Shown here in pieces: positions 1 through 64,000 of a stretch of 64,000 nucleotides of DNA. Numbering within the stretch: position 1 is the stretch's first letter; each line of letters begins with the position of its first letter. The position numbers and the translations under genes are program-made. Source of the DNA: Eledone cirrhosa. Taxonomy: Eukaryota. The DNA lies in assembly GCA_964016885.1 (NCBI GenBank), contig OZ024744.1, forward strand, positions 31,620,001 to 31,684,000, written 5' to 3'. The notes under the pieces are model-generated. The model was not told the DNA's origin. It was given only the letters and a program-made list of their open reading frames with translations, and did not search any database.

Positions 1-8
1 ATATATAT

Positions 9-47
<39 letters not shown>

Positions 48-471
48 AATGGAAAAAATGAAACGAAATTTCATTGTTTTTCATTTCGTTTCATTTTTTC
101 CATTAATCGTTTTCGGTGCGCCCGGCCGATTAACTCACTCGATATGCAAATTAGGCTGCTCAGCTGTTAATATGCATAAGGAAAGTATCTACATTCAGAC
201 GTTCAATCATCTGGCAGGAAGGTATACGTTGCTGACGATAGCTAATAAGCTTGAAACTAATACAACGTTCCTTTGTCAGTGTTGAACAAAAGGGCAACGA
301 TGGTTGCTAGACACTACGGCTTAATGCGGGATGTTTGTTTACAAACACACCGAGCATTATAATAAATGTTCGGTAAATCCATACGTACATATATATATGT
401 GTGTGCATGTATGTATATATATATACATACTACTGTACGTCTGTATACATATATGTATGTACGTGTACATA

Positions 472-575
<104 letters not shown>

Positions 576-1073
576 TGAAGAAATCAGTTGTGTTCCAACC
601 AAGATTGAGATGGTCTCCACCAAGTATTAAAGTGCCTAGGACACGTCGTACGGCACCCATACGACTCCACCAAAATTCAAGGGATCTTTAGCAAGTCCTT
701 ATTTAGCGGTCTACATTCGCAGCATTCTTCATGTCTAACGAGGAAAGCCATCTATAACTAGGTATATATATATTTTTTTCTACTTTACAAACACATGCAC
801 ACACACACACACACAGACAGATATATATATATATGTATATGTACGTGTGCGTGTGTGTGTGCCTTTGGGTGTGTGTGTGTGTGTGTGCCTTTGTTTATAC
901 ACATACTTTGTTCATTCTGTAAGTTACCGGTTCGACGAAAACGAGATCGTTAACATAGTTAGCTAGATTGATATGATCAATTTTATCAAGACAATGCCCC
1001 AGCATGGTCACACACACACATACACACATACACAAACACAAACACACACACACACACACATACACAAACACAC

Positions 1074-1179
<106 letters not shown>

Positions 1180-1270
1180 AAGGTTAAACAAGGTTCAATG
1201 AATAAATCAAAGAATTAGTTTTACAATAGATTGGAAGCACTCAACATTGTGGGTTTTCCAGAGTTATTAA

Positions 1271-1519
1271 TATTAATTCAAAATATTAACAAAAATAGAC
1301 ATTCGTGTGATCAAGTATATTTTATTATACATATTTCAGAGGTACTGAGCTATCTTCAATGACTGAATCTTAACCATCTTCTATGTCAGCGTATGTCAGC
1401 GTGAATCATCTTATTTTATCTGATGAGGACGTTCTGTTGAAGATAGCTCAGTACTTCTGAAATATATATAATAAAATATACTTGATCACACGAATGTTTA
1501 TTTTTGTTAATATTTTGAA

Positions 1520-1525
<6 letters not shown>
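1271..1525. repeat. Fold-back inverted repeat (~89-bp arms) next to (TA)n, probably Penelope-derived
   Basis: 1271-1359 TATTAATTCAAAATATTAAC...TATCTTCAA is the near reverse complement of 1437-1525; the spacer contains CTGATGA. Confidence 0.8.
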
Positions 1526-1570
<45 letters not shown>

Positions 1571-1860
1571 CCAGGTTTGATGGTCTTTTGTCTCTTGTTC
1601 ACGATTTCACCGAGTTTATATTCATAGAGATCTGGGACTTGTCTATTTCTTCTCACTTTCCGTTGCTTAAACCATTTTGTTTGTTACCCTAACGTCCCCT
1701 TTATTTACGTGTCCCAATGACTTTTTTTAGCCGTTGTTCGCACCAACCTGAGGTATATGGCCCTTAAAGCGATGAAATGCCTGGGACGGTTGGAGGGTCA
1801 CTGATGAAGGACTTACTTTTTCATATGCACCACCATTTGCAACGCGCAGCCATCATTATT

Positions 1861-1943
<83 letters not shown>

Positions 1944-2285
1944 ATGTATGAATGTGTTTGTATATAAAATAATCAGGCTGGAACAATGTATCAAGATTGC
2001 ATCCTATACATGTTTCATTCACATATGACACGAGTTTCGTTATCGATCTGCTGAAGGTACGATCGATCTCGAAAAAAAAACTAACTTTGACTACATCATA
2101 GACAAATTTACATCAGTAAAAGCAAGCAAGATGCATTTGAAATTTTCATGTATTGATTTCAGCTTAAAAAATTTACAAACAAGATTTGTATTTTTGAGCT
2201 GATTTTATGGTTATCTGAAAGAGGTGTAATTTCAATGGTTGGAATAGGTGCTTATTATCTCTGGTTACGCCTCCTCTGGCTTTGT

Positions 2286-2586
<301 letters not shown>

Positions 2587-2741
2587 ATATATATATATAT
2601 ATATATATATAGATAAATCTACCAAAAGTTTACGGTAGTGTCCAATCCGTATGAAGAACTCAATGTAATCCGGATATCATGGAAAGAAGAGATGCATTCA
2701 AAAATCACTTTCGGTGAAAGATAAACGGAATACAGAGTCAA

Positions 2742-3158
2742 GATAAAATATTTAAAAAATAATGAATAAAACAATGAAACAGTTCCTTATATTAAACAAA
2801 AAAAGTTCATTATTTAACGATCGTTTCTAGGACATATATGTGTTAGAATTGGCATGCATATTCAAAAGATCTATGTACAAAATTATACAAAATTATACAA
2901 ACTATCAAATAGAATATACATACCAACACATACATATGCCGTCTTCAGAAATAATTATTTCTGAAGACGGCATATGTATGTGTTGGTATGTATATTTAAT
3001 TTTGATAGTTTGTATAATTTTGTATAATTTTGTACATAGATCTGTTGAATATGCATGCCAATTCTAACACATATATGTCCTAGAAACGATCGTTAAATAA
3101 TGAACTTTTTTTGTTTAATATAAGTAACTGTTTCATTGTTTTATTCATTATTTTTTTA

Positions 3159-3167
<9 letters not shown>
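2742..3167. repeat. Long near-perfect palindrome, ~210-bp arms, no spacer
   Basis: Centre GTCTTCAGAAATAA|TTATTTCTGAAGAC at 2954/2955; the arms are reverse complements with a few substitutions. Confidence 0.9.
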
Positions 3168-3186
<19 letters not shown>

Positions 3187-3190
<4 letters not shown>

Positions 3191-3813
3191 ATATGTTGAG
3201 AAGGTAACACACCAGAGAGAGATATATAGTGTGTTATCAATAATACAGGGAAAAAACCACCAGTGTATGGAATCTATAACCTATGAAAGGCAGACTATAG
3301 ACACGATAATTAAAAATATAAATTAAAGCGTAAATAAATACCTTTATAACTATATAACACACGTACAAATCCAAAGATATGTTTCACCAAAAAATTTGTT
3401 GAAAGAAATGGTCTAGTCTCGGTTCATCAGCGTGTGTAAGGCCATACATTTCAGACAACACTAAGAGAATTTTACAATTGACAGTCCAGCTACACGTGGG
3501 AGAGAGAAGTCACAGCGTGTTTAAGGGCAGTGAACCAGTGGCCTCTGAGAGACGAACTGCTAGAAAGGGCAGCCCAAAGCCACTCAGAGAAGTGTGCTCA
3601 ACCAAACAGATAGGAAAGACTGTTATTAGGAGCGAAATATCACGATAAATTAACGGAGGCATAGGCCGTCGTTATTCCCTCACTATATCTCTCTCTCTGG
3701 TGTGTTACCTTCTCAACATATTATATTTTAAAGGGCTCAGGATCTCTTCCCCTTTGAGCACATTATTTACAGGGAATAACGACGGCCTATGCCTCCGTTA
3801 ATTTATCGTGATA
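3187..3813 (-). mobile_element. Penelope-like pLTR remnant with interleaved inverted repeats
   Basis: 3187-3230 is inverted at 3681-3724, and 3637-3680 is inverted at 3771-3813; contains a minus-strand hammerhead; flanked by (TA)n. Confidence 0.6.
3357..3437 (-). ncRNA. Type I hammerhead ribozyme motif
   Basis: Minus strand reads ACACACG-CTGATGA-ACCGAG...TTTGGT-GAAA-CA...TG-TA-CGTGTGT: 7-bp stem I, paired stems II and III, GUA cleavage triplet. Confidence 0.75.
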
Positions 3814-3844
3814 TATATATATATATATGATACAAAGCCAGAGG

Positions 3845-3994
<150 letters not shown>

Positions 3995-4689
3995 GTATGT
4001 ATATATATATACATATGTATGTATATATGTATATATGTATGTTGGTATGTAGGTATGTATGTATGTATATATATGAGAAACTCGTGACCTTTGTATTATA
4101 TATATGAAATGTCAACATGAAAAAACAGTGAAGAAGAACAGCACAGTACAGTAATGGTGTTTTGATTAAACGCTTAATAGGCTTGGAAAAGAATCCTAAT
4201 GTTTCAGATGCTAGTCCTTTATTGGAAGATAGAAACGCAGAGAAGAGAAGAAAAAGGAAGAAAGGGGAGATTTAAAGGAAAACAAGTAAAAGAATAATAG
4301 AAAAGAAAACACGTATTTGCTTGTCAGCCATCTTTATATATATATATATATGTGTGTGTCTGTGTGCGTATGTGTGTGTCTATGTGGGGAGAAGGAAGGG
4401 TGTATGTGTGTTCTTGTTTTGGTAAGTGGTTCCTATCTGTTTGTTACGTTGAATCTGAAATCATTGCGTCATGCAGCAACCCCTCCACCTCCAGGCCCCC
4501 GCTTCAATTATGCCCTTAACCTTGATGGTTGTTACAAGAACTAAAAGACTAAAGGCGTAATAAAGAAGTAAAAGAAGGTTTAAAGGAGCTGCTGGTCAGA
4601 GGGTAGCCATTAAAACTCACTTGTAAGATACACAATAGTCTGACGTTTCACAATCACTTATTTCTCTAATGTTTTGTAATTATGTCAAC

Positions 4690-4758
<69 letters not shown>

Positions 4759-4895
4759 TGCGTGTATATACATACATACATATATATGTATGTATGTATG
4801 TATGTATGTGTAAATATATACTTATGTATGCATGCATGTATAGGTATGTATAGGTATATATACAGTATATATATATACATATATATATGCATACA

Positions 4896-4955
<60 letters not shown>

Positions 4956-5104
4956 TATTCATATACAGTATATATAACATTAAGTACCAAAGTTTGTCCT
5001 CTTGAAATCAAGTGGAATTGTAAGTGACAAGTTCATGGGGATATTATGAAAGACATTACGACTTAATCACATATACATACGTATATACATACATACACAC
5101 TTAT

Positions 5105-5160
<56 letters not shown>

Positions 5161-6551
5161 TGGCTGCCAACTCGTTTTCGAGTACGGCCACTACTTTATA
5201 TTTATGTAGGAGAACTCCTACCGATGCGCTGAACGAGTGTGGCTTTTTAGTCCAGCCAGCGACTTGAAAACTCTGGTACAAACACTACACTTGTGACAAT
5301 TATTGACACATAGTGCTGGGCCCATGGTACCATGTGACGACAAGTGCAGAGAGATCTCCAGATATAAAGCAATGCCTGTGCCGTGAAGCTTTTATAGTGA
5401 GCAAAGGCACTGCACAAAGCCAGTCCCACTCTCTTAACCAAGATGATATTTACCAAAAAGAAGAACAAGTCAACATCATTGGATACCATCAGGTTTGCAG
5501 GTGTTATATCAGAGTTTTCCTTCTCCTAGAATTCTGCCTTGACAAAGGCTAAGGGGTCATCTCTCCCGGTGATTTTGGATGGCCATTGACTCTTACGAGC
5601 TCCTTTTCCCTTTGACAGGTTTTGTTTTTAGTCCTGCAGGATGTCCAAAGTCACCCTCCTCACCAAGAAACCTTGGTGGGGTTGCCAGTTTAGTCGCCAA
5701 CGACCCGACCATGAGACAGGTTGTAATGGGATACATGTTACCAGTAGCACCAACTGGTGACCTGACATATATACATACGTACATACATACATACAAACAT
5801 ACTCACACACATACGCACACAGGCACACATACATCCACAGACACACTCACACACACATGACAATAAGAAGGTACGGTGAGATTTGAGGTAAATGTGTGTG
5901 TACGTATGGTTGTGTGTGTGTGTGTGTGAATATATGTCTTTGTCTGTATTCGTATCTGTATAATTGTTGTGCGTCCATGCCTGTGTATATTTCTGTATAT
6001 GTGCGTGTGTGTTTGTGTGTTTGTGTGTGTGTATGTATTTATATGTGTGTATATGTTTGTAATTGTCTCTATGTGAATTTGTTTGTGTGTATGTTTGTGT
6101 ATGTATCCTTGCCTGTCTGTGCGTATTTTTGTATGTATGAACGTTCGTGAGAGTGTATTTGTATGCATGTATATATGTGTGGATGTGCGTTAGTGTGTAT
6201 TTGTTTGTGTGTATATATGTACCTATGTGTGTACGTGCATCTACGTGTATATGTCTACGTGTGTGTGCGTATATTTGTGTGTGTGTGTGTGTATGTAGGT
6301 GTGCTTATATATCTCTCCATGTGAGATTATTTTTCTCTGTGTGTGTATATGTATGTGGGTGATACGTACCTGTGTATGTAAGTACGCGCGCGCGCGCATG
6401 TGTGTGTGTGTGTGTGTGTGTGTAGCACCTCTCTGAGATCACTCAGCTTTTTAAAATATCTCCCAATTCCTGCAAATCATACCGTATCATTTGTAATAGC
6501 CCACCCCACCCCATACCTTATCATTTATAAGAAATAGAGAATGTATTAGAG

Positions 6552-8011
6552 CAAAGGTCGGCAACGCCGGCCCGCCAACAGGTTTCAATCTTAGTCTAGG
6601 CGAACCCTGAAAAAGTACTCTGAATTATTTTGGATTAGAAAACCGACTAGAGAACACGTCTAGCCACAAGACTTAGGTGAACGTAATGTTTTAACTTGGC
6701 AGTAACAAACTGAGATAGAATAGTCAGAACTCGAGGTCAAGAGGAGTGTATGTAAGTGTATATATATATATATATACTATATGTATGGCAGGGATGTGAA
6801 ATGACCCAGACTTACCTAAAATAAATCAACGTGTCTTACATATAGTTATTTCGTTTCATCCTCAAAATATTTCATTTGAGTTAGCTGCTAGTAAAACTTC
6901 TGTAAGTGACTGTATTTGATAATAATCAATGTTTATTTAGTTTTCTGCTAAAAGTCTTCAGTAAAGGTTTTCATCGAACAAATGGCAACCCTGATCTAAA
7001 CACACCGCCAGGTGGCGTGATTTTGTCACAGTTTATTTAAAATATCATAGTATTTTATCATATTACTATAATAGTTTTCACATATGTTCTCATTACTTAT
7101 CTGATATCATGGCCCGCCGACGAGACACTGCATAGCTATGTGGCCTGCCCATGAGACACTGCATAGCTATGTGGCCTGTCCATGAGACACTGTATAGCTA
7201 TGTGGCCCGCCGACGAGACACTGCATAGCTATGTGGCCCGCCGACGAGACACTGTATAGCTATGTGGCCTGTCCATGAGACACTGCATAGCTATGTCGTC
7301 CGCCGACGAGACACTACATAGCAATGTGGCCTGCCGACGAGACACTGCATAGCTATGTGGCCTGTCCATGAGACACTGCATAGCTATGTCGTCCGCCGAC
7401 GAGACACTGCATAGCTATGTGGCCTGCCCATGAGACACTGCATAGCTATGTGGCCTGTCCATGAGACACTGTATAGCTATGTGGCCCGCCGACGAGACAC
7501 TGCATAGCTATGTGGCATGCCCATGAGACACTGCATAGCTATGTGGCCTGTCCATGAGACACTGTATAGCTATGTGGCCCGCCGACGAGACACTGCATAG
7601 CTATGTGGCCAACCGACGAGACACTGCATAGCTATGTGGCCAACCGACGAGACACTGCATAGCTATGTGGCCTGTCCATGAGACACTGTATAGCTATGTG
7701 GCCCGCCGACGAGACACTGCATAGCTATGTGGCCCGCCGACGAGACACTGCATAGCTATGTGGCCCGCCGACGAGACACTGCATAGCTATGTCGTCCGCC
7801 GACGAGACACTACATAGCAATGTGGCCTGCCCATGAGACACGACATAGCAATGTCGTCCGCCGACGAGACACTGCATAGCTATGTGGCCCGCCGACGAGA
7901 CACTGTATTGCTATGTGGCCTGTCCATGAGACACTGCATAGCTATGTGGCCGGCTGATGAGATACTGCATAGTAATGTGGCCCCTACACCCCAAAAGGTT
8001 ACCGACCCCTG
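6552..8011. mobile_element. Non-autonomous hAT (Charlie/Buster-like) DNA transposon
   Basis: TIRs CAAAGGTCGGCAAC (6552) and GTTACCGACCCCTG (to 8011); degenerate 8-bp TSD TATTAGAG/CATTATAC with central TA; GGCCC subterminal motifs. Confidence 0.65.
7110..7982. repeat. 31-bp minisatellite, ~28 copies, inside the hAT element
   Basis: Unit GAGACACTGCATAGCTATGTGGCC(C/T)G(C/T)C(GAC/CAT); period 31 (7122, 7153, ...). Confidence 0.95.
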
Positions 8012-8326
8012 CATTATACTCTGTAGTCCTAGGTACACACCAGATGGGCACGGCTGGAACGATTTGATCATATGTTTGTGTAAGTGATTTGGGGATGCAC
8101 AACTCCAGCAGCGATGACTGTCCTTACAACAACAACAGGGAAATATAGTGTTTCTAGTTTCCAATTGTGATATTCCTTGCATTATATATAGTAACATTAG
8201 CTTTCTCTTCTAATTTGGCCCTTAACTTGTGAGGAGGTTGAAAGGATGGTGACGTTGGAACGTGTAACTTGGCGGAGCTCATCACCCAGAGAGTGAGAGT
8301 GGGAGAGACAGAGAGAAAGAAAGGGC

Positions 8327-8427
<101 letters not shown>

Positions 8428-8659
8428 AAGTTAAGTTAAATTATAGTTTAACAATATATATCCTGATAACGATTTATAGAAACTCAATGCTAATCAGTAT
8501 CCTTGGTCAATAAGTAACCTGGGTCATTTTTCAACATTCGTAGATTATATATATATCAAGAGGATACCTCATTTAGAGTTTCAAAACACATCCGTAGGAC
8601 GCGAGATAGATTCCTGTGTATATATATATATATATAGACTTTGACTGAAATCGAAATGC

Positions 8660-8708
8660 GATTCCTGATGATTTCTAATGAATGAAACAGTTCTAGTCCT
8701 GTAGAATC
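8660..8708 (+). ncRNA. Type I hammerhead ribozyme motif
   Basis: GATTC-CTGATGA-TTTCTAATGAAT-GAAA-CAG-TTCTAGTC-CTG-TA-GAATC: stems I and III pair, stem II is weak; related 3' half on the minus strand at ~57018-57045. Confidence 0.6.
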
Positions 8709-8792
8709 TCATCTATATTAAAACTGTTATACTCTGCTATGTATTGAGTACCTTACTTACTGTGGTTACCTCCGATTCAACCCGGAATAACG

Positions 8793-8933
<141 letters not shown>

Positions 8934-8945
8934 TATATATATATA

Positions 8946-9181
8946 TATAACAAAGGAATTGTGGTAAGGAACCAGATGGACCATAACGCACCAGAGTACT
9001 CAATACTTAGGGTAGTAGAGTGGGAAATAAGAAAAAGTATGACCCCAACGGCAGAGCTCAAGCCGTTTCGACGGCTATTTCTGGACTAAATTATAATTTT
9101 TAGCCAGGCTAAACATTCTAATTTAGTCCAGAAATAGCCGTCGAAACGGCTTGAGCTCTGCCGTCGGGGTCATACTTTTTC

Positions 9182-9185
<4 letters not shown>
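8946..9185 (-). mobile_element. (TA)n-inserted mini-element, GTCGAAACGGCTTGAGCTC family, copy 2 with inverted partial copy
   Basis: Reverse-complement core at 8946-9090 followed by a forward partial copy at 9121-9184; flanked by (TA)n. Confidence 0.7.
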
Positions 9186-9218
<33 letters not shown>

Positions 9219-9573
9219 AAGGTCTGGTTGCGGGCAAGCTAACGACTGCGGTCGGGAAGTGCAGCCAAAAGTTCTTAATAAGGAATGTTACCTTAGAGTT
9301 ATAACGTTACGTTTAGACAGCTATGCAAATTGAAGCCTGCGACCGAAAAGCGAGCCGCTAGGACCAGAACAACAAAAAAAGCCGACTCAGGAAAATCTTT
9401 GACAATTATCTGGACTATCGTGGATCTATTACATAATATTATATAACATCTCCACTAGGTTTCTGTAAATCCGAAATCAACAAATCCATTTGCAGGAGCC
9501 AGCAAGTTAATTGGTCTTTGGAAGATAGAATAGTGGAATTTACTTCGTCAACAAGTTTTCGTCTGCCGCCGCC

Positions 9574-9677
<104 letters not shown>

Positions 9678-9822
9678 AAGAAAGAGAGAGAGAGGGAGAG
9701 AGAGAGAGAGAAAGAAAGAGAGAGAGAGGGAGAGAGAACACTGGAAGGTAATATCCGTAGTGGTAGAGCACTCACTCCATGGGGTTGAGTTTGGTAGAAG
9801 TGGTAACACAACAGTGAGTTCA

Positions 9823-9907
<85 letters not shown>

Positions 9908-10126
9908 GAGAGTGATGTAAAATCCCGACCGCGGCACCAGGTAGGCGATATTTTAAATATCTTTATACTCACTCTGCAGCTCCCCCATATGAATACTTCC
10001 ATGATTAGTGGTCTCCTCGGTTTCAGCACCACAGACTCTCTCCACACCTCTCCCTCTCAGTTTCTTTTTCTTCTCTCTCTCTCCCTCTCTCTCTCTCTCT
10101 CCATATATATATATATATATATATAA

Positions 10127-10283
<157 letters not shown>

Positions 10284-10536
10284 AAAGCATGTATTGAGTT
10301 AGAAACTCAAAATAGTCTCATTACAGTAAATTAGCTCTCGGAAAAAGTTTTTTCCGAGCCGTATATAACTGAACAAAAAGAAAAAACGAACACAGACATA
10401 TATATTTATGTGTTCAAATCGTAATGAATCAAAATCGCTAAGGTGAAAAAAAATACTAACTACAGAGTTTGCTAGACTCAATTTAAGAATAAATTAAGAA
10501 AATTAAATACAAATCAGTATTTCCTTTTTGTTCCGT

Positions 10537-10612
<76 letters not shown>

Positions 10613-10974
10613 CATATATCTATATATGATATATTCCGACCTTACACACTTGCACCTCTCTAATGTCACTGGACCGAGATCTTTGGCGCTACTCAGTAAT
10701 ACAGAAGACCCGCCTTGCCTATGTACAAAGCGAACCCTAGAGTCAGTAGGCACCTCTTAACCAAATATACACCCCAACCCACTACCCCTACCCTATCCTC
10801 CCACTCCCACTAGCACCACCCTCCCTCTGTAAAGTTGGTACCACAACATCCAGTCCAAATAAATGAGATAATGAGATCGAGATCAAGATCATGTAGGTAT
10901 CACGACAAAAAAAAAACACACACAAAGTCCACGCTGTAGTGTGGCCGTGTAGGTAACACGGTAAAAAGTTCCCA

Positions 10975-11130
10975 GTTCCACACTGTAAATGTTGTTGGTG
11001 TTAGGGAGAGCATCCAGCCGTATAAAACCTGCCAGAGAGTCCTATATGAGCGAGAGACGGTCACCCGTGTGACAACTCCCATCTAACCCATGCTAGCGTG
11101 GAAGACGTTAAACGAAGATGATGATGATGA
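10975..11130 (+). mobile_element. SINE or RTE-derived 3' end with (GAT)n tail
   Basis: GCATCCAGCCGTATAAAACCTGCC...AACCCATGCTAGCGTGGAAGACGTTAAACGAAGATGATGATGAT. Confidence 0.5.
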
Positions 11131-11219
11131 TATATATATATATTAATATATGTATATATATATATATATATACATAAATGTACGTATATATATATATATA
11201 TATACATATATATATGTAT

Positions 11220-11280
<61 letters not shown>

Positions 11281-11290
11281 TATATATATG

Positions 11291-11337
<47 letters not shown>

Positions 11338-11452
11338 CAAAATAACAGAGTGGTCGACGTAGATACAAGTCGCTAAAATACCGGCCACCCTCTTGTCTCT
11401 GATTTAAACACCAAAGATTTTTATCTGGTATATTCCTTCGTTATATTTTGAA

Positions 11453-11510
11453 TTACCTGATGATGTCACCGGATTCATACTGAACCCGGTCATTGAAATG
11501 ATCATAGTAA
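11453..11510 (+). ncRNA. Minimal type I hammerhead ribozyme motif with palindromic loop III
   Basis: TTAC-CTGATGA-(ACCGG/CCGGT stem II)-GAAA-T-GATC-A-TA-GTAA. Confidence 0.55.
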
Positions 11511-11808
11511 AATAAACCTTTTATTGATTTACACCAGAACATGCCTCCTGTTATTTTATAATAATTAACTCCATACTCGCACCACCAACTACACAAACGA
11601 AGACGAGTGGTTGCATTATGTTGAGTGCTTTCCATAACAAAGACGCCAACGCCCCAGTGAAAGAATTTGCTCCGAAATTTGACGTGTCCGACGAGCCCGC
11701 GGGTCCAGAATCAGACAAGATCCATACAATGATCGTGTCTCGAGCTGTCCTCCGGCGAAACAATTGTAATACACAATAAATTGATTTCAGATGTATCACT
11801 GATATTTC

Positions 11809-11930
<122 letters not shown>

Positions 11931-11939
11931 ATATGTATG

Positions 11940-11980
<41 letters not shown>

Positions 11981-12018
11981 TTGTATGTATGTATGTATAT
12001 ATATATATATATACACAC

Positions 12019-12111
<93 letters not shown>

Positions 12112-12112
<1 letters not shown>

Positions 12113-13542
12113 GAGCAGTATGGCCCGGCGTTGCTCGGGATTCTAAACATAGATTGGCATGTATATCCCTCCTTTCTGAAACAGTACAGAGAAGTACGGA
12201 ATACCTCGGCCTGGGGATGGTGTCTACATTTTGTGCTTAGCCAAATAATTTTCCATTAAGATTTTCCAAAAGCATGTAATTGCGTTCCCTCTCTTTTTTG
12301 TTGTTGTTTTTGCTGCTGTGGTGTGATAGCAGCGGTTGGTCGTACTACTAACACAGTCTCGTCCTTCTTCAGTCAATTGTGTATATCCCCTTCTACCTCG
12401 TCTACCTAAACAATGATTGTAGCACCTCCTTGTACACAATGTTCCTTGTTATTCCGTGTCGGGCATATGCAAAGAGATTTGTCTTGCTTCCCACTCTTGA
12501 GCAACCAACTTATAGTTGCCCGTGTGAAAAACATGACTCTTCCAAAAGAAGACCAGCAACAGCTAAGGTCTGACTTTGGGATTTGTTGATAGACATTGCA
12601 AAGCTGACACGGTCCGGTGAATGGTTCGTTGGTTGTCTGTTTCAAGCGCTCTTTGTGGCAGTACGTTCAGCATCTTGCGACCGTCGAATAGCAGATTCCT
12701 CTGACGATTCGTTTGCCCGCCTTGTTCTTTTTCTTGCCGCTTTCGCAGTATTTCGGCCAATGGAGTATCTTTTCCTTCGAGGCATGACCTAAAAGCAGGA
12801 CGAAGTATACTAAGACTAACTGGTAGAGTAAGGAGTAAACTCGTCTGTGATGCATGTGATTTAGAAACCGTTGACTATGTAATTGCTGGCCTTGTGCCAA
12901 AAGTAGTGGGACATTTTGAGTGGCATATCGGTAGTAACAATGACGAAAAGCCGTCTGTGCTTTCGTGAAATAAATACGTTTGTTTATATTTTGTTTTTGT
13001 GTATGCAAAAATATCTGTACAGGAATATATAATTATATATATATATATACATTAAAATATATATACATTAAAGTTTAAGCAAAGAATCGCTGCTCCTTAA
13101 CGGGATCTTCTGAAACTAGAAAAATCAATTTGTGAACGCAGAAATAAATATTTCGAAAAATGTTGCAACCGAAGGAAAACAGGAAGACGATACTTTGGTT
13201 CATGAAAATAGCGAAGATAATACGTCAGCAATGAGAACAATATTTGTCATAATGTCGTAATGCAGACAGCCATACATACAGACATATATTATAAGGGCGT
13301 GACGTTATAGCTATGTATCTATCTAAAAAGACAGACTAAGAAAGAGAGAGAGAGATCGATAACCGGCGCCTAACACCCCTTTAACAACAGAAAATTGAAA
13401 AATAAAAACTGCAGTTAATATCTTTAGACCGCAAGGAATATATAAATGCAAGTTTGAAGTCAATCGGAGTAGAAATGTGGATTTGTATAGACTTTGAAAA
13501 AATTAGAACACACACACACAGACAATTTCAGTTTTATATTTA
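12112..13542 (-). mobile_element. Internally deleted Helitron
   Basis: Minus-strand 3' end CCCGAGCAACGCCGGG hairpin followed by CTCG (degenerate CTAG); RepHel remnants inside; several blocks shared with 49970-50762. Confidence 0.8.
12413..12785 (-). pseudogene. Helitron RepHel N-terminus joined to the PIF1-like helicase C-terminus
   Basis: Manual translation: MPRRKRYSIGRNTAKAARKRTRRANESSEE from 12785, and FAMSINKSQSQTLAVAGLLLEESCFSHGQL*VGCSRV...TRNIVYKEVL (PIF1 helicase motifs V/VI). Confidence 0.8.
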
Positions 13543-14499
13543 TGTATATATATATATAGATATGTACACACACACACACATATATATGTATATGTCACCG
13601 TCGTAAAAAAACCATTCTGGATTATCTCCCTTTCTCTTCTCCTCCTCACTTTTGGTTGCCCGTGTCTCTCTCTCACTTTCTCCTGTCGATGGGAGAGGCA
13701 GCACGATCATACCAGCTCTGAGTCGTAGCTGACCCCCAGGCTAAAGTCTCCCAGGTTGGCCACAACTTACTTTCCCTATTTTTCCACGGTTACTCTTTTG
13801 CATGTTTCTTTCACCTGTGTCTTCCCACGATGGGATCTGTACACTTCTTTTTCTCCTATTCCTTTCCTATTTTTTCCCCTTTCCCTTCCCCCTTTCTTCC
13901 TCTATCCTCATCTCCCACCCCCCCCTGTTCTTCCTCTTTCCCTCTCTTTCCTTTTCTCTCTCCTTTTTTCCCCTTTTTCCCCTCTGTCTCTCTCCTTTTC
14001 CACCTGGCCTTTTGATTAATAAAAGGCCTCGTGCACACCCGAACTACACCGATGTCCTGTAATTCAGCACCGAAACATCGGTTCGGGATACATTTACAGG
14101 TGACGATGGAAACTCCTTTCTTCCTTTCTCCTCCTGTTCCGTCCTAACCATCATCCTAAACCTTGTTTTTAGTAAACACACAGCTCCTTTCGTTTCATAT
14201 CATTTTATACACACACACACACACACACAACACACACACACAGATACACACAGCATGATTTGTGCATGAGAAAATTCCAGTTGACACGTACGTGATTTCA
14301 GAATTCTATGAATCTCCTATTAACCATCAACACTACAAGAGTTGGTCTAACAGTTTACTAACCTTTAACACTAACATGATGACATATCTACTTCTTTTAC
14401 ATCTACTCATCCTCGTCAACCTCTCTCTCCCCCCCCCTCTCTCTCTATATATATATATATATATAAATATATATACAAACACACACACATATATATATA

Positions 14500-14563
<64 letters not shown>

Positions 14564-14596
14564 GGTATGTATATATATATATATATATATATATAA

Positions 14597-14659
<63 letters not shown>

Positions 14660-14730
14660 AGTATATAGATATACATACATATATATATACACATACATAG
14701 CTACAAACAAACATATATATATATATATAC

Positions 14731-14772
<42 letters not shown>

Positions 14773-14776
<4 letters not shown>

Positions 14777-14933
14777 CGAAGGAAATGTGGTAAGGAACCA
14801 GGTGGACCATAACGCACCAAAGTACTCAATACTTGAGGTAGTAGAGTGGGTAATAGGAACCAGTAAGACCCCGACAGCTGAGCTCAAGCCGTCGAAACGG
14901 CTTGAGCTCAGCTGTCGGGGTCTTACTGGTTCC

Positions 14934-14935
<2 letters not shown>
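14773..14935 (-). mobile_element. (TA)n-inserted mini-element, GTCGAAACGGCTTGAGCTC family, copy 3 (hairpin form)
   Basis: GAGCTCAAGCCGT-CGAA-ACGGCTTGAGCTC perfect fold-back with a ~40-bp stem; flanked by (TA)n. Confidence 0.7.
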
Positions 14936-14970
<35 letters not shown>

Positions 14971-14971
14971 G

Positions 14972-15048
<77 letters not shown>

Positions 15049-15885
15049 GTATATATATATATATATATGTTTGTTTGTAGCTATGTATGTGTATATATAT
15101 GTATATATATATATATACATATAAATATATATATATATATACATACCTAGCTATCTTTTCAACCAACTATTTTTCTATATGTGTATATATAAATATTACA
15201 TGCACACACACATATGTGTGTGTACCCGTGTGTGTGTGTTAGTATGTGCATGTACATGTGTGTCTGTCTGTGTGTATGTGTGTATGTGCATGCGTGTGTG
15301 TGTATGTCTGTGTGTGTGCATGCGTGTGTGTATGTATGTGTGCATGCGTGTGTGTGTGTGTGTGTATGTCTGTGTGTGAGTCTGTGTGTGTGTGTATATA
15401 TGTGTGTTCGTCTGTGTGTGTGTATGTCTGTGTGTGTGTGTATGTATGTGTGTATGTCTCTGTATGTGTGTATGTATGTATGTCTGTGTCTGTGTGTACG
15501 TCTGTGTCTGTGTGTGTGTATGTATGTCTGTGTATGTGTGTGTGTATGTATGTGTGCATGTCTCTGTGTGTGTGTATGTCTGTGTGCGTGTGTATGTCTG
15601 TGTGTATGTCTCTGTGTGTGTGTATGTCTGTGTGTGTGTCTCTCTGTGTGTGTGTGTCTGTGTGTGAGTGTGTGTGGTTTATAGGTTATGGAATGGAAAC
15701 TAGACTTCTTGTATTCTTCGTCTTATAATCGTTTCGCCCTTTTTTCTTTAACACTCTTTTACTCTTTCACCTGTTTCAGCCATTAGGCTGAGGCCATGCT
15801 GAGGCACCGCCCTTGTAATAATAGTTTAGTATTTTATTTAATCTTAATTATGTTTTACATTCCAATATGTGTATTATGTTATGTT

Positions 15886-16458
15886 GTGAAACCTGGGCCT
15901 CCCATGTGTGACATCACGCCATCTTGGGAATTGTTTGAAGGTTTAAGGTCAAGGGTATACGGGAGATGGTAGAGCATGCCTAGTACGTAATGGAGTTGGA
16001 GTGAAACCTGGGCCTCCCATGTGTGACATCACGCCATCTTGGGAATTGTTTGAAGGTTTAAGGTCAAGGGTATACGGGAGATGGTAGAACATGCCTAGTA
16101 CGTAATGGAGTTGGAGTGAAACCTGGGCCTCCCCATGTGTGACATCACGCCATCTTGGGAATTGTTTGAAGGTTTAAGGTCAAGGGTATACGGGAGATGG
16201 TAGAACATGCCTAGTACGTAATGGAGTTGGAGTGAAACCTGGGCCTCCCCATGTGTGACATCACGCCATCTTGGGAATTGTTTGAAGGTTTAAGGTCAAG
16301 GGTATACGAGAGATGGTAGAGCAAGCCTAGTACGTAATAGAGTTGGAGTGGAACCTGACCCTCCCCTTGTGTGACATCACGCCATCTTGGGAATTGTTTG
16401 AAGGTTTAAGGTCAAGGGTATACGAGAGATGGTAGAGCAAGCCTAGTACGTAATGGAG
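15886..16458. repeat. 115-116-bp tandem repeat, 5 copies
   Basis: Unit GTGAAACCTGGGCCTCCCATGTGTGACATCACGCCATCTTGGG...GTACGTAATGGAGTTGGA starts at ~15886, 16001, 16116, 16232 and 16348. Confidence 0.95.
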
Positions 16459-16734
16459 ACGTAGTCACTCCAGGTAATAAGAGTTATTGTTTAACATCTA
16501 TTCTTATACAGAAACTGTAATTTGACGAGTGCAGCTTGAAAACGTCCGTCTCCCCCATAATCATATTTAACGTGCGTTAAGAGTAGGGAAATATAGATAA
16601 TGTCTCAGGTAGGGAATATAGGGGATGTTTCAGTTCTCGTATAGACATTTAGTTTATGGCTTTCTTTTTTAAGAATGTAATTTGTACAAGTTTGTTTTCC
16701 GACGTTCTTGTCCACGAGATGTTTTGTTTATAAC

Positions 16735-16960
16735 ACAATAACAATACTGGTTTATGATCTAGGCCAACGATTTGAAGGGGATGGGGAAAATCGATTAATT
16801 CGATTCCAGTGTATTACTGGTACTTTATTTTATCGACTCTGTAAAGATGCAAGGCAAAGCTCACCTCGGCAGGATTTGAACTCAGACTGTAAAGGGCCAT
16901 AACTCTATGCTGCAGTGCATGGTGTCTGACGCTCTACCGATGCTGCCAATCCACCGACCT
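16735..16960 (-). mobile_element. tRNA-derived SINE (same family as the array SINEs), diverged
   Basis: Reverse complement reads GGTGGATTGGCAGCATCGGTAGAG...GAGTTCAAATCC...GTCGATAAAATAAAGTACCAG. Confidence 0.75.
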
Positions 16961-17160
16961 TGTGAATTTGATAATAATATTAAGAACAATATCGATGATG
17001 GTCATAATGATAAATGTTTTCTAATTTAGGCACAAGACCATTTGGCGCTGAACTTTACTTGTAATGTCCACCTTCTGTGTTCTTGTAATAATAAAGAAGA
17101 AATTATTATTAAGTTACCGCTGAATGATAAAGGTAATGTATGTACTTGTAACACCTGATG

Positions 17161-18720
17161 GGGCATAAGGCGCGTCTTTGGAATATGCCGACGACGTCAC
17201 CATGGTGGTGTCGAACACTAAACATATTGAGTCGATTGGCACCATTCTAGGAGAAAATGAAATGATAACAGGAGCAAAAATTAACGCGGAAAAGTCGGTA
17301 GGCCTGCGGCTCGTTACCCCGAAAGGCAAGTCCATGTCGTCCAATAGCGTCACAGGGTGTTGAGCGGACGGCTCGGTTAAAATGCTCGGGATCTAGTTTA
17401 ATCCAGACCGCCAAATAGCCAAAAACTGGGACGAGGTAACGAACAGGGTGGCCATATTCACCCAGAAAAAAGGCCGGGCGGAAGCTATCTCTGGAAGTTC
17501 GGGAAGAAATATCAAATGCGTACATCGCGTCCAACATCTAACATCTACTATCGATTGACCATCGTACCTTGTCCTGATCCACGTCTGACTGCAGTGGAGC
17601 GTTTGCTCTTTTGCTTTTTGTTGAAGAGAGCGTACCAATGGTTAGATGGTTCATTTCCTGCCAACACCCGCTACATGAAGGACTGGACACGCCGTGGTTG
17701 ATGATGCGCAAACATGCGCTAGGGCTACGACGTCTCCAACTTGACAGTAAACAGGTGTGGTCGCCGATTGTTAGGCACATATTCACCAACTCGTCTCCTT
17801 GACAGATATGCTGTCTTGGGTCAAGCGAAAACCGAGAGAGAGCTCTTGGAAACCGGAATGTCTTAAAGCGTTCACATCCCTCTATAGAAGGTTAGTGGCG
17901 GGTAAAAACGATTACGTTCTTGAAGAGAGTCTGGGCATCAGAATCAACTAGTCTCTCTTTTCCGAAGGACTTTCGGTCCAGGACCTATGGAAATCTTCCA
18001 TAAACCTCTGGTTTGGTTATGCTCCCCGGTAGCATTGTCAGTTCGATATAAACTTTACAGTCGGGCCTGTCAAAGACGTGCGCAGGGTGAGACAAAACCG
18101 TCCTGCATCCACTCGTCTAGTAGCCGAGTACTGCCGACTTGTGGGTTTATGTCGAACATTTACTGCCACACGCAGGACAGATCTGACTATCAGCTGAGTC
18201 CACCGTGAGGATTGCGCGCCGCCTACTTTTAACCGGGAATGTCAGGCAGATTTTTTCTTGTGGCCATGGCGAAATAGGTCGTTTGGAGGATACATATCAA
18301 AGGATTGAAGACAAGTACATCTCTCTTCGGCGAATCCCTGATTGACTTTTTCCGGTTTCACTCGAAGACGGAAAATTAGGGTGGAGAGGGATGTGCATCT
18401 TTCCAGACTATTAGTTGAAAGATGGGTGAATGTAACCAGCATAGCCCGACTAAATAGGTCTACTTTGAGTATATGCTAGTAGATTGGAGGAGGACAACTG
18501 GAAGGCGACGTTTGCCTTAGTGGTCTGGGTGACCGTAGCCTTTTGTGGGCTTTCTCTACGTGCGATACATGGAAGTCCCCCTCCCCCGCGATTGTGGAAT
18601 TTTATTTTTACTGAATGATTTACATGTTCTTGTTAAACATTTGTATGCGCTAAAACCAATGTTTTACGGTCGTGTACTATCCTTAATGTCTTCTTAATGT
18701 GTGCCACGTGTGACTAATAA
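17161..18720 (+). pseudogene. 5'-truncated, degenerate Tx1-like LINE fragment F1 (C/D-type RT and 3' UTR)
   Basis: YADDVTMVVSNTKHIE...EKSVGL and YYRLTIVPCP with many stops and frameshifts; 3' UTR ends GACTAATAA. Confidence 0.85.
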
Positions 18721-20262
18721 CCTGGCTTCGGTGGGGTTCTGATCAATTTAGATCAATCGAAAGCTTTCGATAGGGCCGACTATCGATACCTGGAGTCTGT
18801 CCTCAAGGCAGCTGGCTTCGGTCCCGTCTTCAAAGCCTGGATCACAGTGCAATGACAGTGGAATCTGCTCGGTAACCAAAGTCAACCGTTTCAGACCTCC
18901 CGATATCTCCGTCAAGGGTGCCCTCTCTCTTCCCTTCTGTATCTATTGACTCTCGGGTCTTACCAGCGGAAACTGGAGCTGTTGTAGAGCATCCCGCTCG
19001 AAACGGGACGCGGAAAAGCTTATGTGGACGACATCACCGTAATGGTGTCGAACACCACAGAAATCGCTGTGGTCGGAAACTTATTGGAGGAATATGAAAC
19101 GTTGACTGGAGTGAAACTTAACCCGGAAAAGTCGGTGGGCTTGAGCTCGGTACCTGAAGAGGCAGGTCCATGCTGTCCAACAGCGTCGTGGGGCGCTGGA
19201 CTGACGGACCGGTAAAGTTGCTCGGGGTTTAATTCGGACTAAACCTCCAAGTGGATAAGAATTGGGATGAGATTACGATCAGGGTAGCCACTCTCACCTA
19301 GAAATGGGCCGAGAGGAAGCTGTCACTGAAATGTCGGGTGGAGGTGGTGAATGCGTACATCACGCCCGTCACCTGCACGAACGTCATACCTTGCCCCCGT
19401 TTGCGATTCGCCACATTGGAACGGCCCCTCTTCAACTTCGTGTAGAGGGGACATGTTCCGTTGGTGAGGCGGTCCATCTGCTGCCAATGCTCTCCACGCG
19501 AAGGGCTGGGTATGCGCTGACGCTGTGGTATCTCCAGATATTCTGCCTATTCGTCTCTTTGTCTGAGCTGCAGTCCTGGGACAAGAAGAGGCAATGAAGA
19601 GTGCCTGGCATCTGGAATGTTGCCAGGCACTCACTGCCCTCTACCCGGCGGGCAATGCGGTCAGTGGAACTTCCACTCTCGAATTCTATTGTCGCGTGTA
19701 GAACGGATCCGGCTATCGGCCGAATCTATAGTGAAGATCGACCCACCGCCTTCCTTTGGCCAGGAAGGGCAGGCAATTTTCCTCTGTCTGGTGGCAGTAA
19801 CGAAAGAGGTTGTATGGTGGACGAGGTTGAAAGGATTGAAGACAGACACTTTTCTCTTCGGCCAATCCCTCATCAACTTTTTCAAGTTTTACTTGGAAAG
19901 GAAGGTGAGGATGGAGAGAGAAGTGCTGTCCCGCAGTACATTTGCTAAAAGGTGGGTGAATGTGGCGAGAATGGCCCGTGTGAGTGGGCCTACTCTGAGC
20001 ATGCGCCTGTAGTTGGTTCATTTGGGTGGGGAGAGGAATGCCCTTCCCGGGTGCTCTAGAAGTGTCGAGTTGTTCAGGATTGATGGGTTACCAGAGTCGA
20101 CCCTGGGTGGTCATCCCCCTAAGGGAGAATTTTCTTTGCTGCATTTTTCTCCTTATTTTGTTATTGTTATTTATATTTTTTTACACGTTTTATATGTAAA
20201 CCCCCACTGTCCCTGTCGATTGTATTGTCCCCTATATGTCGGCACTGGAGGCCAATAAAGAC
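18721..20262 (+). pseudogene. 5'-truncated, degenerate Tx1-like LINE fragment F2 (B-type)
   Basis: LINLDQSKAFDR and C-terminus WWTRLKGLKTDTFLFGQSLINFFKF...GPTLSMRL* (20012); AATAAAG followed by (ATT)n. Confidence 0.85.
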
Positions 20263-20442
20263 ATTATTATTATTATTATTATCGATCTGTTCGGACGCTT
20301 TTTGCTCGCTCCCAGTAAGTCGCTTTATTTCCCTGTTATAATTATTTGTTGCTTAATTCTTCTTCTTGTGTAAGGAATATAAGCCCTTGGCCCAAATATT
20401 TGAACATTTAACTTAGAAAAAAAAAATTGTTTTAAAAAGAGC

Positions 20443-22162
20443 ATGGCTGAGCCACACCCCCCAGCAATATGTCTGCTGATGTGACAACGGCGTAAAAGTT
20501 GAGAGGAGGGTTAGTGAAATTCATACAACAGACACCACCACAAACAACGTGAACAAAGACAACACTGACAACACTAATTTTGAAAAAATTACCACACCAA
20601 TAATTACAACAATAACAGCGAAAACCAAAATACAGACAACGGAAAAAATGAGAATAAATGCAACAACGATATTAACACCACTAACAAGAAAATAAACGAC
20701 GACACCAACAGCAACAATACAAATTGCACCGAAAGCAACAACAACGGTGGCACCAAAAACACAACCAACTACAACAGTGATAACAGCAACAACACCAACA
20801 ACATCGTTTGTTACAGTAGCATCAGCAATAGCACCAACAACAAGACCGGTAGCGGCAGCAATAATGGTGCCGCTGAAAAAGGTGAGGCCCGAAATATAGA
20901 GAGAGTGCTAGTCACGGAGGAGGAGATGGCAGCCACAAGAACCATGGTGTCGAGAAACGACAATAGAGGTTCCCTTAAACCTCCACCCGATTTTTTCAAA
21001 GAACAGCAACTGCGCACGGTGACATACCGCACCGTAAGCAAAATATCTCATCGGGTGGAGAGAGCCTCGGGGTGCGTCTGGGCGCGCAAAACCCACATTA
21101 TCCGAGGTAAAAAGTACGCGACCCCCCCCCCCCCCCCCCCCAGAGGCGAAGTCTCACTCTTTGGAAACCCTAAAGAGTGAGGAGATAGTCTTGGTACCCT
21201 CCTACTGCGGGCAAAAAATTGTGAGGGTCACAGTGACCCAGGTCCCGCCCGACGTGCCCATACCTTGGCTGGCCGTGTCTGTACTGGCTGGAATCGAGGA
21301 GAAGACCACCATACTGCAAATACAGAGAATGGAAAGAGAGAACTGGTCAGGAATAGGCCAACAAATGCTAATACAGACTGACCAGGAGTGCATCGTGGCC
21401 ATCCCAGACATCATATACCTCGAAGAAGGGCTCCAACTCCCTATAAACGTGGAAGGAACAAAGTGCTATCTCTGTGGGCAGAAGGGTCACCTCAGGGCAT
21501 TCTGTCCGCAGAAGGCTGCCAAGAAGAGCCCCCCCCCCGCCCGCCCTCCATCCGACGCCTGTTCCGCTGCTACCAAGAGCAGGGCAGGCAACAGAGGCAG
21601 AAGACACTTCCATGGTGAGTAGGAGGGCACAAAAAGCAAGAAAGGAAAAACCCCTTAGCTTCACCCTTCAAAAGCGAAGGCCAACGAAGAGGGGTAAAAG
21701 CTGCAAGGATACTTGCAGCAACACCACCACCATCACCATCACCAACACAAGCATCGCCACCAACAACAACCACACCACCACCAGCATCACCAAAAACACC
21801 AACAACGCAAACACAACAAAACACACACACCCAACAGCAACAAAATCCCCCCTCCTCCCAAATAGTACACAGCCATAAACATGGCAAATAAAAAACTCTT
21901 ACAACATATAAAGCAGCACACAGACATCACAGAAAAAAACTACTACACTCCACCAACACCAAGAACTCTCCCGACAAACATAAACATGATTGAAATCAAA
22001 ATAGAACATTGCAAATTATTAAAACAAAAATTCACCAACGCAGTTGGAGACTTCAGAGGGTCGGTTACCAAGAGGATATACACCGACATCCTCTTGGAAA
22101 CACCCATGATCAGCCAAATGGACGGTTCTACTGTCCCTTCACCACACGATCAAGGTAAGTGA
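20443..22162 (+). pseudogene. Copy A ORF1 (gag-like, CCHC knuckle), disrupted
   Basis: Fragments RTVTYRTVS...RKTHIIRGKKYAT, CYLCGQKGHLRAFC, NAVGDFRG...TVPSPHDQGK*. Confidence 0.8.
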
Positions 22163-22194
22163 TCCTTTCTCACTTACCCCGTTTCTCATCCAAC

Positions 22195-24887
22195 ATGGCC
22201 GTACTTAGAATAGGCAGTATAAATGTACGTGGCCTGGGGTCATCTTGGAAGCATGGTCACCTGCTCAACGACCTCAGGTCACTAAACATAGATGTGGTGG
22301 CCATCAGTGAAACCAGAATCTCCGAAGCACAAGCCTTCGCAGCGATCTTCGGCGGCTACGATGTATACGCATCTCCCAGATGTCCAGGATCGGGAAGAGG
22401 GGTTGCCGTGCTTTTTCGGAGAGGCTTGGATCTCGCCATACGGGCCATCTTCCTGGACCCAGAAGGTAAGTCGGTGGTGCTGGACGTGAACAGAAGCGAA
22501 GGCAATGCTTTCAGGCTAGTAGCTGTCTACGCCCAACAGGGGCAGGACGGCCAGATTTCTTCAGACGTCTAGAGACCTTTCTTGGAACGTGCCGCTCTTT
22601 AGTGTTAGTGGGCGACTGGAACGGTATCTTAATGCACGCTGGGATTATGTGGGGATAGTAGACAGGGCAGGAGGGTGTAAAAGCCTCTACAACCTGCTCA
22701 GACGTTTTGAACTGTCTGCCAGGTATAGACTGGATTATCCGAATGTTCCAATGTGGACATGGGCATCCCGCATCGTGTCATCCAGATCGTATTTAGATAG
22801 GGTATTCTACAGAGAACTAGATATGTCCACAATTTAAAATAGTCGACTACACAGACCACAAATTTGTGATCTGTGAGATCGACATAGACAGACTTCATAA
22901 ACAAGGACTCGGTTAATGGAAACTGAACGCGTCTTTCCCGGCAGAGACCGGATTAGCATATTAGTTAAGCGGGCATTGACGGGAGCGGTCATCAACAACA
23001 GGTGGTGGTTCGCCCTGAAAAGGGCAATTAAAGTAGAGTCGATTAGGTTTAACAAAGGAGTAGTGATAGAGGAAAATAGAGTAGAGGGAGAGCTAGTCAG
23101 AAAGCTAGAAGAAGCGTTTAGGACAGGCATCGCAATCGACGTACTTGCGGCGAGATTGGCACTCGACCAATTCTTCAACGCAAAACACGAAGGCTGCGTT
23201 GTCAGAGCTAGAGCGCGTGCTCTGAAACACGAGGGGACAAAAGCCGTCCAATGGGCCCGGGTGGCAGAGGCGCGACGTGGAAACAGAGCCACAATTCGGT
23301 CTTTATCTGACCAAAACGGGCGCGTGTTGCTCGAACCCGAGCAGATCTGTGAAGCTTTTCAGCAGCACTTTGCTGAAGTGTTCGGGAGCATACCTCGACG
23401 GACTGCCTCGGCTCTCGACGACCGCAGCACAGTGTTGCGAAAAGCCAATAACAGCCGGTGAAATACGGGAAGCGATGGCTAAATGCACGAGGGGTAAATC
23501 GCCAGGTTTGGATGGTCTGCCCTACGAGCTTTATACATTTATGCCAAACTTGTTCAGTGACCTCTTGGCAGACGTCTACTGCAACTAGCAGCAGAACCGG
23601 AGCATTCCCAGTTTTGTGAGCCGGGGAGCAGTGGCGCTGCTGAGAAAAGACCCGAACAAGGGGGTTGTTATCGATAATTTCAGGCCCATAACCCTGCTAA
23701 ACGCAGAGTTCAAGATTTTGGCCAAGATGTTAGCAACGAGGTTGGAGCTTGTGGTCAAGGTTCTGGTGGGAGAAGCGCAGACATGCGCCATTCCGGACAG
23801 ATCCATACACGACAACCTCCACCTCATGGGATACATCATAGAGAGGGTGGTTAAGGAACCTGGCACGGGTGGGGCCCTGATCAACTCGGATCAATCCAAA
23901 GCATTCGATAGGGTCGACCATCGGTACTTGGCTGCGGTCCTCGGGGCAGCCGGTTTCGGGCCCGTTTTCAGGGGTTGGATCACAGCAATGTACAGCGACA
24001 TCTGCTCAGTTGTCAGGGTGAACGGTCACCTGTCGCAGCCGTTCAGCATCATGCGCTCAGTCCGCCAGGGGCGTCCCACGCGAACTAGGATGCGGGAAAT
24101 CCGAGCGGCTTACGCCGACGACTTCACCATGTTGGTGTCAAGCACCAGACACGTCCAGATGCTCGGCACCGCTCTCAAGGAATACGAAGCGGTGACAGGA
24201 GCAAAGATAAACCAGGAAAAGTCGGTGGGCTTGCAGCTCGGCATCAGTATCGGTAGAACATCCACCTCGGCGTTCTATAGAGGACTAGTGGAGAGGAAGA
24301 GCGACGACGTTCTCGGAGAGATCCTGGGCGTCGAAGAAGATCAGCTGTTTGCTCTCTTCCGGAGAACTTTCAGCCCAGGGTCTATGGATAACTTCCAAAA
24401 AACCCTGGCCTAGCAGTGCTACCGGGGAGCTTTGCCGGTTCGAGATAAGCTCTACAGGCACGGAAGTGCCCTCAGCCGAGACTGTCCGAGATGCGCGCAG
24501 ACCACGAAACCGTCGTGCACACACTCGTTCAGTGCCCGAGCATTGCTGACTTGTGGAGCTATGTTGAACAGTTGCTGTCGCGTGTAGGACTGATCCAGTT
24601 ATCGACTGAGTCCATTGTGCAGATGGTCTCGCCGTCTTCCTTCGAGGAGGAAGAGCAGGCGGTTTTCATCTGCCTGGTGGCCATAACGAAAGAGATTGTG
24701 TGGTGGACAGGGTTAAAAGGGTTAAATACAGACACTTTCCTCTTCGGCGAATCCCTAATTAGCTTTTTCAAGTTTCACTTGAAGAGGAAAATCAGGGTGG
24801 AGAGGCAAGTGCTGCCTTCTAGCAAGTTTGTTGAATGTAGCGAGAATGATCTGAGTGAACGGGACCGCTCTGAATATACGCATGTAG
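22195..24887 (+). pseudogene. Copy A ORF2 (APE endonuclease-RT), disrupted
   Basis: MAVLRIGSINVRGL...ISET; RPITLLN, DQSKAFDRVDH, YADD; deletions near 24070 and 24245. Confidence 0.85.
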
Positions 24888-25163
24888 TTTGAGAAATGAA
24901 AGATTGAGAGAGGTCATTGGCCCTGGTGGTCAGGGTGGCCGTGGTCTTTTGTGTGGTTTTCGCCACGAGTAACCCTCGGAGGTTTCCACCCTATTGGGGA
25001 ATTTTTCATTGTTTCAATTTTCATTTTTATTGTTTATATATATATGTCTTTTTTTTCTTTTCGTATATAAATAATAAACATATTTACACACACAAAACCC
25101 ACATCGTACCGTCCAGTGCCGTCTGATATGTTTTTCTTGATGTCAGCCCTTGTGGCCAATAAA

Positions 25164-25279
25164 GGTTAACTTTACCTTTTATCCTTACGGGGTCGATAAA
25201 ATAAAGTACCAGTAATGTACTGGGTTATTGCTGGCCTTGTGCCTAAAGTAGAAACAATTATTATTATTATTATTATTAT
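25164..25279 (+). mobile_element. 5'-truncated SINE with (ATT)n tail
   Basis: GGTTAACTTTACCTTTTATCCTTACGGGGTCGATAAAATAAAGTACCAG...GGCCTTGTGCCTAAAGTAGAAACA(ATT)n. Confidence 0.85.
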
Positions 25280-25505
25280 GGCCGCACATGTGTGAAGACA
25301 GACAAGTCTGCGGGGGAAACGGTTCGTAGCTTTAAGCTGTTTTAAAGTGTCTTTTTTTTGTATTTTCTTGTCATTAACGAAACTTAAGGTACACATCTTG
25401 ATTTAAAGAGAGGGATACCTCTCAATATTCGGGCTTTAAGCCCGAATATTCAGATTTATTTTTTAAATCTTCGAAAAAGAATCGCTTCCCCACCAAAAGA
25501 AAATT

Positions 25506-27488
25506 ATGGAAATTTTCGACCTTGAAACGGTAAACAACGTTCAGGTCAAAAGTTTAAAGGCAGCCACTGCAGATTTCACCACGACTACGACGGCTACACT
25601 CATGCCTGTCATCCACTCTACTGAATGTGAAGGCAAAACTAAAAAGCTACCATCACAATCTTCTGGCATAGCAGCAGTATCATCTGAAAACGACATCACC
25701 ACCACCGCCGCCACCACCACCACAACAACAACAACTCAGAGCAATAACGACAAAAACACCGACAGCTTCAATGTAAACAAGGATGGCGGTGGCAACAGCA
25801 AGAATGACAACAACAACAATAAGAGCATCAGAAACACCACATTTGCTGCAGCAGCAGCAGCAAAAACAAAGCGCTTATTGAATATCGATATTGATATTAG
25901 CGATAAAGACGAACAGTTGGCCAAAGCGTGGAGGCTAATTAAACGGGAGAAGTCCTGGGCAAACCTGACCATCCCGGACGAGGCAATAGCGGCCATGCAA
26001 AGGAGGACGGTGCTCTTTCGATGTATTTCGGTGCAGACACGAAAAGTGGAACTTGCGAGCCAAGCAGAGGTAGAGGCTGCGTTGGAGTACATCGGAAGTA
26101 ACATAGAGTACAAAGCAAGAGGCAAACAGTTCGGTACCATCTCGGTACTGTTCAAATCCGAGGCCCTCGCTATTAAGCACTCGGTGATCCCCTGCAGAAC
26201 GGAACGCATTATCATGCATCCGTCCTATATGGGTAAAAGGACAGTGAAGGTACGCATTCCCAGCATCCCACCAGGAATGAACATATGGTGGCTGCTGGGA
26301 TGCGTAATCGAGGAGGGGACAGACACCACCCTCCTGGACATCAAAAGGACAGAGTGAGAAGACTGGTCCGGAATGGATTTGGAGATTCTTCTCCAAATGA
26401 AACCGGAGGATATAAATAACACCCCAAATTTTGCCCGCCTGCAGGACGGGACAACAATCCAACTAATAATTGACGGAAGAAGGCCACGTTGCTTCGTTTG
26501 CGGGGAAGCCACGCATCTTCAAGCCTTCTGCCCTCAGCGTAAAAATGCAGGGGTCGCAAACCTCCTTTGTTGCCAACGCCAGTGTCAGCACGGAAAGCTG
26601 CACCACCACCACCACCACCAAAAACAACATCAACAAAAACACGGACACCAACATCAAAAGCAGCCGGATCACCACCAACACCAAAACCAATCCAAGGAGA
26701 AAACGAGGAAAGCTCTCCCACTCCCCCCTACCCCCCCCCAACTATATACATAGACAAAAAAAAAAAATAAACGCACACACAGACACAGAGACACTCACAG
26801 ACACAGACCCTTTGTCTTCCAGCAGCGAAGATGAAGGAAAACCCAAAAGTGCAAAAAAACAGAGAAAACTCACACAAAAAAAAAGCCCCTACAAAACACA
26901 AAAACACACACAACAAAAAATACAGACACCACTAACGCAGACACTTCCCCAATAACATCAGCACCATCAGCAACATCGACACCACCTCCACAATCCCCGA
27001 AACGCAAACAACCTAAACAAACACAAGTACAAATAAACACACAAATACCTGAAATTGCAGACACCACACCTACAACAAACATAGACATACCCGAAACAAC
27101 ACCACCAAAACCATCGCCACCACCTTCACCAAAACGAAAACAAATAAAACCACACCAACAAAATGTTAAAAACTTCGTGCTTGTCAGAAGGGCCAACGAT
27201 AAACTGATGGCCCTCTTAGCGCGAAGCGAGGACATTCAAACAGAGGGGGAGATTTTTGAAATGAGCACATTTTGCGTGCCAGAAGATTTGCTTCTGGTCC
27301 GAATGTCACTCAATTCTTTCAAAGAAATTCGAGAGAGCTTTCCTCAAGACGTGGGAAACCCGAATGTGAAACCCACATCAAGACTTTTAAAGGGGTTCCC
27401 AAAAGAAACCCCACCAACCATGGAGGTCGAACCACCCGACCTTCACAAGACCCAGGAGGTAAGTAAACCTTCCCTCTCTCTCTCTTAG
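25506..27488 (+). pseudogene. Copy B ORF1 (divergent gag-like, CCHC knuckle)
   Basis: 283-aa N-terminal ORF, in-frame TGA at 26355, then CFVCGEATHLQAFC and a Pro/Thr-rich tail with frameshifts. Confidence 0.8.
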
Positions 27489-27497
27489 CTTACCAAT

Positions 27498-30400
27498 ATG
27501 GCCATATTAAGAGTAGGAAGTTTAAATGTTCGCGGCCTCGGGTCACCCTGGAAGCAGGGTCGCCTGCTCAACGACCTCCGGTCGCTGGAAATGGATGTGA
27601 TTGCCGTAAGCGAGACCAGAATTTCCGACACGCGTGCACTAGCCCCCATTTCGACGACTATCAGATCTTCGCATCTGTTAGCAGGCCGGGAATGGGGGTG
27701 GGGTGGCAATGCTGTTTAGGAAAGGACTGGATCTCGAGGTAAGGTCGATCTTCCGGGAACCGGACGGTAAGTTGGTGGTCTTGGATGTGAGCAGTAGTGA
27801 AGGTGGTGCCTTTAGACTGCTGGCCGCCTACGCCCCTACAGGGGCCGGACGACCTGACTTCTTTAGGCGCCTGGAGACCTTTCTGGGTACGTCTCGCCCT
27901 TTACTGTTAGCGGGGGACTGGAATGGCATCTTAGACGCACGCTGGGATTGTGTGGGAGTAGCCGATAGGAGCGGGGGGTGCAAAAGCCTCAAGCACCTAC
28001 TCAGCCAGTTCCAACTGTCTGACAGGTATCGACTAGATTTCCCCAATGTGCCAGTATGGACATGGACCAACCGAATGGGGTCATCTAGATCGTATATAGA
28101 CAGAATCTTCATTAGGAAAATAGATAGAAATAGTGTGGGCTGTCCACTTTTTAAAACGGTCGCCTATTCAGATCACAAATTTGTGATCTGTACGGTCGAC
28201 CTAAATAAAACGCGTAGGTTAGGACCGGGTTACTGGAAGCTGAACATGTCATTTCCGGCACGTGAGGCTTACAGGGACCGAGTCAATAAGTTAGTTAAGG
28301 GGGGATCATCAACAACAGATGGTGGGGGCTCTCAAAAGAGAGATTAGAGTAACTTCGATAGAGTTCAGCAAAGAACTAGCGTTAGAGAAAAATAGAAAGG
28401 AGGGGAGCTGGTAGATAAGTTAGACGAGGCTATTTGTAGTGGCATCGCAACTGACGTGCTAGCGGCGAGAATGGCATTAGACCATTTCTTCAATGCCAAA
28501 CACGAAGGTTGCATTGTCAGAGCTAAGGCGCGTGCGCTGAGAAACGAGGGAACTAAAGCTGTTCGATGGGCCCGCGTGGCGGAGGCGCAGCGTGGTAATA
28601 AAACCACAATTCGGTCTTTGGCGGACCGAGACGGACACGAGATAAGCGATTCCAAGCGGATGTGTGAGGCCTTTCGCCAGCACTTTGCTCGGTTGTTCGG
28701 GAAGAGTGGCGGGTCAGAGAGAGTAGCGGATTTCAGTCCCTACCTTGACGGCTTGCCGCGCATCTCGACGGTCGACGCTGAGCGCTGCGAAAGGCCGATT
28801 ACTTCAGCCGAAATTCAGGACGCCCTTGTCGGCTGCATGAGGCGCAAGTCACCAGGCTTGGATAGCCTGCCCTACGAGCTTTACGTAAATATGCCAGACT
28901 TGTTCTCCGAACTCCTTGAAGCACTCTACTGTAACTGGCAGCAGAATGGGAGTATTCCCAGTTCTGTGAGCAGGGGAGTGGTGACGCTGATAAGGAAAGA
29001 CGAGAACAAGAGGGATACATTAAACAACTTCAGGCCCATAACTCTGCTCAACACAGAGTTTAAGATTTTGGCCAAGGTGTTAGCAAAGAGATGCGCTTGT
29101 CGTCGGGGATTTGGTTGGGGAGGCGCAAACTTGCGCAATCCCAGCCAGGTCCATACACGACAATCTCCACCTAATGCGATACATCATAGAGAGGGTAGGG
29201 TGTAAACCTGGCTTCGGTGGGGCACTGATCAATTTAGATCAATCGAAAGCATTCGATAGGGTCGACCATCGGTATCTCGAGTTTGTCCTCAAAGCAGCTG
29301 GCTTCGGCCCTGTCTTTAGAAGCTGGATCGTTGCAATGCACAGCGGCACACGCTCGGTGGTCAAAGTTAATGGCCACCTCTCGGAACCATTTCGGCTCTC
29401 CCGATCGGTCCGTCAAGGGTGCCCTCTCTCTTCCCTTCTGTACGTATTGACTCTCGAGCCTTTACTGCGGAAGCTGGAGCTGTTGCAGGGCATCCCGCTC
29501 GAACCGGGACGTGGAAAGGCGGTGTCGGCTTATGCGGGCGACATCACCGTGATGGTGTCGAACACCTCAGAAATCGAGGTGGTCGGCGCCTTATTGAAAG
29601 AATATGAAAGGTTGACAGGAGCCAAACTTAACCCGGAAAAGTCGGTGGGCTTGCAGCTCGGAACCTGGAGAGGCAAGCCCATGCCGTCCAACAGCGTCGT
29701 GGGGCGCTGGACGGACGGACCAGTAAAGTTGCTCGGGGTTTGGTTCGGACCAGACCTCCAGGTGGAAAAGAATTGGGACGAGGTAACGAGCAGAGTAGCC
29801 AGTCTCACCCAAAAATGGGCTGGGAGGAAGCTATCACTGAAAGGTCGCGCGGAGGTGGCGAATGCGTACATCGCGTCCGTCATCTATTACCGCCTAACCG
29901 TCGTGCCTTGCCCCCGTCCGCGCCTCGTCAAGTTGGAACGGCTCCTCTTCAAATTCTTGTGGAGGGGACAAGTTCCGTTGGTGAGGCGGTCCATCTGCTG
30001 CCAGCACCCTCAACACGGAGGGCTGGGCATGCCGTGGCTAATGATGCGCAGACATGCGTCGAGGCTGCGACATCTCCAGATATTCTGCCTCAATGGTGAA
30101 CAGGTGTGGTCGCCGTTTATCAGACGGGCCTTTCCGCAGCTCATTTCTTTGACTGAGCTGCAGTCCTGGGTCAAGAAGAGACCGAGACTGGGTGACTGGC
30201 ACCTGGAATGTTGCCAGGCACTCACTGCCCTCTACCAAGCGGGCAATGCGATCAGTGGAACTTCCACTCTCGAGTTTTATAGAGGATTAGTGGTGGGCAA
30301 GTGCGATGACGCACTCGGAGAAGCTTTGGGCCTCGACGAAGTCGAACTGACCAGTCTGTACCGGAGGACTTTTGAGCCGGGGACGATGGACAATTTCCAG

Positions 30401-30901
30401 AAATCCCTCGCTTGGCAGTGCTACCGGGGGGCACTGCCGGTTCGGGATAAACTCTACAGGCACGGAAGTGCTGTCAGACGGACCTGCCCAAGATGCGCAC
30501 AGAACGACGAAACCGTTCTGCACGCACTTGTCCAATGTCCGTGCATTACTGACTTGTGGAGTTATGTCGAACAGCTACTGTCGCGTGTGGAACGAATCCA
30601 GTTATCGGCCGAGTCCATAGTGAAGATCGAGCCGCCACCTTCCTTAGGTCAGGAAGAGCAGGACATTTTCCTCTGTCTGGTGGCAGTTGCGAAAGAGATT
30701 ATATGGTGGACCAGGTTGAAAGGACTAAAGACAGACACTTTTCTCTTCGGCCAATCCCTCATCAACTTCTTCAAGTTTCACCTGGAAAGGAGGGTGAGGG
30801 TGGAGAGAGAAGTGCTGCCCCCCAGTACATTTGCTAAAAGGTGGGTGAATGTGGCAAGAATGGCTCGTGTGAATGGGCCTACTCTGACCATGCGCCTATA
30901 G
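27498..30901 (+). pseudogene. Copy B ORF2 (APE-RT-zinc finger), frameshifted, YADD changed to YAGD
   Basis: ORF pieces at 27498, 27703, 28456 and 29111-30901 are collinear with the intact ORF2 of copy C. Confidence 0.9.
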
Positions 30902-31179
30902 GCTAGCTAACTTGAGGAGAGGGGTGCTCTCCTGGGTGCCCTAGAAGCGCAGGGTGGTTCAGGATTGGTGGGGTACCCGAATCACCCCAGGGTCGTCCAC
31001 CTCCTATCGGGGAATTTATTTTGTTATATTTTGCATAGTTTATTTTATATTTTATATTTTCATTGTTAAATTAGTCTTGCCATTGTGCACTTTTACTCGA
31101 CCTTATTGTAAACCCCCACTGTCCCTGTCTTTGTATTGTCCCCTACATGTCGGCCCTTGTGGCTAATAAATGAAATAAT

Positions 31180-31350
31180 TGTTTCTACTTTTGGCACAAG
31201 GCCAGCAATTACCCAGTGCATTACTGGTACTTTATTTTATCGACCCCGTAAGGATGAAAGGCAAAGTCAACCTCGGCGGGATTTGAACTCAGATCGTAAA
31301 GGGACGTAACTATGCTGGAAAGCATGGCGTCCGACCCTCTACCGATACTG
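31180..31350 (-). mobile_element. SINE inserted antisense into the tail of copy B, with a 10-bp TSD
   Basis: ATGAAATAAT at 31170-31179 and 31351-31360 flanks the reverse-complement SINE. Confidence 0.85.
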
Positions 31351-31376
31351 ATGAAATAATAATAATAATAATAATA

Positions 31377-31411
<35 letters not shown>

Positions 31412-31720
31412 AGTTGCATTTATCTTGCTTTATGTTCATACGAGTTATCACCAAGTCACAACCAGTGACTTCAAGAGACAACAAGGTTCGCCATGTTCAA
31501 GAAAGAACATACATACTCACACATGCATCCTTAGTGTTTAGACTTGTGATGTACTTATATTGACAGGATCTTCCTTAGTATATGGGCAGTTCCCATTAGT
31601 ACTATCTTTTGTATTTCTCCTATACGCGGGTTTCCTGGGATTTGCGATAAGTAATCATTAGACCCCTTAGGTATCATTCCCAGAGCGCCTACAACCACTG
31701 GTATTGTTTTAGTTTATTAT

Positions 31721-31902
31721 CGGTGGATTGGCAGTATCGGTAGAGGGTCGGACGCCATGCTTTCCAGCATAGTTACGTCCCTTTACGATCTGAGTTCAAA
31801 TCCCGCCGAGGTTGACTTTGCCTGTCATCCTTACGGGGTCGATAAAATAAAGTACCAGTAATGTACTGGTTAATTGCTGGCCTTGTGCCTAAAGTAGAAA
31901 CA

Positions 31903-31953
<51 letters not shown>
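31721..31953 (+). mobile_element. Near full-length tRNA-derived SINE (central part resembles the Deu/Nin domain) with (ATT)n tail
   Basis: A box TGGCAGTATCGG, B box GAGTTCAAATCC, TCATCCTTACGGGGTCGATAAAATAAAGTACCAG, long (ATT)n tail. Confidence 0.85.
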
Positions 31954-32169
31954 GAATGCTATGGTTGACGGAGGCTCGGCTCTGTAAGGTATTGTAAATT
32001 TTGAACGCTATAACAATTGTAAATTGTTTAAAACTTTAACGAACTTGTAGACAAAAACACCCTCCTCCTCGTGAGAGGGGTCTTTCTGCCCGTTATTTGG
32101 CCCTTCGGGGTTAAATAACTGCTTATTGGGGTTTTGTGCCCAATATTTATTTAAAAAAAAAATAACAAC

Positions 32170-34267
32170 ATGGCTACGAAAAAGAATTTTCATAGGTCAC
32201 TCCCACTCATTCCGTCTTCTTCTTCCTCAATCATCACTACAGCAGAGAAGATTGTCTCTCTCCCTCCCTTCTTTAAATGTGTCTCTCTCCCTCCCTTCTC
32301 TTTCGCAAGCGACGAAAGAAAAGAAAAGTCTCGTGCAAAGTGTGCAAGATTTCTCCACGACGACGACGACAACGACGAAACAGGTATGCGGGAAATACGA
32401 AAACCCATTTCATTCGTCTGACGTCAGGAATAATAGCAGTAGCAGCCGTAATAACAACAGCAACAGTGACAATGAAAACAACAGTAGCAGCCGCAACAGC
32501 ATCACCAGCAGCATAAACAACAACAGCATTAGCAGCAGCAACATCAACAACAACCACAGCAACAGCGGCGGAGGCAGTAGTCGTAGTACCTGCAGCAACA
32601 ACAAAAGTAACAGCAGCTCTGACGACAACAACAACAGCAGCAAAGAAAAAACAATCTCATTTGCAGGTATTGCGAAGAACCTGGAAACAATCCTCATAAC
32701 AAATGAGGAATTAGAGGAAGCGAAGAAGATGGTGATAAAGACCGGACACCGAGCAATCTGCAAGGCAGCGGAAACATTTTTCGAAACCCAACAGCACTGT
32801 ACGGTCACGTACCGTACAGTAAGTACAAAATCCCGTAGGGTTGAAAGAGCCACAGAGGCTCAAATACAAAAAGCCTTGGGGGTCTGTGTGGCAGCGGAAA
32901 ACGCACATCACCCGAGGCAAAAAATATGCCACCGTAGACGTACTTTTTGCCACACCCCAGGAGGCAAAGGCTCAATCCGTAGGGACCCTAAGGAGCGAGG
33001 AAATAGTGTTGGTGCCCTCCTACTGCGAGCAAAAAATTGTGAGGGTCAAACTGACCCACGTTCCCCCCGGGATGACCCCTCTTGGCTGGCCGCGTCTGTC
33101 CTCGTCGGAATCGAGGACAAAACAACTGTACTGCAAGTACAGAAAAAAGTAAGAGAAGATTGGGTCGGCACCTCCATTGAGATGCTAATCCAAACCAACC
33201 AGGAGTGCATCGAAGCTATCCCGGATGTGATAGACTTCGATAACGGCACTCAACTGCCCATAAGTGTTGAGGGCAAACGCCCGAAATGCTTTCGCTGTGG
33301 ATTGAAGACTCACCTCAGGGCCTTCTGCAACGAGAAGACCCTGAGAAAGGAGAAAACCCCCATCCTTCCGAAACCGGCTCCACCGCTACCAGCAACAGGA
33401 CAAGCGGCAACCAGGAACGATAGGTCCGTCGCACCCATACCCACGCCACGGAAATCAAAAACAGCAATAGCAGTGGAAATATTAACAACAACAACAGCAA
33501 TACCAAATGCAGCTACAACAGAGACTCCAGTGCAAACATCACCAACAACAACAAGTGAAAGAGTGGAGCTGGTACCCCTCCCCGACCTCACAGAATCAGA
33601 CATGGAGTGTGCGGTGGGAGAGGGATGGCAAAAGGTCGTAAGAAGGCACAAACGCAGAAGCAGCGCATCGTCGCCTTTGAAAAGGGAGGAAAGAAATGAG
33701 AAAAGGGTAAAGTCTACTGCAAAGAGACTCACAGCAGCAACACCACCAACACCATCACCACCCACACTAGCACCACCATCACCACCGGCGACAACCCCAC
33801 CGCCAACAACACCTTCAACACCACCACCACAAGCACCAACATCGCAAACACAACAACAAAACACACACACCCAGCAACAACGACAAGAAAATAGCAGAAC
33901 CACACCCCACCCCCAGAAAAACAAATGCACGGCAATAAATACACACAACAAGAAACTAATGACTTACATAATTGAACACACAGACATTTCACAACAGGAC
34001 TACATAATACCAGCACCAATCAAAACGCCAACTAACATAAGACTGCTAAAAATAGCACAGAAACAATACACAAATATTAAAACGAAATTCCCCAACGCAG
34101 TTGGTGATTTCAGGGACCTAGGAGGAACCATCAATCGAAGAGTATACTCAGACATTCTCTTAGAAGAGCCGACGACCAGCCGAAGGGACGATTCAACGGT
34201 CCCTTCACCAGACGATCAAGTGAAAAGGGATGTAAAAACCATCCCTCCTCTACCAAAAGTACGGTAA
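32170..34267 (+). CDS. Copy C ORF1, nucleic-acid-binding protein (RRM-like region and CCHC knuckle); apparent small indels
   Basis: CFRCGLKTHLRAFC (CX2CX4HX4C). The homologous segment RKTHITRGKKYATVDVLF...VPSYC is in another frame between ~32880 and ~33068; the likely ATG at 32170 is also out of frame with the 713-aa ORF. Confidence 0.7.
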
Positions 34268-34302
34268 GTGGTCTTTCCCATCTTTTCCACTCTATTTTAA
34301 AC

Positions 34303-37300
34303 ATGACCTCACTCAGAATAGGCAGCATAAATGCGCGTGGCTTGGGGTCGTCATGGAAGCAGGGTCACCTGCTCAACGACCTCAGGTCACTAAACATAGA
34401 TGTAGTGGCCATCAGCGAGACCAGAATCTCCGAAGCACGGGCCTTCGCACCGATCTTCGGCGGCTTCGATGTGTACGCATCTCCCAGCCGTCCTGGATCC
34501 GGTGGAGGAGTTGCTGTGCTTTTTCGGAGAGGTTTGGATCTCGCCATACGGGCCATCTTCCTGGACCCAGAGGGTAAGCTGGTGGTGCTGGACGTGACCA
34601 GCGGAGACGGGCAAGCTTTCAGGCTAGTGGCCGTCTATGCCCCGACAGGAGCAGGGCGGCCTGATTTCTTCCGGCGTCTGGAGACCTTTCTTGGAACGTC
34701 CCGCTCTTTAGTGTTAGTGGGCGACTGGAACGGGATCTTAGATGCACGCTGGGACTGTGTGGGATTAGCGGATAGGGGTGGAGGGTGCAAGAGCCTCACC
34801 AACCTGCTCAGGCGTTTTGAACTGTCTGACAGGTACCGATTGGATTTCCCGAATGTGCCAATGTGGACTTGGACAAACCGCATAGGGTCATCCAGATCAT
34901 ATCTAGATAGAGTATTTTGTAGGGAAATAGATAGGTCTAGCATAGGCTGTCCACAATTCAAGATAGTCAGCTACACGGACCACAAATTCGTGATCTGTGT
35001 GCTTGACTTAGATAGGCTTCATAGACGAGGACCCGGCTACTGGAAGCTAAACGCGTCCTTTCCAGCGCGCAAGGCCTACAGAGACCGGATTAGCGAACTA
35101 GTTAAGCGGGCATTGACGGGGGCCATCGTCAACAACAAGTGGTGGTTTGCTCTGAAAAGAGCGATTAGAATAGAATCGATTAGGTTTAGTAAGGCTTTAG
35201 CAATAGAGAAAAATAGAGCAGAGGGAGAACTAGTTAGAAAATTAGACGAGGCGCTTAGCAAAGGCATTGCGACCGACGTGCTTGCGGCGAAATTGGCCCT
35301 TGACCAATTCTTCAATGCAAAGCACGAAGGCTGCGTTGTCAGAGCAAGGGTGCGTGCTCTCAGACACGAGGGGACGAAAGCCGTGCAATGGGCCCGAGTG
35401 GCGGAGGCGCGTCGTGGCAACAAAGCCACGATCCGGTCTTTGGTGGACCACGACGGGCGCATGCTACTCGATCCCGGGCAAATGTGTGAAGCTTTTCAGC
35501 GACACTTCGCTCAGCTGTTCGGGGGCAGCGGTGGGCCGGGTAGAGGGATGGACTTTAGTGTCTACCTCGACGGACTGCCGCGGCTCTCGGCCACTGAGGC
35601 GAAGTGTTGCGAAAAGCCGATAACAGCCGCTGAAGTAAGGGAGGCAATGACTGGCTGCACAAGGGGTAAATCGCCTGGTTTGGATGGTCTGCCCTATGAA
35701 CTTTACGTACAGATGCCAGACTTGTTCGGAGGCCTCTTGGCGGACGTCTACTGCAACTGGCAACAGAACGGGAGAATTCCCAGTTCTGTGAGCCGAGGAG
35801 CGGTGGCACTGCTGAGAAAGGATCCGAACAAGGGGGATAACATAGAAAATTTCCGGCCCATAACTCTGCTAAACACAGAGTTTAAGATTTTGGCCAAGGT
35901 GCTAGCAAAGAGGTTGGCGCTTGTCGTTGGTGGTCTGGTGGGAGAGGCGCAGACATGCGCCATTCCCGACAGATCCATCCACGACAACCTCCACCTCATG
36001 CGATACATCGTAGAGAGGGTAGCTAGGGAACCTGGCACGGGTGGGTCCTTGATCAATTTAGATCAGTCGAAAGCTTTCGATAGGGTCGACCATCGTTACC
36101 TAGCGGCAGTCCTGAGGGCGGCTGGCTTTGGGCCCGTCTTCAGAGGCTGGATCGCTGCCATGCACAGCGACATCTGCTCTGTGGTGAGAGTGAACGGTCA
36201 CCTGTCTGAACCGTTCAACATCATGCGCTCGGTCCGCCAAGGATGTCCCCTCTCGTCCCTCTTGTACGTATTGACGCTCGAGCCATTACTGCACAAACTG
36301 GAGACGTTGAGGGGAGTCCCGCGCGAACTAGGATGCGGAAGATCCGTGTCAGCATATGCGGACGATGTCACCGTAGTGGTGTCGAACGCCAAACACATCG
36401 AGGCGATCGGCACTACACTAAGAGAATACGAAGCGGTGACAGGAGCAATGATCAACCAGGAAAAGTCAGTGGGCCTGCAGCTCGGCACCTGGAGAGGCAG
36501 GTCCATGCCGTCCAACAGCGTCGTCGGGCGCTGGACGGACGGACCGGTTAAATTGCTAGGGGTCTGGTTCGGTCCGGACCTCCAGACGGACAAAAACTGG
36601 GACGAGGTGACGAGCAGGGTGGCTTCTCTCACCCAGAAATGGGCGGAGAGGAAGCTATCCCTGAAAGGTCGAGCGGAGGTGGCTAACGCGTACATCGCGT
36701 CTGTCATCTGCTACCGCCTAACCGTCGTACCTTGTCCTAAGCCTCGCCTGACTGCGCTGGAGCGTTTGCTCTTTCGCTTTTTGTGGAAGGGACGTGCTCC
36801 GATGGTCAGGCGGTCCATCTGTTGTCAACACCCGCTACGTGGAGGGCTGGGCATGCCGTGGCTGATGATGCGCAGGCACGCGCTCAGGCTACGACATCTC
36901 CACCTCTTCCTCGACGGTGATCAGGTGTGGTCGCCGTTTGCTAGACGCGTTTTTCCCCAGCTCGTTTCCTTGACGGAGCTGCAGTCCTGGGTCAAGCGAA
37001 GACCGAGAGGGAGCGCCTGGAGACTGGAATGTCTTCAGGCGCTCACAGCCCTCGACCAATCGGGCAATGTGATCGGTGGAAACTCCACCTCGGCGTTCTA
37101 TAGAGGATTAGTGGAGGGGAAGAGCGACGACGTACTTGGGGAAACTCTAGGCGTCGACGAAAATCAACTAGCCAATCTCTTCGGAAGAACTTTCGGGCCG
37201 GGGCCTATGGACAACTTCCAGAAATCTCTGGCCTGGCAGTGCTACCGAGGAGCCTTGCCAGTTCGGGATAAACTCTACAGGCATGGAGGTGCCGTCAGCC

Positions 37301-37722
37301 GGGCATGTCCGAGATGCGCGCAGGGCGACGAAACCGTCCTGCACGCACTCGTCCAGTGTCCGAAAATTGCTGACTTGTGGGTTTATGTCGAACACCTGCT
37401 GTCGCGTTTAGGACGGATCCGGCTATCATCTGAGTCCATCGTGAGGATTGCCCCGCCCTCCTCCTTTAGCCGGGAAGGGCAGGCAGTTTTTATCTGCCTG
37501 GTGGCCATGGTGAAAGAGATAGTATGGTGGACACGTTTGAAAGGGCTGAAGACGAGCACTTACCTCTTCGGTGATGCTCTGATTGACTTTTTCAAATTTC
37601 ATTTGAAAAGGAAAATCAGAGTAGAGAGGGAAGTGCTCTCTTCCCAGCATTTTGTTGAAAGATGGGTGAGAGAAGCAAGAATGGCCCGAGTGAATGGGCC
37701 TACTCTGAGTATATATCTGTAA
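34303..37722 (+). CDS. Copy C ORF2: intact 1139-aa APE endonuclease, reverse transcriptase and C-terminal zinc finger (Tx1/L1 clade)
   Basis: INARGL, ISET, VYAP, GDWN, YLDR, TDH (APE); KSPGLDG, RPITLLN, DQSKAFD, RQGCPLS, YADD, LLGV (RT); CPRC...H...C. Confidence 0.95.
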   Translation: MTSLRIGSINARGLGSSWKQGHLLNDLRSLNIDVVAISETRISEARAFAPIFGGFDVYASPSRPGSGGGVAVLFRRGLDLAIRAIFLDPEGKLVVLDVTSGDGQAFRLVAVYAPTGAGRPDFFRRLETFLGTSRSLVLVGDWNGILDARWDCVGLADRGGGCKSLTNLLRRFELSDRYRLDFPNVPMWTWTNRIGSSRSYLDRVFCREIDRSSIGCPQFKIVSYTDHKFVICVLDLDRLHRRGPGYWKLNASFPARKAYRDRISELVKRALTGAIVNNKWWFALKRAIRIESIRFSKALAIEKNRAEGELVRKLDEALSKGIATDVLAAKLALDQFFNAKHEGCVVRARVRALRHEGTKAVQWARVAEARRGNKATIRSLVDHDGRMLLDPGQMCEAFQRHFAQLFGGSGGPGRGMDFSVYLDGLPRLSATEAKCCEKPITAAEVREAMTGCTRGKSPGLDGLPYELYVQMPDLFGGLLADVYCNWQQNGRIPSSVSRGAVALLRKDPNKGDNIENFRPITLLNTEFKILAKVLAKRLALVVGGLVGEAQTCAIPDRSIHDNLHLMRYIVERVAREPGTGGSLINLDQSKAFDRVDHRYLAAVLRAAGFGPVFRGWIAAMHSDICSVVRVNGHLSEPFNIMRSVRQGCPLSSLLYVLTLEPLLHKLETLRGVPRELGCGRSVSAYADDVTVVVSNAKHIEAIGTTLREYEAVTGAMINQEKSVGLQLGTWRGRSMPSNSVVGRWTDGPVKLLGVWFGPDLQTDKNWDEVTSRVASLTQKWAERKLSLKGRAEVANAYIASVICYRLTVVPCPKPRLTALERLLFRFLWKGRAPMVRRSICCQHPLRGGLGMPWLMMRRHALRLRHLHLFLDGDQVWSPFARRVFPQLVSLTELQSWVKRRPRGSAWRLECLQALTALDQSGNVIGGNSTSAFYRGLVEGKSDDVLGETLGVDENQLANLFGRTFGPGPMDNFQKSLAWQCYRGALPVRDKLYRHGGAVSRACPRCAQGDETVLHALVQCPKIADLWVYVEHLLSRLGRIRLSSESIVRIAPPSSFSREGQAVFICLVAMVKEIVWWTRLKGLKTSTYLFGDALIDFFKFHLKRKIRVEREVLSSQHFVERWVREARMARVNGPTLSIYL

Positions 37723-37982
37723 ATTAAAGGTGGAAAACTGGGAGAGGGCACTTGCCTTGGTGGTCAGGGTCATTGTGGCTTTTTACTGGGCTTTCACCAC
37801 AAATGTCCCTCCGAAGTCTCCCCCCTATTGGGGAATTTTTCATTGTTATTTTCATTGTTATTTTTGTTACATCCTCTGTTTTTGTTTTTTTTACACGCAG
37901 AAATGCCCATTTGTACCGTCCTGCATTGTCCTGCACTGTCCTTAATGTCTACTTTATGTAAACCCTTGTGGTTAATAAAGAA

Positions 37983-38027
<45 letters not shown>

Positions 38028-38236
38028 GGCGACCTACGTAGGAAATCGTATTATCGTGAGCTCCGCAAAGGTTTGTTATTTCCGTTCGTTTAAAAATTGC
38101 CATTTATGGAAAATTTTATTGTAAGCTGTTTATAAGCACACATACATTGTTTTCCGAAAAGGACACCCAAAAAGATTGGGGCCTTGTGCCCAAAATTTTA
38201 ACTTTTATTATTATCCAAAAATTTCTTTGAAAAAAC

Positions 38237-40224
38237 ATGGCTAATTCCCCTCTGCACGAAGCAGCTGAAAGCCTTCCTCACAAAATAACACCTCACACCG
38301 ACACCACCATTGTAAATGTTACTACGTTTGCCAACACGAAAAAAAATATAAGCAGTAGCAATATTTTAAATTTGTCTCAGGCAGACATTCATTTCCCGCC
38401 ATTACCAATGACTGCAGGTGTTAAACCCTCCTCCACCACCACCACCGCGACAACCACCACCACCACCACCACCACCGCGACACCAGAAACAAAAGAAGAA
38501 AAAAATAAATTAACTCGTGACGTCGAAATGAAATCAAGCAAAATGGACTCTTCCCCACCAAAGACGACTGACGTCACCACCACCACAACTGAAAATAAAA
38601 TTAATATTAACGATAGCAACAACAACAACAATGACATTATAAAACCGACCCTCAGTTTCGCCATCGTAGCAAAACAATTCGAAGCGTTCACGGTAACTCA
38701 AGAAGATTTAGAAAATGCCAAACAAATGGTAAAGAAAGATGGGTACAGGGTCAGCCTCACCCCCCACCTAATAAAATGGAGCATCGGCGCCTGTGCACCG
38801 TGTCGTATAGAACAATAAATGTAAAATCGCGCCGAGTGGAACGGGCATCCGAGTCCCAAATCCAAAAAGCTTTGGGACATGTGTGGGCAAGAAAAACCCA
38901 CATCAGACGTGGGCAAAAGTATGGAACCGTGGATGTGTTCTTTGAAACACCAGATGAGGCTAGAGAACACTCCATGGCCCCATTAAAAAGTGACGACCTC
39001 ACACTCGTCCCAAGCTATTGTGGCCAGAGACTCGTAAAGATCAGGGTGACCCACGTTCCACCGGCCATCGAAATTCCCTGGCTAATAGCGGCTGTCCTCG
39101 CCGGCATCGAAGCCAACACGAAAATAATAGCAGTAGCAAAAGAAAAGCAGGAAAACTGGTCGGGATCTGGGATGGAGCTCCTGATCCAAGCGGACCAAAA
39201 AAGCATTGAGGATATCCCAGAGGTAATAGACCTCACTGACGGCAGCCACCTCACGGTAATTGTCGAGGGCAGAAGACCTAGGTGTGTCGTTTGTGGTGAA
39301 GGAACCCACCTAAGGGCTTTCTGCCCTCAGGCTAAAAGGTTGAGGCCACCTCTCCTACCCACCCCAGTGACACAACCATCAACACCACCAGTAGCAGAGA
39401 TGGCAGCAACAACTGTAGCAGCAACAACAGAAGCAACTATAACAGCAACAACCCCAGCAACAGTAGCAAAACCAACACCACTACCACCACCAGCAAAACC
39501 AACACCACCACCACCCAACGCTTCAGAACTAGTACCAGCGCCTACACCATCCACCGCACCACAACCAAAACTAACGGCTGTGGAGGATTTTCCACTCCCC
39601 GGCCTATCACAACTGGAGACAGATTGTGACGACGAGGAGTGGGAAACGATATCCGGGAAAAAAAAAAGAAACCAAAAAAGAAAAAATTCTCTTCCTTCCC
39701 CCTCCAAAAACAAAATACAGAGGGAAACAAATAAACTAAGAAACAAAAAAGTTAGGACAGATATGCCACCATCCACACCAGCATCACCAACCCCATCAAC
39801 CCAAACACCAACACCATCACCATCATTATCCCCAGCACCACCATCACCTACACCACAAAAGTCACCAAAATGCGAAACAGAAACAAACCCACAACAAACG
39901 CAAACAAAACAAGACAACCAAAACGATACACACTACACAGCATTAAATTTGAACAACAAGCAATTATTACACTACATCCAACACAACACCAGCATCACAG
40001 AAAAAGACTACACAACAACCCCAAAATTCACACCACCTCCACACATACAAATCACTCGCATCACACAGAAAACGTACATGACACTAAAACAAAAATTCCC
40101 CAAAGACATCGGAGACTTCCGACAAGCACTCTCCAGGAGGATTTATAAGGACATCCTTCCTGAGGAGGCCACAGGCAGTGAAAAGGTTGGAAAAGCCGTC
40201 CTTCCCCTACGAGAAGTAAGGTAA
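38237..40224 (+). CDS. Copy D ORF1 (one frameshift near 38765)
   Basis: 38237-38818 and 38776-40224 overlap; CVVCGEGTHLRAFC knuckle. Confidence 0.75.
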
Positions 40225-40258
40225 GTGGTCTTTCCCATCTTTTCCACTCCTTTTCAAC

Positions 40259-43200
40259 ATGACCTCACTCAGAATAGGCAGCATAAATGCGCGTGGCTTG
40301 GGGTCGTCATGGAAGCAGGGCCACCTGCTCAACGACCTCAGGTCACTAAACATAGATGTAATGGCCATCAGCGAGACCAGAATCTCCGAAGCACAGGCTT
40401 TCGCACCGATCTTCGGCGGCTACGATGTGTACGCATCTCCCAGCCGTCCGGGATCGGGGGGAGGAGTTACTGTGCTTTTTCGGAGAGGTTTGGATCTTGC
40501 CATACGGGCCATCTTCCTGGACCCTGAAGGTAAGTTGGTGGTGCTGGACGTGACCAGCGGAGACGGGCAAGCTTTCAGGTTAGTGACCGTCTATGCCCCG
40601 ACAGGAGCAGGGCGGCCTGATTTCTTCCGGCGTCTGGAGACCTTTCTTGGAACGTCCCGCTCTTTAGTGTTAGTGGGCGACTGGAACGGGATATTAGATG
40701 CACGCTGGGATTGTGTGGGATTAGTGGATAGGGGTGGAGGGTGCAAGAGTCTCACCAACCTGCTCAGACGTTTTGAACTGTCTGACAGGTACCGAATGGA
40801 TTTCCCGAATGTACCAATGTGGACTTGGACAAATCGCATAGGGTCATCCAGATCATATCTAGATAGAGTATTTTGTAGGGAAATAGATAGGTCTAGCATA
40901 GGCTGTCCACAATTCAAGATAGTCAGCTACACGGACCACAAATTCGTGATCTGTGTGCTTGACTTAGATAGGCTTCATAGACGAGGACCCGGCTACTGGA
41001 AGTTAAACGCGTCCTTACCAGCGCGCAAGGCCTACAGAGACCGGATTAGCGAATTAGTTAAGCGGGCGTTGACGGGGGCCATCGTCAACAACAAGTGGTG
41101 GTTTGCTCTGAAAAGAGCAATTAGAATAGAGTCCATTAGGTTTAGTAAGACTTTAGCAATAGAGAAAAATAGAGCAGAGGTAGAATTAGTTAGAAAATTA
41201 GATGAGGCGCTTAGCAAAGGCATCGCGACCGACGTACTTGCGGCGAAATTGGCCCTTGACCAATTCTTCAATCAAAGCACGAAGGCTGCGTTGTCAGAGC
41301 TAGGGTGCGTGCTCTCAGACACGAGGGGACGAAAGCCGTTCAATGTGCCCGAGTGGCGGAGGCGCGTCGTGGCAACAAAGCCACGATCCGGTCTTTGGTG
41401 GACCACGACGGGCGCATGCTACTCGATCCCGGGCAAATGTGTGAAGCTTTTCAGCGACACTTCGCTCAACTGTTCGGGGGCAGTGGCGGGCCGGATCGAG
41501 GGATGGACTTTAGTGTCTACCTCGACGGACTGCCGCGGCTTTCGGCCACTGAGGCGGAGTGTTGCGAAAAGCCGATAACAACCGCTGAAGTACGGGATGC
41601 AATGACTAGTTGCACAAGGGGTAAATCGCCTGGTTTGGATGGTCTGCCCTATGAACTTTACGTACAAATGCCAAACTTGTTCGGAGGCCTCTTGGCGGAC
41701 GTCTACTGCAACTGGCAACAGAACGGGAGAATTCCCAGCTCTGTGAGCCGAGGAGCGGTGGCGCTGCTGAGAAAGGATCCGAACAAGGGGGATAACATAG
41801 ATAAATTTAGGCCCATAACTCTGCTAAACACAGAGTTCAAGATTTTGGCCAAGGTGCTAGCAAAGAGGTTGGCGCTTGTCGTTGGTGGTCTGGTGGGAGA
41901 GGCACAGACATGCGCCATTCCCGACAGATCCATCCATGACAACCTCCACCTCATGCGATACATCGTAGAGAGGGTAGCTAGGGAACCTGGCACGGGTGGG
42001 TCTTTGATCAATTTAGATCAGTCGAAAGCCTTCGATAGAGTCGACCATCGTTACCTAGCGGCAGTCCTGAGGGCGGCTGGCTTTGGGCCCGTCTTCAGAG
42101 GCTGGATCGCTGCCATGTACAGCGACATCTGCTCTGTGGTGAGAGTGAACGGTCACCTGTCGGAACCGTTCAACATCATGCGCTCGGTCCGCCAAGGATG
42201 TCCCCTCTCGTCCCTCTTGTACGTATTGACTCTCGAGCCATTACTGCACAAACTGGAGACGTTGAGGGGCGTCCCGCGCGAACTAGGATGCGGAAGATCC
42301 GTGTCAGCATATGCAGACGATGTCACCGTAGTGATGTCGAACGCCAAACACATCGAGGCGATCGGCACTACACGAAGAGAATACGAAGCGGTGATAGGGG
42401 CAATGATCAACCAGGAAAAGTCAGTGGGCCTGCAGCTCGGCACCTGGAGAGGCAGGTCCATGCCGTCCAACAGCGTCGTCGGACGCTGGACGGACGGACC
42501 GGTTAAATTGCTAGGGGTCTGGTTCGGTCCGGACCTCCAGACGGACAAAAACTGGGACGAGGTGACGAGCAGGGTGGCTTCTCTCACCCAGAAATGGGCG
42601 GAGAGGAAGCTATCCCTGAAAGGTCGAGCGGAGGTGGCTAACGCGTACATCGCGTCTGTCATCTGCTACCGCCTGACCGTCGTACCTTGTCCTAAGCCTC
42701 GCCTGACTGCACTGGAGCGTCTGTTCTTTCGCTCTTTGTGGAAGGGACGCGCTCCGATGGTCAGGCGGTTCATCTGTTGTCAACATCCGCTACGTGGAGG
42801 GCTGGGCATGCCGTGGCTGATGATGCGCAGGCACGCGCTCAGGCTACGACATCTCCACCTCTTCCTCGAATGTGATCAGGTGTGGTCGCCGTTTGCTAGA
42901 CACGTATTTCCCCAGCTCGTTTCCTTGGCGGAGCTGCAGTCCTGGGACAAGCGAAAACCGAGAGGGAGCGCCTGGAGACTGGAATGTCTTCAGGCGCTCA
43001 CAGCCCTCGACCAATCGGGCAATGTGATCGGTGGAAACTCCACCTTGGCGTTCTATAGGGGATTAGTGGAGGGGAAGAGCGACGACGTACTTGGAGAAAC
43101 TCTAGGCGTCGACGAAAATCAACTAGCCAATCTCTTCGGAAGGACTTTCGGGCCGGGGCCTATGGACGACTTCCAGAAATCCCTGGCCTGGCAGTGCTAC

Positions 43201-43677
43201 CGAGGAGCTTTGCCAGTTCGGGATAAACTCTACAGGCATGGAGGTGCCGTCAGCCGGGCATGTCCGAGATGCGCGCAGGGCGACGAAACCGTCCTGCACG
43301 CACTCGTCCAGTGTCCGAGCATTGCTGACTTGTGGGTTTATGTCGAACACCTGCTGTCACGTGTAGGACGGATCCAGCTATCAGCTGAGTCCATCGTGAG
43401 GATTGCCCCGCCCCCTTCCTTTAGCCTGGAAGGGCAGGCAGTTTTTATCTGTCTGGTGGCCATGTCGAAAGAGATAGTATGGTGGACACGTTTGAAAGGG
43501 CTGAAGACGAGCACTTACCTCTTCGGTGATGCCCTGATTAACTTTTTCAAATTTCATTTGAAAAGGAAAATCAGGGTAGAGAGGGAAGTGCTCTCTTCCC
43601 AGCATTTTGTTGAAAGATGGGTGAGAGAAGCAAGTATGGCCCGAATGAATGGGCCTTTTCTGAGTATGTGTCTGTAA
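40259..43677 (+). pseudogene. Copy D ORF2 (APE-RT-zinc finger), single frameshift near 41271
   Basis: TTCAAT-CAAAGCAC versus TTCAATGCAAAGCAC in C (1-bp deletion); otherwise collinear, YADD intact. Confidence 0.9.
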
Positions 43678-43921
43678 ATTAAAGGTGGAAAACTGGGAGA
43701 GGGGACTTGCCCTGGTGGTCAGGGCCACTGTGGTCTTTTAATGGGCTTTCTCCACAAATGTCCCTTGGAAGTCTCCCCCGTATTGGGGAATTTTTCTTTG
43801 TTATTTTATTTCAACCTCTGTTTTTTTTTACACGCAGAAATGCCCATTTGTACCGTCCTGTATTGTCCTGTACTGTCCTTAATGTCTACTTTATGTGAAC
43901 CCTTGTGGTTAATAAAGAAAA

Positions 43922-43978
<57 letters not shown>

Positions 43979-43979
<1 letters not shown>

Positions 43980-46600
43980 CCATTTGTTCAATGCGAAACA
44001 CGAAGGTTGCATTGTTAGAGCTAAGGCGCGTGCGCTGAGAAACGAGGGAACCAAAGCTGTTCGATGGGCCCGCACGGCAGAGGCTCAGCGTGGTAATAGA
44101 ACCACAATTCGGTCTTTGGCGGACCGAGACGGACACGAGCTAAGCGATTCCAAGCGTATGTGTGAGGCCTTTCACCAGCACTTTGCTCGGTTGTTCGGGG
44201 GGAGTGGCGAGTCAGAGAGATTAGCGGACTTCAGTCTCTACCTTGACGGCTTACTTCAGCCGAAATTCAGGACGCCCTTGTCGGCTGCATGAGGCGCAAG
44301 TTACCCGGTTTGGATGGCCTGCACTATGAGCTTTACGTAAATATGCCAGACTTGTTCTCCGATCTCCTCGAAGGACTCTATTGCAACTGGCAGCAGAATG
44401 GGAGTATTCCCAGTTCTGTGAGCAGGGGAGTGGTGACGCTGATAAGGAAATACGAGAACAAGAGGGATACAATAGACAACTTCAGGCCCATAACTCTGCT
44501 CAACGCAGAGTTTAAGATTTTGGTCAAGGTGTTAGCAAAGAGATTGACGCTTGTCGTCGAGGATTTGGTTGGGGAGGCGCAAACTTGTGCAATCCCAGCC
44601 AGGTCCATACTCGACAATCTCCACCTCATGCGATATATCATAGAAAGGGTAGGGTGTAAACCTGGCTTCGGTAGGGCACTGATCTATTTAGATCAATCGA
44701 AAGCATTCGATGGGGTTGACCATCGGTATCTGGAGTTTGTCCTCAAAGCAGCTGGCTTCGGCCCTGTCTTTAGAAGCTGAATCGCTGCAATACGCAGCGG
44801 CACACACTCGGTGGTCAAGGTTAATGGCCACCTCTCGGAACCATTTCGGCTCTCCCGATCGGTTCGTCAAGGGTGCCCTCTCTCCTCCCTTCTGTACGTA
44901 TTGACACTCGAGCCTTTACTGCGGAAGCTGGAGCTGTTGCAGGGCATCCCGCTCGAACCGGGACGTGGAAAGGTGGTATCGGCTTATGCGGACAACATCA
45001 CCGTGATGGTGTCGGACACCTCAGAAATCGAGGTGGTCGGCACCTTATTGAAGGAATATAAAAGGTTGACAGGAGCCAAACTTAACCCGGAAAAGTCGGT
45101 GGGCTTGCAACTCGGAACCTGGAGAGGCATGCCTATGCCATCCAACAGCATCGTGGGGCGCTGGACAGGTGGATCGGTAAAGTTGCTCGGGGTTTAGTTC
45201 GCATCAGACCTCCAATTGGAAAAGAATTGGGACGAGGTAACGAGCAGAGTGGCCAGACTCACCCAAAAATGGGCTGGGAGGAAGCTATCACTGAAAGGTC
45301 GGGCGGAGGTGGCGAATGCGTACATCGCGTCCGTCCGTCGTGCTTTACCCCCGACCACGCCTCGTCAAGTTGGAACGGCTCCTCTTCAAATTCTTGTGGA
45401 AAGGACAAGTTCCATTGGTGAGGCTGTCCATCTGCTGCCAGCACCCTCTACGCGGAGGGCTGGGCATTCCATGGCTTATGATGCGCAGACATGCGCTAAG
45501 GTAGCGACATCTCCAGATAGTCTGCCTGTGTGGTCGCCGTTTATCAGACGGGCCTTTCCGCAGCTCGTTTCTGTGACTGAGCTGCAGTCCTGGGTCAAGA
45601 AGAGACCGAGACTGGGTGACTGGCACCTGGAATGTTGCCAGGCACTCACTGCCCTCTACCAAGCGGGCAATGCGATCAGTGGAACTTCCACTCTCGTGTA
45701 CTATAGAGGATTAGTGGTGGGCAAGTGCGATGACGCACTCGGAGAAGCTTTGGGCCTCGACGAAGTCGAACTGACCAGTCTGTACCGGATGACTTTCGAG
45801 CCGGGGACGATGCACAATTTCCAGGAATCCCTCGCTTGGCAGTGCTACCGGGGGGCACTGCCGGTTCTGGATAAACTCTACAGGCACGGAAGGGCTGTCA
45901 GACGGACCTGCCCAAGATGCGCACAGAACGACGAAACCGTTCTGCACGCACTTGTCCAATGTCCGTGCATTACTGACTTGTGGAGTTATGTCGAACAGCT
46001 ACTGTCGCGTGTGGAACGAATCCGGCTATCGGCCGAGTCCATAGTGAAGATCGACCCGCCGCCTCCTTAGGCCAGGAAGAGCAGGATATTTTCCTCTGTC
46101 TGGTGGCAGTTGCGAAAGAGGTTATATGGTGGACCAGGTTGAAAGGACTGAAGACAGACACTTTTCTCTTCGGCCAATCCCTCATCAACTTCTTCAAGTT
46201 TCACCTGGAAAGGAAGGTGAGGGTGGAGAGAGAAGTGCTGTCCTCCTGTACATTTCCTAAAAGGTGGGTGAATGTGGCGAGAATGGCTCGTGTGAATGGG
46301 CCTACTCTCACCATGCGCCTATAGGCTAGCTAACTTGAGGAGAGGGTGCTCTCTCTGGGTGCCCTAGAAGCGCAGGGTGGTTCAGGATTGGTGGGGTACC
46401 TGAGTGACCCTAGGGTCGTCCACCCCCTATAGGGGAATTTATTTTGTTATATTTATGCTTAGTTTATTTTATATTCTTACATCTTCATTGTTAAATTAGT
46501 CTTGCCATTGTGCACTTTTACTCGACCTTATTGTAAACCCCCACTGTCCCTGTCTTTGTATTGTCCCCTACATGTCGGCCCTTGTGACTAATAAATGAAA
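43979..46600 (+). pseudogene. 5'-truncated Tx1-like LINE copy E (B subfamily)
   Basis: Starts mid-ORF2 (FNAKHEGCIVRAKARA) right after the (ATT)n tail of D; YADN; 3' UTR nearly identical to B. Confidence 0.9.
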
Positions 46601-46609
46601 TCATTATTA

Positions 46610-46803
46610 TTGGATTGGCAGTATCGGTAGAGGGTCGGACGCCATGCTTTCCAGCATAGTTACGTCCCTTTACGATCTGAGTTCAAATCCCGCCGAGGTT
46701 GACTTTGCCTTTCATCCTTACGGGGTCGATAAAATAAAGTACCAGTAATGCACTGAGTAATTGCTGGCCTTGTGCCTAAAGTAGAAACAATTATTATTAT
46801 TAT
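46610..46803 (+). mobile_element. SINE, same family as 31721
   Basis: Near-identical to 31724-31905; begins after ATTATTAT. Confidence 0.9.
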
Positions 46804-46828
46804 TGTTGTTATTGTTGTTGTTGTTGTT

Positions 46829-47080
46829 AGGGCGGTGGATTGACCGTATCAGTTGAGCGTCAGACATGATACTTTGCAGCCTAGAGTTATGGCCCTTTAC
46901 AGTCTAAATTCAAATAATGCCGTGGTGAGCGTTGCCTTTTATATTTACGGTGTCGATAAAATAAAGCACCAGTCCTGCACTGGGGTCGATTTAATCGACT
47001 TTCCTCTCACCCAAAATACACTGACCTATAGTAGAAACCATTCTGGCCTTGGGCCAAAAGTAGAAACAATTATTATTGTT
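46829..47080 (+). mobile_element. SINE, older/longer subfamily
   Basis: GGCGGTGGATTGACCGTATC...GTCGATAAAATAAAGCACCAG...GGCCTTGGGCCAAAAGTAGAAACAATTATT. Confidence 0.75.
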
Positions 47081-47085
47081 ATAAC

Positions 47086-47283
47086 AAGGGCGGTGGATTG
47101 ACAGTATCGGTAGAGGGTTGGACGCCATGCTTTGACGCATAGTTTCGGCCCTTTATGATCTGAGTTCAAATCTCACGAAGGTTAACTTTGCCTTTCATCC
47201 TTACGGGGTTGCTAAAATAAAGTACCAGTAATGTACTGGGATAATTGCCGGCCTTGTGCCAAAAGTAGAAACAATTATTATAA
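47086..47283 (+). mobile_element. SINE, same family
   Basis: GGGCGGTGGATTGACAGTATCGG...GAGTTCAAATC...GGCCTTGTGCCAAAAGTAGAAACAATTATT. Confidence 0.85.
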
Positions 47284-47807
47284 CTATGGTCATGAATAAA
47301 GGATTGACAGAAAAATACCTTCTGGTATTTTCCTACGTCTCTTCTATTAGCTGTACTAAATACCATCATATATTCCCACGGAAGAATTGAAACAAAACAT
47401 TTCTATATGGCGAACTATAATAGTGAAATGAAAAGCCAAGTGATCTTACTAAAAGGTAACACAGAGATATGGGCGCGGAGACAGACCGGAAGTGCAAGAC
47501 GGCCATCCTCTGCTTGACGTTAAACGTTGGGAATAAACTTATTACCATTTTGTTTTTAAAGAAAAACATTTCTTTCTCGCAGTCTCGGCTGACTATAGCT
47601 GGCGGCGTAGGCGGCGGTGGTGGCGCTGAGGGTGGGTGGGGAGGGGGGTTCCATGCCAGTTATTATAATTGAACATAACATAAGTCGATATTCGTGTGTA
47701 TATATCTACATTCATACATATATATATATGTACATATGTGTATATATATATATATATGTGTGTGTGTGTTTGAATGTGTGTGTATGTGCGAGTATGTGTG
47801 TGTATGA

Positions 47808-47838
<31 letters not shown>

Positions 47839-47913
47839 TGCGTGTATGTGTGTGCGTGTATGTGTGTGCGTGTATGTGTGTGTGATTGTGTGTGTATGCG
47901 TGTGTATGTGTGC

Positions 47914-47956
<43 letters not shown>

Positions 47957-47968
47957 CGTGTGTGTGTA

Positions 47969-48026
<58 letters not shown>

Positions 48027-48155
48027 TGTGTGTGAAATGATGCTGCAACATTTTCAAGTAATGTCAGAGAAAGGAGGAAAGAGGAAAGAAAATATCACCA
48101 GACTCAATTTCTCTGACTTCACAAAATACAGTTTCAAATAACGTCCTGTCTTACA

Positions 48156-48406
48156 GTGGTGGCGGTAGTTGTGGTGGTGGCGGCGGCGGTGTTGGCGGCG
48201 GCGGCGGTGGCGGCGGCGGCGGCGGCGGTGGCGGCGGTGGTGGCGGTGGCGGCGGCGGCGGCGGTGGTGGCGGCGGCGGTAGTGGCGGTAGTTGTGGTGG
48301 TGGTGGCGGCGGTGTTGGCGGCGGCGGCGGTGGTGGCGGTGGCGGCGGCGGTGGCGGCGGTGGTGGCGGTGGCGGCGGCGGCGGTGGCGGTGGCGGTAGT
48401 GGCGGT

Positions 48407-48438
<32 letters not shown>

Positions 48439-48571
48439 TGGTTGTGGTTGTGGCGGTGGCCGTGGTGGCGGTGGCGGCGGTAGTTGTGGTGGTGGTTGTG
48501 GGGCTGGCGGTGGCGGTGGCGGAAGTGGCGGCGGCGGCTACTGTGGTGGAGGTGGTGGTTGTGGTGGTGGT
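48156..48571. repeat. (GGC/GGT)n trinucleotide array
   Basis: ~415 bp of GGY triplets. Confidence 0.9.
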
Positions 48572-48667
48572 TTACAAAATGGTCGTTACTGTGGCGTTGT
48601 TAATCTGCGTGAGTCGACAGAACCATCGTTAGAGCCTTCCACAGAATGACTTGCAATATTTCTTCTC

Positions 48668-48855
48668 CGTGGATTGGCAGTATCGGTAGAGGGTCGGATG
48701 CCATGCTTTCTAGCATAGAGTTACGGCCCTTGCCATTCTGAGTTCAAATCCCACCGGGGTTAACTTTGCCTTTCAGTATTACGGGGGTCGATAAAATAAA
48801 GTACCAGTAATGCACTGGGTAATTGCTTGCCTTGTGCCAAATCTAGAAACAATAT
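48668..48855 (+). mobile_element. SINE, same family
   Basis: GTGGATTGGCAGTATCGG...GAGTTCAAATCC...CCTTGTGCCAAATCTAGAAACAATATT. Confidence 0.85.
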
Positions 48856-48910
48856 TTCTTCTCGGTCCTGAGTTCAAATCGTACACACACACACATACAC
48901 ACACACACAC

Positions 48911-49537
<627 letters not shown>

Positions 49538-49922
49538 TATATATATATATATGTAATTATAAAATTGATAGTCATTGAGGAGGTTACAGATTGGTGTGAC
49601 GAAAGTGATTTGACGGGAGAATAAAGATAAAGTGAAAGTTATGTTGTGCGTCTGTTCATTTGCTATTTAAAGGGCGATGTGTTTTATGTATCCAATTACA
49701 TTGGATAAACAAGGTATGCTCTTATTTGGACAAACAACCCCTCCCGATGATACAGCCTGTTTACCGTCAATACCTGCGACAATCAGTCTGGAACTAGCTG
49801 TTGAAACTGCAAGAGCTCAGCCGTTGAGGTCCCGACTCTTTAGAATATAACCATACTCTACTGCTCCTAGTATCGAGTACTCTGGTGAGTAATGATCTAA
49901 CTGATTTCAAAGAGTATCCATC

Positions 49923-49969
<47 letters not shown>

Positions 49970-49981
<12 letters not shown>

Positions 49982-50762
49982 GAGAATGTCTGTATGTCTA
50001 TCTGTCTGTCTGTCTGTCTGTCTGTCTGACTCCCTAAAACTTGAGAACCACCCATCCGATTGTTTTCAAACTTTACACATGTAATACTTATGGTCGTGTG
50101 AGTGTTTTTAGCAAAAACTATTTCAAATTTTCAGTGCCCTTGGAACGGCATTATAATATCTATCTGTATGTCTGGCTGTCTGCATTACGACATTATGTCA
50201 TCGCTATCTGTGTGTGCGTGTGTGTGTGTATATATAGTGTGTGTATATATATATATAATCTTCTCATTGCTGACGTATTATCTTCGCTTTTTTCCGTTCA
50301 TTGCCAAGGAACGTCTCCACGAACCAAAGTATCGTCTTCCTGTTTTTGTTCGGTTGCAACGTTTTACGAAATATTTACTTCAGCTTTCACAGATTGATTT
50401 GTTTAGTTTCAGAAGATCCCGTTAAGGGTGAAAGCAGCGATTCTTCGCTTAAACTTTAATCTGTTATTTTAATATATATATATATAATTATATATCCGTG
50501 TACAGATATCTTTTCATACACAATAACAAAATATAAACAAACGAGGGGAACGCAAAACATAAACAAACGAGAGGGAACGCAATTACATGCTTTTGAAAAA
50601 TCTTAATAGAAAATTATTTGCCTATTCACTCAAGGCGACTTTCACTTTTTATGAGGACTTCTGCATCAATTGGTGAACATACGACGAAACTATTTCAGAA
50701 AGGAGGGATAAACATGCCAATCTATGTATAGAATCCCGAGCATCACCGGGCCATTCTGCTAG
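49970..50762 (+). mobile_element. Non-autonomous Helitron, related to 12112-13542
   Basis: (TGTC)n near the 5' end; 3' hairpin CCCGAGCATCACCGGG followed by CTAG (50759-50762) and T. Confidence 0.8.
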
Positions 50763-50768
50763 TATATA

Positions 50769-50990
50769 CTATAAGAATAAAGGGACAAATAATCAGTGTT
50801 GCATCATAACATATTTAATAACATATTACATATATTTCACTATCGATCAGCTCGAGGAACGACCTATTATTGACCGAATAATAGGTTGATAATAGGTCGT
50901 TCCTCGAGCTGATCGATAGTGAAACATATGTAATATGTTATTAAATATGTTATGATGTATCACTGAATTTATGTTCCTTTATTTTTATAG
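50769..50990. repeat. Fold-back inverted repeat, ~100-bp arms
   Basis: ...GATCAGCTCGAGGAACGACCTATTAT / ATAATAGGTCGTTCCTCGAGCTGATC...; the right arm carries a hammerhead-like 3' half GAAA-C-ATAT-G-TA. Confidence 0.85.
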
Positions 50991-51090
50991 CATTATACTC
51001 TACACTGGCTGAGCATCGAACGCTCACCCGGCATACCGCATACGGACGCAATTTTTCTTGCAACTATACACCTACACACAGACACCCCCG

Positions 51091-51143
<53 letters not shown>

Positions 51144-51658
51144 ATTGGCTCAGAAAAGATGTCAAACAAAGATGACTCCGGTGGTCTCGATTCTTCCAGT
51201 CCACCACTCTGAACTTGGCACATTGTTTGTCGACCCCGAAAGTTGACACCGGCATGAATTGAACTCAGAACGCAGACAACCAGAACAAGGAAGGGAGAGT
51301 GCTCTATGTATGCTACAAGGCATTTTATCTGATGTTCAAACGATTCTGAGAATTCACCGTGTTGCTTTGATCGTGTTTTGCAATGAAACCGGTTTCAGTC
51401 CTACCTTTCAACGACTGTTTGTATTTATATGTATACACACACACACACGCACTCACCGACATATATATAGATATACATATATACATTTACATATATATAT
51501 ATACAATGAAATAGAACGAAGGGTGAGAAGGTAAAAATAAATACATATATATATAAGCAAAAGTTTATATGGTTCGTTGATTATTCAATTCCCGTATTGG
51601 CAGTCAATACGGGAATTGAATAATCAAGACCGTAGTGGTATGTCATATATCAAATCAC

Positions 51659-51726
51659 ATATTTTGTCTGATGAGTACGTAGTGAAAAAACAACACAGTA
51701 CCTTCGAAATATATATAATAAAGTAT
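51659..51726 (+). ncRNA. Minimal type I hammerhead ribozyme motif
   Basis: ATATTTTGT-CTGATGA-GTAC...GTACCTTC-GAAA-T-ATAT-A-TA-ATAAAGTAT: 9-bp stem I with wobble pairs, palindromic loop III, imperfect stem II. Confidence 0.55.
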
Positions 51727-51785
51727 ATATATTTTGATTATGCGAATATTTTTCATTTGTTACATTTCGCATAATCAAAATATAT

Positions 51786-51842
<57 letters not shown>

Positions 51843-51959
51843 TATATGTTGGTTGTTTACCGACACCTCAGTATGCAGATTGGAGCACTCGACGAAGTAC
51901 GCAGGTTGGTTTGGTTACTCCGGAGTAATGTAAAATAAAATAATTAAGTCAAATATTTA

Positions 51960-54260
51960 AAATTTGGCTTTGTTTATTAAAGGTGTACTGTTATATATAT
52001 TTCGGTGACAGTCATCCTTGGCTGTGATCTCTTCAGGCAGTCCGAATTGGTGTGGGAGAGACAGGTACACATGTTGTTGAAGTGTGTTTTACTCCGTCAA
52101 TACTCCGATGTGCCCAGCTCCTGGTTGGGTTATTATTTCTCTGAGGAACTGGAATCATATGAATTCGAACAAACGAATTTCGGCGTCAAAGGACACTCTC
52201 TCCTCGCATTGGTCAGTTGTGAGAACATTCCTCAGTCAAAAGTCTATAGAAATTTTTCTGAGGCAAGGCAGTCTATTGTGGTTGTTTTTGTTATGTACAG
52301 CTGACCTCTTCCCTTGTATTGGTAGTGGTGTTGGTGTTAAGGGGTCATTAGTCAGGTCAGCTCTAGTTCGGCTGCTGCTATGCTTAGTAGAATTTGTGTG
52401 TGTGTGTTGGCATCTATCCTGCCACCATTTCCCGTGGTGGTGGTGGTGGGGGTGGGGTGCCAAACAGATGAAGAAATAAGATAAAGTAAAATGGAGAAAT
52501 AAAAGAATATAAGACAATAAAAGGGAAAAAAAAAATAATAATAAATAAATAAATAAACAAAAAAAAAAGAAGATAATAAAAGAATAAAATAAAATGCGTG
52601 TGTGTTATAACCAATCTCAAAGTTTGAAAGATTTGCAAGATATTGACCGAAGTAGGAAGGCTGTGTGTCAGAATCGAGAAGTGCAAAGGATTACAATCTT
52701 TACACTATCATGCTGTGGTGCGTTTTAAGAGCAAATGAGACAAGGGTGGAGTGTAAAACACCAGAACCCGAGTGTTAAAATCCGGAAATGCAGAGGACTA
52801 CAGTTCCTATTTCGGCATAGAGTACATATGCGTATATGTCAACTCACATCGTTCCAAGCACACACGCACAAGCAAAGGCCCAGGTGCATCCCCTATGCAC
52901 ACACACACACACACATTATAACCCCCCACACACACACACTTACACGCACAGACACACACACACTCACATGTAAGTATCTGTGCATGTACAATCTTAAATA
53001 ACAGTATCTATGTATGGACATATGCATAAGTATGTGTTGTCACAGGAGTCGATCGAGGCAGGGGTAGGGGTGGTGATTGTGCAGGGGGTGGTTTACCGTG
53101 GGCTCGGTGTGGTGGGGCTGCTGTCCTTATAGCTAGAGGGAAGTTCCCCTCCCAATGTTTTGTTATTGTCCATATAGCTGAGGTGTCTAAATGTCCCGGA
53201 GAAGTCCCTATAGCTTGAAGGGAGTTCCCATCCTAATGTGTTGTTATTGTCCATATAGCTTGAGGAAGGTCCCGGCCCTGAGGTGTCTACATGTCCCGAA
53301 GAAGTCAGTCCTGAGGTTTATCAGGCTGCTTCCACCTCTGAGTATCTCGAGGGTCTCGCTCAGACATAGTTTGCAGATACCAGATCCCCCTTTATCAGGT
53401 GGTACTTTCCTGATTTTGGATCAGGCTAGAGAGTACGGGGTCCTATCCAGCTTGAGCTTCCAAATCAGTTCGGAAAGAGCCTTACTTTTCCTTTTGTCCT
53501 CCCTATTAAAGGAATGGCGATGGTTATACCATCGGTCTTTAAAGCTCGTTGATGTGGCTTCTATGTAAAGGTGTTCAGAGTTGGGTTTTTTTTATTCTAC
53601 ATCCGTATATTAAGTTCTTCCTAAGGCATTCATTACTAAGGGGCATAATTCGGGGTTTCTGCAGTTGAAGGAGGTGGTCGACCTCCGCGTGCCTAGTGTG
53701 GGGTTCCCGTTACGTATTATATGGTGGTCCTCCCCCCGGGCCCTGCGTCTGTTTGGGTTTCCAGGCTGGGCACTGGGTCCACCCTTCTTTCCCTCCACAT
53801 GGTTCTGCTGGGTGCTTATATTGCCAGCTTCTGGTTGTGTGTGGTTTTTAAGTCTACCCCTATTGGGTCACATTTCGCGTGGTAGAATACGAGAGCTTCA
53901 CAGTGTGTCTGTTGAAGATCTTGTGGTATATATGGTGCCTCGGGAAGCATTTATCTAGTGCTCTAAAGAATGAGCGGGCCAAGCTGTTCTTTAGGGCCGC
54001 TGAGTAGGGTGGGTTGTACCACGTGATTTTTCTGCGTCTACTCCTATGTGGGTGGGTTGAGCGAGTCGTGGGCTGTTGGGGAGTTGTTGGGTTGCTAGTG
54101 GTTCCCGCATTGCTGCTTCCCCTTTGGCCGCTATGTATTTTGCTAACTTCCAGGCCCGAATCTGTGGAGTGGTTGTTGCCCACGCTGGGAGCTCTACAAT
54201 TGGATGGTCCTCCATCAGTCCTCTCCGTGTCCCTTGAAAATGTGCCTATGTTTGTATCCA
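51960..54260 (-). mobile_element. Penelope-like retroelement remnant (GIY-YIG end, 3' UTR and pLTR)
   Basis: KITWYNPPYS...KIFNRHTVKLSYS, NCRNPELCPL, IYGCRI...YIEATSTSFKDRWYNHRHSF, CKLCLSE; hammerhead-like CTGAAGA...GAAA at 52036-52000 on the minus strand. Confidence 0.8.
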
Positions 54261-54270
54261 TGTATACTCA

Positions 54271-54355
<85 letters not shown>

Positions 54356-54714
54356 ATACATGGATACAAACATAGGCACATGTTCAAGGACAGGTTATTG
54401 ACTTAATATACGTATCCATCTGATCAGACAGCCGAAAAAATAAAAAACAAAATATTGAGGTATAAAAATATACAAAAATATAAACACACGCACAACTCGT
54501 ACATAAACACATTGGTGTACAAAATAGATTTAATTAAGATAGATTTACATAAGAGTATGTAAATGGATATATACATCATCATCATCATTTTACGTCCGCT
54601 TTTCCCTGCTTATATATATATATGTGTGTGTGTGAGAGAGAGTGTGTGTGTGTGTTACGTAATTCCAAAGGAAAAGCAAAGGGAAAAAAAGTGCTCTATG
54701 TATAGAACAGAGCT

Positions 54715-55159
54715 ATTTAATTAGAAAGTGAACAACATAAAATATAACTACTCCATTGCCAAAGGTTTCTGGATCACAGACAATAATAATATACGTCTGG
54801 ATCGGTCGTCAGACAGAGATTTTATGGATAAAAGATATGAAATGAAATTTAAATTCTGTTAAAAATTAGAAGTGAGGCTGGAAAAATAACGGGATTAAAA
54901 AAAAAATAAATAAATAAAATAAAATAAAAAATAAAAATAATAAGCAATATATTATTGCTATATATTTAAATTTTTTTATTTTCGTCCCGTTATTTTTCCA
55001 GCCTCACTTCCAATTTTTAACAGATTCTAAATCTCATTTCATATCTTTTATCCATAACATCTCTGTCTGACGACCGATCCAGACGTATATTATTATCGTC
55101 TGTAATCCAGAAACCTTTGGTAATGGAGTAGTTATATTTTGTGTTGTTCGCTTTCTAAT

Positions 55160-55164
<5 letters not shown>
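54715..55164. repeat. Fold-back inverted repeat, ~180-bp arms, containing a hammerhead
   Basis: 54715-54894 is the near reverse complement of 54985-55164. Confidence 0.9.
55054..55135 (+). ncRNA. Type I hammerhead ribozyme motif
   Basis: ATAAC..CTCTGT-CTGACGA-..CAGACG..CGTCTG..-GAAA-CC-TTT-GG-TA-ATGGAG..GTTAT; base of stem II is imperfect. Confidence 0.55.
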
Positions 55165-55201
<37 letters not shown>

Positions 55202-55229
55202 CATACATATGTTTATAAATATCTGTGTA

Positions 55230-56577
<1,348 letters not shown>

Positions 56578-57101
56578 TATTTAAGGCAACAATTTATAAA
56601 ATTATTCATTCTGTCGGATTGAAGAAAAATATAATCTTTAAAAATACTTCTGTTGTAGTATATATAAACTTAGTGACAATCGTTTCAATATTGATCGTTC
56701 AGTGTACAGTCATAATGACAGGGGCCCGACCCGGAAAAAGACATAGAAAAAAACCCCAAAAAGCATAGCGACAACAGTATAGATTTTTTAAAGTCTGGTA
56801 CATGTATTACAGATCTCATTTTTGTCGTACACCTAAATTACAAAACATAGACATGAACACACACATACACACACACACATTCACATACACATACACACAT
56901 ACACACACATGTATAATTAAGAGCGGTTTTCCGCAAGGAACGGCAGGGATCAACAGCCAAATAAGGTAGTCTCTACATTAGTAGAAAAGATGCATATATA
57001 TTTCATATAGAAATAATTTCTACAGGACTAGAACTGTTTCATTCGTTTGTAGTATTTATAGTCGTGTAGAAGTCATTTCTATATGAAATATATATATATA
57101 C

Positions 57102-57149
<48 letters not shown>

Positions 57150-57153
<4 letters not shown>

Positions 57154-57346
57154 GTAAAGACCTTATTCTGCCAGGAATGACCATGGCATTTGCACCTAGA
57201 AAGTTCCCTTCCGAGATATAAATCTAAGTAGGGTTGTTTGTGAAAGACCAGCACTCACCCATCCCATACATACCAGTCTCCCCTCTCCACGCCACAGATT
57301 CTAAGGGAAAGGATATGGCTGATACAGCTTGGCACTAGTGACGTCA
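57150..57346 (-). mobile_element. SINE body fragment (family of 61150-61320)
   Basis: ATACAGCTTGGCACTAGTGACGTC resembles ATACAGCTTTGCACCTTGACGTC at ~61167. Confidence 0.45.
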
Positions 57347-57360
57347 AAACACACACACAC

Positions 57361-57431
<71 letters not shown>

Positions 57432-57586
57432 GAAACACACAGATACATGCGGACACACACATATATACATGAATGCATCCGCACCCAACTGTGAGTTAAG
57501 GGTGCCAACTTCACCGATGTTGCTCAATGAATGACTGGGACAGACCAATTCAGTTGAACTAGACTGAACCAGTATCAGAGTTAAAA

Positions 57587-58145
57587 ATACATTATGAAGA
57601 GAGAAGAAACATTTAGATATAATTAGTAATAAAATGTATCATACCTAAACTGCTCCTAAATTCCTCGACTACGTAGTTTCGTGGCATAAACAAAAACAAT
57701 AAATCATAAAGATATAGAGTCCTTGCGAGGTCTGCCGACTTATCAAGAGGATACCTCATTTTACTAGTCTCAAGAACGCGTCTATACGACGTGAGAAAGA
57801 ATCCCAAAAGGCGGAGGGGGAGATAGTCACGCGATATAACGGTCGAGAAACAGAGCTAAGCCTCTTATAACCCCGAAGAAAATACCACGGAGGCGGAGGG
57901 GGTATTTATATCGAGGCCGTAGAAGAGGTGGTGAAGAAGGCGAGAAGTATGAGTAATGGAAGCCTTAGTAAAATGAGGTATCCTCTTGATAAGTCGGCAG
58001 ACCTCGCAAGGACTCTATATCTTTATGATTTATTGTTTTTGTTTATGCCACGAAACTACGTAGTCGATGAATTTAGGAGCAGTTTAGGTATGACACATTT
58101 TATTACTAATTATATCTAAATGTTTCTTCTCTCTTCATAATGTAT
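57587..58145. repeat. Inverted repeat, ~180-bp arms with a 200-bp spacer
   Basis: 57587-57766 versus 57966-58145, near-perfect; the same peptide appears on both strands in the ORF track. Confidence 0.95.
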
Positions 58146-58321
58146 ATATATATATATATACATGTGTGTGTGTGTTTTGACGTCACTAGTGCCAGTCTCT
58201 TTTTAACGCTGAAGTCGACCATCACTAATCTATTAATGTCGATGTAATTTTTATATCGATATTATTTGGGCATCCACTGATGAGTTTATAAGAGCCCGCT
58301 TGTGTATAGAACTATGAATTA

Positions 58322-58441
58322 TAATAATAATGAAATTATTCTGTACAGTGCTCAGGTACACTACAATTCATCAAAGGTGCATGTATAGTACATAGAATAA
58401 TGTACAAATGTCAGGAAAATGAACAGTGTATGAGTCATGAT
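58322..58441 (-). mobile_element. Second, diverged CR1 3'-end fragment with (ATT)n tail
   Basis: Diverged copy of 58443-58580. Confidence 0.7.
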
Positions 58442-58442
58442 A

Positions 58443-60815
58443 TAATAATAATAACAATAATAGTAATGAAATGTTGTGTACAGTGCCCTGGTGCACCACA
58501 ACTCATCAAAAAGTGCATGTACAGTACATAGGGCAATGCACAAACATGAGTAAAATGAACAGTGCGCAAGTCATGATACACACGTGTGCATGTGTATGGA
58601 AGGGGTACATCAGGTGTAGTTTTGGCATATTTCGGGAAGCATGAGTGTCTTAAAGGATGCAGTGTCTCGGCAGCTAACAACTGACGCAGGCAGTTTATTC
58701 CATGCTTCAGAAACTCTGAGCGTGAAAAAATGTCTACGAAAGTCATGGGAGCTGTGCTGTTTTCTGATTTTGTAGGCATGTCCACGTGTGTTAGACACAT
58801 GGAGATCAAAAAGGTGCTCAGGGTTGCAATTGGCGAGATGGTTAATAACTTTGTGGGTATTCACCAAGTCCATTGCCAGACGTCGGAGCTTCAATGAATC
58901 CATGCCCAGGGAAGCAAGGCGTTCAGAGTATGGTAGGTGTCTGATGGAGGGTATGCGCTTGCTTGCACGTCTCTGAACAGTTTCCAGGAGGTCAATGTTC
59001 TGAGCAAGGTAGGGGTTCCAGACTGATGATGCAAATTCCAAGTGTGGTCGTACCATAGCTGTATACAGTTTTAAATAGATGTCTGGAGAGCGGCTAACAA
59101 AGGTCTTGCTGAGTGATGCCAAGACACCCTCGGCCTTCTTGACAATCTTAGAGACATGTATTGTCCAACGCAAATCGCTGCTGACAGTAATTCCCAGGTC
59201 ATGTTCACAAGAGGACTTCTTGATATCAGTGTTGTGGAGGGAGTATGTGGACGCTGGATTTTTCCTTCCAAAATGCATGGTGGTACACTTGTCCACAGCC
59301 AGCTTCAGTTGCCAGTCTGTGATCTATTGCTGCATTGTGTCCAGGTCTGATTGTAGGAAAGAATTGTAAATTTCAGGATCAGTCCTTTTGATTTCAAGGT
59401 ACAGCTTGATGTCATCTGCATATTTCAGTACCGTGGCATTCTTAAAGTTGGCATTTATGTCATTAATATATGCCACAAACAAAAGGGGACCAAGAACAGA
59501 TCCCTGTGGTACACCAGATGACATCTCATATGGTGAAGAATGGTGCCCTAGAACCGTGACTACTTCTTTTCGGTTGAGAATGAAGGATTTCAAACAGTCG
59601 AAAAGATCATCCCTCACACCCATTGCAGAGAGTTTTGCCATAAGTCTTTTGTGTGGCACAGAATTAAAAGCCTTAGCAAAGTCAAGGTAAACAACATCCA
59701 CCCATGAGCCGCTGTCAGTGATCCGGGTGATGTCTTCAAGGAACTCGATAAGCTGATCACAGCAGCTGGAGTTAGGGATAAATTCAAACTGTGAGGGCCG
59801 GATGAGGCTGTGAAAGCTCCAGAAGTTCCAAAGTGTTTCTCTGACACAGGATTCCATCAGTTTGGCCATACAGCTAGTAAGACTGACTGGACGATAGTTG
59901 ACAGGTGACATGCAGTTATCCTTTTTGAACAGGGGAATGACACTGGCAGTTTTCCACTGCTCCGGAGTAGCACCATTGTTGAGACAGTATTGAAAGAAGA
60001 AAGAAAGCTGGCGCAAAAGGAAATACCCGCCACGTTTGAGAAGCAGGTATGTCACACCATCAAGACCAGGGGAGGCATAGTTGCGCTTATTCTTAAGGTG
60101 ACGTCGCAACATTGCAGGTGTAAATTCCATAGTTGTTATGGAATTAGATGTTAGAGATGGTGGAGATGGTACATTCTGGTTTTCAACAGTAAAAATACTT
60201 GCATAGCACTCAGCAATGAGTTCTGCGCATTCTTTGGGATCGTCAGTGATCTGGCTTGTGTTGGGATTGCGAAGAGGACCAACTGGAGAGTGAGGTCTCT
60301 GCTTTGAATGGACATATTTCCAGAACACTTTACTGTCAGGATTGGTTGCTATGCACTGTTCAAATTCAAGCACTGCCTTCTTTGTCACTTGCTTGGGATG
60401 GTTAGAAGATTTATTCCGCTTTTTTCTGTTGGCATCTGATTTATGCAGTTTATATTCCCGTTCAGCGTTCCGACGTTCTTTCCTGGCAAGTCGGACCGCT
60501 GAAGTTTCCCAAATTGCACTTTTGGGGTGGTTATTTTTCCGCTTACGTGGCACCGATGCTGCACACGCTATCCATATTGAGTCCAGGATGCTCTGGAGTA
60601 TAGTGTTCACATCTCCAGAGTTATAGAACTCATGCCAGTTTGGGCGCTATAGCTCAGTGCAGTACAAGTTCCAATCCGCCCTCTTCCAATCAAAGCAAGC
60701 AGATTGGAGATGGCTCTGGTTTTTGTTGCTGCCCTCAAGTGCCAGATTGGCAATGATCATAGCATGATCGGAGTCGCCTAGAGGTTCCTCAGTAGTACAA
60801 CTGATTATAAACAAG
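58443..60815 (-). pseudogene. 5'-truncated CR1-clade LINE; ORF2 RT with one in-frame stop at 59324-59326
   Basis: SDH end of APE, SPGLDG, NYRPVSLTS, YLDFAKAF, GVPQGSVLGPLLF, YADD, RPHLEFASSVWNP, TRGH, AWNKLP; (ATT)n-like tail. Confidence 0.9.
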
Positions 60816-61098
60816 TTTTTACATAACCTGGACATTATTTATCCCAAATTGTAGAAATGTTATAACGAAACGATCGTCTGGAAGGAAAGAGATATTTATT
60901 TAATTATATCTCATATAAAATAATACAACCAGCTATCCACGAAATACTGATTAGTTAGCACCCAAACACTAAATTGGGATAATACTTAGGTATATCCTAA
61001 TGTTTGTTGAGTGAGATGGGGTTGGTCGGAGTATCGCTTAAGGCTTTCTCTGTTAAAGTATTATATATATATATATATACTGTATATGCACTCTACAC

Positions 61099-61129
<31 letters not shown>

Positions 61130-61149
61130 ACACTCTATACACATATATG

Positions 61150-61320
61150 ATCTTGTCCAAGGGCCAATACAGCTTTGCACCTTGACGTCGCCACTCATTT
61201 CAGCTGAGTAAACTGGAGCAATATGAAATAAAGGGTCTTGTTAAGGAAACAACTCATTACTCGAACTCACAATCATGCGATTGCAAGGCCAACACTCTAA
61301 CCATTAAGCCATACGCCTCA
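61150..61320 (-). mobile_element. CORE-type tRNA-derived SINE, diverged
   Basis: Minus strand GGCGTATGGCTTAATGGTTAGAG...GAGTTCGAG...CCTTAACAAGACCC. Confidence 0.65.
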
Positions 61321-61324
61321 CTTA

Positions 61325-61500
61325 TACACGCGACGGTCTTCTGTAATTTCCCTCTGCCAAATTTCACTTACGAGGCATTAGTCAACTTGAGGCTACAGTA
61401 GAAGATTATTTCCCATGGTGCTGCGCAGTATGACTGAATCCTGATCCCTCGCTTCCACCGGGGTGCTAAACGAACTATTTAATCAGTCATGCTTGCACCT
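61325..61500 (-). mobile_element. Diverged SINE of another abundant family
   Basis: CCAAATTTCACTTACGAGGCATTAGTCAACTTGAGGCTACAGTAGAAGA...GGTGCTGCGCAGTATGACTGAA; family recognised from memory only. Confidence 0.45.
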
Positions 61501-61559
61501 ATATATGTGTTTGTGACAGCTCACACCTATGCAGGTTTAGCTGGCCTCTTCCAAGGTAT

Positions 61560-61755
61560 ATCTCGTTCGAGGTGTCTTGGGTAATTTAATGATAGGGACC
61601 CCAGTCCTATCATCTCATTTCTACAGCTGAGTAAACTGGAGCAACGTGAAATAAAGTGTCTTGCTCAAGGAAACAACACATCACCCGGTCCGAGAATTGA
61701 ACTCACAACCTTTCGATTGCAAACCTAATGCTCTAACCACTAAGCCAGGCGCCTT
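61560..61755 (-). mobile_element. CORE-type tRNA-derived SINE
   Basis: Minus strand GGCGCCTGGCTTAGTGGTTAGAGC...GAGTTCAATTC...CCTTGAGCAAGACACT (CORE-like). Confidence 0.75.
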
Positions 61756-62399
61756 CACGCGCCTATATATAGCCAGTCTAGATACACTTACTATTCTTTG
61801 ACCCCCCCACCCTCCTCACACACATACATTCTTCATCAGCCCAACCTACCACTATGATAAATTTGATCATAGCACTGCTAACATTATCGACCTATTTTTA
61901 CACACCCTGCTAAAATTACTACACCCTCTCAAAGGCTTGCTGAGCGCACAAGCCGAAACCGCTTGGCACCGTGCTATTTCCACCCTTACTTTATATATAT
62001 AAACATCTGAAGTTAGAAGGTCAGAACAATGCAGATTTGGAGATAGAATATAAATGTAAAAGATAACGCTGACAATTAGTCGTTTACCTTAACTTATTCA
62101 TATATCCTGATATTTCGAGATTCGTCTGAGGAAAGTAAAGGGGTTAATCCAGTTTTCGAAGTGGGTTGCTAAGTCATGCTGACCGGAAGTAGTATAAAGT
62201 TCTATTCTACTTCTTATGTCAAAGAGTGAAGGTTTGAGCAGGTCAAGTGAATAAAGAGTTGTCTCCCTTTAAAAGGATTGGACATGTATGTCTAAGTGTG
62301 TGTGTGTGTGTGTGTGTGTAAGAGAATACGTAAAGGTGTAAACATGTGTGTGTGTGTGAGTGTGAGAGGATACGTGAAGATGTAAATATGAGGGCTAGA

Positions 62400-63330
62400 T
62401 GTTCTACCATGTTAAAAATTGGGTGTTGAGTTCTAATATATTATTGATTGGTGGTTGCGTTTTGTCTATAATTAATGCTTTTTTAATTCTAAGATTGCCA
62501 AGGTTTCTTTCCTTAGCTTCTATCCTAACTATTATGTTTTAGTTGATGTTTTTACATTTTCCTAGGTGTTTCTTAAATGAGGAAGCGTTAGTGTTGAGGT
62601 GTTCTTTTATTCTAATGTGAAGTTGTCTGGTGGTGCTACCTACGTATAAGTCGTTGCATTTGTCGCACTCTAATCTGTAGTCGACGTATGCCTGGTGGCA
62701 TAGGTCTGTGTCGTCGATGGGGAAGTTGGCTAGCCTGCAGCGGCTGTCTTGTCCGGTGGAGTGTCTCTTGGCTAGCTGTCTGCGTAGAGAAGGTCCTGAG
62801 TGGGCTAGCTGGATATCTAGTCCCTCTCGTCTGATGGAAGTGCGGATGGCCGTTTTAGTTTCATCACTGAAGTGTGGGAGCTTCAAGAAGCAGGTGTTAG
62901 TGCTTCGGGTGTGGTGTATTCTGTTGTTTCTGGTACGGTTCGCGGTGGACGTCGGGTATCCGTTCAGTTTAAGTACTTCCAGGAAATGTGTGGTGTGTGT
63001 GTCTCGGTCTCTTGCGTCGGTGCATTTGTTCCGGATACGTTTTAGTTCGTTCCTTATGTATCCGAACTTAGCGCTGACTGGGAGGGCCGACCTGAAATGG
63101 ACGAACAGGTCCCTGTTGGTGGCTTTTTTTATAGAAGCAGGTGTGGGTGTCGCCTTCCTCTGTTACCCTGAGTTGGAAGTCTAATAGGGATAGGGATCCA
63201 CGGTCATCGGAGTGTTCCATGCTGAACTTTATATTGGCGTCCATGCTGGAGAATGTTATTCGCTTCTTCACGGGATGATGTAAGGATGAGTATGTCATCT
63301 ACATAGGTGAAGAAGGTATAGGAATGGCGG
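62400..63330 (-). pseudogene. Penelope-like retroelement remnant (RT thumb and GIY-YIG endonuclease)
   Basis: NIKFSMEHSDDRGSLSLLD, FYKK, LNGYP, YRLECDKCNDLYVGSTTRQLHIRIKEH. Confidence 0.85.
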
Positions 63331-63505
63331 GTGTTGAGGGCTTAATAAAGGGGGGCTGGAATAAGAGTGGGGCGGGTGGTGCGATTATTCGAGGAATCAT
63401 GAGAGTATATATTAATTGTTTATCAAACTCTCTTACAATTTCTTGTTATGTATATATATGTTGAACGTTCATTTATAAAATTGCGCCTAGTAGATAAGAG
63501 AAAAG

Positions 63506-63851
63506 CTCATCAACCATCAACATCACCATCACCATTATTACCAACATCACCATCACCATCAGCATTATAACCAACATCACCATCACCATCACCATTATTA
63601 CCAACATTACCATCACCATCAGCATTATAACCAACATCACCATCACTATTATAACCAACATCACCATCACCATTATAACCATCATCACCCTCATCACCAT
63701 CATCACCATTATAACCATCATCACCATCATCAACATCATTATCATCATCACCATCATCACCATCATCACCGTCATCACTATCATCATAATTATCATCATC
63801 ATTCCCGACATCACCATCATCGGCATCATCACCATTATCAACATCACCATC
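63506..63851. repeat. Degenerate (CAT/CAC)n array with ~30-bp higher-order units
   Basis: ACCAACATCACCATCACCATC(A/G)CCATTAT(T/A) repeated. Confidence 0.85.
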
Positions 63852-64000
63852 AGGGACTACAGATCAAATTCCTCCTATCTATCGCAACACTTTATTCATT
63901 ATAGGTCTAACGCGACATATAGAGAAAAAAACAACTAACAAAACAGGGGACACGTAACTTGGTCTTTTATTATATATATATACATGTGTGTCCGTGTATG

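Follow-up and report, generated by a model that had tools for sequence, protein, structure and literature searches.

A chimeric LINE family in Eledone cirrhosa, probably joined by splicing between two parent families

The LINE family C of Eledone cirrhosa is probably a splice-born chimera of two other families, P and D, and was likely made once. Its parentage, the direction of change, a breakpoint placed within 2 nt and a ladder of subfamilies leading away from it can all be read from comparisons among genomic copies. Splicing, read-through, mobilisation in cis and selection on an inserted G are what we infer from that record. A P...D tandem array would have been read through into one transcript, probably, with trans-splicing as the alternative, and the spliceosome would have joined the donor at the end of P's ORF1 to a cryptic CAG in D. 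In the product, the P 5' UTR and ORF1 would be followed on the D side by the final 43 nt of ORF1, the spacer, ORF2 and the 3' UTR. A complete ORF1 would thereby end just ahead of the D ORF2 start, allowing ORF2p to be made and retrotransposition to proceed in cis. A one-base insertion of G, at birth or soon after, would have restored D's frame and stop, and the family would then have expanded via its ladder of subfamilies.

Structure of the array and of element C

The window analysed here, a stretch of 64,000 nt from a genome of 3.0 Gb, contains LINEs arranged head to tail (A, B, C, D and a fifth, truncated copy) at approximately 20300-46600, with (ATT)n and SINEs lying between A, B, C and D. 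Element C (31954-37982, plus strand, as are all the LINE features below) is a full-length L1-clade, Tx1-like LINE bounded by (ATT)n runs and is a member of the chimeric family. Its P-derived module, consisting of the 5' UTR and ORF1 (ATG at 32170), runs from 31954 to 34220 and ends in GATCAAG. The AG at 34219-34220 is common to P (AAG/GTAAGT) and D (CAG/TGAAAAGG) and marks either a splice junction or a 2-nt microhomology. It is succeeded by a D-derived ORF1 tail of 43 nt (34221-34263), encoding ...VKRDVKTIPPLPKVR, in which one extra G in the run at 34227-34229 gives D's reading frame, and then by a donor-like motif, ACG/GTAAGT (34261-34269), that contains the ORF1 stop TAA (34265-34267). The D-derived ORF2 (34303-37722) is intact and encodes 1139 aa with APE endonuclease, RT and zf-RVT domains (Pfam Exo_endo_phos, RVT_1 and zf-RVT, all above cut-offs).

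The window copy of C carries frameshifts within the 5' half of ORF1; an intact C-family ORF1 of 698 aa is present in copy L091. A CX2CX4HX4C motif (CCHC knuckle) is visible in this intact protein, no Pfam match to ORF1 passed the cut-off, and its look-alikes in the atlas are CCHC and ZCCHC3-RBD clusters (0.90-0.93), to be taken as a lead only. Among scored copies, (ATT)n follows the 3' end in 69/72 and precedes the 5' start in 67/68; the 3' run is perhaps partly the element's own tail. By ORF2 architecture and fixed-target insertion, C-type elements fit the Tx1 group of the L1 clade, whose target-specific members are described as having an APE-RT-zinc finger ORF2, an RRM-like/CCHC ORF1 and a fixed repeat target (PMC5203782, PMC3747384). 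The ORF2 layout and insertion at a fixed target are shared, and the CCHC motif of ORF1 may be a further likeness; the clade is assigned provisionally, from architecture. However, (ATT)n-targeted tandem arrays and a conserved donor and hairpin at the ORF1 end set C-type elements apart from the Tx1 elements of those accounts. No named Tx1 reference was among the homologues found (closer relatives 39-79% at the amino-acid level).

The window holds several further repeats. A unit of ~115 nt occurs in about five tandem copies of 94-98% identity at 15886-16458, and one SINE family recurs within (ATT)n runs amid the LINEs (16785-17040, 25163-25256, 31174-31350, 31714-31902, 46604-47275 and 48659-48858); one of the window's SINEs presumably resembles octopus SINEs. 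Long stop-free frames of 440 and 237 aa lie on the minus strand at 59324-60646 and 58610-59323, respectively. In sequencing run X6, of unrecorded library type, depth over 33950-37980 rises ~100-fold toward the 3' end, as expected of poly(A) RNA, and no such rise is seen in run X1. One contig from run X6 spans the C junction; given the unrecorded library type, this run carries no weight in what follows.

Parentage, direction of change and breakpoint

The motifs on which the sequence-only reading was built are all present in A, C and D at the positions it quoted. C reads CCCTTCACCAGACGATCAAG to 34220 and continues with TGAAAAGG; A reads CCCTTCACCACACGATCAAG to 22154 and continues with GTAAGT; D has CAG at 40176-40178 and continues with TGAAAAGG. 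A BLAST alignment of C to D begins at 34219/40177 and extends for 3,616 nt at 96% identity. The chimera and its donor-site geometry stood, but the source of ORF1, which had been taken to be A, is instead a sister family of A. This family, P, was represented by 58 exact genome matches to the C-type ORF1 pattern followed by GTAAG and is absent from the window. The ORF1 of P is ~90% identical to that of the window C, compared with ~70% for A. In its spacer P resembles A, while ORF2 identity is ~86% to A and ~82% to C and D.

In the ORF1 tree, P and C were grouped (100/100) apart from D (100/100). The ORF2 tree, built without three rearranged long-branch rows, instead paired C with D and A with P and rejected any grouping of P and C (p-AU 6.8e-5). 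The comparison of ORF1 and ORF2 trees that had been suggested beforehand was therefore discordant. An ORF1 tree of 100 rows shows P as a star, from which the C copies branch off in a ladder. Moreover, an older D subfamily already possesses the tail, with CAT replacing CAG. Because the two trees are incongruent, C ladders out of P and the tail is present in older D, these comparisons identify C as a recombinant that took its 5' UTR and ORF1 from P and the rest from D. The direction of change proposed at the outset was likewise borne out by the nesting of C, whose ORF1 falls within P and whose ORF2 falls within D.

The opposite polarity, in which C is ancestral or merely homologous and A and P lost the 43-nt tail by deletion, is hardly credible. 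It could draw on the young window copies, which differ at about 9/43 tail positions. However, the D tail is (by eye) the positional homologue of the last codons of P and A, and C holds both; older D has the tail with CAT; and C nests within both parents, so that ancestry of C is refuted by the incongruent trees. Decay is similar, at ~3%, in P, old D and old C (medians 3.2% in P and 3.1% in old C), and the three were therefore active together.

The junction features are found family-wide, in 30/30 C, 27/27 D and 25/26 A copies (best-match loci with the anchor, 83/90, a sample picked by likeness and hence biased), so the GT of A-type and the AG of D-type elements are not peculiarities of the window copies. 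CAG precedes the junction point in 61/65 D copies. The sequence-only reading had cautioned that C and D match poorly in the ~45 nt past the junction. This difficulty disappears with older copies: three early C copies are identical to an old D copy at 42/44 nt after the junction, as against 36/44 for the window C. Over the last 100 nt before the AG, early C copies share 96-98 with a P copy and only 68-72 with the window A. Column majorities of old C and old D differ at 11 of 3,610 columns, of which the extra G is the sole fixed difference. Since early C and old D agree from the CAG onwards, the extra G aside, the break is placed at the AG at 34219-34220, to within 2 nt as judged from these alignments. 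The two sides meet about one tail length out of register, so that the ORF1 tail is duplicated, and the joint is therefore not a homologous crossover.

The junction pattern shared by C and D has 4,506 genome matches, and the younger C type accounts for 39 of the first 100 listed; extrapolation from these matches gives a family of ~2,000 C copies. All 40 scored matches to the C junction region show 100% identity across 341 nt, and the family is still young. The extra G is found in nearly all C copies, with 213 matches to the old tail bearing it and 7 G-less copies among 9 pattern matches; three of these 7 bear the oldest tail. The C frame without the G ends ...QVKRMEKPSFLYEK followed by a stop (by eye, copy L319), whereas with the G the frame and stop of D are restored. 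Only 4 D copies have this G. Within the C tail (34221-34263), 6/43 sites changed between old copies (L264-L293 and L302-L313) and young C, giving five amino-acid changes, against 3.4% in the rest of ORF1 (binomial p 0.003). These changes removed three AG dinucleotides and weakened the donor from AAG/GT to ACG/GT.

The joint, its donor and its acceptor

The P side of the joint ends exactly at AAG/GTAAGT, which matches the U1 consensus in full, and the D side starts past CAG. Each of the lineages encountered (P, A, A2, B, C, D, F and G) has a donor-like 9-mer where ORF1 stops, and two reading phases are represented. The 9-mer reads AAG/GTAAGT in P, A and D, AAG or GAG/GTAAGT in B (GAG/GTAAGT in the window copy, 27456-27464), ACG/GTAAGT in C, AGG/GTAGGT in A2, CAG/GTAATT in F and AAG/GTAGCT in a single copy of G. 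In distant LINEs from metagenomes, GGTRAG was found in 1/22. The ORF1 end of the window D (40140-40226) holds a weak acceptor, CAG at 40176-40178, then the homologous tail and its own donor AAG/GTAAGT (GT at 40221-40222). The donor of the window A (22152-22178) occupies the same position as that of P, and in both families it forms the 5' arm of a 9-bp hairpin that begins at the donor G (z -1.95; mean pairing 0.75 in P).

In A and P (window 22154-22178; P copies L201-L259) the donor pairs with a downstream anti-donor, CACTTACC in A, which presumably resembles the 5' end of U1. Different and weaker hairpins lie over the same spot in other families. The ORF1-end hairpin may mask the donor from U1, and it may itself be a conserved feature, acting as a translation signal. 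It may also attract template jumps, which would be a reason other than splicing for a break at the donor.

How often such a joint would arise by chance was calculated from all possible P-D joins in four window sizes, each weighted according to the microhomology lengths seen in 120 deletions. The probability is 0.4-2.9% for a break at the donor, 0.16-1.3% for the donor together with AG, and 0.03-0.11% for the donor together with YAG. A splice-mediated origin with exon/GT...AG/exon geometry, as put forward in the earlier proposal, is therefore favoured statistically and is the probable one. The two other cautions attached to that proposal stand: the AG is also a 2-nt microhomology, and the pyrimidine tract of the D acceptor is very weak (3/14 pyrimidines). 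Between the P donor and the D CAG of a naturally occurring P-D tandem there are 182 YAGs, of which just 15 are as weak as that CAG, and a better CCAG lies 42 nt upstream of it. Only a presumed viability filter, requiring an ORF1 stop near the ORF2 ATG, would explain the choice of the weak CAG.

The main competitor, which we regard as appreciably less probable than splicing but well worth weighing, is joining at a microhomology without splicing. ORF2p on D RNA would have jumped to P RNA at the AG 5' of the P hairpin, or a P-D tandem in DNA or cDNA would have suffered a deletion at the AG; the coincidence with the donor would be chance, aided by the hairpin and by the need for a whole ORF1. Short microhomologies dominate the rearrangements of these elements, being commonplace at 2 nt or more (68/120 deletions), and the junctions are scattered. 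The acceptor is weak and the hairpin starts at the donor G. In addition, the ~3% decay of P, old D and old C implies the coeval activity that strand switching requires (PMC3600994). Against this, chance alone would give the donor and a YAG together with a probability no higher than about 0.1%, and even a tenfold preference for the hairpin would bring it only to ~1%; an in-register crossover within the ~82%-identical ORF2 would moreover have been an easier route. By our own estimate, with the weak tract discounted, splicing is preferred to simple joining at a microhomology by a likelihood ratio of a few hundred. Conversely, splice-born chimeras have a low prior share, bounded at a few per cent by the survey of deletions, and C is a single event that was selected because it looked splice-like.

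The survey of other junctions gave no support to splicing as a recurring route of shuffling. Deletions compatible with GT-AG numbered 2/120, with 1.45 expected, and thus showed no excess. A check suggested beforehand was whether other chimeric subfamilies also break exactly at GT/AG; among 38 out-of-register junctions listed, a set that overlaps the deletions, C's alone does so, and the others are scattered. Genome-wide exclusion patterns (16, 4 and 9 matches; sensitivity about 32-56% per random junction) contained no other donor-to-AG join, and no GT..AG joint was found among the 15 of 293 matches listed from four contig sets.

One D copy (L168) breaks at the donor and joins GG. This copy bears on a third account, spliceosome-assisted but incomplete, in which first-step cleavage at the P donor would free a 5' exon ending in AAG-3'OH and RT or an RNA ligase would join it to D RNA or cDNA via the AG. 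Such a route would account for an exact donor beside a poor acceptor, and L168, with its break at the donor and a non-AG partner, has the expected form; L1 exons ending at donors without an acceptor have also been reported (PMC13174262). However, it does not require the pyrimidine before the AG, L168 is a lone case within chance on a rough estimate, and free 5' exons are hypothetical. We consider this account very unlikely.

One-off mosaics between families were also seen, from C to P within ORF1 and from P, A or F to D within ORF2 (L248, L213, L196, L077, L238 and L240). Judged from the copies compared, inter-family recombination is common in these arrays.

Splicing of a read-through transcript, the preferred account, needs P and D in tandem. 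P is directly followed by D at 8/59 P loci, five of which have an old-type D with CAG; substrates for the read-through step of the earlier proposal therefore existed. A tempting birthplace, by contrast, failed on its SNPs. Locus L212 (G000:C2:46715429-46725428) contains P and, directly behind it, a D with the extra G, but its P half has 4/43 C-diagnostic alleles, lacks alleles that are near-fixed in C and still segregating among P copies, and has no more than 2/37 private alleles in common with any C copy. The P-D pair at L212 is preceded by C and D copies, and the extra G in its D is a coincidence or gene conversion. Two further loci, L248 and L213, were rejected as representatives of the parent subfamily: their 5' part has mid-C alleles and their last ~300 nt P alleles, and they are later mosaics. 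No D lies directly behind L248, and the further flank L323 gave no family match. The birthplace was not found among the 59 P loci, perhaps 40% of a family estimated at ~150 copies.

Two other splice readings were rejected. A mini-intron of ~53 nt fusing ORF1 to ORF2 would be in frame in C and D, but not in P, and no intronless D copy occurred among 4 matches. An ORF1-only RNA could be spliced to a strong acceptor-like sequence (T-rich tract plus CAG) in the 3' UTR of C and D (37875-37900 in C), for which no usage was detected; no such D retrocopy was found, P lacks that strong acceptor, and the corresponding joint was absent among the 15 of 293 contig matches listed. This acceptor-like site (about 43815-43840 in D) lies ~75 nt ahead of the poly(A) signal, and a splice into it from ORF1 would add ~20 in-frame codons.

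Related retrotransposons and significance

The closest parallels come from primate SVA elements. In human SVA_F1 (MAST2 exon 1) and chimpanzee pt_SVA_D6 (STK40 exon 1), a 5' module was spliced to an internal acceptor and the products were amplified to 84 and 94 copies, respectively (PMC6139936). As in C, a new retrotransposon subfamily arose from a spliced 5' module. However, SVA is non-autonomous and its module is a host exon or promoter in that account, whereas the module of C is a LINE promoter with a whole ORF1, in an autonomous family of ~2,000 copies. The formation of C would work like that of SVA_F1 in that its 5' part ends exactly at a consensus donor of its source; the 3' part begins after CAG with a tract of 3/14, and the likeness is put forward as an analogy.

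Splicing is also known to reshape L1. In mRNA/L1 chimeras such as RAP1GDS1-L1PA2, cis- or trans-splicing gives a retrotransposition-competent L1 a new 5' end, and the authors speculate that 5' swaps drive L1 evolution (PMC13174262). Unlike C, the chimeras set out in that paper carry host exons, at 1-4 copies each, with no ORF1 exchange or new family. SpIREs, which are spliced L1 RNAs that have been retrotransposed, are intra-element products that lose parts of the promoter or ORF1 and are generally dead ends, whereas C is inter-family and successful (PMC5860796). The mouse L1MdTf and Gf families combine the 5' UTR and ORF1 of one lineage with the ORF2 of another; DNA recombination, RNA/DNA heteroduplexes and RT strand switching have been proposed for them, and splicing is unmentioned in the main text (PMC3600994). 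The C join differs from those families in that it falls at a consensus donor and is out of register. The literature covered, which took in few subscription papers, yielded no report of an autonomous family founded by splicing of one LINE to another.

A wider reading can be put forward tentatively, and we think it rather unlikely. GTAAGT, retained at the ORF1 stop throughout this LINE clade, would be a working 5' splice site, usually masked by the hairpin; targeting of microsatellites would stack families head to tail; ORF1 would serve as an exon shuffled onto a neighbour's ORF2; and splicing would be a built-in route to new autonomous LINE families. Swapping of LINE promoters and ORF1 is usually ascribed to strand switching or recombination (PMC3600994). 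Were the join of C a template switch, it would still be an unusually clean and dated ORF1 exchange. Both parents, early chimeras and a young descendant family coexist in one genome, and the birth of C, an autonomous family, is therefore legible at a resolution of two nucleotides.

Follow-up and report, generated by a model that had tools for sequence, protein, structure and literature searches.

To our knowledge, the ratio of ORF1p to ORF2p in LINEs has so far been explained by translation, namely by reinitiation or stop-start coupling. For LTR elements of the Ty1/copia type, a subgenomic GAG RNA has been described in EVD from Arabidopsis (PMC5580714) and in BARE1 from barley (PMC3735527). Donor sites can also act by docking U1 without being spliced, as is known for retroviral donors (PMC3694450, PMC3826338) and for EVD (PMC5580714). 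In cephalopods, L1-Tx1 elements of Octopus vulgaris have been reported as recently active, with 13 families and 421 insertions (PMC13282606). A literature search that lacked most subscription journals and Repbase returned no description of a splice donor at the ORF1-ORF2 junction of such elements. Here, we describe a donor motif at this junction in a 64,000-nt stretch of Eledone cirrhosa DNA (the window; all features below lie on its + strand) and in a distant relative of the elements found there.

An array of L1/Tx1-type elements

The window contains a head-to-tail array (20283..46608) of four LINE copies, A, B, C and D, and a 5'-truncated fifth, E, which abut at (ATT)n tails, either their own or those of a short interspersed repeat. 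Each of the five begins after an (ATT)n run, and at this single locus insertion into their own tails is indistinguishable from target choice. Copy C comprises an ORF1 of a CCHC-knuckle family (32170..34267), an intact ORF2 of 1139 aa with APE endonuclease, RT and zf-RVT (34303..37722), and AATAAA followed by an (ATT)15 tail (37974..38027), with D beginning immediately 3'. The CCHC matches of the ORF1 family were found on copy A and on the distant relative, and the ORF1 of C is set apart from its sister copies by indels in the 5' half. From 34219 and 40177 onward, C and D are 95.6% identical; their differences lie only upstream, in ORF1.

The Pfam domains of ORF2 are Exo_endo_phos, RVT_1 and zf-RVT, and its best solved relative is L1 ORF2p (E 2e-111, versus 6e-39 for R2). 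With an APE, an RT and a C-terminal zinc-binding domain in ORF2, an upstream ORF1, a simple-repeat tail, 5'-truncated copies and no LTRs, the window elements are L1/Tx1-type non-LTR retrotransposons.

A donor motif at the end of ORF1

An earlier note on this DNA had drawn attention to GGTAAGT upstream of ORF2. The motif is indeed present at all four full-length junctions (GT at 22155, 27459, 34264 and 40221), 40, 39, 39 and 38 nt before the ORF2 ATG; since C and D share one junction (95.6% identity), these are three independent cases, not four. In A, the donor (22155..22160) overlaps the ORF1 stop TGA (22160-22162; ORF2 ATG at 22195), and in B (27459..27464) it precedes the stop TAG (27486-27488; ORF2 ATG at 27498). 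The donor of C, CG/GTAAGT (34264..34269), holds the stop TAA (34265-34267) and ranks first among 308 GT sites, and that of D, AG/GTAAGT (40221..40226), likewise holds a TAA (40222-40224; ORF2 ATG at 40259); the D donor region has a 14-nt exact word in common with the distant relative. As the note had also stated, the motif occurs in three ORF1 phases, namely phase 1 in A (DQ/GK-stop), phase 0 in B, whose ORF1 frame is backed by alignment to the homolog P0141, and phase 2 in C and D. The junction spacers are 85-92% pyrimidine; that of C (34270..34302, from donor to ORF2 ATG) has 89% C/T and no stable hairpin.

Scored with rounded generic splice-site tables, the junction donor is the best or tied-best of 251-308 GT sites per element in all four window units. 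By such a table, it also matches the U2-type 5' splice site consensus over positions -2 to +6, with free flanks. The motif's number is not above chance (GGTAAGT-N25-40-ATG is seen five times in the window against 2.96 expected, a count reached in 16 of 100 shuffles); what is above chance is its position, as donors of at least 10 bits occur in 36 of 2282 60-nt windows but at four of four junctions. Rfam gave no match at the junction or in the UTRs of the relative.

The note had further proposed that the site is gated by structure. This holds for A, where a 9-bp hairpin spans the donor (22154..22178, z -3.43) and exceeds shuffles (z -3.4, 1/200), but not as a general feature, the z values of B, C and D being 0.17, -0.09 and -1.09. 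Likewise, the longest complement is equalled by shuffled spacers in 0.2% of trials for A, 17% for B, 30% for C and 36% for D. General structure gating was rejected. Local closure of the donor in the window is unremarkable (6-38 of 60 shuffles are equally closed). In the relative, closure is stronger in two of six units (0 and 1 of 60 shuffles).

The junction donor in a distant relative

The relative comes from animal DNA that was mis-binned into a bacterial MAG. Its ORF2 is 41% and its ORF1 25% identical to those of the window elements, and likeness at the DNA level is nearly confined to the RT core. AG/GTAAGT is found at 63 of its 66 junctions, with positions +7 and +8 variable; it follows the ORF1 stop and is 13 nt upstream of the ORF2 ATG, without a pyrimidine tract or a close acceptor, and ranks first or second of 360-399 GT sites in six of seven sampled units. 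The remaining three junctions belong to a single donor-less family, in which a stop-start TAATG shares the frame of ORF2; we count this absence against an ORF1-only mRNA as discussed below. A second donor, GTRAGT, follows 15 nt past the ORF2 stop in 47 of 47 matches, with only +3 variable, and the donor word also recurs in the relative's 5'UTRs. A putative acceptor upstream of ORF2, 160 nt from its ATG, would have given a monocistronic ORF2; it was dropped because it coincides with a conserved HPS[FL]YR peptide and has no counterpart in the window. Beyond the relative, a survey of 84 distant outgroup loci yielded one usable ORF2 start, where the motif is absent; no relatives turned up among the viral contigs searched, and an ORF1 word search gave no match.

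Across the window and the relative, the donor lies 1 nt after the ORF1 stop, overlaps it, or precedes it by 5 or 27 nt, leaving ORF1 nearly whole throughout. As in copia-like elements, the structural ORF ends at a conserved donor. Its retention in a relative with 41% ORF2 identity supports the U1-type site of the earlier note, and the motif is probably a U1-type 5' splice site for which there is selection at the ORF1 end.

It is improbable that the motif instead reflects neutral inheritance from a common ancestor of the window copies, with TAA or TGA supplying part of it and the relative coinciding by chance. Such an account could draw on the window-wide motif count, on four-fold sites that are unsaturated among A-D (52-72% pairwise outside C/D), on equally strong donors inside ORF2 (about 270 nt into ORF2 in A, B and D, on Gly-Lys codons) and on the origin of the DNA from only two host lineages. 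Against it, neutral retention of the seven sites in A, B and C has a probability of about 0.004 (73 of 163 four-fold sites are kept), to be multiplied by a donor background of 1.6% for the relative (60-nt windows), and the adjoining spacer is divergent in both sequence and length. Among 16 ORF1 homolog ends listed, two (DQGK-stop and EGKS-stop) end as the motif would encode.

The idea that the motif is a translation signal for termination-reinitiation at ORF2, its donor likeness being accidental, appears improbable. The motif does lie 13-40 nt before the ORF2 ATG, and the sole donor-less family carries an in-frame TAATG, the device of SART1, as if the two were alternatives. But the conserved span is exactly donor positions -2 to +6, the register of the motif relative to the stop changes, and the relative has the word again past the ORF2 stop and in its 5'UTRs, where reinitiation is irrelevant.

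Candidate acceptors

The earlier note raised the possibility that the donor is spliced to a nearby AG, so that an intron of 52-53 nt would remove the ORF1 stop and the ORF2 ATG and yield an ORF1-ORF2 fusion protein. The intervals to the first AG are as described (53 nt in C, 52 nt in D and 30 nt in B, all in frame; in A the second AG is required), and the fused text of C and D retains a hydrophobic residue at a position that is hydrophobic in ORF2 homologs. In B, the in-frame AG at 27488 even ranks first of 409, yet it follows a CT run and only 30 nt separate it from the donor; 30 nt is shorter than usual introns. The acceptors of C (34315..34316; 2.0 bits, rank 32 of 434) and D (3.4 bits, rank 15 of 390) are weak, and the in-frame AG of A ranks 110 of 372 and would delete LRI from the first endonuclease strand. 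Furthermore, spliced RNAs that encode RT can be copied in cis (PMC5860796), so copies of a fusion RNA would be expected, but none of the 15 joints listed of 533, from DNA contigs aligned to copy C (from four of seven runs), starts at 34263. Above all, an in-frame near acceptor does not accompany the donor wherever it is conserved: in the relative, ORF1 has already ended before the donor at 63 junctions, with no acceptor downstream, so that fusion is impossible there. A fusion intron is therefore hardly credible.

Other candidates lie in the 3'UTR; those of A and B are weak. In C, a T tract and CAG with an AG-free stretch of 82 nt (37880..37900) rank first of 434 and would define, with the junction donor, a putative intron of 3637 nt that holds all of ORF2; the candidate of D (43818..43837) ranks first of 390. 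The best 3'UTR candidate ranks second in B, third in A and first to third in seven of seven sampled units of the relative, and thus within the top three in 11 of 11 units, although its position is not conserved and its excess over shuffles is modest (0.02/0.08 for C, 0.04/0.08 for D, 0.33/0.46 for A, 0.21/0.41 for B and 0.02-0.36 for the relative). An AG at the acceptor position of C and D is found in two of seven window 3'UTRs; B and E have a TAG elsewhere in the 3'UTR, and A and two truncated copies have no AG in the T tract. The relative's acceptor is not at the place homologous to that of the window. Its TAG is kept in 60 of 61 copies, with C/T swaps in the tract and a variable -4 position, but as 58.5% of its 3'UTR columns are invariant (eight subfamilies), an invariant AG proves little.

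Discussion

From the place of the donor, its strength and its conservation, and from the top-ranked 3'UTR acceptors in C, D and the relative, we tentatively favor splicing of the junction donor to a 3'UTR acceptor, giving an ORF1-only mRNA, as the most likely explanation. U1 would bind the donor at the end of ORF1, the donor would be joined to the 3'UTR acceptor, and all of ORF2 would leave as one 3.6-kb intron. The resulting mRNA could provide a surplus of packaging protein over endonuclease/RT, while the unspliced RNA would continue to encode ORF2p and to be copied into new insertions. Intron-less copies were found neither among the relative's 64 ORF1 ends nor among the 15 joints listed of 533 for the DNA contigs; contigs of the one run presumed to be RNA do not reach the junction.

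The main rival, which we consider somewhat unlikely, is that U1 docks without splicing and either suppresses poly(A) cleavage within the A-rich ORF1 end, in line with the protection from premature polyadenylation that the note gave as an alternative, or stabilizes or retains the full-length RNA. It would fit a donor that is conserved when the acceptor is not, and the lack of intron-less copies even via the relative's second donor: splicing there leaves ORF2 intact, so copying in cis would be expected, yet no such copies were found. It would also fit the AATAAA or ATTAAA that lies 170-530 nt upstream of the ORF2 ATG in four of four window units and four of six donor-bearing units of the relative. 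However, the signal is missing in the other two of these six, the donor-less family has one at -150, such hexamers arise by chance in an A-rich ORF1, and the constant place of the donor at the ORF1 stop is left unexplained. Docking and ORF1-only splicing are compatible, and the EVD donor does both.

An extension of ORF1-only splicing, which we regard as unlikely, is that LINEs of this clade divide their RNA between pools, as a retrovirus does. Donors directly past each stop codon would be joined to the 3'UTR acceptor to make protein-coding mRNAs, only unspliced RNA would be copied, and in the relative a proximal AATAAA would terminate the spliced RNAs. These RNAs would then fall about 240 nt short of the true end and be missing the 3' recognition hairpin, and this would account for the absence of intron-less copies; ORF2p would have to be able to act in trans on unspliced RNA.

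If ORF1-only splicing is correct, these elements would be LINEs with a splicing solution of the LTR-element kind, in which a conserved donor places ORF2 in an intron. The two exact junctions predicted, 34263 to 37901 in C and 40220 to 43838 in D, can be looked for in existing octopus RNA data.

Among described systems, Ty1/copia elements likewise have a conserved U1-type donor where their structural ORF ends, and their splicing gives an mRNA for the structural protein only; in EVD, the same donor also blocks premature termination (PMC5580714, PMC3735527). Unlike these LTR elements with their one polyprotein ORF, where EVD uses a short intron and early termination, the window elements are bicistronic LINEs with a predicted 3.6-kb intron that holds ORF2. 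As in human L1 and its SpIREs (PMC5860796), donors and acceptors occur in an L1-clade LINE, functional in L1 and predicted here. However, the sites described for L1 lie in the 5'UTR and ORF1 and give rise to dead-end copies, whereas our donor lies at the ORF1-ORF2 junction, is conserved across distant families and has left no spliced copies that we could see. Like Kibi, Koshi and Keno of the Tx1 clade (PMC4494074), the window elements are animal APE-RT LINEs within a microsatellite, here (ATT)n, and as with Tx1 elements, a partner-like short repeat has the same 3' motif; the target differs, and the accessible text of that report does not mention a splice signal. Lastly, the UAAUG stop-start coupling of SART1 (PMC2881922) is also a junction device that governs ORF2, and its counterpart is the in-frame TAATG of the relative's donor-less family, whereas the donor-bearing families have 9-35 nt between stop and ATG.

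The LINE array

Non-LTR retrotransposons stand head-to-tail as an array in the window; both ORFs are present in copies A, B, C and D, and copy E and the pieces preceding A are 5'-truncated. Their ORF2 has endonuclease, reverse transcriptase (RT) and zf-RVT domains, is nearest to L1 ORF2p among solved structures and is unbroken, among the array copies, in C only. Among ten clusters of ORF1 relatives looked up, three bear species names (Octopus sinensis, O. bimaculoides and Argonauta hians), pointing to a probable octopod host. The array LINEs fit as putative members of Tx1.

The start of each of A–E is preceded by an (ATT)n run that forms part of either another copy or a 190-nt repeat. This SINE-like interspersed repeat (25163–25279, 31174–31350 on the reverse strand, 31714–31953, 46604–46829, 47091–47287 and 48659–48853), for which a search of Rfam gave no match, ends in the GGCCTTGTGCC motif and then (ATT)n, and B and C begin inside its tails. 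The GGCCTTGTGCC motif also terminates the related LINE described below and the 3' end of the window LINEs is similar; possibly, the repeat is their partner SINE. The window also contains an RT of a different LINE type (58610–60646, reverse strand; 24% to ORF2 of C, interrupted by a stop), tandem arrays of 28 copies of a 31-nt unit (7110–7983) and five of a 116-nt unit (15886–16458), a 180-nt inverted pair (57587–58145) and tRNA-like copies at 49104, 49366 and 61682.

The junction donor

As the earlier note described, GGTAAGT occurs at the ORF1/ORF2 boundary of A, B, C and D (GT at 22155, 27459, 34264 and 40221), 38–40 nt upstream of the ORF2 ATG and in three ORF1 phases, and is followed by a pyrimidine spacer. 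All four copies have the motif, but they amount to three independent cases, because C matches D at 95.6% from the junction onwards, the differences between them being in ORF1; the hairpin proposed for every junction is significant in A only. Across the window the number of GGTAAGT words followed by an ATG after 25–40 nt is not unusual, whereas the junction position is. Scored, like the acceptors below, with generic splice-site tables that are not host-trained, the junction donor comes first or tied first of 251, 291, 308 and 302 GT sites in A, B, C and D, and donors of at least 10 bits are found in 36 of 2282 60-nt windows, junction sites included. Neutrality appears improbable as an explanation: since 73 of 163 four-fold ORF2 sites are identical across A, B and C, neutral retention of the seven bases would be near 0.004. 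These patterns suggest that the motif is probably a functional U1-type site.

A second perfect donor falls on Gly-Lys codons of ORF2, ~270 nt from its start, at 22466 (A), 27767 (B) and 40530 (D), and has one mismatch in C. Upstream of 34219 (C) and 40177 (D), 45 nt before the junction donor, the ORF1 DNA of C and D is unrelated, and from there on the two copies are 95.6% identical; read depth in one DNA run rises about fivefold at this switch point. In the related LINE, ORF1s of 42–100% identity are paired with ORF2s of 91–100% identity. Both observations reflect ORF1 module exchange close to the junction.

A related element in a second host

Scanning prokaryote genomes revealed arrays of a related element, with an ORF2 41% identical and an ORF1 homologous at 25%, on contigs binned into an Arenicella-labelled MAG; we infer these contigs to be mis-binned animal DNA. 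These contigs (C3–C19 of genome G001, loci L127–L161) comprise ~0.6 Mb of apparent animal DNA in a GTDB genome, a contamination case, and their arrays are long, with mostly intact LINEs. The arrays were mapped on C3–C19, two contigs being covered up to base 20000. In all, the DNA of two host lineages was compared.

TAAG/GTAAGT is located 13 nt upstream of the ORF2 ATG in 63 of 66 junctions of this relative; positions -2 to +6 are invariant in these 63, and +7 and +8 variable. The ORF1 stop ends one base upstream of the donor, and the junction has no pyrimidine spacer. As related copies of about eight subfamilies, the 63 junctions represent one further lineage. The other three belong to a family with 48% ORF2 identity and no junction donor (L146, on contig C13), in which a TAATG stop-start, like that of SART1, is in frame with ORF2, and CAG/GTAAGT follows 41 nt downstream of the ORF2 stop. 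That the junction motif, lying as it does before the ORF2 ATG, is itself a translation signal seems quite improbable.

Donor words also occur elsewhere: the main family has GTRAGT 15 nt downstream of the ORF2 stop (47/47 pattern matches), then a variable pyrimidine run, and in some subfamilies GTAAGT also appears near the start of the 5'UTR. In 5'UTRs on contigs C3, C5 and C8, a donor-like word has a perfect 11-nt complement ~60 nt downstream, which recalls the hairpin of copy A. The relative's 3'UTR (locus L086, 2050–2720) holds a donor, an acceptor, conserved hairpins and a proximal AATAAA ~240 nt before the terminal one, a two-signal layout also found in the 48% family.

Possible splice products

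The earlier note proposed that the donor and a near acceptor might form a short intron fusing ORF1 to ORF2, which we consider very improbable. Such a fusion is impossible in the relative, and the window acceptors are mostly poor: the first AG after the donor scores 2.0 bits in C and 3.4 bits in D, the in-frame AG of A ranks 110th of 372, and that of B, although first of 409, gives 30 nt. Moreover, donor and pyrimidine run recur where fusion is impossible, as the main family has both after the ORF2 stop. U-rich runs downstream of donors are known splicing enhancers. Spliced RNA that encodes RT is expected to be copied in cis, according to PMC5860796; when DNA contigs were compared with C, none of the 15 joints listed, of 533, started at the donor, and the other 518 could include a rare one.

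In C and D, the best acceptor lies instead in the 3'UTR, at 37900 and 43837, preceded by 82 and 64 AG-free bases. The predicted intron (3637 nt in C, 3617 nt in D) holds all of ORF2, and its removal would extend ORF1 by 20 residues, with a new stop 12 nt before AATAAA in both copies. A 3'UTR acceptor ranks 1–3 in all 11 units scored in the window and the relative, where the site, ~250 nt downstream of the ORF2 stop, is kept in 60 of 61 copies. Against splicing to this acceptor, such sites arise easily in T-rich UTRs (shuffle fractions 0.02–0.46), just two of seven window UTRs have an AG at the C/D position, the sites of the two hosts are non-homologous, and no intron-less copy was found among 64 ORF1 ends in the relative's mapped arrays. 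Our leading, though tentative, proposal is that the junction donor splices to the predicted 3'UTR acceptor, which would remove ORF2 and yield an ORF1-only mRNA. As the splice junction would fall at the ORF1 stop, ORF1 would stay whole and nonsense-mediated decay would presumably be avoided.

Comparison with known systems

Judged from sequence, the junction donor is a conserved cis-signal with a testable splicing model and a predicted intron. Docking of U1 at the donor without splicing is a less likely reading; U1 is reported to suppress polyadenylation (PMC3694450, PMC3826338). For other non-LTR elements, introns in transcripts are mentioned in PMC1636488, with no known role. Among Ty1/copia elements, BARE keeps its RNA pools separate (PMC3735527), and in EVD one conserved donor serves both splicing and U1 docking without splicing (PMC5580714).

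Follow-up and report, generated by a model that had tools for sequence, protein, structure and literature searches.

A tRNA-type SINE of Eledone cirrhosa ends in the same short tail as the Tx1-type LINEs among which it lies, and this Tx1 lineage is likely its partner. The finding comes from a stretch of 64,000 nucleotides (contig OZ024744.1, positions 31,620,001 to 31,684,000; the window, in whose numbering all coordinates are given) and from copies of its elements elsewhere in the genome. On the joint reading of the data, it is fairly probable that the SINE is copied by the ORF2 enzyme of the ATT branch of Tx1, with the hairpin of the shared tail as the handle.

Between 17 and 47 kb, the window contains seven related LINE copies arranged head-to-tail, together with SINEs and a Dong-like fragment, with ATT arrays between them. 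A CR1-type LINE further downstream served as a rival for comparison.

17183..20280 (+), two older truncated Tx1 copies, Z1 to ~18716 and Z2 to 20262; 3' motif decayed
20281..25165 (+), LINE A, decayed, with internal deletions; 3' hairpin AGCC-CTTGT-GGCC at 25145-25157
25163..25277 (+), 5'-truncated SINE directly 3' of LINE A; hairpin at 25233
25280..31172 (+), LINE B; 3' hairpin GGCC-CTTGT-GGCT at 31152-31164
31177..31350 (-), antisense SINE inside the tail of LINE B; hairpin at 31192-31203
31410..31705 (-), R4/Dong-like LINE, a 3' fragment with (AAT)n at its end; same array, opposite orientation
31721..31953 (+), full SINE of ~185 nt; hairpin GGC-CTTGT-GCC at 31879, then GAAACA(ATT)17
31954..37982 (+), LINE C, full length, ~6 kb
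32075-34267 (+), ORF1 frame of LINE C
34306 (ATG) to 37722 (stop) (+), open ORF2 of LINE C with APE endonuclease, RT and zf-RVT
37961..37973 (+), 3' hairpin AACC-CTTGT-GGTT of LINE C, the central feature
37974..38027 (+), AATAAA, GAA and (ATT)15 after the LINE C hairpin, running into the 5' end of LINE D
38028..43922 (+), LINE D, ORF2 split over two frames; 3' hairpin at 43898-43910
43979..46602 (+), LINE E, a 5'-truncated B-type copy; hairpin GGCC-CTTGT-GACT at 46577-46589
46611..47276 (+), three tandem SINE copies; hairpins at 46766, ~47045 (loop CTTGG) and 47250
58320..60790 (-), CR1-type LINE ending in (ATT)n; different hairpin, GTGC-ACCTGA-GCAC

The (ATT)15 array after LINE C is tail plus target. 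We take the fragment at 31410..31705 to be R4/Dong-like from its C-terminal protein motif, and the labels CR1, RTE-like and Dong-like used below are likewise our assignments from protein motifs. Two Dong-like families with (AAT)n ends sit very often antisense in Tx1 and SINE tails (31410-31705 (-); L007, L008, L011 and others), so that one array serves three element kinds. At 31177-31409 the antisense SINE in the LINE B tail adjoins an inverted (AAT)8 and then an (ATT)10 array. The 3' UTR end of CR1 is duplicated in tandem in some copies (58320-58560 (-); L178), and a tRNA-like element occurs twice with inverted flanks at 49100-49530, where ARAGORN predicts a tRNA-Ser(cga) at 49365-49437.

LINE C carries an ORF1 frame upstream of a 1204-residue ORF2 frame that matches Pfam families PF03372, PF00078 and PF13966. 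Two ORFs, the second with an APE endonuclease, a reverse transcriptase and a C-terminal zinc motif, make up the architecture of the L1 superfamily. The solved structures matched by ORF2 are of L1 and R2 types only, the best relative being human LINE-1 ORF2p (E 3e-52, residues 4-854; R2 proteins, 1e-21). The closest named homologue among those listed comes from Argonauta hians (74%), and no named Tx1 reference appears among the 120 homologues listed or the 8 clusters. Membership of the Tx1 clade is defined by RT phylogeny with Tx1L, Keno, Kibi and Koshi. The present LINE can be assigned to Tx1, provisionally, on its architecture and its preference for microsatellite targets, which are ATT-type arrays and, in sister families, TATC arrays. 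No related locus of a second species was found in metagenome contigs, either by protein or by pattern.

Copies of LINE C are 99-100% identical, and nine of ten fetched relatives are full length. C and D are 95.6% identical in ORF2 and the 3' UTR; their 5' UTRs differ, and ORF1 has diverged. In a further locus, L186, the 5' end is of the D type and the 3' end of the C type; together with the C/D modules this suggests exchange of 5' modules. An exact-tail count of ATT-type Tx1 ends across the genome returned 15,051, and 0 for the reversed-pattern control. The sister families end in (TATC)n and are stacked in TATC arrays (L102, L125, L086, L200, L261-L266); they keep the hairpin, with the loops CTTGT, CTGGT and CTCGT. 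Most of eight Tx1 families have a second conserved hairpin, CCCC-TATT-GGGG, located upstream of the 3' end by 100-170 nt (37823-37835 in the window, and equivalents); it has no counterpart in the short SINE.

The SINE itself is short (~185 nt), non-coding, interspersed and of high copy number, with Pol III boxes (A box TGGCAGTATCGG, B box GTTCAAATCC), no T4 run and a simple-repeat end, which are the attributes of a tRNA-derived SINE. Neither ARAGORN nor Rfam matched a tRNA in its head, and Rfam SINE matches stayed at chance level. A first reading of the window from its sequence only (the sequence-only reading) had described this element as co-clustered with the LINE. That description was too narrow: exact SINE tails before ATTA number 204,324 genome-wide (reversed-pattern control: 0). 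As a proxy for age, 44 copies gave a median identity of 88.6% to one window copy. The stem stands in the context CTGGC-CTTGT-GCCT in 31 of 91 copies, and with GCCA in 44. A longer subfamily (L169, L232, L237, L258) carries a 29-nt insert before the hairpin, consisting of a GTCGATTTAATCGAC palindrome and a C-rich tract; its 3' end is closest to those of Tx1 A and B.

All ten hairpins named in the sequence-only reading are present where it had placed them (LINEs A to E; SINEs at 25233, 31879, 46766 and 47250, and antisense at 31192-31203). Each LINE hairpin abuts AATAAA, and each SINE hairpin precedes GAAACA-ATT. Two older Tx1 ends, at ~18700 and ~20240, had been missed and lack the motif; relatives of the copy ending at ~20240 carry GGCC-CTTGT-GGCC. 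Of the stems as originally drawn, the common 3-bp part holds but the outer pair does not (A.C in LINE A, U.U in about a third of the SINEs). The GACT right arm of LINE E is a private G-to-A mutation, seen in 1 of 135 Tx1 ends. Allowing one mismatch, the core 9-mer occurs in the window about as often as expected (12 seen, 12.9 expected). The composite motif of hairpin, 7-8 nt, GAAA and ATT occurs 8 times versus 0 in 200 base shuffles, an excess that arises because the motif marks repeat copies and not independent events.

To collect Tx1 3' ends we anchored on the C-terminus of ORF2 and not on the motif; the 195 anchors led to 171 ends, of which 135 are distinct. CC-CTTGT-GG (CCCTTGTGG) stands before AATAAA in 111 of the 135 distinct ends, a sample that is biased toward families searched with window copies and includes one mis-anchored end (L060); the others are mostly single-copy variants. 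Every sampled Tx1 family has CC-YTNGT-GG ~9-10 nt before GAAANN-ATT, and the remaining 3' UTR diverges. Among eight family representatives, compared in end-anchored windows in which the TATC representative is a mutated copy and B is a few nt short, mean identity is 0.77 over the last 26 nt, 0.43-0.59 upstream and 0.46 after shuffling.

The last 26 nt of the SINE align without gaps to seven Tx1 ends (p 0.0002-0.005), with 15-18 matches for five of the seven and the same spacing from the loop to GAAA-ATT; the SINE lacks AATAAA. The same segment gave p 0.31-0.85 against a CR1 end, two Dong-like ends and one RTE-like end. It could be argued that the resemblance is due to chance and that LINE and SINE co-occur since both land in ATT repeats, as the Dong-like elements do in the same arrays without any tail similarity. 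An ungapped, position-matched similarity at p<=0.005 to all seven Tx1 ends and to none of the four others makes this explanation scarcely credible. Upstream of the last ~26 nt the homology stops (8-14 matches in 30), which is short for a SINE-LINE pair.

The sequence-only reading had called for a search for another LINE with a longer match to the SINE, and none was found among the sampled CR1, RTE-like and Dong-like ends. CR1 was rejected as mobiliser on its tails (p 0.42-0.45; two CR1-like families, the second with a 3' end that is different again) and on its duplications (0/21); this end comparison discounts L229 (wrong strand) and L208, L211 and L221 (no tail). RTE was rejected as well (p 0.46), three of five RTE-like fragments reaching the end, all with (GAT)n and without CTTGTG. 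R4/Dong could be dismissed as partner on two Dong-like ends that lack the motif and on their opposite orientation (ATT at the 5' junction in 0/39). The hairpin-plus-(AAT)n pattern gave 261 matches, and among the 100 matches listed most look by eye like SINE or Tx1 ends. Six TATC-tailed CTTGTGCC matches, considered as a missing-link LINE with the SINE stem, proved to be Tx1 copies, and single mutants because the left arm is unchanged. Of 13 GCCTTGTGC plus AATAAA matches considered for the same role, ten were flagged as SINEs by script and three are SINE-like by eye; these 13 genome-wide pattern matches, with SINE-like sequence upstream, revealed no LINE family that combines the stem of the SINE with AATAAA.

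Three RTE-like LINEs (L145, L159, L180) have related (GAT)n tails, and in the random sample the same ending occurs on a short repeat that is abundant; these LINEs and the (GAT)n repeat are possibly a second SINE-LINE pair. Duplication tests on GAT-tailed elements (0 of 12 in one, 5 ends in another) gave no usable signature.

Insertion sites were examined in a random sample of 90 SINE matches, 48 of them with a usable end. Duplications of at least 12 nt starting from the first ATT flank 22 of these 48 copies, versus 1.4% in the control, and their most frequent length over all loci is 17-18 nt (47/135; CR1 0/21). Tx1 duplications occur in 10/70 copies versus 7% in the control of the same test, and are unreadable because Tx1 lands in ATT arrays. 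Full-length Tx1 copies found to start no more than 90 nt after the end of a preceding element number 23, and the ATT spacer ahead of them measures 18-63 nt, never <18 nt; this minimum fits an 18-nt duplication, but it might equally stem from a requirement for six repeats. The ATT motif is present at the 5' junction of 103/162 SINE, 40/83 Tx1, 3/22 CR1 and 0/39 Dong-like copies (background 5.7%), the Tx1 count being diluted because many Tx1 '5' junctions' are breaks in old copies. SINE and Tx1 have the same orientation relative to ATT, and Dong-like elements the other. Long arrays are favoured by Tx1 (20/70), and short sites by the SINE (9/135). Relaxed mobilisation of the mammalian L1/Alu type yields insertions that end in poly(A) of variable length. 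A run of eight or more A after the end was seen in 0/70 Tx1 and 0/135 SINE copies. SINE tails in a TATC context number 5, versus the 204,324 before ATTA.

A different LINE (L2, I/Nimb, Ingi, Hero or an extinct one) might have moved the SINE, with the Tx1 match being an old borrowed remnant or convergence. The short match and the control-like level of Tx1 duplications are compatible with this, L2 is listed among the expanded cephalopod families (PMC8967140), and an I/Nimb-like fragment is present (L154), its 3' end missing. The rival ends compared are those of CR1, Dong-like and RTE-like elements, no 3' end of L2, I/Nimb, Ingi or Hero having come to light. In RTE systems the start of the duplication follows the terminal repeat of the RNA (PMC6007223), so that landing at ATT need not identify the enzyme. 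On the other hand, 600 kb of random DNA contained 45 SINE-type tails, of which 44 have SINE sequence upstream and one is a tail fragment; the sampled CR1, RTE-like and Dong-like ends all differ, and CR1 lacks ATT-initiated duplications. We therefore consider a different LINE quite improbable. The shared (ATT)n, which the partnership had been said to explain, is not diagnostic, because a CR1 family ends likewise and the same arrays serve Dong-like elements on the opposite strand. The interpretation offered from the sequence holds in part. Its Tx1-SINE partnership is supported by the homology of the tails, by the way the elements insert and by the differing ends of the CR1, RTE-like and Dong-like families sampled; against it stand the control-like level of Tx1 duplications and the shortness of the tail.

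Folding predictions make the CUUGU hairpin a plausible structure. In a pairing table of 15 hand-picked and related rows (13 Tx1, 2 SINE), 86% of cells are paired in the hairpin register versus 7-55% in slid registers. C-G is constant at pair 1. At pair 2 the LINEs have C-G and the SINEs G-C, either G-C or A-U stands at pair 3, and 6 of 14 rows show no pairing at pair 4. The double changes are C-G to G-C, between LINE and SINE, and G-C to A-U, in the C/D clade. Compensatory changes in the stem, as proposed with a constant loop, are thus seen at two of the three core pairs. They go back to some two or three independent events, and the number of pairs showing a double change does not reach significance (59/500 shuffles). 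The hairpin is no more stable than shuffled sequence (z -1.44 to +0.81); that of LINE C is present in both the MFE and the centroid fold (z -0.83). Predicted fold probabilities of the LINE hairpin are 0.8-1.0 in ATT-type families and ~0.5 in TATC types. For the SINE (n=26), the median closing-pair probability is 0.12 at full length, 0.61 in the last ~55 nt and 0.96 in the last ~35 nt, and 7 of 26 full-length folds reach at least 0.5.

Tx1 might also move the SINE by way of primary sequence (CCTTGTG...GAAA) and AUU pairing, with the hairpin being incidental or serving, for example, in LINE 3' processing. The weak and context-dependent fold and the few independent double changes are in line with this explanation, as are the invariant positions, conserved in sequence as well as paired, and the LINE motif abutting AATAAA. 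However, LINE and SINE differ within the motif precisely by an exchange of C-G for G-C in which both bases changed, a reciprocal replacement of G-C by A-U marks the C/D clade, and the motif is kept in a SINE without AATAAA. Recognition by primary sequence is for these reasons unlikely in our view, and stringent recognition of the hairpin by Tx1 ORF2p, for which known systems provide the analogy, is slightly favoured.

A GGG/CCC hairpin with a long stem and a variable loop also occurs in all four Tx1 5' UTR types, 30-70 nt before the ORF1 start:

38179-38191 (+), 5' UTR hairpin of LINE D
32127-32150, 5' UTR hairpin
25423-25447, 5' UTR hairpin
20385-20400, 5' UTR hairpin

The hairpin of LINE D, which had gone unnoticed in the earlier reading, is of the SINE type (GGGC-CTTGT-GCCC). 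Its loop in 16 D-type copies is CTTGT in 8 and CTTGA in 5, with none found in 3; over all types the variants are CTTGT, CTTGA, TTTGT, CTTTT and TTTAA. The SINE tail is about as similar to the D-type 5' UTR as to most Tx1 3' ends. This raises the alternative that the SINE tail is a bipartite derivative, formed by fusion of the hairpin region of a Tx1 5' UTR with the 3' terminus, or that a D-type 5' UTR captured an old SINE tail, in which case the 3' resemblance would be partly secondary; both are compatible with Tx1 as mobiliser. The best local match to the SINE tail in D is indeed the 5' UTR segment ATTGGGGCCTTGTGCCCAAA, with the stem polarity of the SINE, and the hairpin is present in all four 5' UTR types. 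Yet its score of 28 is marginal against shuffles (95th percentile 26, maximum 30), the loops vary, the GAAA-ATT spacing is common to 3' ends only, and in the available text of PMC5786205 the only groups reported to have bipartite non-autonomous LINEs are RTE, Ingi, Vingi and R2. We regard a 5' UTR origin as very improbable.

For the shared-tail hairpin as the handle of the ATT-branch enzyme, the following mechanism can be proposed. ORF2p of this branch would bind the CUUGU hairpin and nick the AAT strand; the freed 3' end of the target would pair with the AUU of the RNA, and reverse transcription would start at a fixed distance from the hairpin. The SINE would mimic the last 26 nt of Tx1, AATAAA not being needed. 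The hairpin would mark RNA of the lineage, and the endonuclease together with the terminal repeat would set the target (ATT or TATC branch), which would explain the near-absence of the SINE from TATC. New ATT tails would in turn offer fresh landing sites, building stacks of elements. Copy C, whose ORF2 had been put forward for the partner role, is probably not the historical partner: C is young with A-U at pair 3, whereas the SINE is older and has G-C there, like families A, B and Z2. The age of the SINE and its G-C pair make an A/B/Z2-type family the more likely partner in the main SINE burst than the young C family.

Stringent pairs of the L2 clade are known from eel (UnaL2/UnaSINE) and zebrafish (ZfL2-1, ZfL2-2) (PMC4176376); the 'Tx1' that appears in the available text of this paper denotes mutant proteins and not the clade, and was set aside. 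As in the L2 pairs, LINE and SINE share a 3' stem-loop, here a predicted one, with a conserved loop and an exchangeable stem before a short terminal repeat. Unlike these pairs, the system described here has an L1/Tx1-type LINE, a stem of 3-4 bp and long target duplications, and is known from sequence alone. Within the L1 clade, maize ZmSINE2/ZmSINE3 and sorghum SINEs have been paired with LINE1-1_ZM, and Chlamydomonas SINEX-3_CR with L1-1_CR (PMC3472496, PMC3747384). These pairs resemble ours in the L1-clade LINE, the conserved 3' end and a hairpin common to the SINE, with compensatory changes (few of them in our case), and there too the argument is one of sequence. They share 50-80 nt, with poly(A) in the algal pair, whereas the present case is an animal one with ~26 nt, an ATT-type end and microsatellite targeting. 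L1-clade tails were recorded in only 3 SINEs among 58 pairs (PMC3472496), which, as we read PMC3747384, are two maize SINEs and one algal SINE.

Mobilisation by the Tx1 clade (Tx1-Mar) has been inferred for crocodilian SINEU from a shared target preference (PMC4494074). SINEU has snRNA heads, poly(A) tails and a Mariner target, whereas here the link is a shared 3' motif; the word stem-loop is absent from the main text of that paper. The teleost Tx1-clade elements Kibi and Koshi insert into (TC)n and (TTC)n, respectively (PMC4494074), and are like the present LINEs in that sister families use different microsatellites. Unlike them, the LINEs described here target (ATT)n and (TATC)n, and the available text of PMC4494074 names no partner SINE for Kibi or Koshi. 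Octopus SINEs derived from tRNA include OR1, a CORE-SINE, and related elements (PMC4824008), and SINEs make up ~12% of an octopus genome (PMC13282606). The SINE described here is like them in its tRNA-type A and B boxes and very high copy number; the comparison with OK, OR1 and OR2 is by description only, and no partner LINE is named in the available text of PMC4824008.

No Tx1 partner of an octopus SINE is named in the available text of the literature searched (including PMC4758252, PMC3531059 and PMC11203168), although SINE-LINE pair tables, SINEBase, Repbase or the 1994 octopus SINE paper could hold one. Tail sharing between a LINE and a SINE is a known kind of partnership, of which the text searched gave no example for this group of elements in animals, and we consider the present case of moderate importance because L1-clade elements seldom share tails with SINEs. 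Stringent recognition as the ancestral state in this clade would gain support from an animal Tx1 example, and the idea is made testable by the open ORF2, the 13-nt RNA element and the natural stem variants. A more tentative proposal, to which we give somewhat less than even credence, is that an animal L1/Tx1 lineage has kept stringent recognition through a minimal 3-bp CUUGU hairpin, powering a SINE of >200,000 copies, with one lineage-wide hairpin code and a target switched between ATT and TATC by the terminal repeat and the endonuclease. The related 5' UTR hairpin may be a second binding site of ORF2p and the source of the SINE's stem. If this proposal is true, the near-identical intact copies would be a direct model for the L1-type shift from stem-loop to poly(A) recognition.
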